DNA from: an uncultured Candidatus Peribacteria bacterium
Lineage (GTDB): Bacteria; Patescibacteriota; Gracilibacteria; UBA1369; UBA12463
Direction: 5' to 3'
NCBI GenBank assembly: GCA_964356305.1
Contig: CAYHGS010000002.1
Coordinates: 3,060-67,059 of the forward strand
Length of the DNA stretch: 64,000 bases
Below, in pieces: positions 1 to 64,000 of the stretch. Within the stretch, counting starts at the first letter, position 1, and every line of letters begins with the position of its first letter. The notes beneath the pieces were generated by a model. The model was not told the DNA's origin. It ran no database searches and saw only the letters and a program-made list of their open reading frames with translations. Made by a program: the position numbers and the translations under genes.

Positions 1-260
1 GCGGGTACATCCCGTAGTCGCGGTGGAATTCCGAAGCGGTCGAACTTACCTCTTTCGTAGATAGGTCGAATATTAAATGTCCCGTCAGGCAACTGTCTTA
101 TGATTCGCCAATATAGCTCTCCTTGTCGTACACGTATCGTGAGACCAGCTTCTTCAAGCACGTTTGGATTCACCGAGGGTCGGCCGCGCATCTGATCAAT
201 CCTAGTGGCCATACTCGGAGCAATTTCTCGTAACACACTTTGTAATCGCTGCATGACCAT
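1..260 (-). CDS. hypothetical protein, N-terminal 86 codons only (continues past window start)
   Basis: The minus-strand frame is open from the ATG at 260 (MVMQRLQSVLREIAPSMATRIDQMRGRPSV...) to position 1. It is absent from the ORF track because no stop lies in the window. No motif recognised. Confidence 0.35.
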   Translation of the reverse strand, partial: MVMQRLQSVLREIAPSMATRIDQMRGRPSVNPNVLEEAGLTIRVRQGELYWRIIRQLPDGTFNIRPIYERGKFDRFGIPPRLRDVP

Positions 261-394
261 ATGGAACCTTTATGCCTAAGATGGCAATGGTATCATATTT
301 TTATTATTTGTAAATCTTATCTTCACAAAAACAAAGCTAATTTAGCTTTGATATTTCTTGAGCTCCATCGTAGACGCACGAAGTGCGGTTCGGA

Positions 395-1348
395 CTATTT
401 TTTGTCTTTCGGCACATGTTCCGCCACATATTGTCTCATAGCCTTTTCGGTTGTAAGCCAGTTTCGGCCTTCTTTGTGCGCATCAATTCGACCTTCTTTT
501 GCAAGTTTTCCTAGATAGGCCTGACTGTAATCACAGAATTTTGTTGCCTCATGCAGAGAAATCCATTGCTCTTTGTTTTCCAGCTTTTCTTTTGAAGGCG
601 TGAGTACGTTGAGATATATATTCAGCGAGCGAAGCACTGCCTGCGCGATGAAGCTACAAAGTGGTTTATAATTATTACTGTCTGCATCCCGCAGGGCACG
701 ATAATATTTTTGACGATCTAGCACCTGAATAATCGTCATTGGAAAACCGTACTGCATCAGGAAAATATTCATAAGCAGTCTACCGGTTCTACCATTCCCA
801 TCTTGAAATGGATGGATGTGTACGAATTTATGATGGAAGATAGCGGAAAACTCAACCATATCTATTTTTCCATAATTTTCTCGCGCCCACTGTACAAGTT
901 CTCGCATTTTTATTGGAACTTCAAATGAACTTGGTGGACGATGATCTGTATTAGTGATAAATACGTCCACTTCGCGATATTTTCCTGCGATATTTTTATC
1001 AATATTTTGAATTACCAATGCATGCAAACTTCTGATGAGCTGTTCGGAAATAGTGTGAGATGTCCCATGCTCTATAAGTTCATAAAGATAATCAAGCGCC
1101 TCTTTATGATTCTTTGCCTCAAGATGATCTTTGAGCGATTTTCCTTTGACGGTAATACCCTGCTGAATAACCCAGTACGTTTCTTTGAGCGTAAGAGTAT
1201 TGCCCTCGATCGCGTTTGAATTATATGTCATTTCTATCTCAAACTTTTCCTTGAGCTTCTGAAGAATGGTCGGAGAAAGTAGCCTAAGCTTGTTGAGTTT
1301 TCCAAGCTTTTCCTTGAGGAGATTTTGGATGGCTTCTGGAATGAGCAT
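395..1348 (-). CDS. Fic family protein (AMPylase-type, class II autoinhibited) with C-terminal DNA-binding-like tail
   Basis: The Fic active-site motif HPFQDGNGRTGR matches HxFx[DE]GNGRxxR. The N-terminal SNAIEG matches the [ST]xxxE[GN] inhibitory-helix motif. The last ~60 aa (SLHEATKFCDYSQAYLGKLAKEGRIDAHKEGRNW) look like an excisionase/MerR-type HTH. Confidence 0.9.
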   Translation of the reverse strand: MLIPEAIQNLLKEKLGKLNKLRLLSPTILQKLKEKFEIEMTYNSNAIEGNTLTLKETYWVIQQGITVKGKSLKDHLEAKNHKEALDYLYELIEHGTSHTISEQLIRSLHALVIQNIDKNIAGKYREVDVFITNTDHRPPSSFEVPIKMRELVQWARENYGKIDMVEFSAIFHHKFVHIHPFQDGNGRTGRLLMNIFLMQYGFPMTIIQVLDRQKYYRALRDADSNNYKPLCSFIAQAVLRSLNIYLNVLTPSKEKLENKEQWISLHEATKFCDYSQAYLGKLAKEGRIDAHKEGRNWLTTEKAMRQYVAEHVPKDKK

Positions 1349-1454
1349 AGATGCTGTTGTATGGGTTGGATACCTGTTGATATTACCCTATCCAACCTAT
1401 AAAGTCAAGAACTCATATGGCATATAAACAAAGCTGGATCAGCTTTAAAATCTG

Positions 1455-1529
1455 TGGAGCGGGTAACGGGAATCGGACCCGTTTCTTCAGTTTGGAAAAC
1501 TGACATAATAACCATTATACGATACCCGC
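1455..1529 (-). tRNA. tRNA-Gly (anticodon UCC), CCA encoded
   Basis: The reverse complement GCGGGTATCGTATAATGGTTATTATGTCAGTTTTCCAAACTGAAGAAACGGGTCCGATTCCCGTTACCCGCTCCA folds as a cloverleaf. It has a 7 bp acceptor, anticodon stem TCAGT/ACTGA with loop TT-TCC-AA, and T-arm CGGGT CCGATTC? CCCGT-like GGTTCGATTCC-type. Confidence 0.9.
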
Positions 1530-1662
1530 GAGTTGTGAATGGAACGTTGGCGAGGCCGAAAGGCCGAGCCGAGCATCTGAAGCTAGAAGCTTGTGGATGC
1601 GAGGTTGAGTTTACTGGAGGTGAGAACGTTTGGCAAGAGGAGGAAGCATTGAATATGGATAC

Positions 1663-1693
1663 AAAAGGCCTGGATTTTAACATCCAGGCCTTT
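1663..1693 (-). terminator. rho-independent terminator (bidirectional hairpin) downstream of the lipoprotein gene
   Basis: A 9 bp perfect stem ggcctggat/atccaggcc with a 6 nt loop, flanked by an A-run and a T-run. Confidence 0.7.
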
Positions 1694-1730
1694 CAATTGT
1701 CTCTGTAGCTTCCCTTTGGGGGAAGATAGC

Positions 1731-2597
1731 TTAGTTTCCGAGCTTTGTAGCGACATCGCCGTAAGCGACAGCCGCGTCAGTGTCCTGACCTCCAAAGCTA
1801 TACGTTACTGTTACTCGTCCGAGAGCGGCATCAACCTTCTTTACCTTTCCGGCTGTGAATGATCCATAGTTAGGTATGTAGACAGAATCGCCAACTTTGA
1901 CGGTAGGAACCACTGGAACGACGAAACATTTACTTCGATCAAATGTCTTGATAGATCCTGCCCATCCTCCTACGAGTACCTTGGAGTCGGTAGCGTTGAG
2001 AATCTGATACTTGCCGTAGTTCGTGCTGGTAGCATCCATGCATCCAACGGTTACGCCTGCGTTCCATCCATCTGCAATCTTTACAAATGTGTCCGGTTGA
2101 AGCGTGTCTTCTTTATCTGAAGAGCTATTAGCATCCATATCGAGGTAACGAACGGTTGGTTGCGTTGCTGTTCCACCTGTGACGATTGCTCTCTCCATTC
2201 CGGATCCAGACTGCCACCATGTGAGAACGATATCCCCCTTCTTAACTTTCTCTCCTTTTGGGAGAGGAATAATCATCGAATTAGGAATAGAAAGCTCGCT
2301 TCCAAAAGATTTAACCTTGGAGACATTTGTTCCAGGTGCGGACATTACGGCATTATAATAAATATATGTATCGTCTTTTCCCTTGAGTGCTGATGTTACC
2401 GTCAAAACGTTGTCGCCCATTACTCCTGTTGTCGACGCGATGACTGGATAATCAAACGGAACTGATCCTTCCGGAGCGGCTACGGGAACGACTGCGGCTG
2501 TTGGTGCCGGTGTAGTTGCCGGTGTTGCAGCAGGAGAACCTATACAGCCAGACAAAACTAAAGAAGAAAGTGAGAGAAGAACGGCGAGTCGCTTCAT
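1731..2597 (-). CDS. lipoprotein of unknown function
   Basis: An internal ATG at 2597 gives MKRLAVLLSLSSLVLSGC, a signal peptide with a lipobox. The ORF-track start at 2681 is probably an upstream extension. Ala/Pro/Thr linker after the Cys. Confidence 0.65.
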   Translation of the reverse strand: MKRLAVLLSLSSLVLSGCIGSPAATPATTPAPTAAVVPVAAPEGSVPFDYPVIASTTGVMGDNVLTVTSALKGKDDTYIYYNAVMSAPGTNVSKVKSFGSELSIPNSMIIPLPKGEKVKKGDIVLTWWQSGSGMERAIVTGGTATQPTVRYLDMDANSSSDKEDTLQPDTFVKIADGWNAGVTVGCMDATSTNYGKYQILNATDSKVLVGGWAGSIKTFDRSKCFVVPVVPTVKVGDSVYIPNYGSFTAGKVKKVDAALGRVTVTYSFGGQDTDAAVAYGDVATKLGN

Positions 2598-2684
2598 GAA
2601 AATAGGGATTAAGAAATATATTCGAGCGTATCTTAAACAAGATGCTCTCAAAAACAAATACCAAAAAGCTACACTAACCACATG

Positions 2685-4088
2685 CTACTTTTCTGGCAAC
2701 TCAAACTCCTGACCTGGAGACGGTACCTCGACATTTGTGAATCCGCTCTGACGAAGGAAACCTTCGAAATCGAGACCTTGGCCCTCTTCACCGTGTACGA
2801 GGAAGATTTTTTTCACCGGCTGTATATCGTTTAGTTTCTTCATATAATCGAGCAAATCTGAACGATCAGCATGGGCTGAAAAGGCATCCATTACAATGAT
2901 TTCCGCCTTCACATCGTAGGGATCGCCAAAAATATTTACCTTTTTCTCACCATCAAGAAGTTTTCGTCCAAGCGTATTTGCGGCCTGATATCCTACGAGA
3001 AGGACGGTATTATGAGAATTTTCGATATTATTTTTCAGGTGATGCAGGATACGTCCATGTTCACACATTCCGGATGATGAAATAATAATCATCGGACCGT
3101 TGAGCTCATTGAGATGCTTGGACTCCTCTACGCTTTTCGTATAAATAAGTCTCCCAAAACCAAACGGATTGTCTCCATTTTTGATAAATTCTTCGTTTGT
3201 CGCACTGTCAAAGCAGTCGAGATGTTTCTTGAAAACTTCCGTAACATTAACCGATAGCGGACTGTCCACATAAATCGGAAGTTCTGGAATTCTCTTTTCC
3301 TTCCAGAGAATATTAAGATAGTAGACAATTTCCTGCGTACGCTCGAGGGCAAAGGCGGGAATAATAATTCTTCCACCACGCTTGGCTGTTCTCGTAATAA
3401 TGTCCGCGAGATCCTGCTCTACCGTCTGAATGGCTGCGTGAAAACGATTTCCGTAGGTGGATTCTGACAAAAGATAGTCTGTTGCAGGAAGCATTTCCGG
3501 ATCAGGAAGCAGTGGAAGTCCTTTTCTACCCAAGTCGCCCGTGAATCCGAGTGTATATTTCTTTCCTGTTTCTTTGTCATCAATCTGAAGATATATCTGT
3601 GCTGAACCCAGAATATGTCCAGCATCATAAAATGTCAGGTTAACACCTTCCGAGATGTTGATTGTTTTTCTATAAGGTACGCCCTTAAAAAGTTTCTGAG
3701 TTTTCTCCGCATCTTCGACTGAGTAAAGTGGCGCTATACATGTCTTCCCTTTCTTCGCGAGATATTCTGCTTCTTTCTCCTGGATCATCGCGCTATCCAT
3801 GAGCATATATGATGCGAGATCCTGCGTGGCTCGAGTGGAGTAGATTGGTCCGCTGAATCCTCTTTTTACGACATATGGCAAGATTCCCGAGTGATCAATA
3901 TGGGCATGCGAAATAATAATCATGTCGAGCTCTTTCGGATCGAACATGAGTTTTTCATTTTTCTCACAGGACTCTTTTCGACTTCCCTGTGCCATACCGC
4001 AGTCGAGAAGAATCTTCTTTCCATTGATGGTGAGGAGATGTCTTGACCCTGTTACTTCACGTGCTGCTCCGCAGAATTTGATATGCAT
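2685..4088 (-). CDS. MBL-fold beta-CASP ribonuclease (CPSF73/RNase J-like RNA-metabolising hydrolase)
   Basis: Metallo-beta-lactamase motif SHAHIDHSG, downstream D/H motifs (YDAGHILGSA, ESTYG) and C-terminal SAHAD typical of the beta-CASP family. Confidence 0.85.
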   Translation of the reverse strand: MHIKFCGAAREVTGSRHLLTINGKKILLDCGMAQGSRKESCEKNEKLMFDPKELDMIIISHAHIDHSGILPYVVKRGFSGPIYSTRATQDLASYMLMDSAMIQEKEAEYLAKKGKTCIAPLYSVEDAEKTQKLFKGVPYRKTINISEGVNLTFYDAGHILGSAQIYLQIDDKETGKKYTLGFTGDLGRKGLPLLPDPEMLPATDYLLSESTYGNRFHAAIQTVEQDLADIITRTAKRGGRIIIPAFALERTQEIVYYLNILWKEKRIPELPIYVDSPLSVNVTEVFKKHLDCFDSATNEEFIKNGDNPFGFGRLIYTKSVEESKHLNELNGPMIIISSSGMCEHGRILHHLKNNIENSHNTVLLVGYQAANTLGRKLLDGEKKVNIFGDPYDVKAEIIVMDAFSAHADRSDLLDYMKKLNDIQPVKKIFLVHGEEGQGLDFEGFLRQSGFTNVEVPSPGQEFELPEK

Positions 4089-4177
4089 TTGATGTTTGTT
4101 ACTGAATTTGGGTTCGGCCGTATCTTTTTATTGTACCACTTTTCAGCCTTAAAAGCAAACTATCCTTGTTTATGGGC

Positions 4178-5230
4178 TTATTTCCATGTTGGTTGACTCT
4201 TGTACAAATCAATAGGATGCTCAAAAATTTGAATCGATTTGTTGTCTTGGTCGGTTGAGAAAACGGCTTCTACCGTAAGGCCATGCTGAGTGGCGTCGGA
4301 CCAGTATTGGTCGAAGATGAAATTACCGAGAGAGTAGATGATAGGGACTCCGTTGTATGTTTCGATCGTCTGAGGAATATGCGGATGGTGACCAATAATG
4401 AGACTCGCGCCAGAGTCGATAAAAAGGTGGGCAAGTTGTTGCTGGCGCTTCGATGGATTTTTCTGATATTCAACCCCCCAATGAATCACGACAATGGTAT
4501 AATCAACGGTCGGACTGATTTTTTGGATGAGCTTGGCAGCGGCCTGTTCGTCGAGATGATGCGTTGCGTCGTGGAAACCTATGAATGCAAATGTTTTACC
4601 ATTCATGGTTTCATACAGCGTGTCGAATTCTATTGGCAGTATCGGGTGTCCAAAATATTTTACTCCCGCCTGCTTTAAATAATTGAGGGTGGAAATAAAC
4701 CCCTTCTGTCCTTGATCAAGCGCGTGGTTGTTGGCAACGGTGACAATATCAATACCGTTGTTTTTGATAATTTCCGCCGTATCAGGTGCAAATCCGAAGT
4801 TCATGCCAGTCTGCGCGTAGTTAGGATTTGGCACTATTGGACCCTCTAAATTGGCTATGACACGATCAAAATAGTCATTCAAAAAATTCGCACCCGGATT
4901 GGTGGCAATATGAGCCTTTGCAAAGGCATAATTAGGATTATGATTCTTGTCCATCAAGGTCCTCACATATCTTCCCATCATCACATCACCAAGGAATAAA
5001 AGTTTGATATATTTGGAGGTTGGCGCAGGGATTGCTATCTGTGGATGCGGAGTTGGAATTGGTACGAGAGTCGGATTCTCCTTTTTCACATCTTGGGCGA
5101 TAGATGTTCCCGTAATGGATATCATGACTTTTTCGGAAATATCTTTCTTAGCATCAAGAACAAACCTCGATCCGAAGAAAAGTCCGGAAACTATGAGAAT
5201 CGATACGATAGCGAAGATGCGATTTTTCAT
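4178..5230 (-). CDS. CapA family metallophosphoesterase-like protein (poly-gamma-glutamate capsule synthesis family), membrane anchored
   Basis: N-terminal TM helix. Motifs FLGDVMMGR, NLEGP, ANNHALDQG, HWGVEY, GHHPH and SLGNFIFDQ are characteristic of PGA_cap/CapA. Confidence 0.8.
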   Translation of the reverse strand: MKNRIFAIVSILIVSGLFFGSRFVLDAKKDISEKVMISITGTSIAQDVKKENPTLVPIPTPHPQIAIPAPTSKYIKLLFLGDVMMGRYVRTLMDKNHNPNYAFAKAHIATNPGANFLNDYFDRVIANLEGPIVPNPNYAQTGMNFGFAPDTAEIIKNNGIDIVTVANNHALDQGQKGFISTLNYLKQAGVKYFGHPILPIEFDTLYETMNGKTFAFIGFHDATHHLDEQAAAKLIQKISPTVDYTIVVIHWGVEYQKNPSKRQQQLAHLFIDSGASLIIGHHPHIPQTIETYNGVPIIYSLGNFIFDQYWSDATQHGLTVEAVFSTDQDNKSIQIFEHPIDLYKSQPTWK

Positions 5231-5236
5231 GAAAGT

Positions 5237-5494
5237 TTATGCCTGTAGGAGTTCATCTAATTTGCCTTCCTGCTCGAGGGCGTTCATGTCGTCAAATCCC
5301 CCGATATGCTTATCGTTAATAAATATCTCCGGAAAGGTTCGTCGTCCATTGGAGCGATTAAGCATTTCCGTTTTAAGATCTTCGTCTTCGCCTGCGTGGT
5401 ATTCTATAAACTCAACTTTTTTCGAGTTGAGAAGTTCTTTCGCGGCGGTGCAATACGGACAGAGCTGTCTCGTGTATATTTCTACTTTGGCCAT
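5237..5494 (-). CDS. grxC: glutaredoxin
   Basis: 85 aa with the CPYC active site, TFPEIFI and a GGFDD glutathione-binding region. Confidence 0.85.
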   Translation of the reverse strand: MAKVEIYTRQLCPYCTAAKELLNSKKVEFIEYHAGEDEDLKTEMLNRSNGRRTFPEIFINDKHIGGFDDMNALEQEGKLDELLQA

Positions 5495-5651
5495 ATGTTT
5501 TTATATATAAAATAATCTTCCTCTATATTACTCGCTGGCCCAAATGTAGTCAAAGAGTGCCTCGGTGGTTTCGTGGAAAGAAATGGCTAATTGATTATTA
5601 TTCGACTTTTTGGCTGCCCCATGCTAAAGATATGTGGTGATAAAAAAAGGC

Positions 5652-7103
5652 ATGACCATTCCGCTGAAGATTGAGAAGTTCGCCCTGGGCGGACAGGGAT
5701 TGGCGTTTGTGGAGACGGAGGTGGCAGAGAAGGAAAACGGGAACGAAAACAACGCCTCCGCTACGCTTCGGCGTAGAGTTCCTATTTTTGTAGATGATGT
5801 GTGTATCGGAGATGAGGTTGAGGCCAGATTAACCAAGAAAAAGTCATCCTTTGGAGAGGGAGTTCTCGTGCGAGTTACGAAAGAGTCGCCGGAACGCGTA
5901 CCAGCAAGATGCAAACATTTCAGCGCTTGTGGTGGGTGTAGTTGGCAGTTTTTGGCATACGAAAGACAACTACAATGGAAAGAGCAGTTAGTGCGAGAGA
6001 CACTTTCACATATTGGAGGTTTTTCCGAGGAGGTATTGGGTAACGTTTTCGGCAAGATTGTCGGTTGTGATGACCCCTGGTATTACCGCAACAAGATGGA
6101 ATGGAGCTTTTCCATTGACCAAGTAAACGGCTCATTAAGCGGAGGATTTCACGTGAAGAAAATGCATTACGATACAGTGAATGTTCAGGAGTGCTTCCTG
6201 CAATCGCTCAGGTCGGTGGAGATTTTCAAAGTGATTCGTGAGTTTTTTGTGGAGATGCATGCGCGTGGAGAAAATGTTCTCTATGATATGCGGAAGCATC
6301 GCGGGTTGCTGCGCTCGGTTTTTGTACGCGAGGGTAAGCGAACGGGTGAGTACATGGTTATCATCCAGAGTTCGGACACGAAGTTTGATACTGAGGCTTT
6401 TCTTTCTCGTTTGGAAACATTTCCGGAGATTGTTTCTGTGGTTCAGATCGTCGTTCATGATGCAAAAGGATTTCCGACGCGCCTAGAGGAGCGAGTTTTG
6501 AGAGGTCGAGATTACTACCGTGAGGAGATGCATATTTTGGATACTCAGTTACAGTTTCATGTGAAGCCTCTGGCTTTTTTCCAACCAAATACCTTGATAG
6601 CCGAAAAAATATATGGCGAGGTGGTGTCATTATTACGGGGGCACTTTTCTGATGACATGCTCTCGAAGATGCGCGCTTATGATTTGTACTGTGGCACAGG
6701 CACGATTGGTATTGTCATGAGCCGCTACCTTGAGTCCGTTATCGGCATCGAATTGAACGCGAATGCTATTGCGAGTGCCCACGAAAATGCACAGCTCAAT
6801 GCTATCTCGAATATTGCGTTCCACGAGGGTGATGTGAAAAACGTATTGCGTGAAATGGTTGGTTCTCCCATGGATATCATGACGATCGATCCACCAAGAA
6901 GCGGCATGGAGACTCAGGTTTTGGAGCAGGTAGTCGCGGTGGCGCCGAAGGCGCTCGTATATGTTTCCTGTAATCCTGCGACGTTCGCGAGAGATGCAAA
7001 AATATTGTGTGGGAACGGATACACGCTCGTCTCCGTTCGCCCATTTGATCAATTTCCACAAACGGCACATATCGAAACAGTGGCACTGTTCACGAGGGAG
7101 TAG
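5652..7103 (+). CDS. 23S rRNA (uracil-C5)-methyltransferase, RumA/RlmD (TrmA) family
   Basis: TRAM-like N-terminus, Fe-S Cys cluster CKHFSACGGCSWQ, SAM motif DLYCGTGTIG, DPPRSG and the catalytic VSCNPAT. The ATG at 5652 is preferred over the GTG at 5634. Confidence 0.85.
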   Translation: MTIPLKIEKFALGGQGLAFVETEVAEKENGNENNASATLRRRVPIFVDDVCIGDEVEARLTKKKSSFGEGVLVRVTKESPERVPARCKHFSACGGCSWQFLAYERQLQWKEQLVRETLSHIGGFSEEVLGNVFGKIVGCDDPWYYRNKMEWSFSIDQVNGSLSGGFHVKKMHYDTVNVQECFLQSLRSVEIFKVIREFFVEMHARGENVLYDMRKHRGLLRSVFVREGKRTGEYMVIIQSSDTKFDTEAFLSRLETFPEIVSVVQIVVHDAKGFPTRLEERVLRGRDYYREEMHILDTQLQFHVKPLAFFQPNTLIAEKIYGEVVSLLRGHFSDDMLSKMRAYDLYCGTGTIGIVMSRYLESVIGIELNANAIASAHENAQLNAISNIAFHEGDVKNVLREMVGSPMDIMTIDPPRSGMETQVLEQVVAVAPKALVYVSCNPATFARDAKILCGNGYTLVSVRPFDQFPQTAHIETVALFTRE

Positions 7104-7140
7104 TATACTTTTTGCAAACATCCTCACTCACTTTTTGATT

Positions 7141-8286
7141 ATGAAAAAAATATTCACTCTTTTCTCGGTTTCTCTTTTTCTCTTGAGTCTTTCTATTAGC
7201 TCCGCGAGTGCTTTTTCCCTAGGATCAGGCCGAAGTGTTGACGTGAGCGTTCCTCTGACTGGGAATTTTTATGCTGTTGGAGGCGAAGTAAATATCGATC
7301 AACCTATCATGGGTGACGCGGTGATTGCCGGCGGAATTGTAAATATTCAGGCGGATGTATCGGGAGATGTATTGATTTTAGGGGGCAAGGTAAATATCTA
7401 TGCGAATGTCGGGGATAGTGTGCGCGTGGTGGGAGGAACAGTTTCTCTTTCAGGCAATGTGAAACATGATGTTGTTGTTTCGGCCGGCACCCTAGAGGTG
7501 GCAAAGAATTCTACCATCGGTGGGAGTGTACTGACGGCGGGGGGGGTCGTGACGATTGATGGCAACGTAAGCGAGGACGTGGTGGGAAATGCAAGCTTCT
7601 TCAAGCTGAAGGGATGGATAAACGGCAATGTCGATGTAACCGCCGATGATGTTATTAATATCTCCAGTAGTGCCAAAATTAAAGGTGATTTAAAATACTA
7701 CTCACGCAATCCGGCTATCATTCCTGCCGGCGTTGTTATGGGCAAGACGGAGCGTCGTGGTGATGGGAACGGAGCTTTCAAGGAAGTTATCCTTGGGTTC
7801 TTTAGCCTGGGATATGTCATCATGAAACTGCTTACGTATATCTCTCTTCTCCTTATTGGGTTGCTCTTGTTTCTATTTGTTCCCCATGAAGTAGTGAAGA
7901 TTTCCGATATGATGCGACGTGGGTTTTGGAAACATCTAGGCCTTGGTTTTCTCGTCCTCACTTCCGGAGCTGCCTTTAGCGTAGTAGCCGCCATTACCGT
8001 CGTAGGAATACCGCTCTCGCTCATAACCGCCGCGGCGCTTGCCATCGGGCTTTACGTCACTCCGATTGTCATCGGATTATTCCTAGGCAATGTCATCATG
8101 AAACACAAACCTCGTTCAAACGTGAAGATGTACGGTATTATGGCACTCGGCATGTTCGCCTATACGCTTGTATGTATGATTCCTCTTCTAGGCGCTGTCG
8201 TGAGCTCCATTCTTCTCCTCGCCGGATTTGGATCTTTCGTGCGACGACAGTATGAATTGGCCATGATCGTGCGAGGAAAGAAGTAA
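7141..8286 (+). CDS. membrane protein with bactofilin-like (polymer-forming cytoskeletal) beta-helix repeats and C-terminal multi-TM domain
   Basis: The ATG at 7141 gives a signal-like MKKIFTLFSVSLFLLSLSISSASA. Repeated G(D/G)V-I-GG-VNI units follow, and the last ~130 aa form 4 hydrophobic helices. The ORF-track start at 6961 overlaps the preceding gene. Confidence 0.55.
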   Translation: MKKIFTLFSVSLFLLSLSISSASAFSLGSGRSVDVSVPLTGNFYAVGGEVNIDQPIMGDAVIAGGIVNIQADVSGDVLILGGKVNIYANVGDSVRVVGGTVSLSGNVKHDVVVSAGTLEVAKNSTIGGSVLTAGGVVTIDGNVSEDVVGNASFFKLKGWINGNVDVTADDVINISSSAKIKGDLKYYSRNPAIIPAGVVMGKTERRGDGNGAFKEVILGFFSLGYVIMKLLTYISLLLIGLLLFLFVPHEVVKISDMMRRGFWKHLGLGFLVLTSGAAFSVVAAITVVGIPLSLITAAALAIGLYVTPIVIGLFLGNVIMKHKPRSNVKMYGIMALGMFAYTLVCMIPLLGAVVSSILLLAGFGSFVRRQYELAMIVRGKK

Positions 8287-8332
8287 GAGTATAGGAGTTG
8301 ATTATCTATGCTGTTTTACTTTTGATCTCCCC

Positions 8333-8632
8333 GTGCTACTATTATGTGGATTTCTCTATTTCTTTACTCTTTTTTTTATGATGATGCATTCCAAGTGCAA
8401 ATCAGCCATGATGCTGGTTTTGGGTGTTCTCTTTTTACTCGGTACCATGAACGTTTGGGCTGAGTTTACACTCGCTAAGTATTGGCCTCTCTTCCTCGTC
8501 CTCTGGGGTCTCCATGGCCTTTTCTGCTCATGCTGCTCAAAGCCTTGCGACGACAAGGGCGACAAGTCATGCGAGAATAAGCCTATGGCAGCAGGTTGCT
8601 GCAAGAATGGTGGCAAGGGTGGTAACTGCTAA
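8333..8632 (+). CDS. small membrane protein with Cys/Gly/Lys-rich tail, unknown function
   Basis: Two hydrophobic helices followed by CSCCSKPCDDKGDKSCENKPMAAGCCKNGGKGGNC. The true start may be the ATG at 8378. Followed by a terminator. Confidence 0.45.
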   Translation: MLLLCGFLYFFTLFFMMMHSKCKSAMMLVLGVLFLLGTMNVWAEFTLAKYWPLFLVLWGLHGLFCSCCSKPCDDKGDKSCENKPMAAGCCKNGGKGGNC

Positions 8633-8668
8633 TTCACTGTTTGTAGGCACTTTCGTTTGAAATCAAAG

Positions 8669-8702
8669 CACCTCGATATGTAAAAGTATCGGGGTGTTTT
8701 TT
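8669..8702 (+). terminator. rho-independent terminator
   Basis: A 10 bp stem cacctcgata/tatcggggtg (one G-U) with an 8 nt loop, followed by a T-run. Confidence 0.65.
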
Positions 8703-8970
8703 ATAGCACTCCCAAATAGCACTCCTCACAATACACCTTGTATACACTATCCGCGGCGTATGAGCTCATGAGCTTCATCTGACATTTGTCGCAGGTTCTC
8801 TCGAAGAGTTTTCGGGGGTTGCGGAGACTTTCCCGGTGTTTTCGTCGGCATTCCATACATTTTCTCGGTGTAGGGATATTTTGTCGTGTGTAGAATTCGC
8901 TTTCTTTTTTAATAATAAGGAACTGTTTTCTGCACTGCTCGCATGTGGATTCAATATTTTTTCCGCTCAT
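8701..8970 (-). CDS. zinc-ribbon protein (paralog of the C-terminus of the next gene)
   Basis: Four CxxC pairs. CEQCRKQFLIIKKESEFYTRQNIPTPRKCMECRRKHRESLRNPRKLFERTCDKCQ aligns with residues ~335-410 of ORF 8978..10225. Confidence 0.7.
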   Translation of the reverse strand: MSGKNIESTCEQCRKQFLIIKKESEFYTRQNIPTPRKCMECRRKHRESLRNPRKLFERTCDKCQMKLMSSYAADSVYKVYCEECYLGVL

Positions 8971-8977
8971 ATAGTAT

Positions 8978-10225
8978 TTAGGTTATATGCTTCCAGTAAC
9001 AATCGAGACAGTAGACGACATGCGGACTCTGCGCAGGATAGGTAGTGATTAACGTCTGTTTGCAACTATCACAGAGACGTTTGTACATTTTTCGTTCGTT
9101 GCGAAGGTGTGTTCTCTGGTCCATACGACAATCGGGGCAATAGATGGGAAATGGAATTTTTCTATCGTTATAAAATGCAATTTCGGCGTCCGTCAGGAAG
9201 AATAGTGTGCTGCACATTGTGCATGATCTTTCTTTCTCCGTAGAATTTGTGAAGATTTTATTTTCAGATAGATCCTTGTTTATTAAATCGTAGAGCGAGT
9301 AGATCCCCTTTCCATACAGCATTTTTTTAATTTCCGGAACGGTTTTTTCGTAGTATTCCTTTGTGACCTCCTGGTTGAGAATATAAAAGCTGCGAAACTT
9401 ATTTTTCATGAAGTGGCAGCCGAAGAGATTTTCCCCGTCGAAACAGTTGATATTGTACTCTGAGTCCTTCAGACGGCCGCACCAGTAGAGATGCTGGCAA
9501 CCAAAAAGGTTATCGGAGTACGCAATGTCGTAGGAAAGCTCTACATTGGTCGGAACAGGGCCACAGTCCCAGCTATCACGCGTTCCAGTGTCGAGGTTTG
9601 CCTGGAGAATATATCCGCTATCTTCGGAGTGTCGCGTGTCGAAACAGTAATGACAATTTTTGCTGTGATATACATAATCGCCCGTGCACTCCGTTGTATC
9701 AAACTGGTGAATATACATACGAGGTGTTTTTTGCTTTAGCTCTTCAACTTTCGTGTTGATATCTGAGATGGTTTTCGGGTTTGAAAGATCGAGCGTGCCT
9801 ATAAGCGCCTCATATCCTTCCTTGGTATATTTTATGTTGAAAATATTGTATTCCTGATCACGAAGCCCTACGCAACCGAAACAGTTCTTGCAACGTCGGA
9901 GATCGTAAGAGAATTGAATGGTGTCGCAATTCGCGCAGTCCTGGCAGTTACTTGAGTTGTAGCACTTATCACAGTCCAGACACTCATAGCACAGCTCACA
10001 CTCTTCACAGTGTGCGCAATCGATACTGTCTTTGAGCGCTTTGCTGTCCTCGCAGTAGTATGCGTCGCGGCAGTTTCCGGAGTTGAAACACATGTAGCAA
10101 TCTTTCGAGACGGTGATAATATCGCCGTAATCGCAGTTTTCGCTGCCGCGGGTCCACGACCCGCACTGTGGTTTCTCGAGATATAATTTTCTGAAGTCCT
10201 GAATGAATGTTTCCAGATTTATCAT
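8978..10225 (-). CDS. Cys-rich repeat protein with C-terminal double zinc ribbon, unknown function
   Basis: Dense CxxC/CxxxxC repeats (CAHCEECELCYECLDCDKCYNSSNCQDCANC). The C-terminal CTMCSTLFFLTDAEIAFYNDRKIPFPIYCPDCRMDQRTHLRNERKMYKRLCDSCK matches the neighbouring 89 aa protein. Confidence 0.7.
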   Translation of the reverse strand: MINLETFIQDFRKLYLEKPQCGSWTRGSENCDYGDIITVSKDCYMCFNSGNCRDAYYCEDSKALKDSIDCAHCEECELCYECLDCDKCYNSSNCQDCANCDTIQFSYDLRRCKNCFGCVGLRDQEYNIFNIKYTKEGYEALIGTLDLSNPKTISDINTKVEELKQKTPRMYIHQFDTTECTGDYVYHSKNCHYCFDTRHSEDSGYILQANLDTGTRDSWDCGPVPTNVELSYDIAYSDNLFGCQHLYWCGRLKDSEYNINCFDGENLFGCHFMKNKFRSFYILNQEVTKEYYEKTVPEIKKMLYGKGIYSLYDLINKDLSENKIFTNSTEKERSCTMCSTLFFLTDAEIAFYNDRKIPFPIYCPDCRMDQRTHLRNERKMYKRLCDSCKQTLITTYPAQSPHVVYCLDCYWKHIT

Positions 10226-10244
10226 GAGCTAAGTATAGCATTTA

Positions 10245-10297
10245 CTTTACACTTGTAAAGATTTGTTCTTTTTATTCATGTCATATTATGGTATACT
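10245..10297 (+). promoter_or_regulatory. candidate operator palindrome plus extended -10 promoter for the TrmB-like gene
   Basis: A perfect 7-2-7 palindrome ctttaca-ct-tgtaaag lies at 10245-10260. TGGTATACT lies at 10289-10297. A further tttacac half-site lies at 10310-10316, just before the ATG at 10327. Confidence 0.4.
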
Positions 10298-10326
10298 GTA
10301 AATGATTTGTTTACACTTTTGCCTAT

Positions 10327-11106
10327 ATGCGCGAATCACAAAGCCAACAGAAAGAGCTTGAACGTATTTTGCATCAATTAGGGATTTCGGATATGGCGCT
10401 GAAACTTTATCTCCTGATATCCTCATCGGGCGGAGAGAATTTTTCTCATCTTGCAGAACAACTTCAGATTTCTCGTCCTCACCTCTACAAACTTATTGCC
10501 GAATTGGAGATGCGCGAACTTCTCGTGTGGGATAAAATGAAACTACAGAGTGCGCGATTGCAGCTCTCTCCTCCTTCGACCATTCTCCAAAAAATTCGTG
10601 ATAAAAAACGCGAAATGGATTCCATGGAAAACACATTTGTTACGCTTTTACCGAAATTACTTGAACAATATAGTCAGGGGGATCTTTCTTCCAAGATACG
10701 AGTTATCACCAATAAGGAAGAGTTCCTGGAACTTTTTTTCCAAATCCTTGATGAGGAGGCTCGCATGATTGAATATTTCGGCTCCGCATCGGATCTGATT
10801 GAGTTTATTTCTTGGGAAAAAGAACAGAAGTGGATCGAAAAAAGAGTGAAAAGAAATATTTTTATTAACATTCTGATTCTGCCGAGTGAAGATGCGCGGA
10901 CATTGAAGCGGCGGGATAAGAATGAGTTACGTGAAACACGTATTTTTATGAGCAAGAAGCGCTTTGCAACATCGTATCTTTTATTTGGAAATAAGATTAT
11001 TTTCCTCCAGCCCAATGCACAAAATGCCATTCTGATTGAGGATCAATATATCGTTGAAATGATGAGGGCGATGTATTATTTTTGCTGGGAAGGGACGGGA
11101 AAATAA
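10327..11106 (+). CDS. TrmB-family (winged HTH) transcriptional regulator
   Basis: The N-terminal LGISDMALKLYLLISSSGGENFSHLAEQLQISRPHLYKLIAELEMRELL is a TrmB/MarR-like wHTH. The C-terminal region is of unknown function. Confidence 0.6.
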   Translation: MRESQSQQKELERILHQLGISDMALKLYLLISSSGGENFSHLAEQLQISRPHLYKLIAELEMRELLVWDKMKLQSARLQLSPPSTILQKIRDKKREMDSMENTFVTLLPKLLEQYSQGDLSSKIRVITNKEEFLELFFQILDEEARMIEYFGSASDLIEFISWEKEQKWIEKRVKRNIFINILILPSEDARTLKRRDKNELRETRIFMSKKRFATSYLLFGNKIIFLQPNAQNAILIEDQYIVEMMRAMYYFCWEGTGK

Positions 11107-11185
11107 CTCCTTACATTTGTAGCTAAAATCCTCGACTTTTATTGAAAAGTATGTTACAATACCGTGATAACTTACGTGGATATAC

Positions 11186-14017
11186 ATGCAAAATCCTGAT
11201 ACAAGCCAAACAAGGCTCATACATGCAATTGAAAAACTTTCTGTTCACGATCACCTTTGCTTGATTTATAGCACACGTGAAGAGCAGTTTGCAGCTGCCA
11301 TTCCTTTCATGCGTATTGGGCTGGAGCGCGGAGAAAAATGCATTTACATCGCCGATGACAATACGGCTACGGAAGTACTTGATGCGATGCGCACCGGAGG
11401 TATTGATGTTGATACCTCGCTCAAGAAAGGATCACTTTCCATTATTACAAAGCGGGAGGCATATCTTCGTAATGGATATTTTGATCCGGATGAGATGATT
11501 CAATTTCTCATAGATACTATCGCTCAAGCAAAAAATGAGGGATACGGCACTCTCAGAGTGACCGGAGAGATGACATGGATGCTTGGTGGTGAACCAGGAA
11601 CAGACCGTTTAATTGAGTATGAAGCAAAACTCAATAAAACTTTTTCCACAGAGGAGTGTCTCGCATTATGCCAATATAATCGTAATCGTTTCAGTCCCTC
11701 CATTCTTCTGGACGTAATCCATACTCATCCACTCGTCGTTGTGGGTAATACTGTCTGTAAGAATTTTTATTATATACCTGTTGAAGAGTTCTCAAGGACG
11801 AACAAAGATACATCAGAAGAAGTTGATCGACTGCTCAGTAATTTAATTGATCGCGAGCGAGCGGAAGAAGATCGTCAATCCAGCCTCAAATTCATGGAAA
11901 GCATGGATAAGATTAACCGCGCCATACAAGGATCAAGTAATCTCGAACAGATGATGCGTGACGTACTTGATGTCGTTCTCTCCGTATTTAGCTGTGACCG
12001 AGCATGGCTCGTATATCCGGGGGATCCGGATACCGCCTCATACAAAGTGCCGATGGAGCGTACCAGGCCGGAATATCCCGGTGCTTTTGTCCAGGGAATT
12101 GAGTTACCCGTTGACCCAGAGACTGTCAAATTGTTTCAAGCAGCAAGGGCATCTAGCGATCCCGTGGTATTTGATTCCACGTCAGAGCCCGTACTGCCAC
12201 CTGTATTGACGAAACTTTTTCATGTTCAGTCCCAAATCTTGATCGCTATCTATCCAAAGGTAGGCAAATCATATCTTTTTGGGCTTCATCAATGTTCCTA
12301 TCAGCGAATCTGGACCATAGAGGAGAAGAGATTATTCCAGGAAATCAGCCGGAGACTTACCGATGGCCTGACGAGCTTAGTTATATTTCATGAGTTGCAA
12401 AAAAGTGAAGAAGCATATCGACGAATCATCGAAACTGCCAACGAAGGAGTGTGGGTGATCGATAAGGATCGCAAGACCACATTCGTAAATCCCCATATGC
12501 TCACCATATTAGGTTATGGAGAAACTGAGGTGCTTGGACATACGTTTGATGAGTTTGTAGTTCCGGCAGAACTTCTTGCTCATGAACAACAGATGCAAGA
12601 GCGAAACAAAGGAAATTCAAGTTCGTACGAGCGTCGCATTCACGGGAAAAATGGTCAAGAAATTTGGTGCTATATTTCGGCCGCACCTCTTTTTGATGCA
12701 AATAAACAATTCGCTGGATCTTTTGCCATGATAACGGATATCACCGACCGCAAAAAAGCTGAAATAGAAATTGCCCACGTGAACCGTGCGCTGCGAATGA
12801 TAAGTGAAATCAATCAAATACTGGTTCATACTGTGGACGAGACAACACTCCTTAACGAAGCGTGCCGTGTTGCTGTCGAGATGGGAGATTACCCGTTAGC
12901 GTGGATAGGATTTTCCCAGCAGGATTCGGAAAAAACTATTCTCCCGATTGCGTACTCGGGACTTCATGGGGAATATATTGAAAAGACAAAGCTCACGTGG
13001 GCTGATACTGAACGTGGATGTAGCCCGGAATGCGTGGCAATACGGACAGGGAAAGCCTGTGTTGTGCAAAATATTGCCACATATCCGACGGTTGATCCCT
13101 GGAAAAATGACGCCATAGAACGTGGCTATCAATCAGCTATAGCCCTGCCACTTACCGATCAAGGCAAAGCATTCGGCTTTTATGTAATCTATTCAAATGA
13201 ACTGGATGCATTTACCAATGAGGAAATAAAAATATTGAGTGAGCTATCAGGTGATATTGCTTTTGGCATTGTTGGTTTACGCATGCGCGTTACACAACAA
13301 GCCGAGGAACAGCATATTATCGAACTCAATGAAGTCCGAAGTAAATTTATTAATATTATCTCTCATCAGCTAGGCACCCCACTCACCGCTGTCAATTGGA
13401 ATTTGGAAATGCTCTTAAATGGGAATTTTGGTGAATTAGACGACGTACAACGTAGATTTCTACAAGCTACTCATTCTTCCAGCATTGAAATAACCCACCG
13501 TATTAACTTCTTACTTACCGCCATAGATATCGAAGAAAGACGCATATCGTATGATATTGAGGATATCATTCTTCGAAATCTTTGTGCCGGCGCTATAGAT
13601 GAAATGTCAAAAAAGGCTCATTTAAAACATATTTCTTTAGTATATAACCCTCCGATAAACGATCTAAAAACTATCCGAGGTGATAGCAAAAGGATGAGAA
13701 TGGCCATCGCCATACTCATAGAAAATGCCATCGCCTATACCAAAGATAACGGCAAAATCACCGTGACTCTTCAGCTCACCGACAAGATAGCTCGGCTTGA
13801 AGTGACCGATACGGGCATCGGCATCCCTCAGCCAGAACAACATCGCATCTTCACCCGATTCTTCCGTGCATCCAACTCCTCAACCATGCAGCCAGATGCT
13901 TTTGGACTAGGATTATTTGTCGCTCGTAACTTTATTGAGCATCATGGTGGAAAAATTGGATTTAAAAGCAAAGAAGGCGATGGCAGCACCTTCTGGTTTG
14001 AGATACCGATAATTTGA
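11186..14017 (+). CDS. cytoplasmic sensor histidine kinase, MEDS-GAF-PAS-GAF-HisKA-HATPase
   Basis: The N-terminal HDHLCLIYSTREEQFAAAIPFMRIGLERGEKCIYIADDN is MEDS-like. A PAS S-box is present (EEAYRRIIETANEGVWVIDKD...ITDITDRKKAE). The H-box is FINIISHQLGTPL. N/G boxes are ENAIAYT, DTGIGI and GLGLFVARNFIEHHGGKI. No TM segment. Confidence 0.85.
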   Translation: MQNPDTSQTRLIHAIEKLSVHDHLCLIYSTREEQFAAAIPFMRIGLERGEKCIYIADDNTATEVLDAMRTGGIDVDTSLKKGSLSIITKREAYLRNGYFDPDEMIQFLIDTIAQAKNEGYGTLRVTGEMTWMLGGEPGTDRLIEYEAKLNKTFSTEECLALCQYNRNRFSPSILLDVIHTHPLVVVGNTVCKNFYYIPVEEFSRTNKDTSEEVDRLLSNLIDRERAEEDRQSSLKFMESMDKINRAIQGSSNLEQMMRDVLDVVLSVFSCDRAWLVYPGDPDTASYKVPMERTRPEYPGAFVQGIELPVDPETVKLFQAARASSDPVVFDSTSEPVLPPVLTKLFHVQSQILIAIYPKVGKSYLFGLHQCSYQRIWTIEEKRLFQEISRRLTDGLTSLVIFHELQKSEEAYRRIIETANEGVWVIDKDRKTTFVNPHMLTILGYGETEVLGHTFDEFVVPAELLAHEQQMQERNKGNSSSYERRIHGKNGQEIWCYISAAPLFDANKQFAGSFAMITDITDRKKAEIEIAHVNRALRMISEINQILVHTVDETTLLNEACRVAVEMGDYPLAWIGFSQQDSEKTILPIAYSGLHGEYIEKTKLTWADTERGCSPECVAIRTGKACVVQNIATYPTVDPWKNDAIERGYQSAIALPLTDQGKAFGFYVIYSNELDAFTNEEIKILSELSGDIAFGIVGLRMRVTQQAEEQHIIELNEVRSKFINIISHQLGTPLTAVNWNLEMLLNGNFGELDDVQRRFLQATHSSSIEITHRINFLLTAIDIEERRISYDIEDIILRNLCAGAIDEMSKKAHLKHISLVYNPPINDLKTIRGDSKRMRMAIAILIENAIAYTKDNGKITVTLQLTDKIARLEVTDTGIGIPQPEQHRIFTRFFRASNSSTMQPDAFGLGLFVARNFIEHHGGKIGFKSKEGDGSTFWFEIPII

Positions 14018-14043
14018 GAAGTCATTTCGTAATTTTATATTTA

Positions 14044-15303
14044 TTACGGCTGTAAAATATCTTCCGTCTGTCCATTGATTGAAATGATAACGTCTTGAAC
14101 GGAGGAAAATTGTTTTAGCGTCTGCTTGATCTGGGCAATTATTGCTGCCGTACGACAAGATCCTCCACCGTCTTTTTCTAATTCCGCAGAAAAATCAACT
14201 TTAGCTAATCCATTTTTAATAGTCAGTTTTTGAATTTTTACTCCGCTATTGAGATTGGTTAAATAGCCAAGATTCTTTTCTTTGACCGTCAATCCCTTGA
14301 ATAATTCTTCCAGAGCGGCATACGCCACGGCCGAAGTAGGCTTAATGGAACGATTTACTGCATATACGTTGGAACAGTCGGTTAGGCCTGGGTCAAACTT
14401 AACATTATTGAAAAATATTTTTACTATCTGTGTCGGCGCGGCATCTGGAAAGACGTCCCAAATAATTTTCTTTACGTCTGGAAATTGTTCCAGATTTTTT
14501 TCTACAAATGGCTTCCATGCGCAATAAAAAATCGATGAACCTGCCCACCCATCAGCTGGCCCCATGGAAACAACATTATTTTTATAGGAAACTTCATTAA
14601 CCCGAGTGTAGGATTCATTAAAGGAATTCGCCGTTGCAGCCAAGCTAAGAGTTTTGATAATTTTTTCTTCGGTTGTTAGATTGTCCGGTACTGTTGTATT
14701 TATTTTTTTCGTTAAAGCAGCCTTGAAACCAACACTATCCATATCCGCTCCATTGCAAAACGTTTCGTTCGTATTGTTTTTTTCAAGAATATAATACGCA
14801 ATAGAAGTGTCGCTTAATGTAGAATTATCAATCGTAAACTCCATCTTATTACTTTCTTTTCCCCAAGGTGCTACATATATTTTGTAAATACCTGGAGTCA
14901 ACGTGAGCCAATCCTCACAAGATGCACCAGTATAAAAAACATCTTTCTGGCAAAGCGGTGTTATTAACGTTACCTGCAAAAGATTAGAAGTCGACCCATC
15001 ATCCCCGCGTAGCATTCCCACGATGCCTTTTTCGTTTTCAATCCAAGCATTTTTATCCCCTTCAAATCCAGAAAAATTACAACCATTGATTCCCAATTTT
15101 GTCCCTACTGGACCCGAAACAACGGATAAAGAAGTGATAACCGGCTTGCCTTCCGGTTCGTCAATACAGCTTATTGATTGCATTGACTGTTGTGAAGCGA
15201 GGGCTGGAAGAGTCGTTGCATTTTGAACGGCAAATCGAGTACCGAAACCGATTATAATAATTCCTCCAATTGCTAGAGCGCTTAATGTACATATTTTTTT
15301 CAT
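14044..15303 (-). CDS. secreted or anchored protein with IPT/TIG-like and C-terminal GerMN domains
   Basis: N-terminal TM/signal, PVITSLSVVSGPVGTKLGINGCNFSGF (IPT-like), and a C-terminal ~100 aa resembling GerMN (AVAYAALEELFKGLT...DVIISINGQ). Confidence 0.6.
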   Translation of the reverse strand: MKKICTLSALAIGGIIIIGFGTRFAVQNATTLPALASQQSMQSISCIDEPEGKPVITSLSVVSGPVGTKLGINGCNFSGFEGDKNAWIENEKGIVGMLRGDDGSTSNLLQVTLITPLCQKDVFYTGASCEDWLTLTPGIYKIYVAPWGKESNKMEFTIDNSTLSDTSIAYYILEKNNTNETFCNGADMDSVGFKAALTKKINTTVPDNLTTEEKIIKTLSLAATANSFNESYTRVNEVSYKNNVVSMGPADGWAGSSIFYCAWKPFVEKNLEQFPDVKKIIWDVFPDAAPTQIVKIFFNNVKFDPGLTDCSNVYAVNRSIKPTSAVAYAALEELFKGLTVKEKNLGYLTNLNSGVKIQKLTIKNGLAKVDFSAELEKDGGGSCRTAAIIAQIKQTLKQFSSVQDVIISINGQTEDILQP

Positions 15304-15317
15304 ATAGTCGGTTGTGG

Positions 15318-15653
15318 TTATGTAATCCGTAATTTATAAGCGTGCTTAATCGTCTTAAGAATGGCTGGAACAAAAGGATTACTCTGTACTATTGTTGGAA
15401 AAACTTGTTTACCATCCTTCATCTTTTGCAATAAATTTGCCTGTACTAAGATTTTTAAATGCTGCGAAGCCAGTGGTAAAGAAATGTCCAATATCTGCGC
15501 GATAGCGCTGACGGAAAGCTTTGGCTGTTCTACTAAAATACGAAATATTCTATAACGATTGACATCGCTCAATACTTTAAACGTTGCTGCCATATTTTTG
15601 TCCGTATCGCTAAGGATCTTGAGATTTTTTTGAATTTCCTTTTCGTTAAGCAT
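15318..15653 (-). CDS. ArsR/SmtB family transcriptional regulator
   Basis: FKVLSDVNRYRIFRILVEQPKLSVSAIAQILDISLPLASQHLKILVQANLL is a canonical ArsR wHTH. Confidence 0.8.
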   Translation of the reverse strand: MLNEKEIQKNLKILSDTDKNMAATFKVLSDVNRYRIFRILVEQPKLSVSAIAQILDISLPLASQHLKILVQANLLQKMKDGKQVFPTIVQSNPFVPAILKTIKHAYKLRIT

Positions 15654-15782
15654 AGATTTATTATTTATTACTTGTTTAATTAAATACTTATTTAACTATT
15701 GAAGCTTACGCCTTCATGCGCCACAACGTCAACAGACCACATCAAAAAATGGCATATTGATCTTAAAATAGTACATCTTGAG

Positions 15783-16445
15783 CTATTCTCTATCTGTAAA
15801 TACCACTAAACGCTGAGAATAACTTTTTGAAATTTTGTTCCAAGCGCCTTCGCAGGTAATGAGATTTAGATGAGATTTTCCATCATTTGAATTAAATACA
15901 TCTACGGCGGTTGCGTCTGGATCATATTTTTTTATTTCCTTAACGATAAAGGTAATTGTCGTCCCTTTTCCATTTTTGACATATAATTTATCACCCTTCT
16001 TGAGCGTATTAATGTTATCAAACACCGATCCATCTCCATTCTTCCAGCGGCCGTAATGTCCAACGATCACGGCACTACCCTTTTCGCCGGGGCGTGGTCC
16101 GGCATTGAACCAGGCTGCGTTGGCGGGTGCTTTTGGCACACCAACTGCTCCATCTGATGTTAGACCCACCGACTCAAGCGAAGCGCTAAGATTAATCTTT
16201 GGAATTTGTATTTGGACTGGTAGCGTTAGGCTTGCTTGCTTGCTTGCCACTGCGGCTTTTTTTGCTGTTTTCAGTTTATTTTTTAGCAAGCTTTTTTTGG
16301 CCTGGCTGCTCGCGGACAAAACCGTTTTTTGATACGAACCCTGAGCGGACGGACTCGTGATTATGACAAAAGCAAGCGCCGAAGAGATGGTGATCCCTAC
16401 GGCGCTCATGATAAGCCATGACCTTTTTAAGGTGCTTGATTTCAT
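15783..16445 (-). CDS. sortase family transpeptidase
   Basis: N-terminal TM anchor, VIVGHYG histidine motif and LNLITCEG (TLxTC-type catalytic Cys). Confidence 0.8.
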   Translation of the reverse strand: MKSSTLKRSWLIMSAVGITISSALAFVIITSPSAQGSYQKTVLSASSQAKKSLLKNKLKTAKKAAVASKQASLTLPVQIQIPKINLSASLESVGLTSDGAVGVPKAPANAAWFNAGPRPGEKGSAVIVGHYGRWKNGDGSVFDNINTLKKGDKLYVKNGKGTTITFIVKEIKKYDPDATAVDVFNSNDGKSHLNLITCEGAWNKISKSYSQRLVVFTDRE

Positions 16446-16455
16446 ATCTTACAAT

Positions 16456-17775
16456 TTACATCATTCGTTTTCGTAATACTACAGCAAGCGAAGTAACTGC
16501 TACTATAAACATTCCAACGGGAACAGCAGTATTCCATGGAGTGCCTTCTTCATCTGGACCAATTCCCGACTTTGGAAGTTTTGGAGTAACTACCTCAGGT
16601 TCTGGAGCATAGACAATGGGTACTACTACTGCCACGGGTGTAGGTTTTACGGTTGGTACGGGGGTTGGCGTAGGTACCGGAGTGGATGGTAATGGTGCAC
16701 TCGTAACGGCTACTGTTGCATTCGCTGTAGCGGTTGCCGTAAGTCCATTTGCATCACCCGTTGCCGTAACGGTGTTTGTCGTTGTTACCGAAAGTGTGGT
16801 GGTACATCTGTACTTCCATGATTCACTTACATCAAGCTTCAAGTCTGTATTTGTATCGCCTGATACGAAGTTTACTACAGAGCACTTATCATCCGTAACT
16901 TTTACATTACTCATTGCGACTGTTCCGATGTTTGCTACTGTATAATTATATACTACTGATCCAGGTCCGGCCGTTAATGCCAAAGGGGTTGGAACTTTCG
17001 TAACGCTAATAAGTGGTGCTACAACCGGGGTAGGGGTAGGAGTAGGAGTTGGTACTGGAACCGGAACTGGAACCGGAGGAACAACGCATGTTGCCTTCGT
17101 AATAGTATTTGTATCCAATGTAACCGCTCCATTTCGGGCTAATACTCTACCGTCAACCGTAGCGCCCGTTGTGAGCGTGACCGATGCAGATGCTAAGATA
17201 TTTCCCTTGAGCGTGGAACTTGTTCCAAGCGTTGCGGAACTGCCGACTTGCCAAAAAACATTACAAGCCTGGGCGCTATTCGTAAGCACAACACTACTTG
17301 ATCCTGCTGTGATAAGCGTAGATGCTGTCTGAAAAACAAAGACAGCATTTGGATCGCCTTGACCATCAAGCGTTAATGTTCCCGTGATTCCAAATGTTCC
17401 GGATGCGGAGTTATATACTCCAGGAGTTTTTGTTGTTCCACCAAGCTCTGTACCGGTCGTGGTAGGTGCCTGTCCTGCTGCGGCATTGTAAGCTGTTGTA
17501 AGGTCGTTTTGAGCAGCAAGTGCTGCGCCATCAGCGACGTGCTGTGCTCCACTCACGGTACCAGGACCGAATCCTGTAACTGAAGCGCCCGGACTCAATC
17601 CAAGATCTCCGGTCACTACGGTCGCTCCGGTATTCGTAATTGTAGACCCGGCCAATACAGCAAAACCATCCGCTGTGCCAAGATTTACGGCTGTCGCCGC
17701 TATGGCCAATCCGCTCACGCCAAGCGTGAATACGGCAGTCAACATTGCCACTGAAATTCTATTACGTACATTCAT
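16456..17775 (-). CDS. cell-surface protein, DUF3494 (ice-binding-like) beta-solenoid plus Ig-like domain and sortase sorting signal
   Basis: Signal peptide, then LGTADGFAVLAGSTITNTGATVVTGDLGLSPGASVTGF, typical of the DUF3494 N-terminus. PVPVPVPTPTPTP linkers are present. The C-terminus has LPKSG followed by a hydrophobic helix and an RKRMM tail. Confidence 0.75.
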   Translation of the reverse strand: MNVRNRISVAMLTAVFTLGVSGLAIAATAVNLGTADGFAVLAGSTITNTGATVVTGDLGLSPGASVTGFGPGTVSGAQHVADGAALAAQNDLTTAYNAAAGQAPTTTGTELGGTTKTPGVYNSASGTFGITGTLTLDGQGDPNAVFVFQTASTLITAGSSSVVLTNSAQACNVFWQVGSSATLGTSSTLKGNILASASVTLTTGATVDGRVLARNGAVTLDTNTITKATCVVPPVPVPVPVPTPTPTPTPVVAPLISVTKVPTPLALTAGPGSVVYNYTVANIGTVAMSNVKVTDDKCSVVNFVSGDTNTDLKLDVSESWKYRCTTTLSVTTTNTVTATGDANGLTATATANATVAVTSAPLPSTPVPTPTPVPTVKPTPVAVVVPIVYAPEPEVVTPKLPKSGIGPDEEGTPWNTAVPVGMFIVAVTSLAVVLRKRMM

Positions 17776-17883
17776 ATGCTTATTTTTTATGAGATAAAAA
17801 GCATATTAAAATTTGCCCTCTTATTGACAGCACAACAATAATATTCCCTTTTTGTAAAATTGTTTTATGGTGAAAAACTGATT

Positions 17884-18204
17884 TTACTGCGCTTCTCCGA
17901 ACGCTTCATCGTCTACGTCTGCATCGGCATCGGCCTTTGTGTTTTGGATACGTCCATCGATATGATTTGGCGGAGCATATGTTGTGAAAATTTTCATCGG
18001 AACACTGCCTGTGTTGCGAAAATTATGTTGCGTCCCTGGTGTTACCACGACTACATCACCAGGACCGATCGGCGTCGTCTTGCCGTCCAAAATCGCCACA
18101 CCTGTTCCCGACTGAAAGTAGAGCGTTTGCTCCGTATGCTTATGTGTTTCCTGGCCTACCTCTCCGCCCGGAAGAATATTCATCACTACGAGCTGCGATT
18201 TCAT
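17884..18204 (-). CDS. cupin domain protein
   Basis: GGEVGQETHKHTEQ...GDVVVVTPGTQHNFRNTG matches the two cupin motifs. Confidence 0.75.
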   Translation of the reverse strand: MKSQLVVMNILPGGEVGQETHKHTEQTLYFQSGTGVAILDGKTTPIGPGDVVVVTPGTQHNFRNTGSVPMKIFTTYAPPNHIDGRIQNTKADADADVDDEAFGEAQ

Positions 18205-18464
18205 TCCTGTAAATTTTTTACTTGCTCGCCTGTTGCTCCTATTCGCATCGTTTTTGTAAATGACTTCATGCTCATTTCCGTAGGCACATTCGGTTTCCCT
18301 GTTACAGCATCACTTTTCGGCGCTAATTTCTCACCCTTCTGCTGTAGCCCCTGAACTACTGATGCGAAATCCGGCCCTCCGGCATGAACTGCAGCGGGGA
18401 ATAGACAGAAAAGAGCAACAAGAGAAAATGTAAAAGATGTTCTGCTTTTTATTTTCATAAACAC
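18201..18464 (-). CDS. small secreted protein, unknown function
   Basis: Signal peptide (FSLVALFCLFPAAVHA). Its stop overlaps the cupin start (ATGA). Confidence 0.45.
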   Translation of the reverse strand: MFMKIKSRTSFTFSLVALFCLFPAAVHAGGPDFASVVQGLQQKGEKLAPKSDAVTGKPNVPTEMSMKSFTKTMRIGATGEQVKNLQE

Positions 18465-18542
18465 ATATATTTGACGAGTTGATACGCTTACATATTTTTT
18501 ATGTTCCTATCATACTCCACTCTTTATTTTTTTCACAATACA

Positions 18543-18616
18543 TGGAGCGGGTAACGGGAATTGAACCCGTTTCTTAACCTTGGGAAGGTCACATAATACC
18601 GTTATACGATACCCGC
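18543..18616 (-). tRNA. tRNA-Gly (anticodon CCC), CCA encoded
   Basis: The reverse complement is GCGGGTATCGTATAACGGTATTATGTGACCTTCCCAAGGTTAAGAAACGGGTTCAATTCCCGTTACCCGCTCCA. Anticodon stem TGACC/GGTTA with loop TT-CCC-AA. The acceptor and T-arm are nearly identical to the UCC isoacceptor at 1455-1529. Confidence 0.9.
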
Positions 18617-18650
18617 ATTGTATGCTCGGTCAATATCCAGTGGCGCAAGT

Positions 18651-18887
18651 TTAATAGATGTTGCCGCGATAATCTATATCGATAATTTCAACACCATTGT
18701 TTGATACCGTGTATATAATTCGAATCTTTCCCACTCTTAAGCGATAGTAGACGCCCGCTTCAGACTGCATCTTCTTCGCTCCTGGCATGGCAAAGGGATT
18801 TTCGCGAAGTTGTGACATTTTCAACTTGAGTTGTTGTCGAGCCTTAGCGTTTAGTCCTTGTAAAAATTTTGTAATTTTATCAGGCAT
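18651..18887 (-). CDS. type II toxin, RelE/ParE superfamily
   Basis: 78 aa. YYRLRVGKIRIIYTVSNNGVEIIDIDYRGNIY is a typical RelE/ParE C-terminal sheet. There is a 1 nt overlap with the upstream small gene. Confidence 0.6.
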   Translation of the reverse strand: MPDKITKFLQGLNAKARQQLKLKMSQLRENPFAMPGAKKMQSEAGVYYRLRVGKIRIIYTVSNNGVEIIDIDYRGNIY

Positions 18888-19108
18888 TACAGGGCGTCAA
18901 TAAAATCATCAATATGCACTCCGCGTCCGTTATTGTCGCGGGTGGCATTAAATATATTTCCTGCCTTGGTACCATTCTTTTTTTCTTCCATAAATGATCT
19001 AATAAGCGCAATCCTCACGAGTGAACTTGCGGGCACTCCGTACGATTTGGCCTTTTTATCAATAGCATTTTTTAACTTTTCATCTACATTGATTTGAAGC
19101 AATTTCAT
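18887..19108 (-). CDS. putative antitoxin (ribbon-helix-helix-like)
   Basis: 73 aa. MKLLQINVDEKLKNAIDKKAKSYGVPASSLVRIALIRSF resembles an RHH/CopG fold. Translationally coupled to the toxin. Confidence 0.45.
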   Translation of the reverse strand: MKLLQINVDEKLKNAIDKKAKSYGVPASSLVRIALIRSFMEEKKNGTKAGNIFNATRDNNGRGVHIDDFIDAL

Positions 19109-19176
19109 ATGAATATCATTATAATTACAGTGTTTTTATAGTTATATTATAGTCTTTTATATACTAAAGGTCAATA

Positions 19177-20529
19177 TTAGCTCTTTTGTTTTCTGACCCA
19201 CTCAATCGCCTCTTCTTTCGTGGTGATTTTTTTGGCGAGTTGGAGTTCGTAGAGTTGATGGAGGAGTTCGCCTAAACGTGGACCGGGACGGAGATTGAGG
19301 AGGTCCATGAGGTCGGTTCCGGTAACCAGTGGTTTTGGCGGATGAGGAGTATCTTCCAGATCGCGGCGATAGAGATCGAGAATTTGATAGTAGAGTTCGA
19401 AGTTTTCTGAGTCTTCTTTTTCTGAACCAGGACCGGCGTCAGTTCCGGCAGCATCGGCGTGGAAGACCTCCATGAGTTCAAGAAAGAGCGGATGATGAAA
19501 CCACTGAAGGCGTTTTTCAATGGGCATATCAATAAGTTGCACCATCATCATGTGATGCGTGGTCAGCCACATCACGTGATCGATCATGCGTCGTGGAAAT
19601 TTGAGTCGGGTCATGATGTCGTGTGCGATCTCGGCCGAACGCGTTGCGTGACCGTTAAAATGGATTCGATCGTTGCCGAGTTTGAAGGTATCGGGTTTTC
19701 CGATGTCATGAAGAATCGTGGCCCAGTGAACTTCGAGCGATGGCATGGGATGAGATTCGCGCTTGCGGAGGGATTCTATGCTGCGCATGGCGTGCTCCCA
19801 AACGTCACCCTCTTGGTGGTATTCAAGTGGCTGTGCTACGCCTTTCATAGCGATCATTTCGGGCATAATGTACTGCAAAATGCCGGCATCTTCCATCTCT
19901 TCAAAAGCCTTGCGCGGGTGCGGAGAGAGAATCATTTTATTCAATTCATCTGCGATTCGCTCGGGAGAATTTTTCGTAACGTGGGTGGCGAATTTTTTTA
20001 CCGCATTGTAGGTGTCGGGATGATACTGGAATTGAAACGTATTCTTCATGCGAATAGCGCGGAGAATTCTGAGGTAATCTTCTTCAATTCGTTTTTCCGG
20101 ATCGCCGATAAATCGAATTAATTTTGCGTCGAGGTCTTTCTGGCCATCGACATAATCATAGATCTTATCCGTGATTGGATCGTAAAAAAGTGCATTGATC
20201 GTGAAGTCGCGACGCTTCGCATCTTCTTCAGCAGAAGTGAATATTACCGCATCTGGACGACGTCCGTCCGATGAGGCTGCATCGGATCGGAACGTAGCAA
20301 TTTCAAAATGATGCTCCTCGATGATAGCGAGAATAACGCCGAATTTTTTTCCAATCGGAATTGTTTTTTCAAAAATAGCTTCTATCTCTTCCGGAAGTGC
20401 CGATGTGACAATATCAAAATCCTTCGGCGTAATTCCGAGCAACATATCGCGCACACATCCACCGGCCCAATAGGCTTGGTATCCTTTTTTCTGGAGCGTT
20501 TCGACGATGTTACGGGCGGTGATATGCAT
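19177..20529 (-). CDS. cca: CCA-adding tRNA nucleotidyltransferase with HD domain
   Basis: GGCVRDMLLG, RRDFTINALFYD and HD motif ATILHDIGKP. Confidence 0.85.
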   Translation of the reverse strand: MHITARNIVETLQKKGYQAYWAGGCVRDMLLGITPKDFDIVTSALPEEIEAIFEKTIPIGKKFGVILAIIEEHHFEIATFRSDAASSDGRRPDAVIFTSAEEDAKRRDFTINALFYDPITDKIYDYVDGQKDLDAKLIRFIGDPEKRIEEDYLRILRAIRMKNTFQFQYHPDTYNAVKKFATHVTKNSPERIADELNKMILSPHPRKAFEEMEDAGILQYIMPEMIAMKGVAQPLEYHQEGDVWEHAMRSIESLRKRESHPMPSLEVHWATILHDIGKPDTFKLGNDRIHFNGHATRSAEIAHDIMTRLKFPRRMIDHVMWLTTHHMMMVQLIDMPIEKRLQWFHHPLFLELMEVFHADAAGTDAGPGSEKEDSENFELYYQILDLYRRDLEDTPHPPKPLVTGTDLMDLLNLRPGPRLGELLHQLYELQLAKKITTKEEAIEWVRKQKS

Positions 20530-20558
20530 AACGTCCCTATTCTAACACAAGACTATTC

Positions 20559-20918
20559 CTAAACCCGCAAAGATTTTGGAACGCTACGCTCATAATCGGT
20601 ATAAATTACAAAGGCCAGGGCGAGAGCATGCTTCAATTCAGCAGTTAGCACGTCGGGCGCCTTCCCAATTGCCTGAATGCCAAGCGCACCTGCGAGCTGA
20701 AGGCAGGCTGGATAAAAGTCCGGACTTGTCGCATCGCTGGGAATTTGAGCGAGCATCAATTGTACTCTTTGTTTTTCCCGAAGCCTCGTTGTGGCCTGCT
20801 CATCAGCTGCTGACAATTGCCGAGGCTGCGCTGATGGCGTCTCTCTCGTGAGTGGCGCATCAGGCTGTCGTGCACGGGCACTTTTTGCTACAGGTAATCC
20901 ATGTTCTTTATCGCACAT
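20559..20918 (-). CDS. hypothetical protein (119 aa)
   Basis: ORF directly downstream of the 756 aa orphan (11 nt gap). Arg/Gln/Ala-rich N-terminal half. No motif recognised. Confidence 0.4.
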   Translation of the reverse strand: MCDKEHGLPVAKSARARQPDAPLTRETPSAQPRQLSAADEQATTRLREKQRVQLMLAQIPSDATSPDFYPACLQLAGALGIQAIGKAPDVLTAELKHALALAFVIYTDYERSVPKSLRV

Positions 20919-20929
20919 AGTAGGGGGGG

Positions 20930-23200
20930 TTAGGCCGCGACTTCCGCAGGAAGGAGCGGTGGAATAGATGTTAAAGTATGTCTCATAATTTGAAATGTCT
21001 GATATACGCGTGCGAGGAGTGCTCTGATTTCTCTATGAACGCCTCCATCTTCCTTCTCCTGGGCCTCAAACCACGCCCTGCAGAATTCTCCAATCATCTC
21101 TTCATGCAGCTTGAGATCCTCGATACTTGCCCTTGAATCCTCATCTCTATCGCTTACCCATGTCCCTATCGTAAGCGCATCGAGAAGACCGTGTTTCGCC
21201 AGGATGAAGCGGAATTCCTCCGTATACATCTCCATTAATGGCTTCAATGCGCCATTTAGGTGGGCATGAGCAGCCATTGTAGCCATAAATTGATATATGT
21301 CAATGTCTCCTATATCAGCACTTCCTAATTTATCCGTTCTTCCGGGAGACTTGTCCGCAATATCATAGGAGAGACCATACTGCCGAATCCCCGCGCCTCT
21401 CAGCATCATGCGAGAAGCAGCCTGTTCAATTTGATTCGTAGAAAAAGCTCCTTCCTCGAAGATCTGACCAACTTGTGTTGCCAATAATGTCGTAGCGCAC
21501 ACAATTCCGCAAAGCTCATTTGGCCACTCACCACTCGCCGTTATCTGGATATGATGATTTCCCATGAGTCCCGATGATCGCAAAAGTTGCACTATAGCTT
21601 TCTGCTCAAAAGACGTTGGCGTTGGCGGAAGGACAATTGCTTGCTGCGCATGTGCGCTCTGAAATCCGGTCGAATAAATTCCAAGTCCGGCGAGAACCTC
21701 CATCACTTTTCCACTAATTCTGCCTTCTATATGAAGTTTTGATCCTACGGGCATGAGCATTTTAGACTCTTCATATGCCCTCGTTATCATCTCATCTGCC
21801 TCGGAAATTACTTTATCCGTATTGGAAGCAGCAATGTCGTCAGCAAGGCACTGCTCCAAAGCATTTCTCTGTCCTACTATTGTGGTGAGGGCACCTGCGT
21901 TTGGTCCATCGAGCAGCAATAGTCCATCTCTCTGTGCAAGCGCAACCACTGGCGCAAATCGACTCGTCCCTGTTTTTGTACCTGCAGTGAGCTCAACTAA
22001 TGGCAGTAATTTTTCTAACTGAAATAAATCATAAAATTTCGCAAATATATCTGGAAATCTATGTGCCATTTCTTTTGCTACCTCGATTCTCTCACGAAGA
22101 CCTCTACCAACCCCATCTGTCACGCTATCCCGAACCATTATCCGAACCATCTCCTTGTGAATATTATTAATCTCATCCTGCAATGCCATAAATTCTAATA
22201 ATTTTTCTCCGAATTTTCCGGATCCATTGAGGAGTCCGGCTCCATACAGGAGATCGATGAGCGCTTCTGGCTTATCTCGCATAATAATCCATACACTATA
22301 ATCATCCATTATTTCCAACTCTACTATTTTCCTACAAAGGTCGATCAGTTCTCCGATCCGAATTACCCCTCTTGAACTTTCTTCCCTCAACCATGCATCA
22401 AGTCCGCATGTTGCTACGTCGTACATTCTTTTTTTCTTTTCTTCATCTTGGAATCCATTTGCAATTTCATCAACTTTTTCCTGGAAGGAATCCGATGCCG
22501 TTGCGGTAAGATTCAGCCGCACATACAAGCGAAAATCCGCCTCTGTCACTGATGCAGCGTTTTCATAAATGGCTATCATTTCATCTATTTTTCCCTCAAA
22601 CATTTGCGGCCAGCGTGCATAATCATAGAGCGCCTCACGCTCGCATTCGTAGAAACATGATTCTCTGCATAAATCATCCTGAACGGTATACAATAACTCT
22701 CCCATTTTTCTGAATACCAACTCACCATGTTCTTTTGGAATATGTCCGTCGGCAATGTCGTGTACAAAAAAATACTCGAATCCACTTAATGCGTATTGCA
22801 TAGCCCACTCGAGAAATGTCTCAGGGTGTCCATCAAAAAAATCATATAGCTCCTCGAATTCGGTGAAGAATGAATCAAAAGCGGTATGCTCCCATGGATG
22901 ATCGAGTACTTTTTTCAGAAGCTGAATAAGCCGATCGCCGGTGTACCCCATCTTAATCATTTTCAAAATTCCATCTGTTACGCTAAATTCTCCGCCGATA
23001 TCTTTGCCTGGCTCGAGCGATACTAGAATCATATTTTCCGCCCTTCCCGAGAGGTTGTTATGTACCGCTACGATAATTTTTTGCAGCGTAGGATCCAGGT
23101 GCGCGATCGGCGTCAGATCTATGGTCGCTAGGTTCGACGGAAGAGACGGATCTTGCAAATCTTCGTGAGTTAGTTCGTGCGATGTTTGTGGGGTTTGCAT
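20930..23200 (-). CDS. large hypothetical protein (756 aa), no recognisable domain
   Basis: Long uninterrupted ORF with no signal peptide or TM segment, apparently helical. I recognise no catalytic motif. Confidence 0.6.
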   Translation of the reverse strand: MQTPQTSHELTHEDLQDPSLPSNLATIDLTPIAHLDPTLQKIIVAVHNNLSGRAENMILVSLEPGKDIGGEFSVTDGILKMIKMGYTGDRLIQLLKKVLDHPWEHTAFDSFFTEFEELYDFFDGHPETFLEWAMQYALSGFEYFFVHDIADGHIPKEHGELVFRKMGELLYTVQDDLCRESCFYECEREALYDYARWPQMFEGKIDEMIAIYENAASVTEADFRLYVRLNLTATASDSFQEKVDEIANGFQDEEKKKRMYDVATCGLDAWLREESSRGVIRIGELIDLCRKIVELEIMDDYSVWIIMRDKPEALIDLLYGAGLLNGSGKFGEKLLEFMALQDEINNIHKEMVRIMVRDSVTDGVGRGLRERIEVAKEMAHRFPDIFAKFYDLFQLEKLLPLVELTAGTKTGTSRFAPVVALAQRDGLLLLDGPNAGALTTIVGQRNALEQCLADDIAASNTDKVISEADEMITRAYEESKMLMPVGSKLHIEGRISGKVMEVLAGLGIYSTGFQSAHAQQAIVLPPTPTSFEQKAIVQLLRSSGLMGNHHIQITASGEWPNELCGIVCATTLLATQVGQIFEEGAFSTNQIEQAASRMMLRGAGIRQYGLSYDIADKSPGRTDKLGSADIGDIDIYQFMATMAAHAHLNGALKPLMEMYTEEFRFILAKHGLLDALTIGTWVSDRDEDSRASIEDLKLHEEMIGEFCRAWFEAQEKEDGGVHREIRALLARVYQTFQIMRHTLTSIPPLLPAEVAA

Positions 23201-23341
23201 AAGTGCTGTATTTTAGCATATTTTATGTTTTTAGCAATGTTTTGTGGTGCAAAGCTGGCTGTGCTGATAAGTAGCCTTGCGAAGTTTGTCTTTTTTTAAG
23301 CTAATACGGTACTATGAGAGTAATTTCCTATCCTCATTCTC

Positions 23342-24277
23342 ATGAATCCAAAACTACGCAAAAATCGCATTATCATGGCTTCGATTATCGCACTCGTTTC
23401 CGTTCTGCTTGTTGTTAGGATTATATGGCTGGTTCCCGTGAGTAAGGTCAAGGTGACTGTGAGTGAAAAAGCCAAAGCGAGCGATGCTGTTTTGGTTGCC
23501 ACTGATATTACAGGAGCGACGGATAGATCGGATGCCAACGATCGAGAAAGTACCTATGAAATTCGCAGTATTGATACTGGCACACTTTCTCAACATACCA
23601 TCGGTAAAATTTCTTCGAGTATTTTTTCTCATGCTTTTGCGGTGAATCAATCGAATGAACTTTTTTATATTAATGCGGATGGACAGTTGGAGAGTCATCA
23701 TGTGAATACCAGTTTAAATACGATCGTTCCGATTCCGGATATCAAAGCGGTTTTTGGATTTTTTGGTGATCATAGCGTGAAGGATTTCTTGTTGAGTGGC
23801 GATACAATTGTATATTTCCAGGGTGGATGTGGTGATAGTGCGAGATGCGATTTGAAGTTGTATGACTTGAAAACAAAAAAGTCGACAACAATTCTGGCAA
23901 ATTTAGAAAAAAAATTGTCGGTTGTTGGTGAGACGGCAATTGATTTACAATCATATGACCCTGTGCAGAAAGTAGTGACTCTGCGAAAAACGCGTAATAC
24001 GGCCGCAAATGGCTATGCGGATCTGATTGAAATTGACGCGAAAGGGGTGGATAACTTTGCGAAAACCGTTGAGTTTACTTCTGATGTTGCAAGTAGCCTG
24101 GCAGTATTTACGAAGACGCTTGCGTGTGGAAATGCGAACGCGATACAAAAACTTGTTTCGGAAGTTGAAAATGGCGATGCGGTAATGCGAACCAAAGTTG
24201 TGAGCGGAAATGGTAGCGAAATTTTGGTACAGACGCCATCGTATATTGTGGGGTGCGTGGTAGTGGGAAAATCGTAG
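23342..24277 (+). CDS. membrane-anchored hypothetical protein
   Basis: N-terminal TM helix (IIMASIIALVSVLLVVRIIWLV) followed by a probably extracytoplasmic beta-rich domain. Confidence 0.5.
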   Translation: MNPKLRKNRIIMASIIALVSVLLVVRIIWLVPVSKVKVTVSEKAKASDAVLVATDITGATDRSDANDRESTYEIRSIDTGTLSQHTIGKISSSIFSHAFAVNQSNELFYINADGQLESHHVNTSLNTIVPIPDIKAVFGFFGDHSVKDFLLSGDTIVYFQGGCGDSARCDLKLYDLKTKKSTTILANLEKKLSVVGETAIDLQSYDPVQKVVTLRKTRNTAANGYADLIEIDAKGVDNFAKTVEFTSDVASSLAVFTKTLACGNANAIQKLVSEVENGDAVMRTKVVSGNGSEILVQTPSYIVGCVVVGKS

Positions 24278-24316
24278 CCGCGATTGTCGTGCTCGTGGTA
24301 ACACCCAATCTTACAC

Positions 24317-24345
24317 TTGCACGCGCATGTGTTTTATTCTAGAAT
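24317..24345 (+). promoter_or_regulatory. sigma70-type promoter TTGCAC-17-TAGAAT
   Basis: -35 TTGCAC at 24317-24322, a 17 nt spacer and -10 TAGAAT at 24340-24345. Lies 33 nt upstream of the AbiEi-like start. Confidence 0.5.
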
Positions 24346-24376
24346 TGCCGTGTTTTTGAACGTATTATCTGAAATA
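24331..24376 (+). repeat. 46 nt repeat, copy 1 (45/46 identical to 60826-60871)
   Basis: gttttattctagaattgccgtgtttttgaacgtattatctgaaata. The second copy differs only at g/a in position 28. Confidence 0.9.
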
Positions 24377-24377
24377 A

Positions 24378-25046
24378 ATGACATTTCCGTCCGGAGTTTG
24401 CTTCACGAAAGAGGATCTAATAAACGGGACTCCTCGAATGCGGAAAGATCATATTCAACGCGCCCTCGATCGAGGCGGAATTCTTCATCTCAAGAATGGT
24501 CTCTATATAACGGCGAGTTCGTATCTCAATGAACCGGACAAAACGAAACTTACTGAATATATGGCCTCGCGACTCTACGCGCCTTCGTATATTAGCCTTC
24601 AATATGTTTTAGAGAAGCATCACCTCTTGTTTCGGACAGAAAATGATCCGCCTGTAGTCACCTCCATTACATCAAAAACTACCCGTGCATTTACCAATTT
24701 CGCAGGAAATTTCTCATATTCACACGTTAAACCATCTATTTATTTTGGATTTGAAGAGGCCACATTTTATAATCAGATTTATCGTGTGGCGACGAAGGCG
24801 AAGGCTCTGTTTGATTATTTTTATCTGAGTGCTGACTTAGACTGTAGGAATGAAAAACGTCTCAAGCATCAGCTTTTTGAGGAGTCCCCGCTTCAGTGGA
24901 GTAATTTTTCCGAGGAGGATTTTGTAAAATTTGATCGTTACGTTTGGGATTCGAATTCATTCAAAATGATGACCGTACGACGTGTTATCGGGCGATATTT
25001 TGAAGGGAAAAAGTTTGATAAGTGGGCGAAAGCACTACTGAGATAG
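24378..25046 (+). CDS. AbiEi-like (type IV TA antitoxin family) protein, no adjacent AbiEii
   Basis: FTKEDL...RALDRGGILHLKNGLYI and YAPSYISLQYVLEKHHLL...VTSITSKTTRAFTNFAGNFSYSHVK follow the AbiEi_4 pattern (RGxY ... SYISLESAL ... ITS). Confidence 0.55.
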   Translation: MTFPSGVCFTKEDLINGTPRMRKDHIQRALDRGGILHLKNGLYITASSYLNEPDKTKLTEYMASRLYAPSYISLQYVLEKHHLLFRTENDPPVVTSITSKTTRAFTNFAGNFSYSHVKPSIYFGFEEATFYNQIYRVATKAKALFDYFYLSADLDCRNEKRLKHQLFEESPLQWSNFSEEDFVKFDRYVWDSNSFKMMTVRRVIGRYFEGKKFDKWAKALLR

Positions 25047-25106
25047 CCTCTTTGCAATTATTTAGCTTTCGACTATAGTGTGAGAGATATATTTTAGCTA
25101 CCTATT

Positions 25107-26144
25107 ATGAAAATCCTTGCCATTGAATCTTCGTGTGATGAAACATCTGCTGCCGTCGTAGAGAATGGAACAAAAGTATTATCAAATGTGATTGCTTCAC
25201 AGGCGAAGATTCACGACAAGACCGGTGGTGTGGTACCGGAGGTTGCGGCGAGAGAGCACGTAAATGCCATTATGCCGGTTATCGAGAAGGCGCTGAGCGA
25301 TGCCGGAATCAAGTTAGAAAAAATTGATGCGTTGGCAGTTACGTACGGACCAGGTTTGGGGGTTGCGTTGGTAATCGGAACTTCTGTGGCTAATATGCTC
25401 TCGTTGGTTATGCAAAAACCGCTTATTCCGGTGAAGCATATATATGGACACGTATATGCTCCGTGGCTCGAGGCGAAGAAGGGTGTGCAGTTTCCTCTTA
25501 TGAGTCTGAGTGTGAGCGGCGGACATAATGAGTTATTTTTGATGATGGGGCACCATGAATTCGAAGTGTTGTGCGAGACGGCAGATGATGCGGCGGGTGA
25601 GGCTTTTGACAAAGTTGCGCGTCTGTTGGGTCTCGGCTATCCGGGAGGCCCTTTGATAGAGGCTGCTGCGAAAAAGGGAGATGCGCATGCGTTTGTATTT
25701 CCTCGAGCTTCTTTCTCTGACGGACGATTGGATTTTAGTTTTTCCGGACTGAAAACGGCAATTTTGTATCATTTACAAAAAAATAAATCGAAGCTGAAGG
25801 ACAAGAAGTTCCTAGCTGATACGGCCGCCAGCTTCCAGATTGCCGTGATTGATGCCCTGACGTCGAGACTATTTATGTTGCTTGATGCTCATCACGAGGT
25901 AAAAGAAGTTCATTTGACGGGTGGAGTTTCGGCTAATTCCGCTCTCCGAGGTGCAATCGAGCACGGATTGAAAATCTGGAACAAGCAGAACGACATGAAA
26001 GTGATATTCCGAGTGCCGGCACAAATGGCATACTGTACCGATAATGCCGCTATGATTGGCGCTGCGGCGTACTTTCAGTATCAAAAATCTCCGGAGAAAT
26101 ACAAGGAGTTCCGCTTTGTAGAGCCAAAGGCTTCTTTTGCGTAG
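25107..26144 (+). CDS. tsaD: tRNA N6-adenosine threonylcarbamoyltransferase
   Basis: ILAIESSCDETSAAV N-terminus, the ASKHA fold and a GG(V/H)SAN motif (TGGVSANSALR). Confidence 0.9.
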   Translation: MKILAIESSCDETSAAVVENGTKVLSNVIASQAKIHDKTGGVVPEVAAREHVNAIMPVIEKALSDAGIKLEKIDALAVTYGPGLGVALVIGTSVANMLSLVMQKPLIPVKHIYGHVYAPWLEAKKGVQFPLMSLSVSGGHNELFLMMGHHEFEVLCETADDAAGEAFDKVARLLGLGYPGGPLIEAAAKKGDAHAFVFPRASFSDGRLDFSFSGLKTAILYHLQKNKSKLKDKKFLADTAASFQIAVIDALTSRLFMLLDAHHEVKEVHLTGGVSANSALRGAIEHGLKIWNKQNDMKVIFRVPAQMAYCTDNAAMIGAAAYFQYQKSPEKYKEFRFVEPKASFA

Positions 26145-26216
26145 CCTATGTTGATTTTGCTGATTTCTGTGCTATAATTACGGTCGCTGTCTTCTTTTAT
26201 ATAATGAATTTTTCTT

Positions 26217-27581
26217 ATGGCTGACGATACTAATCTCGCTGACGATCAAGAGTCCCCTGGTTCTATGGGCCCTCCATACCAGACACCGAAGGGTGTTCAT
26301 GATATCTTGCCGGCCGATCACGAGTATTATACCTATATCAAAAAGGTAGTTCGTCACCGTTTGCGACAGGCAGGTTTTCGTCGTATCTCTACGCCGATTT
26401 TTGAGTTTACGAGTGTGTTTACGAGAAGTCTGGGTGAGACGACCGATATCGTTTCGAAGGAGATGTATACCTTTCAAGATAGAAAGGGTCGCAGTTTAAC
26501 ATTGAAACCGGAAAGTACCGCAGGAGTTGTCCGTGCGTACTTGCAGAATAATATGCAAGCGCTTGCTCAGCCTGTTCAGCTCTATTATATCGAACCACAC
26601 TTCCGATATGATCGCCCTCAAAAAGGTCGATACCGTCAGTTTTGGCAGTTCGGTATGGAAGTTATTGGAGAGAGCGATCCAGCTCTAGATGCTCAGGTTA
26701 TTCAACTTGCTATTCGCATTTTGAAAGATTTGGGAATCGCTGATTTGTTTACGCTCCAGTTAAATAGCATCGGTACGCCGGAATCACGAAAGAAATATAT
26801 TGCCGCGTTGCAGGATTATTATTTTGGAAAAGAAAGACATTTGTGTGAAAACTGCCGAGCAAGACTCGGGACCAATCCTTTGCGATTACTTGATTGTAAG
26901 GAGGAGGACTGTGTTGTTTTGGCTAAGTTGGCACCTTCGTTGGCTCAGTATCTCGATGATGAGTCGAAAGAGTTCCATGCCGATTTGAAGGAGTTTTTGG
27001 ATGAGATGGGAATTAAATATGTAGAAAATTCACGATTAGTTCGTGGGCTCGATTATTATTCCAAGACCGTTTTTGAGTTCTGGGATGCATCATTGGGTGC
27101 ACAGAACGCCATCGGTGGTGGTGGAAGATATGACGGTTTGGTTGAGTTGATGGGTGGAAATCCGACTCCGGCTGTTGGTTTTGCGGCAGGCATCGAACGT
27201 ATTATTGCGAATATGAAGCGAGCAAAAGTTCGCGTTCCCCACAAAGATGAACTTCACGTATTCGTAGCTCAACTTGGAAAAGAGGCGAAGAAAAAATGTC
27301 TTCCATTAATCATGGAGATGCGCGAACGTGGCATCAAGACGGTTGGAGCGCTTGGAAAAGGCTCGATCGGAACACAGTTAAAAATTGCGGATAAATTCGG
27401 CGCACCATGGACGATTATTATGGGACTGACCGAAGTACGGGAGGGTGTAGCGATTATTCGCGATATGTCCGTCGGTACTCAGATCAAAGTAAAATTCGAA
27501 GACACTCTTGAAAAAATGATTGAGTTAATCGGCGAAGAAAACTTGGATAATTATAGTCCGGGAGAGTTGCTGTATAGTTAA
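26217..27581 (+). CDS. hisS: histidine--tRNA ligase
   Basis: Class II aaRS motifs, KEMYTFQDRKGRSLTLKPESTAG, GGGGRYDGL and a C-terminal anticodon-binding domain. Confidence 0.9.
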   Translation: MADDTNLADDQESPGSMGPPYQTPKGVHDILPADHEYYTYIKKVVRHRLRQAGFRRISTPIFEFTSVFTRSLGETTDIVSKEMYTFQDRKGRSLTLKPESTAGVVRAYLQNNMQALAQPVQLYYIEPHFRYDRPQKGRYRQFWQFGMEVIGESDPALDAQVIQLAIRILKDLGIADLFTLQLNSIGTPESRKKYIAALQDYYFGKERHLCENCRARLGTNPLRLLDCKEEDCVVLAKLAPSLAQYLDDESKEFHADLKEFLDEMGIKYVENSRLVRGLDYYSKTVFEFWDASLGAQNAIGGGGRYDGLVELMGGNPTPAVGFAAGIERIIANMKRAKVRVPHKDELHVFVAQLGKEAKKKCLPLIMEMRERGIKTVGALGKGSIGTQLKIADKFGAPWTIIMGLTEVREGVAIIRDMSVGTQIKVKFEDTLEKMIELIGEENLDNYSPGELLYS

Positions 27582-27609
27582 AATTTTTTGGTCGTGTTAT
27601 ACTTAGCAC

Positions 27610-36600: not shown

Positions 36601-37797
36601 ACGGAGATATTCGGTTACCTGCTTTGACATCTTTTGAAGTTCAAGAATTTTCGCTCGGAGTCGTGGTGCCACATGCTCATCCGGAAGTGCCATTCCGCCA
36701 ATAAAACCGTCGGCACCGGAACTCAAGAGCTGATTGAAGGCAGGATCACCAAGAATATTTCTCGCCTCGCCATGAAACATCGCCATCGTTGTTTTGCTTG
36801 GTACTTCTCCTGTTTTCTGTACCTGCTGGAATAATGTCTGCGCGCTTTTTATATATCCATTCGTGCGCCCGACGACATCCGTAACCGTACCTCGATATTC
36901 TCTTAGCTTTGGATCATTCGCAAATGTATCCATAAGAAGATCTTCTGTTTTTTGGGTATATTGCGCGAGTGCCATACTGAAACTCTCCTTCAGGTACAGA
37001 TGCCGAGCTAGTGCTATTTGCATGGCATTAGCTCCTTTTCCTTCATCGACACCAACCATCTGATACCCATTTGAAAGAGCATTGAGTCGGTCCAAAAATG
37101 CTTTTGCCTTTGTTTGTGTGGCAAGTGGATCTTTCGCGCTTGATGCCTGCAGCTCCTGAAACGTCGCGCTGAGTTCTCCAATTTTTCCAGATGCCCAATC
37201 CTGAAGCGGCTTGTCGTCGGGAGAAACATTCTCCGTATGCTCAACGACATCGAGTGTATTATTTAATAGATCGGACTCCGTTTGCTGATTCAATGTCTCA
37301 AAAGAAGCCTCATACTGCTTATCGCCAGTGATCCGGTAAAGCGTAGCGCGTAAATGCAATAATTCCTTTTGCCCCATTTGCTGTAGTGCTTCTACTTGCT
37401 GTGTCGACTCGGGAATAGGCATTTTTCCTACAATTTTTTTCAGTCCTCCATGGGCATCCTTATCGGCTTGGAGTACCGGGATTTCAATCGTCGCATTCTC
37501 TCCGAGCAATGACCGGAGAAGTGTTTTTCGCTCTTCTGCTCTTTTCGGATCCTTCGCAGCAAAACGATTCGTGATTTCAACCCACTTTTGAAGGGAGACG
37601 AGAAATTCCTGGTGCGACATCATGTATTTTTCTATATCAGCCTCATGTCCCTTGGTACTTTCTCCATTAGCCATAACGTGCGCGAGATATTCATCGATTG
37701 TCTTTCCTTCCTGCTGCGTTTTTGCCTGAATTTCCTCACCTATTTGGCTGATATTTGCGAACTCTGGATCATTAATAATTTCAAATATTGCGCGCAT
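33601..37797 (-). CDS. giant multidomain protein B (1398 aa): helical N-region, bilobed Gly/Ala-rich hydrophobic segment, Pro/Thr linker, HD domain, C-terminal H-Y-E ADP-ribosyltransferase-like region
   Basis: Uninterrupted 4.2 kb ORF with no signal peptide. See the domain sub-features. Confidence 0.85.
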   Translation of the reverse strand: MRAIFEIINDPEFANISQIGEEIQAKTQQEGKTIDEYLAHVMANGESTKGHEADIEKYMMSHQEFLVSLQKWVEITNRFAAKDPKRAEERKTLLRSLLGENATIEIPVLQADKDAHGGLKKIVGKMPIPESTQQVEALQQMGQKELLHLRATLYRITGDKQYEASFETLNQQTESDLLNNTLDVVEHTENVSPDDKPLQDWASGKIGELSATFQELQASSAKDPLATQTKAKAFLDRLNALSNGYQMVGVDEGKGANAMQIALARHLYLKESFSMALAQYTQKTEDLLMDTFANDPKLREYRGTVTDVVGRTNGYIKSAQTLFQQVQKTGEVPSKTTMAMFHGEARNILGDPAFNQLLSSGADGFIGGMALPDEHVAPRLRAKILELQKMSKQVTEYLRTVNVLTRQVIAMEGHGVGPGDFSKDAAKYLAITAAAVAGTAIATVLTGGLAAGPVAVLIATSLGAAIGSQLTTAAIEGNADALSPENMAKAWVQGAAASGGGAIAGKFIGMAGGRMAAAISNKIPGLSKKASSYMAQELERLAQQAAKNPALKEPKTLMQSLRHIAKEISKETGEEFTEDAMQKIGEGLAPNHPELGFLFTLIPSATKTGRATFKAEIGKNTPHASPTNIVPPDTTTPVDTTVSPDLTTPPIVTNEAAQEATSPVQANIEAPNIITPPTTEVVEVPVTIDMASQKEVSGQPKAAAEGEAPHDVFMQKIGKAFMDEGNTNLGIKSSPDSSLTYDGQTAQVAEHFRSKGFEVQSDSVTGRVIIKDGEFSFYVEPSFTRRTLLVLDAPDCTPEKLIDAMSANPKMKRLFDLDAGNSEKYTVGEHTAMVMRQFEKYFKDDALPPEFDRKMFRVLLLLHDVGKGIAVEQRGDNKAQHAYTLEQIDPILRSMDIGESQSRIIKSLISGDPFGQLLTGKIPPEQASILIGEMARKAQMPVDGFYKILKIFYQSDAASYTVDAGGKKSLDGLFKFDPESGKMDLIGDAAVKVSSLETVMDRRLEALSQKIDTLRSGIQQGNMNIEGFREFAKTPADLALLDFVEGKMSEDVFQAKLAADEHSFGTFASTGNSELSAFEKMSMFVRLERMLNQKMPDSDRARLTEVRQMLKDGRFGSDIYHGTSSVILRGLEKGGPELLSSKEIKNRSIGQRSGEGDIAGGTYLDDTIALGMGVDGAGTALAYAELNIEGDGYRNPLNYSQEELSAKIAVYQRTIADMKASGQDVIMNPYNTAKEVAGTSLQTLQRELSRLRQASRGKEVFPDLYDKSYPLVFGMKRDGLRIDESVAETRQYGKALSGEVSALETSISLVDNLDNVFVPSERIEEARAALAKVFAAHPEVMNKIRIYSIESLDSFSRIRAGILRQDSVFNDVRDSTFDALHKKQQQRFQHIENFTPTP
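33823..34464 (-). other. candidate diphtheria-toxin/PARP-like (H-Y-E) ADP-ribosyltransferase domain of protein B (aa ~1112-1325)
   Basis: SDIYHGTSSVILRGLEKGG resembles the [YW]HG[ST]x6-7IxxG motif of DT (SYHGTKPGYVDSIQKG) and exotoxin A (GYHGTFLEAAQSIVFGG). GGTYLDD...ALAYAE resembles GFYIAGDPALAYGYA. ALETSI...NVFVPS resembles RLETILGW...TVVIPS. Confidence 0.45.
34903..35325 (-). other. HD-domain phosphohydrolase module of protein B (aa ~825-965)
   Basis: YTVGEHTAMVMRQF ... FRVLLLLHDVGKG ... AQHAYT ... FYQSDAASY gives the H...HD...H...D pattern of the HD superfamily. Confidence 0.7.
36238..36525 (-). other. bilobed Gly/Ala-rich hydrophobic segment of protein B (aa ~425-520)
   Basis: YLAITAAAVAGTAIATVLTGGLAAGPVAVLIATSLGAAIGSQL, then WVQGAAASGGGAIAGKFIGMAGGRMAAAI. 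These are glycine-zipper-like helices. Confidence 0.6.
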
Positions 37798-37860
37798 ATC
37801 ATCTCGCGTTTCGAATGCATCCAGATCGCGCTGAATCTGTTCAACCGCTGTCTTGAGCCC

Positions 37861-38160
37861 TTATTCCGATATCTTGTCGATCGCAGTTAATGTATTGGCA
37901 TGTGCGCTTTGCAACTTTGCTAATTCCTTTTTTACATTCTCCTTGTGCTCAGCATCGAGTGGAGCTCGTTGAATTTTTGCATCAATATCGCTGACTTTTT
38001 TCTGTATATCTTCCTCGCGTACGACGTCTTTCTTGAGCTGCTTTTCCTTATCCCGAATGGTGTTCGTTAGTTGTTGTGTCTCCGCACTTCCTTCGAGAAA
38101 AATCATGCGTCGTGAATGCATATTATATTCAACCCGATGATGACAGTACATGTGTCTCAT
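37861..38160 (-). CDS. K/E-rich coiled-coil protein (99 aa), in frame with giant gene B across a single TAA
   Basis: ATGA overlap with the upstream gene. Its stop TAA (37863-37861) is followed by 21 sense codons (GLKTAVEQIQRDLDAFETRDD) and then the ATG of the giant ORF in the same frame. Confidence 0.55.
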   Translation of the reverse strand: MRHMYCHHRVEYNMHSRRMIFLEGSAETQQLTNTIRDKEKQLKKDVVREEDIQKKVSDIDAKIQRAPLDAEHKENVKKELAKLQSAHANTLTAIDKISE

Positions 38161-38516
38161 ATCGTATCGAGTTTTTTTAGAATATCTTCTGTATGCGACT
38201 TTTCTTGCGTCTCTTGTTCGCCCATTTGCGCCTTGAGACTTGATTTTATGCTCTCATCGAGCTCCTGCACAAACGTCTGATTTTCTTTACTGATAGATAT
38301 CTTCCTTGCTTCTTCGATGTTCTCCAGCCTCTCTTTTTCACTTGCGAAAATATGCGCGATCTCCTGAAGTGCCTTACTGTCCATCAATAAAACTGCCTGA
38401 AGATAGAGATACTTTTTCTCTTCAGAAAGTGTTTTTGAATTTCGTATATATTCCTGGATTTCTTTTTTCATTTTCATTTTGGTTTTTTTAGTTGCGACTG
38501 CTGACTCGATAGCCAT
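38157..38516 (-). CDS. small acidic helical protein (119 aa), paralog-like to 44591..44917
   Basis: TAATG overlap with the upstream gene. LSEEKKYLYLQAVLLMDSKALQEIAHIFASEKERL and the C-terminal EDILKKLD parallel ISPEMKEHLATKIATFTETQQQEMITAIQQSEEDL and ENLLKSLE. Confidence 0.55.
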   Translation of the reverse strand: MAIESAVATKKTKMKMKKEIQEYIRNSKTLSEEKKYLYLQAVLLMDSKALQEIAHIFASEKERLENIEEARKISISKENQTFVQELDESIKSSLKAQMGEQETQEKSHTEDILKKLDTI

Positions 38517-39067
38517 TATTCGACCAACTTCTCGAGTGCATGAAAGGCTGCTTCGTATTTGGCGACGATTTTTTCTCGTTCTTGAGGACTCACGCTATAA
38601 GGATCATCATTTCCATATGCATCAACTCCAAATGCTAGCTGCTGTATTTCCAACGGAAGCCTGCTGAAAATGCGTGAAGGCTTTGGGGAAAAACCATTAA
38701 TTGTTTTACCTTGAGGATCAATGACGAGCGTACGAAGTGCATACCCTTTCTCAATTTCATCCGCGGGTAAAACATTCCCGAAGTTTGAGAATGGAATAAT
38801 CGCAGGGCAATATGTATTTCCGGGACTAAAATGTCCCTTTAGCTTGCTATCCTGGCGTATATAGTCGAGGCGTCTCGCAAGGAGATCGCTCGTGAGTACA
38901 GCTTTACCCCCCAGGTACGTTCTGCAGAGGTTTCGATACTCCTGCAGTGACATAGGGTGTATTGATTCCGCCTCAGGCGTTCGCCCGAGTCCATCAACGA
39001 CAAATGCTTCAACTTGTTCTAGATACTTTGCTTCCATTTGATTTGCTCCTGAAGGGGTAGTGTTCAT
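38516..39067 (-). CDS. hypothetical protein (183 aa) downstream of giant protein A; intact copy of the duplicated module
   Basis: ORF 41 nt after the giant A stop. Contains HFSPGNTYCPAIIPFSNFGNVLPADEIEKGYALRTLV and C-terminal PQEREKIVAKYEAAFHALEKLVE, both repeated at 33019-33224. Confidence 0.6.
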   Translation of the reverse strand: MNTTPSGANQMEAKYLEQVEAFVVDGLGRTPEAESIHPMSLQEYRNLCRTYLGGKAVLTSDLLARRLDYIRQDSKLKGHFSPGNTYCPAIIPFSNFGNVLPADEIEKGYALRTLVIDPQGKTINGFSPKPSRIFSRLPLEIQQLAFGVDAYGNDDPYSVSPQEREKIVAKYEAAFHALEKLVE

Positions 39068-39108
39068 ATTATGAGGCTGTTAGAGTTAAAATACTATGTT
39101 TTTATGGT

Positions 39109-42100
39109 TTATTTCTTCTTGGAGCCCCCCGGTACTACGGTAGCTCTTTGCTCAATCATATCATTTGGATCGGCAATCTCCTCTCCGGTTGGCAATCTCT
39201 GTTCAGTCTTGAGAATGGTCGCGAATTGAATCGCGCGCTCTAACATGCCTTCTTTACCACCCGTGACGGGATCTGCGCATGCATTGATAAAATTTTCTAA
39301 TTTCCCATCTGCCTTCCATCCCGGACGATAACGGTTTAGGGCATTCCTCATCATTTTCGCATAGGCAAGCGTATCGATCGCACGACCAAGATGATTATTA
39401 ATTTCCAGATTCGTGAGTCCTCTTCTTCTGAGCTCAACGCCCGATTCCGTGATATCCATCTCCTCATAGCTATATCCTGGAGTTTTTGGCCACTGTCGTG
39501 ACTGCACGTCCTGAAACGGCAATGGTGAAATATCGATTACTTTTGCGACTCCATTCAGCATCAAAATATTCCCCTCTTTCACGTCTCCATGAAAATATCC
39601 ATGTCTCTGCAGCTCTTGGATTCCTCTTCCCGCATCAACAAGTGCTCCGAAGTACTTGCCGACACCCGGGCCGGCAAAACGCTCATATACTATATTTCTT
39701 GCATCGCTTGACGATTCAAAAATAATAAAATCCGGCTTGATGATGAGCGGTTTGATGATATTTGGATGGTTCATATCATTTATCATCTTCGCTCCTTCCA
39801 CCTCGGCGTCGAAATATTGCTCTTTCCCCACGTGCGATTGTTTGATTGCGGCAAAATGTAATTTCGTCTCACCATCTCTCACGAATGCCACATTTGAAAT
39901 CGATCCCATACCACCCGCGGCGATGAATTTACCACGGTAAAAGGTGATGTTTCTGCCCTGCGCGTCCGTAGTCATTTCTTTCTCGCCACGGAGAATGGCA
40001 TCATATACTTCCGTGCGTTTCAGCTCGGCGAGGTCATTTTTCTCTATGAGTTCATGTCCTTGCGGATCAATTTTTTTTACATCTATATGATTTTCGGCTT
40101 GTGTATTTTCGTGCGCCACCTCTTCAGGATGAGGAATACGAGTTGGTGGAGGCGCTGATACTTCTTTCCCCGCGCCATCATGCAAACATGTATCCCATGC
40201 GCGCACTGGAACGAACATCAGTCTATTCGCCAGATGATCACGTGCCTGCTCCTCGGACAACCCCCCATGTTCTTGCAGCTCCAAGACAGTAGCGGCTATT
40301 TTGTCGAGCCAAATTTTTGACTCCTGTCTATATTTTGCTCGTTCTTGCTGAATGAGAGCGTCTACCTTTTGCACGAAATCGCGATTCTGAAAAAGCTCGG
40401 TGTGAACTCCAGCTATATCCCGAAATATATCATCTCTGTTTTTGTTCCAGTAATCATATGCGCCATTTTCCTTTTCATGTAGGACAAACGCTATATCCTC
40501 GACTGACTTGTCGTGCGTTCGTAAAAAAGCCAGTATCTCATCCTTGAAGAATGTCTCTATATCACCTGCTTCTGTTCTCATATACTCTGTGATTTTTGTC
40601 ATATCTATTTGTCCGTTCTCGTCAACGATTTCAGTTTTTTTATATTTGTTATATGCCATCCTTCCCGGCTCCAAGTCATTAGAACCCTGTTTCAAAATAT
40701 GCTGAAGTTCATGTCTAACAGTAAAATTCTTTTCTGATAATTCAATGTCACCTCGTATAACAACCATACTTATTCCCATAGGAGTCTGTTGCGGCGTGAA
40801 CGCTTCTCCTTTCGGAAGGTGCGTGGGATGACGACTCGTTATATTGCCAAAATCTTCATTATTTTCACATCGTATTATTAATACCCCCTGCATCTCCCTA
40901 TATTCAATCCTTCCTTTCATGGGCGGAAGATTCATTTTTTCGGCAAGAAGCTCCCCCATTACCTGTTTCTCCATGACCTCTGCGTCAGTAACAGGACCTT
41001 TATATCTTTCCCCAGGGCTAACGCCAAGGCGTCTGCGTACTTCCAAATTTACCCTCAAAGTAACGGCATTTGTTTCATGCTTTAGTTTTAATATATGCGC
41101 GACTGTCGCCAGCGCCATTTTCTTTTGTGGAAGAGTAAGCTGTGATTTTTCAATTGCGCTCCACGCCTCATCAAAATCCGGAACCACTCCGAAATCCGTC
41201 TCACCACTAATGAACGCTATTATTTCCGTCAGGCTTTTTTGATTTTCCGCGGAATGCTCAACGACCGGTTCTTTCATCCCTTCCAGTGCGCTTAATCTAG
41301 CCTCTGCATCGCTCATTTTCGCCAATTCCCCCTCGTGGGCTTTCTGAGAACGCTCCTGGAGCTGCTGCAATTGCGGATCGATTTTCCCGTCTTTCATCAA
41401 ATTACCAAGTGCTTTTTCTTTTGGAACAATGGCAACTTCAGGCGCGGGTATTGACTCATCTTGGGTTATTCTTTTTGGCACGAGCGGTGTTTCATCTTGG
41501 ATCGCTGTTCTCTTAACTCTTACCTGTCTCGTTGGCTCAACTACTCCTTCCGGTTCTGCTTTTTTACTTGTTTCCACTACTTCGCCCACAAGCTTATCAG
41601 AAGTACCTACCGGAATGTTCATCTCTTTTTCCTGACCCTTTTTCACTCCTTCTTCCATTATCTTTTTTCCTGCATCGTGCATCACTCCTGTCATTGGACT
41701 GACTAATTTTGCACCAATACGCAGCATAATAATGTCGCCCGCGCTTTCAATAAATGAGTTATCGCTTGTAGCGCTGAAGATGGCCGCTTCAGTAGCAAGT
41801 TGGCCGGACCAGTCTAGGCCCTTACGAATTGTTCTTCCGGTGATTTTGCCCAGACTCTCCTCGACAACGTTATCAGAGGCTTTTTTCATAGAGGCCCTGA
41901 CCGTTAGTTCACCTGATTTGTCGGCTCCCTGGCGAAGCAGTTTTTCCGTAGTTCCCGCCGTGACGAGCGCTTCCTCTGCGGTGATGCCGCTAGCTTTGCT
42001 TACGACTGACCAACCTTTGTTACCGATGCTAATTGAGCCGAACATCAGCATGCTCTGACCGATACCTTTTGCCAGCTCTGTAGGCATGAATAATCCTTCC

Positions 42101-44574
42101 TCGTGCAATGCCACTGTACGAAGTGCCCTGTTCGCCAACTCAAATCCGGTAGATTCCGTGACAAATCCTGCTGCGCCCAGCGCTAGTCCCGATCTAATAC
42201 CATTTGCGATCATATAGGCACGTACGCTGGCAGCAGCGAGTGAGCCAACACCGCCTGAGATAGCCATAATTACACCATTGATAAATACCTGTTCCGCAAT
42301 CTTTTCAGCCTCCTTGTCCGAGATTATGTACCACTTATCATTCACATCCATCATCGACTCATACTCGCCCCAGGCCTTCTTACTACCTTTCTCTAACTCA
42401 CCCTTGTCATTAGCGACCTCCATGCCATGCATTACGGCCTTATTCATCTTCTCCTCTACTCCCTCGGACATTGCTTCATCTACAAGGGCCTTCAAATCTG
42501 TAGCCGAAATCTCTAAGGGTTTTTGCTGCTCCGGTGGACGTTTTGCGTTAAACTCTTCAATTTGGCCCCACATTTTCGTTCTAATTGTTGTCTCATACGT
42601 GGATCGTTTTTTTTCATTTTCATTTATAATCTTTGTTCGCATCTGCTCTTTCTGTGCCGTACTTATACTTCCTCGAACTCTATCAATATCCTCCTTCATC
42701 GCCGCCTCAAAATACCCCGATGCCATATCCGGCTGCCCTAGCGCCCGGAGGGATCGCGCCGCGCTAAGATATTCATCCTGAATCTTGCCCTTGTCGCTTT
42801 CTATTCCCGTCGAAAATTCCGCATATACGACACTATTCCAGGCATCCATTACCTTGTCACTGTTATCTTTTTCCTGCATCGAAGGCGCGCGCCCATCAGG
42901 CCCCACGATTGGTGTCGCGGAAATAGCCTGCTCTTTTCTCTGCACCAGAGACGCCCCCTGTGCCCTAGCCTCTATCGTACCCGCTTCAATCTGCTGAAGT
43001 TGGAACGCGAGATTCGCTTTATTTTTTGTAACAAAATTATACAAAAATCTTTCATTAGCATGATCCTTGAATAATGCCTCATATCGCTTTGAATCTGATA
43101 ATTGGTCATTTATTTTTTGAAGTCTCTTGATGCTGGCAATATTGAATATCTTTATCTGATCTTTCGCAAACACAATCATATCTTTCGTTTCAGGTCGGTC
43201 CTGCTGCCTGGAAACCTCATCCAGAAATTGATTGAATCGGAATCTCGCCCCAGGTAAATCTCCATTTTGCAACGCTTCTCTTCCTAGGTGAAAATGCTTT
43301 GACACCGGGTCTTCCGTTTTTTCCGTAGCCTCAATCATTGAAGCTTTTAATAGGGAATCTTGTGCGATTTTTATTCCGTTTTTTTTCTGTTCAATCGTGA
43401 GGTTTTCGAAATCTGCTAGAAATTTTGGAGTAAATGAAACCTTGCCGTCTTTGCTCATTACATTGCCGCTGAGCGCCTCTATTGCTCTTTTTGAAGCAAT
43501 GGGAGTCTTGTCCATGAGTGTCGCAATTTCTATCTTTGCCTTCAAGGCGTTTGCCTCTTCCACAAGAGCTTTTGCCTGCGCCTCTGTTTCTACGCTTTTC
43601 CCTTCTCTTTTTGGTGTAACGCAACGAGTCATTCCTTCTTCGCAGTGTGAAAATTTCATTTTGAACTCATGAATTGCCTGCCTCAATACTGCGGCTTTTA
43701 CCCACCCTTCAGATACCCCCATTTCTTTCAGCTCAGCTCTCGTGGCATCCGTACACGCGGCTGTCATCACGATACGAACTCCCTTTTCGGGATTTATTTC
43801 GACTATAGCGGCGAGATCTACTATCTCTTTTTCATTCCCCTTGTCGGTGGTTTGCACTAAATCCGACGGAAGCCCCACTGCGCTTTTCTCGCTGTATATA
43901 TTTGATCCTTGTACCATGTAGCCAACCCTGAATCCTTCCTGCTGTTCGAATTTGCGCTCTTCGTTAGCCTGATCGACAAAACCCTGCGCCATACGAAGGA
44001 GTTCGTTTATCTTTTCCGAGTCTCCGAGTGTATTTTTTACTTCTTGATACTTCTTGCTCTCAAGGTAGTTAGCTGTCTCAATTGGCGAAGCTGTTTCGGT
44101 CGCGACCATATGCTTCGATTGATATTCACTCGTCAGATTCTGCGCCTCTTGGAATTTTCCACTTTTCTCCAGGCCTCTTCGTTTTTCCATATACGTGTTG
44201 AAATCCGTGAGATCATTCTTGAATTTTGTGATCTTAACTTCTTCCGCGCTAAATGGAACGAATTCCTTTTCTATATCCTTTAGCTTTTGATCGAGCTTGA
44301 CCGTTAACGCATCTATATTTTTCTCGTCAATTTCGCGGAGAATCGCAAATGTGTCCGAAAAAGCCTTGCTCTTTGATTCCTTGAATTTTGGTGAATCCAA
44401 GACAGCTTGCTCTTTTATGCCAAAATTTGACTTCAGTTTTTCCTCAATTGTATCAACCTTCTTGATAACGATTTCGGCATAGTCCTTGCCTTTTACCATG
44501 ACTTTTTTATCGATTTTTTTGTCGATTTTATCAAGCCTCGTTTGTTCTGTATTTATTTGTTCTCCTTCAGCCAT
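39109..44574 (-). CDS. giant multidomain protein A (1821 aa): coiled-coil N-region, hydrophobic Gly-rich segment, HExxH metallopeptidase-like region, C-terminal protein kinase-like domain
   Basis: Uninterrupted 5.5 kb ORF with no signal peptide. See the domain sub-features. Confidence 0.85.
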   Translation of the reverse strand: MAEGEQINTEQTRLDKIDKKIDKKVMVKGKDYAEIVIKKVDTIEEKLKSNFGIKEQAVLDSPKFKESKSKAFSDTFAILREIDEKNIDALTVKLDQKLKDIEKEFVPFSAEEVKITKFKNDLTDFNTYMEKRRGLEKSGKFQEAQNLTSEYQSKHMVATETASPIETANYLESKKYQEVKNTLGDSEKINELLRMAQGFVDQANEERKFEQQEGFRVGYMVQGSNIYSEKSAVGLPSDLVQTTDKGNEKEIVDLAAIVEINPEKGVRIVMTAACTDATRAELKEMGVSEGWVKAAVLRQAIHEFKMKFSHCEEGMTRCVTPKREGKSVETEAQAKALVEEANALKAKIEIATLMDKTPIASKRAIEALSGNVMSKDGKVSFTPKFLADFENLTIEQKKNGIKIAQDSLLKASMIEATEKTEDPVSKHFHLGREALQNGDLPGARFRFNQFLDEVSRQQDRPETKDMIVFAKDQIKIFNIASIKRLQKINDQLSDSKRYEALFKDHANERFLYNFVTKNKANLAFQLQQIEAGTIEARAQGASLVQRKEQAISATPIVGPDGRAPSMQEKDNSDKVMDAWNSVVYAEFSTGIESDKGKIQDEYLSAARSLRALGQPDMASGYFEAAMKEDIDRVRGSISTAQKEQMRTKIINENEKKRSTYETTIRTKMWGQIEEFNAKRPPEQQKPLEISATDLKALVDEAMSEGVEEKMNKAVMHGMEVANDKGELEKGSKKAWGEYESMMDVNDKWYIISDKEAEKIAEQVFINGVIMAISGGVGSLAAASVRAYMIANGIRSGLALGAAGFVTESTGFELANRALRTVALHEEGLFMPTELAKGIGQSMLMFGSISIGNKGWSVVSKASGITAEEALVTAGTTEKLLRQGADKSGELTVRASMKKASDNVVEESLGKITGRTIRKGLDWSGQLATEAAIFSATSDNSFIESAGDIIMLRIGAKLVSPMTGVMHDAGKKIMEEGVKKGQEKEMNIPVGTSDKLVGEVVETSKKAEPEGVVEPTRQVRVKRTAIQDETPLVPKRITQDESIPAPEVAIVPKEKALGNLMKDGKIDPQLQQLQERSQKAHEGELAKMSDAEARLSALEGMKEPVVEHSAENQKSLTEIIAFISGETDFGVVPDFDEAWSAIEKSQLTLPQKKMALATVAHILKLKHETNAVTLRVNLEVRRRLGVSPGERYKGPVTDAEVMEKQVMGELLAEKMNLPPMKGRIEYREMQGVLIIRCENNEDFGNITSRHPTHLPKGEAFTPQQTPMGISMVVIRGDIELSEKNFTVRHELQHILKQGSNDLEPGRMAYNKYKKTEIVDENGQIDMTKITEYMRTEAGDIETFFKDEILAFLRTHDKSVEDIAFVLHEKENGAYDYWNKNRDDIFRDIAGVHTELFQNRDFVQKVDALIQQERAKYRQESKIWLDKIAATVLELQEHGGLSEEQARDHLANRLMFVPVRAWDTCLHDGAGKEVSAPPPTRIPHPEEVAHENTQAENHIDVKKIDPQGHELIEKNDLAELKRTEVYDAILRGEKEMTTDAQGRNITFYRGKFIAAGGMGSISNVAFVRDGETKLHFAAIKQSHVGKEQYFDAEVEGAKMINDMNHPNIIKPLIIKPDFIIFESSSDARNIVYERFAGPGVGKYFGALVDAGRGIQELQRHGYFHGDVKEGNILMLNGVAKVIDISPLPFQDVQSRQWPKTPGYSYEEMDITESGVELRRRGLTNLEINNHLGRAIDTLAYAKMMRNALNRYRPGWKADGKLENFINACADPVTGGKEGMLERAIQFATILKTEQRLPTGEEIADPNDMIEQRATVVPGGSKKK
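39340..39942 (-). other. protein kinase-like domain of protein A (aa ~1545-1745)
   Basis: Gly-loop IAAGGMGSISNV, VAIK-like HFAAIKQ (K1578), HPNIIKPL, catalytic loop HGDVKEGNIL (D1664, N1669), and KVIDIS in place of DFG. The HGDxxxxN form recalls RIO/Bud32/Kdo-type and effector kinases. Confidence 0.65.
40375..40902 (-). other. HExxH zincin-like region of protein A (aa ~1225-1400)
   Basis: MGISMVVIRGDIELSEKNFTVRHELQHILKQG, with HELQH at 40699-40713. The third metal ligand was not identified. Confidence 0.4.
41995..42288 (-). other. hydrophobic Gly-rich segment of protein A (aa ~763-860)
   Basis: VFINGVIMAISGGVGSLAAASVRAYMIANGIRSGLALGAAGFV ... GIGQSMLMFGSISIG. Confidence 0.55.
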
Positions 44575-44590
44575 TTTTTGTTTCTATTTT

Positions 44591-44917
44591 TTATTTTGTA
44601 TCATTCTCCTCAAGACTTTTGAGTAAATTTTCCTCAGCCTGCGTCTCATTAACCTCGGATACTCCCTCAATTTCTTTTATATATATTTTCCACACCTCAT
44701 CCAGCTTCCTCTGTACTCGTAGAAGTTTTTCTTCATCATCTTTCAGGGCATCGTTTAAAAGCTGCTTCAAGTCTTCTTCTGACTGTTGAATTGCCGTTAT
44801 CATTTCCTGCTGCTGGGTTTCGGTAAATGTGGCAATTTTTGTAGCAAGGTGCTCCTTCATTTCCGGGGATATGAGAAGACTTTTTTGGATGAGTTGAGAG
44901 AGTGAATTTTCAGGCAT
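44591..44917 (-). CDS. small acidic helical protein (108 aa), first gene of the giant-protein operon
   Basis: ORF 16 nt upstream of giant gene A. Paralog-like to 38157..38516. Confidence 0.55.
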   Translation of the reverse strand: MPENSLSQLIQKSLLISPEMKEHLATKIATFTETQQQEMITAIQQSEEDLKQLLNDALKDDEEKLLRVQRKLDEVWKIYIKEIEGVSEVNETQAEENLLKSLEENDTK

Positions 44918-44942
44918 ATGGGTGCATAAAAAGTATCGTGTA

Positions 44943-52867: not shown

Positions 52868-53392
52868 ATGGCTGCATCGAAAGCAAAAAAGCAGGAAATG
52901 CTCACTGAGGTTCAAGAGTTGTTCGCGAATGGAAAATCATTCTTCTTCGCAGACTTCCGAGGACTCCCAGTAGCTGCTGTTTCCGCCATTCGAAAAGAGC
53001 TTCGGGCCAACAATGTCGGGTATAAGGTTGCCAAGAAAACACTCATCCGCAAAGCTGCTGGCGAGCATGGTTATAAAGAGATTCCCCGTGAGGTCATGGA
53101 GGGCTCTGTAGCTATGACGGTTTCTTATGGTGATCCTATTGCTCCGGCACGACTTCTCAAAAAGTTAAAAAAGACTTATGAGAAACTCGAGTTGCTCGGT
53201 GGACTTTTTGAAGGTCAGATTTTGTCGAGTAGCGAGGCTGCGCAGTATGCTGCACTTCCATCAAAGGAGGAGCTCATCGCAAAGTTGGTCTACATGATGA
53301 AGTCCCCAATTCAGGGTTTCCATGGTTCACTTCATGGTCTCCTTGCCAAGTTTGTTCGTACGGTTGATGCCGTCGCGAAACAAAAAGCTTAA
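52868..53392 (+). CDS. rplJ: 50S ribosomal protein L10
   Basis: Family-typical sequence and position directly upstream of rplL. Confidence 0.95.
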
Positions 53393-53424
53393 TATATTAT
53401 TTATTTCTCTCTAATTTAATTTTT

Positions 53425-53802
53425 ATGGAACTCAGTTCAAACGCAAAAAAAGTTCTCGACGCAGTCAAAGAGCTCTCAGTCCTCGACCTCGCAGCCCTCG
53501 TTAAGGCTATGGAAGAAGAGTTCGGAGTTACTGCTGCCGCTCCTATGATGATGGCTGCTGCCGGTGGTGCCGCTGCTGCTGAAGAAGTTTCTTCAACGGT
53601 AACTGTTACGCTTCTCGATGGTGGTGCAAGCAAGATCAACGTTATCAAGGCCGTTCGTGAGCTTACAGGCCTCGGACTTAAGGAAGCTAAGGACCTCGTA
53701 GATGGTGCTCCAAAGCCAGTTAAAGAAGGAATCGACCGTGCAGAAGGCGAGAAGGTCAAGAAGACTCTCGAAGATGCAGGTGCTAAGGTTGAAATGAAGT
53801 AA
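53425..53802 (+). CDS. rplL: 50S ribosomal protein L7/L12
   Basis: Ala-rich hinge and the C-terminal domain [29 protein letters not shown]. Confidence 0.95.
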
Positions 53803-53831
53803 ATCTTCGTTTCGTTATCTTGAAACTACTC

Positions 53832-53861
53832 AAAGACCCCGGATAATTCTGGGGTCTTTTT
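53832..53861 (+). terminator. rho-independent terminator after rplL
   Basis: The agacccc...ggggtct hairpin plus T-run. Confidence 0.75.
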
Positions 53862-53918
53862 ATTTACATAATTCATTAATTATGATATAATGTTCTTGTA
53901 TTTTATAAATCCCTATTT

Positions 53919-54326
53919 ATGAATAGTCCAGGCAGCAACCCAGCTGAAAATCGGAATGAAGTAATTGCTAAAACTTTGGCAATCTTGTCGCCTGAAATAG
54001 CAAAAATAGATCCTGCGGTAAAAAAAAATTTAGCTCCCTTCTTTAGAGACCTTGAAGTCCGAGTGTTAGCCTTGCTGGACGGCACGAACGATGATATGAG
54101 GATACCTTTCGCTGCGCAAATACAGGAATTCAGTGGACATATGTTTTCACCTCATTTTCTGTTACGCGTAAAAATAAATCCACAAACCCATGAAAAGCAA
54201 TTAGTCATTACGCGCGAAGATAAATCATATGACGAACAAAGAAGGGAAGGGCTCCGTGACTATGCAATGGGGGGAGGCGGAAGTATGATAGGTTCCACTG
54301 AATTAGCTATTCTAGACTTAGAGTAG
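53919..54326 (+). CDS. hypothetical protein (135 aa)
   Basis: ORF bracketed by two similar terminators. No motif recognised. Confidence 0.45.
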   Translation: MNSPGSNPAENRNEVIAKTLAILSPEIAKIDPAVKKNLAPFFRDLEVRVLALLDGTNDDMRIPFAAQIQEFSGHMFSPHFLLRVKINPQTHEKQLVITREDKSYDEQRREGLRDYAMGGGGSMIGSTELAILDLE

Positions 54327-54343
54327 CTTTATCTTCAAAACAT

Positions 54344-54372
54344 AAAGACCCTGGAAAGCTGGGGTCTTTTTT
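54344..54372 (+). terminator. rho-independent terminator
   Basis: The agaccct...ggggtct hairpin plus T6. The sequence is similar to the terminator at 53832. Confidence 0.7.
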
Positions 54373-54409
54373 ATTTTACTCATCATGAAAAGGCCTGTAG
54401 TATGCGCCT

Positions 54410-54802
54410 ATGGAATACATAGCTACTAAAAAAGTTACCGGAGGAAAACTGCTTCGCGTGAAGTGCGATGTAGAGGGAGGGGTTTTGAGTAATGTATCCC
54501 TGACGGGAGATTTTTTCATGCATCCGGAGGAGGGTGTAAGTGAACTTGAAAATGCATTAAATGGCATGTCGAATGAGACACCAGTGAGAGATTTTGTGTC
54601 GAAATTAAATGATTTGATTCATGAGCGTGGTTTTGAGCTTGTAGGGTTTAGCGCGAGTAATATCGCAGATACGCTTGTGGAAGCGATTCGCGGAGGGAAA
54701 GATAGCTGGGGAAGTGGAGGTGTTGCGAGCGGTGAGGCTGGAGGTGGAGATACGTCTAGTGGCTTGGATGAGTTGGTTAGGTCGGCTATTTCCGGTAAAT
54801 AA
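54410..54802 (+). CDS. lipoate-protein ligase C-terminal-domain protein (LplB-like accessory subunit)
   Basis: KVTGGKLLRVKCDVEGGVLSNVSLTGDFFMHPEEGVSELENAL matches the Lip_prot_lig_C pattern. Encoded separately, 7 nt upstream of the catalytic subunit. Confidence 0.6.
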   Translation: MEYIATKKVTGGKLLRVKCDVEGGVLSNVSLTGDFFMHPEEGVSELENALNGMSNETPVRDFVSKLNDLIHERGFELVGFSASNIADTLVEAIRGGKDSWGSGGVASGEAGGGDTSSGLDELVRSAISGK

Positions 54803-54809
54803 CTTTCTT

Positions 54810-55628
54810 ATGGCACTTTCTGATATTTCTTGGCGCGTAATTGAGTTGGAGACGCATGATGCTTTTATGAATATGGCATTGGATGAGGCGTGCTGCGAGG
54901 CAGTGGCGAATGGCTTGGTTCGGCCAACGGTGCGGTTCTATCGATGGAACCCAAGCGCGGTTTCTATTGGATATTTCCAGAGCTTGGAGGATGAAATAAA
55001 TAGAGAGGCGTGTACAAAAACGGGGGCGGGAACAGCTCCATCTGGTGATGGAGTGGTGGATGTGATACGTCGACGTACGGGTGGCGGTGCGGTGTATCAT
55101 GATTTCGATGGAGAGATTACCTATTCCGTGATGGTTCCGGAGAAAGATTTTTGTGATGCAAATGGTGTGAGATTGGGCATCACTGAATCATATCATGAGA
55201 TATGTGGATGGATCATTAACGGATTGAAATTAGTTGGAATTGAAGCCGAGTTTAAGCCGATAAATGATATTATTGTTTCGAGTTCGTCGAAAAAGATTTC
55301 TGGTAATGCGCAGACGCGTAGGGGCGGAGTTATTTTACAGCATGGGACGATTTTGTTTACGGTTGATGTGAAGAAGATGTTTTCTTTATTGAAAGTTGGA
55401 AAAGAAAAAATTGCAGACAAGATGATTGCCGCTGTCGAGGAGAGAGTGACATCAGTGGCTCAGGTGCGGCCGGAAGTGACTCGTGAGGAGCTCTATAACG
55501 CCTTGATGAGCGGATTTACGAGTGAAAAGCAGTTTGAGATTGGAACGTGGAGCAAAGAAGAACTTGCGCGCGCGGAAGAGCTCGTACGAGAGAGATATAA
55601 GACAAAAGAGTGGAATGAGATGAGGTAA
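54810..55628 (+). CDS. lplA: lipoate--protein ligase catalytic subunit
   Basis: RRTGGGAVYHD and KISGNAQ (catalytic Lys). The start at 54810 gives MALSDISWRVIELE. Confidence 0.85.
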   Translation: MALSDISWRVIELETHDAFMNMALDEACCEAVANGLVRPTVRFYRWNPSAVSIGYFQSLEDEINREACTKTGAGTAPSGDGVVDVIRRRTGGGAVYHDFDGEITYSVMVPEKDFCDANGVRLGITESYHEICGWIINGLKLVGIEAEFKPINDIIVSSSSKKISGNAQTRRGGVILQHGTILFTVDVKKMFSLLKVGKEKIADKMIAAVEERVTSVAQVRPEVTREELYNALMSGFTSEKQFEIGTWSKEELARAEELVRERYKTKEWNEMR

Positions 55629-55640
55629 CTAATACCATGT

Positions 55641-56123
55641 ATGCACTTACGCGAAGCTCCATCGCATGAAACTCCCCTGAATTTTTTGCCTCCTGATACA
55701 ATTAATAAGGAGCTATTCGATCAGTTACTTCAAATAAGGAAAGTTTTAGAAATGGCACTTCCCGGATTTCCAATACTTTGGTGCGCTGAAGCGGCAGGCT
55801 ATGTTCAATCTAAAACAGGTTTATTAATGCTGGGAGGATATGTATATACTCCAAATGGGCTTTGCTATAAACACTTTTGGAATGCGATACCCTTTAGCCG
55901 TCGTCCACACTCCGATCAGCGACTTTATGTGGATCTAACTTATAATCAGTTCGATGCGTCTCTTCCGCCTGTTGCGATTATTGATTCAGATAGTACCTCT
56001 AAATATATCAGCACCTGGACTTCGGCTGAATTATTATCCTACACGCTCAAGCCCGAAATTCTCGCACTGATTACTGAGTGCGAAAGAAAGCTTGGCGCAC
56101 AACAAATGCCTACTTCTTCCTAA
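55641..56123 (+). CDS. hypothetical protein (160 aa)
   Basis: ORF only. Its 3' end overlaps the convergent aquaporin gene by 14 nt. Confidence 0.4.
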   Translation: MHLREAPSHETPLNFLPPDTINKELFDQLLQIRKVLEMALPGFPILWCAEAAGYVQSKTGLLMLGGYVYTPNGLCYKHFWNAIPFSRRPHSDQRLYVDLTYNQFDASLPPVAIIDSDSTSKYISTWTSAELLSYTLKPEILALITECERKLGAQQMPTSS

Positions 56124-56784
56124 GGTAGACGAGTTGGTAGAGGGCGGCTGCGAGAAGGGCACCGAGAATAGGGCCGGCGAGGTAGACGTACCAGTTCGTC
56201 CACATGTTTGAGATGAGGGCTGGACCGAACCACCTAGCTGGGTTCATAGCGCCACCCGTAAGCATTCCCCCCACGAGGATATCCATGGTAATTACTGAGC
56301 CGATTATGACTCCTGCGGTGTTGCTTCGAGTTTCTTTCTGATCAACAGCGACGGAGAAGATGACAAGTACGAGTACAAAGGTAAGAATGGCCTCAACGAT
56401 GATTCCTGAGACTGGAGAGAGTCCACCGATGAGCGATGGGACGCCGAATTCCGTTACGAGGAGGTCGATGAAGATGAGCTTGAGCGCGAGCGTAGCGAGC
56501 GCGGCTCCAAGAAGTTGAGAAATAATATACGACACACCCTCCATGACGCGCATTTTTTTCGTGGCCATCATAGCGATCGAAACAGCTGGATTGAAGTGTG
56601 CTCCCGAGATATGTGCAAATGCATAAATACCGACCATAATAGCCAGTCCATGCGCTACCGCGACGCCCAAAAGATCAAATGTTCCGAATGTCTGACCAAC
56701 GATAACCGATCCAGCCCCCATGAATATAAGGAAAAACGTACCAAGAAGTTCGGCGAGATATTTTCTCCAATCTTGAGAGTGCAT
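56110..56784 (-). CDS. aqpZ: aquaporin / MIP family channel
   Basis: Two NPA boxes (HFNPAVSIAM, MNPARWFGP) and six hydrophobic helices. Confidence 0.9.
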   Translation of the reverse strand: MHSQDWRKYLAELLGTFFLIFMGAGSVIVGQTFGTFDLLGVAVAHGLAIMVGIYAFAHISGAHFNPAVSIAMMATKKMRVMEGVSYIISQLLGAALATLALKLIFIDLLVTEFGVPSLIGGLSPVSGIIVEAILTFVLVLVIFSVAVDQKETRSNTAGVIIGSVITMDILVGGMLTGGAMNPARWFGPALISNMWTNWYVYLAGPILGALLAAALYQLVYLRKK

Positions 56785-56914
56785 AGTGAGGTGGGTTAGG
56801 TTGTGAAGTTGTTGTTTATATTATAGCCCTTTAGCCAGCACGTTCAAGTAATGTTCGTATACCTGCCTGAATTGTTTCGCAATGAACCGCTACTAGATCG
56901 TCCGGTATTGAATC

Positions 56915-57106
56915 TTAGTCAACAGCCAGAGAATACATATCGACATAAAGACGCTGTGCTAATGTAGCGTCTACACTATTTGCTATCCTGAGAAATCTAC
57001 CCGCAAGGTTGGCTTGCGCGACACGATTGATGCTTCTTACTTTTTCAGCCGTAAATGCATCGGCAACGGCGTGAATAGTTTCAATTTCTTCAGGCTTGAG
57101 CGGCAT
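56915..57106 (-). CDS. small hypothetical protein (63 aa)
   Basis: ORF 5 nt downstream of the E2 gene. Confidence 0.35.
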   Translation of the reverse strand: MPLKPEEIETIHAVADAFTAEKVRSINRVAQANLAGRFLRIANSVDATLAQRLYVDMYSLAVD

Positions 57107-57111
57107 ATTTA

Positions 57112-58431
57112 TTATTGTAATTTAAGTGCTAGTGCATTCACGAATCGTGCGGCAACGGCACCATCGATGAGACGGTGGTCGAAGGTGAGGGAGAGGCCCA
57201 TGGTTTTAATGAGATGAGGGGCGGCTGTTGGATTTGCGGGGTCGAGCGCGAGCGTGTCGCGGATTTTGCCAAGGCCGAGAATGGCAGACTGAGGATAATT
57301 AATAACTGGAGTGGCAAAATCGCCTCCTATAGAGCCATAATTCGTGATAGTGAAACTTCCGCCTGACATTTCTTCGAGCGTGAGTTTCTTCGCCTTCGCT
57401 TTTTCGGCGAGGGCTACAATTTCTTGAGCAATTGTATAGAGATCTTTCCTGTCAGCATCTTTGATAACCGGGACGAGGAGACCCTCTTCTGTATCTACGG
57501 CAATACCAATGTGATAATAATTTTTGGTCACAATTTCTTCCGTGGATTCATTGAGCTCGCTATTGATTATTGGAAAATCCTTGAGCGTCTGCGTTACGGC
57601 CTGAACGATATAGGCGAGAAAGGTAAGTTTGATATTTTGAGCCTGTGCTGCGGCTTTTTCCGCCTCACGTTTATTGAAAAGTTTCGTAATATCAAGCGTA
57701 TCAAAGTGCGTAACGGGAACGGTATGCATGTGCGATTCGTGAACGTGATCGCCGATGACCTTTCGAATTCCTTTGTATTCCGTAATCGTGACGGGGCCGG
57801 GGAAAGTTTTTGGATGGGATGGAGATGGGACGGGGACGGAAATAACTCCTGCGCTTCGCTGCGGAGTGGCAGAGAGAATATCAGCATCGATGATCATTCC
57901 GTTTGCGCCGGAGCCTTTTATCGTTGAAAGATCTACGCCAAGTTTGAGGGCGAGATTGCGGGTACCTGGGAGGATTTTTATTGAAGAAGTTACAGATTGT
58001 GTTGTGAGTTGTCCCCATGGGAGGCTCTTACTAGAGTCTGCCCGGGCAGAAGGCGTGGCCGCCGGAATCTCTCTATTTGATGCGTCAATTGAGCCAACTA
58101 CTCCAGGTCCTTTGTCCGGAGGAGGAACTGAGACTGTTGCCGTTGCGGGCGCCGATGAAGTAGCTGCGGATGTTGTGGCGGGATTATATACTTCATCCTT
58201 ATCAGTAATCACTACGAGAGTGTCTCCGACTTTGATGGTTTCTTTTTCCTGATGAAATGTTTTGGCGATAATACCTGCTCTCGGTGATGGAATTTCTACC
58301 ACGGCTTTGTCTGTTTCGATTTCGACGAGCACTTGATCGGACTTCACCTCATCACCTTCCTTCACGCGCCATTTGACGATCGTTCCTTCGTGAATTCCTT
58401 CGCCGACGTCTGGAAATTTGAATTCGAGCAT
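57112..58431 (-). CDS. 2-oxoacid dehydrogenase E2 (dihydrolipoamide acyltransferase)
   Basis: Lipoyl domain with VEIETDKAVVEIPSP, an E3/E1-binding domain (RNLALKLGVDLSTIKGSGANGMI) and catalytic DHRLIDG. Confidence 0.9.
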   Translation of the reverse strand: MLEFKFPDVGEGIHEGTIVKWRVKEGDEVKSDQVLVEIETDKAVVEIPSPRAGIIAKTFHQEKETIKVGDTLVVITDKDEVYNPATTSAATSSAPATATVSVPPPDKGPGVVGSIDASNREIPAATPSARADSSKSLPWGQLTTQSVTSSIKILPGTRNLALKLGVDLSTIKGSGANGMIIDADILSATPQRSAGVISVPVPSPSHPKTFPGPVTITEYKGIRKVIGDHVHESHMHTVPVTHFDTLDITKLFNKREAEKAAAQAQNIKLTFLAYIVQAVTQTLKDFPIINSELNESTEEIVTKNYYHIGIAVDTEEGLLVPVIKDADRKDLYTIAQEIVALAEKAKAKKLTLEEMSGGSFTITNYGSIGGDFATPVINYPQSAILGLGKIRDTLALDPANPTAAPHLIKTMGLSLTFDHRLIDGAVAARFVNALALKLQ

Positions 58432-58441
58432 ATTAGTTACA

Positions 58442-59437
58442 TTAAGAGGTCATTACGGTCGTAATTGCACTTTGAATTTGCTGAGCGTTAGGAAGATACC
58501 AGTGCTCCGCCTGTAAGTATGGCACCGTTATATCCGGTGCTGCAACGCGGTGGATGGGGGCTTTGAGAGAGTAGAGGAGTTTTTCCGCTACCAGAGCGGC
58601 GATTTCGGCTCCCGGCCCGAAGGACTTCACTGCCTCCTGAACGATTACGAGGCGGCCGGTTTTTTCGACGGAGGCGAAAATAGTTGCCTGATCGAGGGGT
58701 GAGATTGTGCGTAGATCAATTAGTTCGATAGAATAATGTGCTGTAGTAGGATTTGTCTTGAGTGCTTCGATTGCGACTTGTGCTTCGCGGACCATTGCTC
58801 CCCATGCAATAACCGTGATATCCGTTCCTTGCTGGAGCATATTTGCGACACCAATCGGTACTATATAATCTTCGAGGGGAACTTCCTGTTTAATGGCTCT
58901 ATACAGTCTTTTTGGCTCCATGAAGATTACCGGATCCGGATCGCGAATTGCTGCGAGAAGAAGACCCTTCGCATCGTATGGCGTAGAAGGATATACCACT
59001 TTTAGACCTGGGGTATGGGCAACAAATGTCTCGATAGATTCGGAGTGATGCTCGAGTGCCTTGATTCCGCCTCCACTTGGAACGCGCACTACCATCGGAA
59101 CCGTATAGCGACCCCGTGAACGATTGCGCATGCGCGCAGCGTGCTGCAACATTTGATCAAGCATCTGATGATAAAATCCATCGAACTGAACCTCAACTAC
59201 CGGTTTGAATCCGTACATCGCGAGTCCAATGGCCATGCCGGCGATTCCTGATTCTCCTAGCGGTGAATCGAAGACTCTATCTTCCGTAAATTGCGCCTGT
59301 AATTTATCTGTAACGCGAAATACTCCACCATCTTTTCCTACATCTTCACCGAAAATCAGTACTGATGGATCGCGCTCCATTTCCTGCTTGAGAGCAAGAT
59401 TAATTGCCTCTACGATATTTAGTTTTGGATTTTCCAT
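58442..59437 (-). CDS. 2-oxoacid dehydrogenase E1 beta subunit
   Basis: Transketolase-like pyrimidine-binding and C-terminal domains (FGEDVGKDGGVFRVT, DSPLGESGIAG). Confidence 0.9.
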   Translation of the reverse strand: MENPKLNIVEAINLALKQEMERDPSVLIFGEDVGKDGGVFRVTDKLQAQFTEDRVFDSPLGESGIAGMAIGLAMYGFKPVVEVQFDGFYHQMLDQMLQHAARMRNRSRGRYTVPMVVRVPSGGGIKALEHHSESIETFVAHTPGLKVVYPSTPYDAKGLLLAAIRDPDPVIFMEPKRLYRAIKQEVPLEDYIVPIGVANMLQQGTDITVIAWGAMVREAQVAIEALKTNPTTAHYSIELIDLRTISPLDQATIFASVEKTGRLVIVQEAVKSFGPGAEIAALVAEKLLYSLKAPIHRVAAPDITVPYLQAEHWYLPNAQQIQSAITTVMTS

Positions 59438-59442
59438 GAATG

Positions 59443-60540
59443 TTATGCTTGTGGCAAATTACGAAGGAATTCTTCTTTCTGCGCCTGTAGCTGCGGCGTA
59501 AGTGTAGCGTAGGTGTAATCAAAAATGTCTGATGGATTGTATGGTATCGCCTGAGCTTTTTCTACAATTGTCTCAATTTCTTTTTCATATTTTGCCGTAA
59601 GTTCGTCCTCGTAACCTTGAGTCCATACATTCTTTGCTGCTAAATATTTTTGCAAACGCACCATTGGGTCACGTGGTTTCCATAATTCTACTTCAGCCGG
59701 ATCACGATATTTTTTCGCGTCATCAGAGGTAGTATGGTCACCAAGACGATAGGTGTAGGCCTCAATCAATGTCGCCCCTTCGCCTCGAAGCGCCCTTTCT
59801 CGTGCCGTTTTTACGGCTACATACATTGCTATCAAATCATTTCCATCCACCTGAATTCCAGGTAGCCCATAGGCAATCGCTTTCTGCGCGATTGTTGCCG
59901 ATGCCGTCTGGTGATGACGTGGAACGGAAATAGCCCACTGATTATTCTGACAAATTAATATTGTATTTGGTTTAAAAATTCCCGCGCAGTTCATCGCTTC
60001 ATGGAAGTCCCCTTCGCTCGTCGCGCCATCTCCAAAAAAGGCCACTGCAACTTTTTGCTCTTTTTTCTTTTTCATACCAAGCCCGACTCCAACTGCGTGA
60101 AGCATCTGAGAACCAACAACAATGGATATCGGAACGCAATTTACATTTTCCGGAGGGCGACTACCGATCTCGTTTCCCATCCAGTAGGTGTAGATATTTT
60201 CTATTGGAATGCCGTGGAGCCACATAATTCCGAGCTCACGGAATGCAGGCAAAAGCCAGTCTTCGGGCTTCATCACCAGCCCGGCTCCCATTTGCGTTGC
60301 CTCTTGTCCACGAATGGACGCATATGTTCCCATTCTTCCCGTTCGCTGAAGATTATTCGCCTTCTGATCGGCCATTTTCATAAAAAGCATTTTTTCGTAG
60401 GCTTGTTTGATGAGGTCATCTGTAAGTTCGGACGGTCGGAGTGCGGATATGGCCGGATCAATGGATATAACACCATTCTCATCCATAATCTGGAGGCGCT
60501 TTCCTAGGAGGGGATCAAATTGGGAAAAGATATCGGACAT
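59443..60540 (-). CDS. 2-oxoacid dehydrogenase E1 alpha subunit (TPP-dependent)
   Basis: TPP motif GDGATSEGDFHEAMN...NN and YRLGDHTTSDD. Confidence 0.9.
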   Translation of the reverse strand: MSDIFSQFDPLLGKRLQIMDENGVISIDPAISALRPSELTDDLIKQAYEKMLFMKMADQKANNLQRTGRMGTYASIRGQEATQMGAGLVMKPEDWLLPAFRELGIMWLHGIPIENIYTYWMGNEIGSRPPENVNCVPISIVVGSQMLHAVGVGLGMKKKKEQKVAVAFFGDGATSEGDFHEAMNCAGIFKPNTILICQNNQWAISVPRHHQTASATIAQKAIAYGLPGIQVDGNDLIAMYVAVKTARERALRGEGATLIEAYTYRLGDHTTSDDAKKYRDPAEVELWKPRDPMVRLQKYLAAKNVWTQGYEDELTAKYEKEIETIVEKAQAIPYNPSDIFDYTYATLTPQLQAQKEEFLRNLPQA

Positions 60541-60825
60541 TGGATAGTGTTATCGTACGGCATTACAAGTCATTTGTGAAGAATCACTTACATGGAGTAG
60601 GTCGCTCGCTGGGTGGTGTTCTGCACCCCCTGCGCAAGATCAGGCAATAGCGCTGCCCTCGCCGTGACGGTTTCGATAGTAGCTATTATTACTCGTTCTG
60701 CCGTCTCTTGATTTGCCATATTCGTCTGGGTTATGTTTCCAGGAGGTTACTTTACTGATTTCTTGCTGGCTTTACAAGCGCTCCTCGTGCTACTGCAATT
60801 TGCGAGAGGTTTTGCCCGGGGGTGC

Positions 60826-60871
60826 GTTTTATTCTAGAATTGCCGTGTTTTTAAACGTATTATCTGAAATA
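60826..60871 (+). repeat. 46 nt repeat, copy 2 (45/46 identical to 24331-24376)
   Basis: gttttattctagaattgccgtgtttttaaacgtattatctgaaata, preceded by TTGCCC-17-TAGAAT. Here it points into the 3' end of lipA on the opposite strand, with no ORF behind it. Confidence 0.9.
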
Positions 60872-60897
60872 TAAAACATTGCTGCCAGCATTATTGA

Positions 60898-61791
60898 TTA
60901 TTTTTTAACTATCAAAGGTAAAGTTTTAACGAAAAGTTCTCCAGCTTTGTAGGAGCTTCGCACTAAGGGGCCGGAAGCTACGTAGATGAAGCCGAGGTCG
61001 AGACCGATTTTTTCGAGTTTCTTGAACTGATCAGGGTGAACATATTCCTTCAAGGAAATATGACTCTCTGATGGAGGAAGATACTGGCCGAGGGTGAGCA
61101 TGTCCGTACCGACATTTCGGAGATCTTTCATGGTCTGAATTATTTCTTCTTCTGTCTCGCCAAGTCCGAGCATGATAGAAGATTTTGTGTAGATATTTGG
61201 TGCGATTTTTTTTGAATTTCTTAGCACTTGGAGTGTTTGCTTATATGTAGCGCGTCCATCTCGCACGAATTTCGTGAGCCTGTCGATTGTCTCTATGTTA
61301 TGCGCTAAAACGACGATACCACTTTCTAAAATTATTTTGAGAGCGTCGGTATTTCCACGCAGATCCGAAGTGAGCATCTCGATGAGAATTTTTGGAGTTT
61401 CTTTGTGAATCGCGCGAATACATTGTGCGATATGCGCGGCTCCGCCGTCAGCGAGATCGTCGCGCGCCACCATCGTTAGTACGATATACTCGAGATTCAT
61501 TTTTTTAATCGATTGAGCAATTTTGTATGGTTCGAGAGGGTCAACTTCCTGGTGAGGATTGCCAGTCTTCACGGCACAAAATCGGCAACCGCGTGTGCAG
61601 GTCTCGCCAAGGAGCATGAATGTCGCTGTTCCGCCGCTCCAACACTCAGAGAGGTTCGGACAGTGCGCCTCCTCGCACACCGTCTTTAGGCCGGTCGTTT
61701 GAAGCTGTTTTTTGATCTTCTCGAAGGATTCCGTTGATGGCGGCCTGATCTTGAACCACTCAGGTAAAGCTGGACGTTTTTGGGTCTGCAT
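60898..61791 (-). CDS. lipA: lipoyl synthase
   Basis: Radical SAM CTRGCRFCAV plus the N-terminal cluster CEEAHCPNLSEC. Confidence 0.95.
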   Translation of the reverse strand: MQTQKRPALPEWFKIRPPSTESFEKIKKQLQTTGLKTVCEEAHCPNLSECWSGGTATFMLLGETCTRGCRFCAVKTGNPHQEVDPLEPYKIAQSIKKMNLEYIVLTMVARDDLADGGAAHIAQCIRAIHKETPKILIEMLTSDLRGNTDALKIILESGIVVLAHNIETIDRLTKFVRDGRATYKQTLQVLRNSKKIAPNIYTKSSIMLGLGETEEEIIQTMKDLRNVGTDMLTLGQYLPPSESHISLKEYVHPDQFKKLEKIGLDLGFIYVASGPLVRSSYKAGELFVKTLPLIVKK

Positions 61792-61917
61792 GGCATGAAG
61801 CGTAGCGGATATTGGCGTTGCCGTCTACCAGACATAATTCTTTTCTTGAATATGTCAATAGCTTCAAAGTCTCTCCATGCTACCCACCCTAAAGCTATTT
61901 ACATAATAGCCAAAATT

Positions 61918-61926
61918 TGATATAAT
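61918..61926 (+). promoter_or_regulatory. extended -10 element TGATATAAT
   Basis: Perfect TGnTATAAT 33 nt upstream of the ATG at 61959. Confidence 0.45.
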
Positions 61927-61958
61927 GATGGGAAATAAAAAAAATCACATAAAAACAA

Positions 61959-64000: not shown

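Follow-up and report, generated by a model that had tools for sequence, protein, structure and literature searches.

Two questions are raised by a giant protein encoded in the stretch of 64,000 nucleotides analyzed here (the window), whose C-terminus an earlier note had described as a eukaryotic-like or atypical protein kinase occupying the position of a toxin: to which class of kinases does this domain belong, and what might the protein and its neighboring genes do with it?

All of the kinase motifs named in that note (the Gly-loop, HFAAIKQ, EVEGAKMIN, HPNIIKPL, HGDVKEGN, and VIDIS) were found in the order given, on the minus strand and within a single open reading frame, here called giant A (Table 1); the plus-strand translation of the flagged span was rich in stops. 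The span of the kinase as first drawn marks a real kinase but falls short of the full conserved module. The tail of ~80 residues that had been placed after the kinase proved to be mostly the helical end of the C-lobe, with only the last ~20–25 residues being of low confidence.

Table 1 Positions in the window of the features of the giant A locus and of the adjacent paralogous module.
Feature	Position (nt)	Strand	Residues	Remarks
up108	44591–44917	minus	108 aa	Acidic, helical-looking sequence; 16 nt upstream of giant A
Giant A	39109–44574	minus	1821 aa	Single ORF; contains all kinase motifs
Central hydrophobic Gly-rich segment	42160–42300	minus	759–805	IAEQVFINGVIMAISGGVGSLAAASVRAYMIANGIRSGLALGAAGFV; Kyte-Doolittle scan
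Domain preceding the kinase	40105–41277	minus	~1100–1490	Motifs RHELQHIxKQGSN and FKDExLAFL; HELQH at 40699–40713
Complete kinase cassette	39142–40083	minus	1498–1811 (~310 aa)	Family alignments and AlphaFold2 model
N-terminal extension of cassette			1498–1530 (~35 aa)	Helical, family-specific; consensus LxRLKxRDPxGY
Bilobal Hanks-type kinase core			~1532–1791	
Gly-loop to helix alphaF	39340–39942	minus	1545–1745	Span flagged in the earlier note
Gly-loop AAGGMGSISNV	39904–39915 (G1554–G1557)	minus	G1554, G1555, G1557	
beta3 Lys	39841–39843	minus	K1578	In HFAAIKQ
alphaC Glu	39802–39804	minus	E1591	In EVEGAKMIN
Catalytic loop HGDVKEGN	39568–39591	minus	H1662–N1669	
Metal-binding Asp	39532–39534	minus	D1681	In VIDIS
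P+1 loop Thr	39481–39483	minus	T1698	In T-P-G-Y
alphaF Asp	39373–39375	minus	D1734	
p183	38516–39067	minus	183 aa	Cytoplasmic-type; 41 nt downstream of the kinase
Second paralogous module	33199–38516	minus		Inserted relative to loci L001 and L002
o119	38157–38516	minus		up108-family small protein; 41% identity to s108 of locus L010
o99	37861–38160	minus		Front part of the interrupted giant B gene
Giant B	33601–37797	minus		With o99 one gene of 1519 codons; single in-frame TAA between them
o127	33199–33582	minus		Downstream protein differing from p183
Remnant of second p183 copy	32997–33224	minus	p183 ~74–121	HFSPGNTYCPAIIPFSNFGNVL...; far edge of the inserted module

An exhaustive search yielded about 46 relatives of the kinase, with 31 members entering the profile and alignment and 34 sequences an independent MAFFT run. 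Mean column identity among the relatives was about 25%. Among the 31 members, G1554, E1620, H1662, D1664, K1666, N1669, and D1681 were nevertheless invariant, and K1578, E1591, T1698, and D1734 were conserved in at least 90%, in agreement with the MAFFT alignment; G1555 was conserved in 29 of the 34 sequences and G1557 in 32. The conservation among homologs of the catalytic Lys, Asp, and Asn, on which the earlier claim depended, was thereby borne out. The family also departs from the canonical pattern. The Arg of the catalytic loop is replaced by Gly, giving an HGD sequence and a non-RD kinase. At the DFG position, Ile takes the place of Phe, and the Gly has become Ile in giant A and Asn in most relatives, next to the invariant D1681. 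Ser stands in for the third Gly of the Gly-loop, the APE Glu position varies, and the poorly aligned C-terminal helices showed no conserved Arg corresponding to that of subdomain XI. The family carries a C-terminal motif, DPxxxGxPxM.

The structure model of the cassette obtained with AlphaFold2 (pLDDT of 92.1, pTM of 0.87) contained a 16-residue activation segment, helix alphaEF, a long helix alphaF, and at least two more helices. A Foldseek search of the PDB with this model returned 1900 matches at E ≤ 1e-3; the top matches listed were all protein kinases (EphA3, FGFR1, TTK, EGFR, and WNK3, with E values of ~1e-8 and TM scores of 0.45–0.63), and only kinases were present among the matches listed for a viral library. 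Identity to solved kinases in the Foldseek alignments was about 13–20%.

Sequence comparison placed the domain in the same class. The isolated domain of giant A gave 20.3 bits (E of 4e-4) against Pfam Pkinase and did not reach the gathering cut-off of 31.7; its single-sequence database matches were weak and were all to protein kinases (TAO3 in the PDB, E of 0.014). The profile of the 31 family members matched about 1981 kinase sequences of the PDB at E ≤ 0.01, led by CAMK-type and TTK eukaryotic-type protein kinases (ePKs). Its best match was the CDPK 3is5 (E of 1.8e-17), and the TTK matches spanned positions 74–292 of the profile. The fold match that the earlier note had set beforehand as a test is thus strong by profile, model, and structure search alike. 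Pkinase was matched by all 31 members and was the top family for each of them (best E of 1.7e-14). No NCBIfam model was found for the family, which lies below the Pfam threshold and was previously unannotated; this description holds under a conservative reading as well.

The note had suggested an affinity to RIO, Bud32, and Kdo kinases or to effectors of the OspG/NleH type, and an atypical small kinase of this kind would be in keeping with the HGD non-RD loop and with a faint match of RIO1 to giant A (E of 0.22 over 29 residues). RIO1 (PF01163) and Kdo (PF06293), however, each matched only one of the 31 family members, against 31 of 31 for Pkinase, and the profile's best PDB matches were to ePKs. 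The loop has the form D-x-K-x-x-N, with the Lys two positions past the Asp, a signature of Ser/Thr ePKs. RIO, Bud32, and NleH/OspG kinases are not known to have an activation segment with T-P-G-Y, the alphaF Asp, and extra helices in the C-lobe, all of which are present here, and the C-lobe is not truncated. Given the D-x-K-x-x-N loop, the full activation segment with T-P-G-Y, the alphaF Asp, and the Pkinase match in every member, the domain is therefore Hanks-type and not atypical. Of the two labels originally offered, eukaryotic-like was apt and atypical was not, and we consider assignment to the RIO, Bud32, Kdo, or NleH/OspG type, already disfavored, to be barely credible. The C-terminus of giant A is confirmed as a genuine, although very divergent, Hanks-type (ePK) Ser/Thr protein kinase of the PF00069 kind. 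The D-x-K-x-x-N loop together with the T-P-x-Y P+1 loop indicates specificity for Ser/Thr.

From its conserved catalytic residues, the giant A kinase is predicted to be catalytically competent. The replacement of DFG by I-D-I (I-D-N in most relatives), the lack of conservation of the APE Glu, and the Ser at the third Gly of the Gly-loop would also suit a pseudokinase, or a kinase fold adapted to another chemistry or role (scaffold, AMPylase, or glutamylase). In a pseudokinase or a repurposed kinase fold, one or more of the phosphotransfer residues are normally lost or rearranged, whereas the Gly-loop, K1578, E1591, D1664, K1666, N1669, and D1681 are all invariant or at least 90% conserved despite the low column identity, and we regard this alternative as very improbable. 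Because of the altered DFG sequence and the variable APE Glu, the predicted activity calls for experimental proof, for which K1578, D1664, N1669, and D1681 are residues ready for mutagenesis.

From the N- to the C-terminus, giant A consists of a conserved domain of ~100 residues, a long hydrophilic region that is divergent in sequence, a central hydrophobic hairpin rich in Gly, a domain containing HExxH, and the kinase cassette. It has no Sec-type signal peptide. Compared with the syntenic giants of loci L001 and L002, identity was 37% at residues 1–100, 15–30% across residues 100–1000 (below 25% over most of this stretch), and 32–76% per 100-residue bin across residues 1000–1800, with the C-terminal ~800 residues showing about 55–57%. 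The flanking housekeeping genes were mostly 82–96% identical to those of the same loci. The Kyte-Doolittle maximum of giant A (1.75) was located at residues 762–786, and the segment around it probably forms a hairpin or anchor in the membrane; a comparable hydrophobic segment in mid-protein was apparent in approximately half of the large relatives. The domain preceding the kinase is the best-conserved stretch (76% identity to L001/L002 at residues 1201–1300), and RHELQHIxKQGSN was invariant in four sequences. Faint matches to peptidase families with HExxH (PhageMetallopep, 0.057; eCIS_core, 0.041; Peptidase_M78, 0.072) make it a candidate zinc-metallopeptidase-like domain; a PDB sequence search with this domain gave no meaningful match.

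The relatives of the kinase recovered in a genome scan were found in CPR genomes (Peregrinibacteria/Peribacteria and Altimarinota). In 31 of 32 representatives of at least 900 residues, the cassette lies at the C-terminal end, and in 36 of the 46 family representatives the alignment starts at giant A residues 1496–1503, defining a sharp boundary at residue ~1498. The regions preceding this boundary in kinase-bearing giants are mostly unrelated to one another. Conversely, the same N-terminal ~700 residues occur both in kinase-bearing giants (g1164 of L010, and L003) and in giants with a different cargo (giant B, and g1752 of L010), and one relative in Altimarinota combines an intact GGEEF diguanylate cyclase and the kinase in one protein. 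The kinase behaves as a swappable C-terminal end-module, showing the domain exchange by which polymorphic toxin and effector systems are recognized. The proposal that it occupies the position of a toxin held up: the sharply bounded C-terminal cassette follows differing N-terminal parts and is itself followed by a cargo-specific partner gene.

Giant B, in the adjacent module, illustrates this exchange. Its residues 4–700 were 35–38% identical to the N-terminal parts of L010 g1164, which carries the kinase, and g1752, which does not, and the C-terminal halves of the three proteins were unrelated. It has a hydrophobic segment of 51 residues (425–475), and its cargo gave only weak HD matches (Pfam HD, E of 0.03; PADLOC Cas3-HD, E of 0.0024). 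The in-frame TAA that interrupts the gene is TCA in a second assembly (L020), a nonsense polymorphism. At the far edge of the module, the p183 profile matched an ORF at 33000–33236 with an E value of 9e-20.

Two small genes accompany the giants. The up108 protein was 74–79% identical to its L001 and L002 counterparts over the full 104-residue alignment, and transitive BLAST linked it to o119, s108 of L010, and the proteins 122 of L016, s114 of L008, 116 of L006, and 119 of L018, with a common C-terminal LLKxLD-like motif. A member of this family (~105–120 residues) precedes every giant examined for which upstream sequence was available, whatever its cargo, and up108 has no family in Pfam, NCBIfam, or PADLOC. 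A homolog of p183, by contrast, lies directly 3′ of the kinase giant at 10 of the 11 distinct loci for which the downstream sequence was available (this locus, L001, L002, L003, L006, L007–9, L010–12/L016, L013, L015, and L018), being missing only at the distant kinase locus L005. It was not found after non-kinase giants, which are followed instead by the unrelated o127 and p211. The p183 protein has no signal peptide, and none of its 17 database homologs carries a Pfam domain. Its AlphaFold2 model (pLDDT of 89.5, pTM of 0.85) had no structural neighbor in the PDB by Foldseek (best E of 2.2, TM ≤ 0.21), and a PDB sequence search with p183 gave no match. Between close relatives, p183 was 75–78% identical, compared with ~60% for the kinase. 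We consider p183 the cargo-specific partner of the kinase, with a candidate role as an immunity protein or inhibitor, a chaperone, or a substrate. The up108 family, the giant, and the cargo-type partner form a conserved three-gene module, so far in CPR genomes only.

The module is surrounded by housekeeping genes (MiaA, RecJ, DHH, YebC, malic enzyme, TsaD, and HisS) in flanks nearly identical to those of Peregrinibacteria/Peribacteria MAGs; the locus is chromosomal and syntenic, without an obvious mobile element. No genes for a secretion apparatus were present in or beside the module, and Pfam, NCBIfam, and PADLOC revealed no known secretion or trafficking domain in the N-terminal regions of the giants or in the small partners. 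A search of PADLOC-DB 2.0 gave no match for giant A, p183, up108, o119, or o127, the weak Cas3-HD match of giant B being the only one. These results bear on a role in anti-phage or abortive-infection defense, in which the giants would be sensors with swappable effectors (kinase, HD, GGDEF) acting in the infected producer and p183 a regulator or antitoxin. Swappable effector domains, fast evolution, tandem paralogs, and the Cas3-HD-like match would fit such a role, and Ser/Thr kinases occur in some defense systems. The absence of PADLOC families for five of the proteins, the housekeeping neighborhood with no other defense genes adjoining, and the combination of long coiled hydrophilic N-terminal regions with a small helical upstream partner, which to our knowledge is not a feature of described defense systems, all argue against it, and we judge it unlikely.

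Several features of the locus point to evolution of the conflict type: giant A diverges far faster than its flanks, the modules are tandem paralogs, a p183 fragment is orphaned, and a stop segregates in giant B. Such divergence, shuffling, and tandem copies are typical of conflict systems rather than of core regulators. The best explanation, to which we give about an even chance, is that the locus is a polymorphic effector module, in which a giant modular protein of a CPR bacterium (Peregrinibacteria) bears a competent kinase as cargo together with a cargo-specific partner. The N-terminal domain and the small upstream protein would serve export or assembly, and the hydrophobic hairpin would anchor the giant in, or insert it into, a membrane at the interface of episymbiont and host. 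The kinase, a candidate host-manipulating effector, would phosphorylate Ser/Thr residues of target-cell proteins, probably of a bacterial host or competitor, with the ATP of the target, and p183 might bind the kinase inside the producer, acting there either as an inhibitor or immunity protein or as a chaperone specific for this cargo. Export, target, catalytic activity, and the role of p183 are all inferred in this explanation. Counting against it are the lack of a secretion or trafficking domain or apparatus and of a signal peptide, the housekeeping neighbors, and the absence of a mobile element. A hairpin anchor without a signal peptide would keep both ends of the protein in the cytoplasm of the producer; p183 is more conserved than the kinase, which is untypical of rapidly coevolving immunity proteins; kinase and GGDEF are also classic self-signaling domains; and the L005 kinase locus has no p183.

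Much of this would be accommodated by cell-autonomous signaling, a serious rival that we regard as possible. Giant A would then be a membrane-anchored scaffold facing the cytoplasm of the CPR cell, for example at an attachment or division site, with the kinase acting on the cell's own proteins, p183 serving as substrate, activator, or regulator, and up108 as a structural partner. Hanks kinases are common bacterial regulators, and the hairpin-type segment without a signal peptide, the syntenic chromosomal context among housekeeping genes, the GGDEF cyclase, a typical self-signaling domain, alongside the kinase in Altimarinota relatives, and the good conservation of p183 all suit this role. It is at odds with the extreme divergence relative to the flanking genes, with a sharply bounded cassette that has been shuffled among unrelated N-terminal regions, with alternative cargo on the same N-terminal region, each with its own downstream gene, and with the tandem paralogs, orphan partner fragment, and segregating premature stop.

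The lineage of Peribacteria and Peregrinibacteria clusters with Absconditabacteria; among the latter is Vampirococcus, an epibiotic predator with many giant proteins in its membrane proteome (PMC8080830). CPR bacteria are thought to be symbionts, and the cultured Saccharibacteria and Vampirococcus have documented bacterial hosts (PMC8080830). Recognition, attachment, and host manipulation by the ultra-small CPR/Patescibacteria episymbionts are largely obscure and few candidate effectors are available; the locus supplies concrete ones, on a giant-protein scaffold that in a related phylum also bears a GGDEF cyclase. Carried further, and tentatively, a polymorphic effector module of three genes may constitute a previously unrecognized effector-delivery system, composed of a small helical adaptor, a giant with an export domain and a membrane-inserting hairpin, and a cargo-specific partner. 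With it, episymbionts of the Peregrinibacteria/Gracilibacteria type might deliver signaling enzymes (a Hanks Ser/Thr kinase, a diguanylate cyclase, and perhaps also an HD hydrolase) to bacterial hosts and thereby reprogram the physiology of those hosts. In such a system p183, which has no solved structural neighbor, could be a natural kinase inhibitor of new fold that guards the producer. If the kinase does act on a bacterial host, it would be a Hanks-type kinase serving as an interbacterial effector; a targeted literature search found no such case, and we know of none described.

Comparison with known systems places the kinase itself closest to Hanks-type kinases, both bacterial (PknB/PrkC) and eukaryotic (CAMK/TTK), with which it shares the bilobal fold, the Gly-loop, the beta3 Lys, the alphaC Glu, H-x-D-x-K-x-x-N, the metal-binding Asp, T-P-x-Y, and the alphaF Asp. 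It differs from the usual members in its HGD non-RD loop, in I-D-I/N in place of DFG, in the unconserved APE Glu, and in the helical N-terminal extension and C-terminal DPxxxGxPxM of its family. In PknB-type receptor kinases, the kinase domain is N-terminal, whereas that of giant A is C-terminal, past the membrane segment. Giant A may also be likened to the translocated effector kinases YpkA/YopO of Yersinia, LegK1–4 of Legionella, SteC of Salmonella, OspG of Shigella, and NleH of E. coli, in which an ePK-like module of a larger protein acts on proteins of another cell, as proposed here for giant A, and which have likewise diverged rapidly from cellular kinases. Those effectors are delivered into eukaryotic cells by a T3SS or T4SS; giant A is linked to no such apparatus and belongs to a CPR organism. 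As described in the literature, NleH and OspG are minimal kinases of ~200 residues without an activation segment, which the giant A domain possesses.

The giants also resemble the T3SS translocators SseC/IpaB and chlamydial Inc proteins in having a long N-terminal part that is coiled and hydrophilic, a central bilobed hydrophobic segment rich in Gly, and a small acidic helical protein encoded upstream. Giant B matched SseC (PF04888) in the hydrophobic region only (E of 0.0048, 17 bits against a cut-off of 30.2), giant A did not match this profile, and the giant B match is probably compositional. Unlike these proteins, the giants are several times larger, carry enzymatic cargo, and are linked to no T3SS genes; we know of no T3SS in CPR bacteria.

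In contrast to polymorphic toxins (CdiA-CT/CdiI, Rhs, and especially T7SS LXG proteins with upstream Lap partners and downstream immunity genes), the giants lack LXG, Rhs, PAAR, and TPS domains, any other known trafficking domain, and nearby secretion genes, and they contain a central hydrophobic hairpin. As cargo they carry a Hanks kinase, or in other cases GGDEF or perhaps HD, instead of the usual nucleases, deaminases, and pore-formers, and neutralization of the kinase by p183 is a candidate role, as distinct from the immunity known in those systems. Common to both are a conserved N-terminal region with C-terminal cassettes exchanged at an abrupt boundary, a small helical upstream protein tied to the N-terminal region, a downstream gene tied to the cargo, tandem modules, and orphan partner fragments.

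The C-terminal domain of giant A, the kinase-bearing giant protein, can be assigned to the Hanks-type protein kinases with very high confidence. The segment that the earlier note had flagged as a eukaryotic-like or atypical kinase lies in the minus-strand reading frame of this protein, and translation of the plus strand over the same span revealed no open reading, with stops throughout. All six kinase motifs quoted in that note were found in the order claimed, and the residue numbers given for K1578 and D1664 were right; the Asp of the VIDIS sequence is D1681.

Coordinates of features in the window
Feature	Position	Strand	Remark
up108	44591-44917	minus	upstream of giant A
Giant A ORF	39109-44574	minus	1821 aa
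HExxH domain of giant A	40105-41277 (aa ~1100-1490; HELQH 40699-40713)	minus	best-conserved part outside kinase
Flagged kinase span	39340-39942	minus	aa 1545-1745 of giant A; HGDVKEGN at 39568-39591
p183	38516-39067	minus	directly downstream of giant A kinase
o99	37861-38160	minus	ORF before giant B
Giant B	33601-37797	minus	second giant protein of window
Giant B cargo	33601-35700	minus	C-terminal half
Second p183 copy (fragment)	32997-33224	minus	far edge of insertion
Putative SLH surface protein	27610-29076	plus	488 aa
Putative ice-binding-like surface protein	16456-17775	minus	439 aa
PAS-domain sensor histidine kinase	11186-14017	plus	943 aa
Beta-CASP/MBL ribonuclease	2685-4088	minus	467 aa

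Taken alone, the giant A kinase sequence scored below threshold with the Pfam Pkinase profile (20.3 bits, E = 4e-4, vs a gathering score of 31.7), reached 18.4 bits with PK_Tyr_Ser-Thr, and matched RIO1 at E = 0.22 over 29 residues only. A phmmer search of the PDB with the same sequence gave weak matches, every one of them to a protein kinase (TAO3, E = 0.014), with alignments that started at the Gly-loop and reached the DFG position. A word-indexed protein search returned zero matches for either the kinase domain alone or the 31-sequence family alignment, whereas an exhaustive search with HMMER, covering 1.84 billion cluster representatives, yielded 86 matches, 41 of them at E ≤ 1e-10. Given that the latter search recovered a 60%-identical relative as its top match and about 45 family members, a negative result from an indexed search does not signify absence for such proteins.

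The homologous regions of 30 relatives were aligned with the query (alignment A1), and mean column identity was only 25%. G1554, E1620, H1662, D1664, K1666, N1669, and D1681 were invariant in this alignment, and K1578 (β3 Lys), E1591 (αC Glu), T1698 (P+1 loop T-P-x-Y), and D1734 (αF Asp) were conserved in at least 90% of sequences; a second, independent alignment of 34 sequences gave the same conservation. The catalytic Lys, Asp, and Asn on which the kinase claim had depended are thus clearly maintained among homologs. The A1 profile matched about 1981 distinct kinase sequences in the PDB at E ≤ 0.01, led by the CDPK 3is5 (1.8e-17), twitchin, DAPK1, and TTK, with TTK alignments covering both lobes (profile positions 74 to 292). 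All 31 members of A1 matched Pfam Pkinase (best E = 1.7e-14), and RIO1 and Kdo were matched by one member each. An AlphaFold2 model obtained with A1 as input had a pLDDT of 92.1 and a pTM of 0.87, with all five models at 90.7 or higher. The Foldseek comparison proposed in the earlier note gave 1900 PDB matches for this model at E ≤ 1e-3, and the top 50 listed were protein kinases throughout (EphA3, FGFR1, TTK, EGFR, and WNK3 among them; TM 0.45–0.63, 12–20% identity); only kinases were present among the matches listed from a viral structure library. The match to the kinase fold is therefore strong by both profile and structure. A shared architecture with giant-protein kinases of the twitchin/titin type was also considered and set aside, with the PDB resemblance being read as generic CAMK-like similarity.

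The catalytic loop of giant A, H-G-D-V-K-E-G-N, contains a Lys two residues past the catalytic Asp as well as the Asn. The sequence D-x-K-x-x-N (Hanks subdomain VIb) is a signature of Ser/Thr-specific eukaryotic protein kinases. Sixteen residues separate D1681 from T1698, in a segment with K-T-P-G-Y at its end, which corresponds to G-T-P-E-Y of PKA. Both the alignment and the AlphaFold2 model place a long αF helix with the conserved Asp, and then at least two further helices, after the activation segment. RIO, Bud32, Kdo, and minimal NleH/OspG kinases are not known to possess such an activation segment and such C-lobe features. On these features, the "atypical" label, together with the affinity to RIO/Bud32/Kdo or NleH/OspG kinases that had been suggested from the HGDxxxxN form, is not supported; a kinase of the RIO/NleH type is disfavored, and the domain is a divergent Hanks-type kinase.

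Several features set the family apart. The DFG position reads I-D-I in giant A, and the majority of relatives have I-D-N there; the Glu of the APE motif lacks conservation, a family-specific helical extension of ~35 amino acids (consensus LxRLKxRDPxGY, pLDDT >93) precedes the N-lobe, and a DPxxxGxPxM motif is present at the C-terminus. Given that all phosphotransfer residues are kept despite such divergence, a pseudokinase is disfavored, and the domain is predicted to be catalytically active. With HGD in place of HRD, it is a non-RD kinase, and its activity would for this reason probably not require activation-loop phosphorylation. The domain represents a family that is new, unannotated, and deeply divergent within a well-known fold; it lies under the Pfam threshold and is without an NCBIfam model.

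With a six-sequence alignment, a scan of GTDB species, each represented by one genome, and also of metagenomes yielded six genome loci and 3 metagenome loci, and the named genome loci were all in CPR MAGs. Two of these, L001 and L002, are in Candidatus Peregrinibacteria/Peribacteria MAGs (kinase identity 60–62%), and the others are in two more Peregrinibacteria/Peribacteria (34–38%), a Candidatus Altimarinota MAG (32%), and an unclassified "bacterium" (28%). Peregrinibacteria cluster together with Gracilibacteria and Absconditabacteria (PMC8080830). The window is syntenic with L001 and L002, which derive from lake-water Peregrinibacteria; protein identity in the flanks was mostly 82–96% (MiaA, RecJ, a DHH/DHHA1 protein, YebC, malic enzyme), and that of a 443-amino acid flanking protein was 73–87%. 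The source of the window is therefore closely related to these two Peregrinibacteria. An independent ENA assembly, L019, showed no difference from the window across the ~480 nt compared, and its gene order and gene lengths were the same. Lake metagenomes in which the locus is present are ENA ERZ4201064 and ERZ4201065.

Elsewhere in the window, the beta-CASP/MBL ribonuclease matched the NCBIfam model for type VII CRISPR-associated Cas14 at E = 1.6e-130 but with 436 bits vs a cut-off of 800, and an aCPSF1-type RNase at E = 1e-91; its probable role is that of a housekeeping RNase J/CPSF-like enzyme. One putative surface protein has a domain that resembles ice-binding proteins (94.8 bits vs a cut-off of 400). 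Another has SLH (S-layer homology) repeats, three in number (E = 1.2e-28), in keeping with an envelope that bears an S-layer. Given the PAS-domain histidine kinase, the reduced genome retains at least one conventional two-component sensor.

The distribution of the kinase cassette was determined from the 46 best in-family representatives, corresponding to matches 1 to 47 of the exhaustive search (to E = 3.5e-8) minus P0044, whose best stretch reached only E = 0.009. Thirty-two of the 46 are at least 900 amino acids long, and the kinase is located at the extreme C-terminus in 31 of these 32, so that the C-terminal ("toxin") position described for giant A is kept among its large relatives. In 36 of the 46 representatives, the aligned part starts at giant A residues 1496 to 1503, indicative of a sharp junction. 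Outside the cassette, clear full-length kinship to giant A was limited to P0001, P0002, and P0004, with faint mid-region matches in two others. P0023 (1831 amino acids), the sole large member with a best match that is not C-terminal, contains two kinase cassettes (residues ~440–665 and ~1477–1637). In P0010, P0020, and other members of 420–520 amino acids, an N-terminal motif (such as ...HRLIFFADLP...) is followed by the cassette within ~100 amino acids; unless they are assembly fragments, these proteins would represent a minimal architecture of N-domain and cargo.

Direct BLAST comparison of giant A with giant B revealed no similarity, their relationship being visible only via intermediate relatives. 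The first ~700 amino acids of giant B are 35–38% identical to the N-terminal parts of both giants of L010, one of which (1164 amino acids, P0003) ends in the kinase and the other (1752 amino acids) in other cargo, and giant B is 38% identical over 626 amino acids to the kinase-bearing giant of L003. These comparisons indicate that one N-terminal scaffold carries alternative cargo and that at least two types of scaffold bear the kinase. The cargo of giant B contains an H...HD motif (GEHTAMV...LLLLHDVGK, residues ~821–869) and gave weak matches to Pfam HD (E = 0.03) and to the PADLOC Cas3 HD domain (E = 0.0024); it had no PDB match and, when scanned alone, no Pfam match, and is a candidate HD hydrolase or nuclease. 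The Altimarinota-type giant (2678 amino acids; L008 1944–9980, and also L006, L007, and L009) has a GGDEF domain upstream of the kinase (residues 1532–1643 in L008, E = 3e-17) with the GGEEF motif intact. Further downstream, contigs of this type contain additional sets of a small and a large ORF, an NYN-domain gene, and a T4SS_pilin gene.

Giant A has no signal peptide. Its N-terminus (MAEGEQINTEQTRLDKIDKK...) resembles that of many relatives, with M-[AP]-E-... followed ~40 amino acids in by an [FY]xxxVD motif; a second N-terminal class (...EKRLIFF...P...) is found in other relatives, including the o99/giant B gene. Compared with the L001 and L002 giants, which are 82% identical to each other, giant A shows 37% identity over residues 1–100, 25% or less in most 100-residue bins between 100 and 1000, where identity rises slightly at the hydrophobic segment, and 32% to 76% per bin between 1000 and 1800. 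The hydrophobic segment is Gly-rich and spans residues 759–805 in giant A; in giant B it comprises 51 residues (425–475), the length of a two-helix hairpin, and a similar segment occurs midway along roughly half of the large relatives. Recognizable enzymatic domains are situated C-terminal to the main hydrophobic segment in both giant A and the L008 giant. The HExxH domain of giant A, with the invariant pattern RHELQHIxKQGSN...FKDExLAFL, has faint Pfam matches to the HExxH metallopeptidase families PhageMetallopep, eCIS_core/DUF4157, and M78, and no meaningful match to PDB sequences; it may constitute a second enzymatic cargo.

The genes between 44917 and 33199 share one direction and lie close together, the successive gaps being 16, 41, −1, −4, 63 (in-frame), and 18 nt. 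Profile searches of all fetched loci detected a p183 homolog directly 3' of the kinase giant in the window, L001, L002, L003, L006, L007–9, L010–12/L016, L013, L015, and L018, with the distant L005 the only kinase locus searched in which it was missing. The identity to p183 was 75–78% in L001/L002, 37% in L003, and 28% in the Altimarinota locus. No p183 homolog was found after non-kinase giants, with giant B and the 1752-amino acid L010 giant being followed by the unrelated o127 and a 211-amino acid protein, respectively; the presence of p183 therefore follows the cargo rather than the scaffold. None of its 17 database homologs has a Pfam domain. Given that its model (pLDDT 89.5, pTM 0.85) had no structural neighbor in the PDB (best Foldseek E = 2.2, TM ≤ 0.21) and its sequence no PDB match, a function cannot be assigned by homology. 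The up108 family (~105–120 amino acids, acidic and helical-looking, with a C-terminal LLKxLD-like motif) has a member ahead of every giant examined for which upstream sequence was available, whatever the cargo, and therefore tracks the scaffold. We consider it probable that the kinase is an exchangeable cargo module served by a dedicated partner. Scans of every protein in the module with PADLOC and NCBIfam gave negative results, and a role as a defense system, to which the PADLOC scan lends no support, appears improbable.

Several features of the locus are signs of genetic conflict. Relative to L001 and L002, the window contains an insertion of ~5.5 kb that holds the second module (o119, o99 and giant B, and o127), and L010/L016 also have two modules in tandem at an equivalent site beside YebC. 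The second p183 copy (residues ~74–121, E = 9e-20) has the appearance of a scar left by recombination or of a remnant of an orphan partner. The o99 and giant B frames constitute one 1519-codon gene with a single in-frame TAA (37861–37863). At this site, L020 (ENA ERZ4201065), another assembly of the same population, reads TCA (Ser) with the frame open, and L019 agrees with the window; the stop is premature and segregating, and it deprives giant B of its N-terminal domain.

We propose that the locus encodes an effector-type module. The N-terminal domain and the small helical protein would mediate export or assembly, the hydrophobic hairpin would anchor or insert the protein in the membrane at the symbiont-host contact, the kinase would phosphorylate Ser/Thr residues of target-cell proteins, and p183 would serve either as an inhibitor or immunity protein of the producer or as a cargo-specific chaperone. 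For this chain as a whole, we judge the chances to be evenly balanced. The main rival, a cell-autonomous, membrane-anchored signaling scaffold, would fit the housekeeping gene context, the signaling-type nature of the kinase and GGDEF domains, and the finding of neither a signal peptide nor a secretion apparatus, but it accounts less well for cassette shuffling, a cargo-specific partner, tandem paralogs, and extreme divergence, and we regard it as rather unlikely. The locus offers specific, testable candidates for the action of CPR episymbionts on their hosts. The three-gene module occurs only in CPR genomes among loci with an organism name, and no description of the family or module was found in the literature on Peregrinibacteria, Patescibacteria, or CPR kinases, giant proteins, or interbacterial kinase toxins.

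In T7SS LXG toxins, Lap helper proteins are encoded upstream and immunity proteins downstream, and these toxins are the closest formal analogy known to us for the giant A module. Neither a trafficking domain, LXG or other, nor a secretion gene was detectable in the module or neighboring genes. As in polymorphic toxin and effector loci, the shared N-terminal part here goes with a partner encoded upstream, and the variable cargo with one encoded downstream. The three-gene module thus resembles polymorphic toxin systems in logic, but it is without any of their recognizable trafficking parts, and a Hanks kinase and a diguanylate cyclase are unusual cargo among them.
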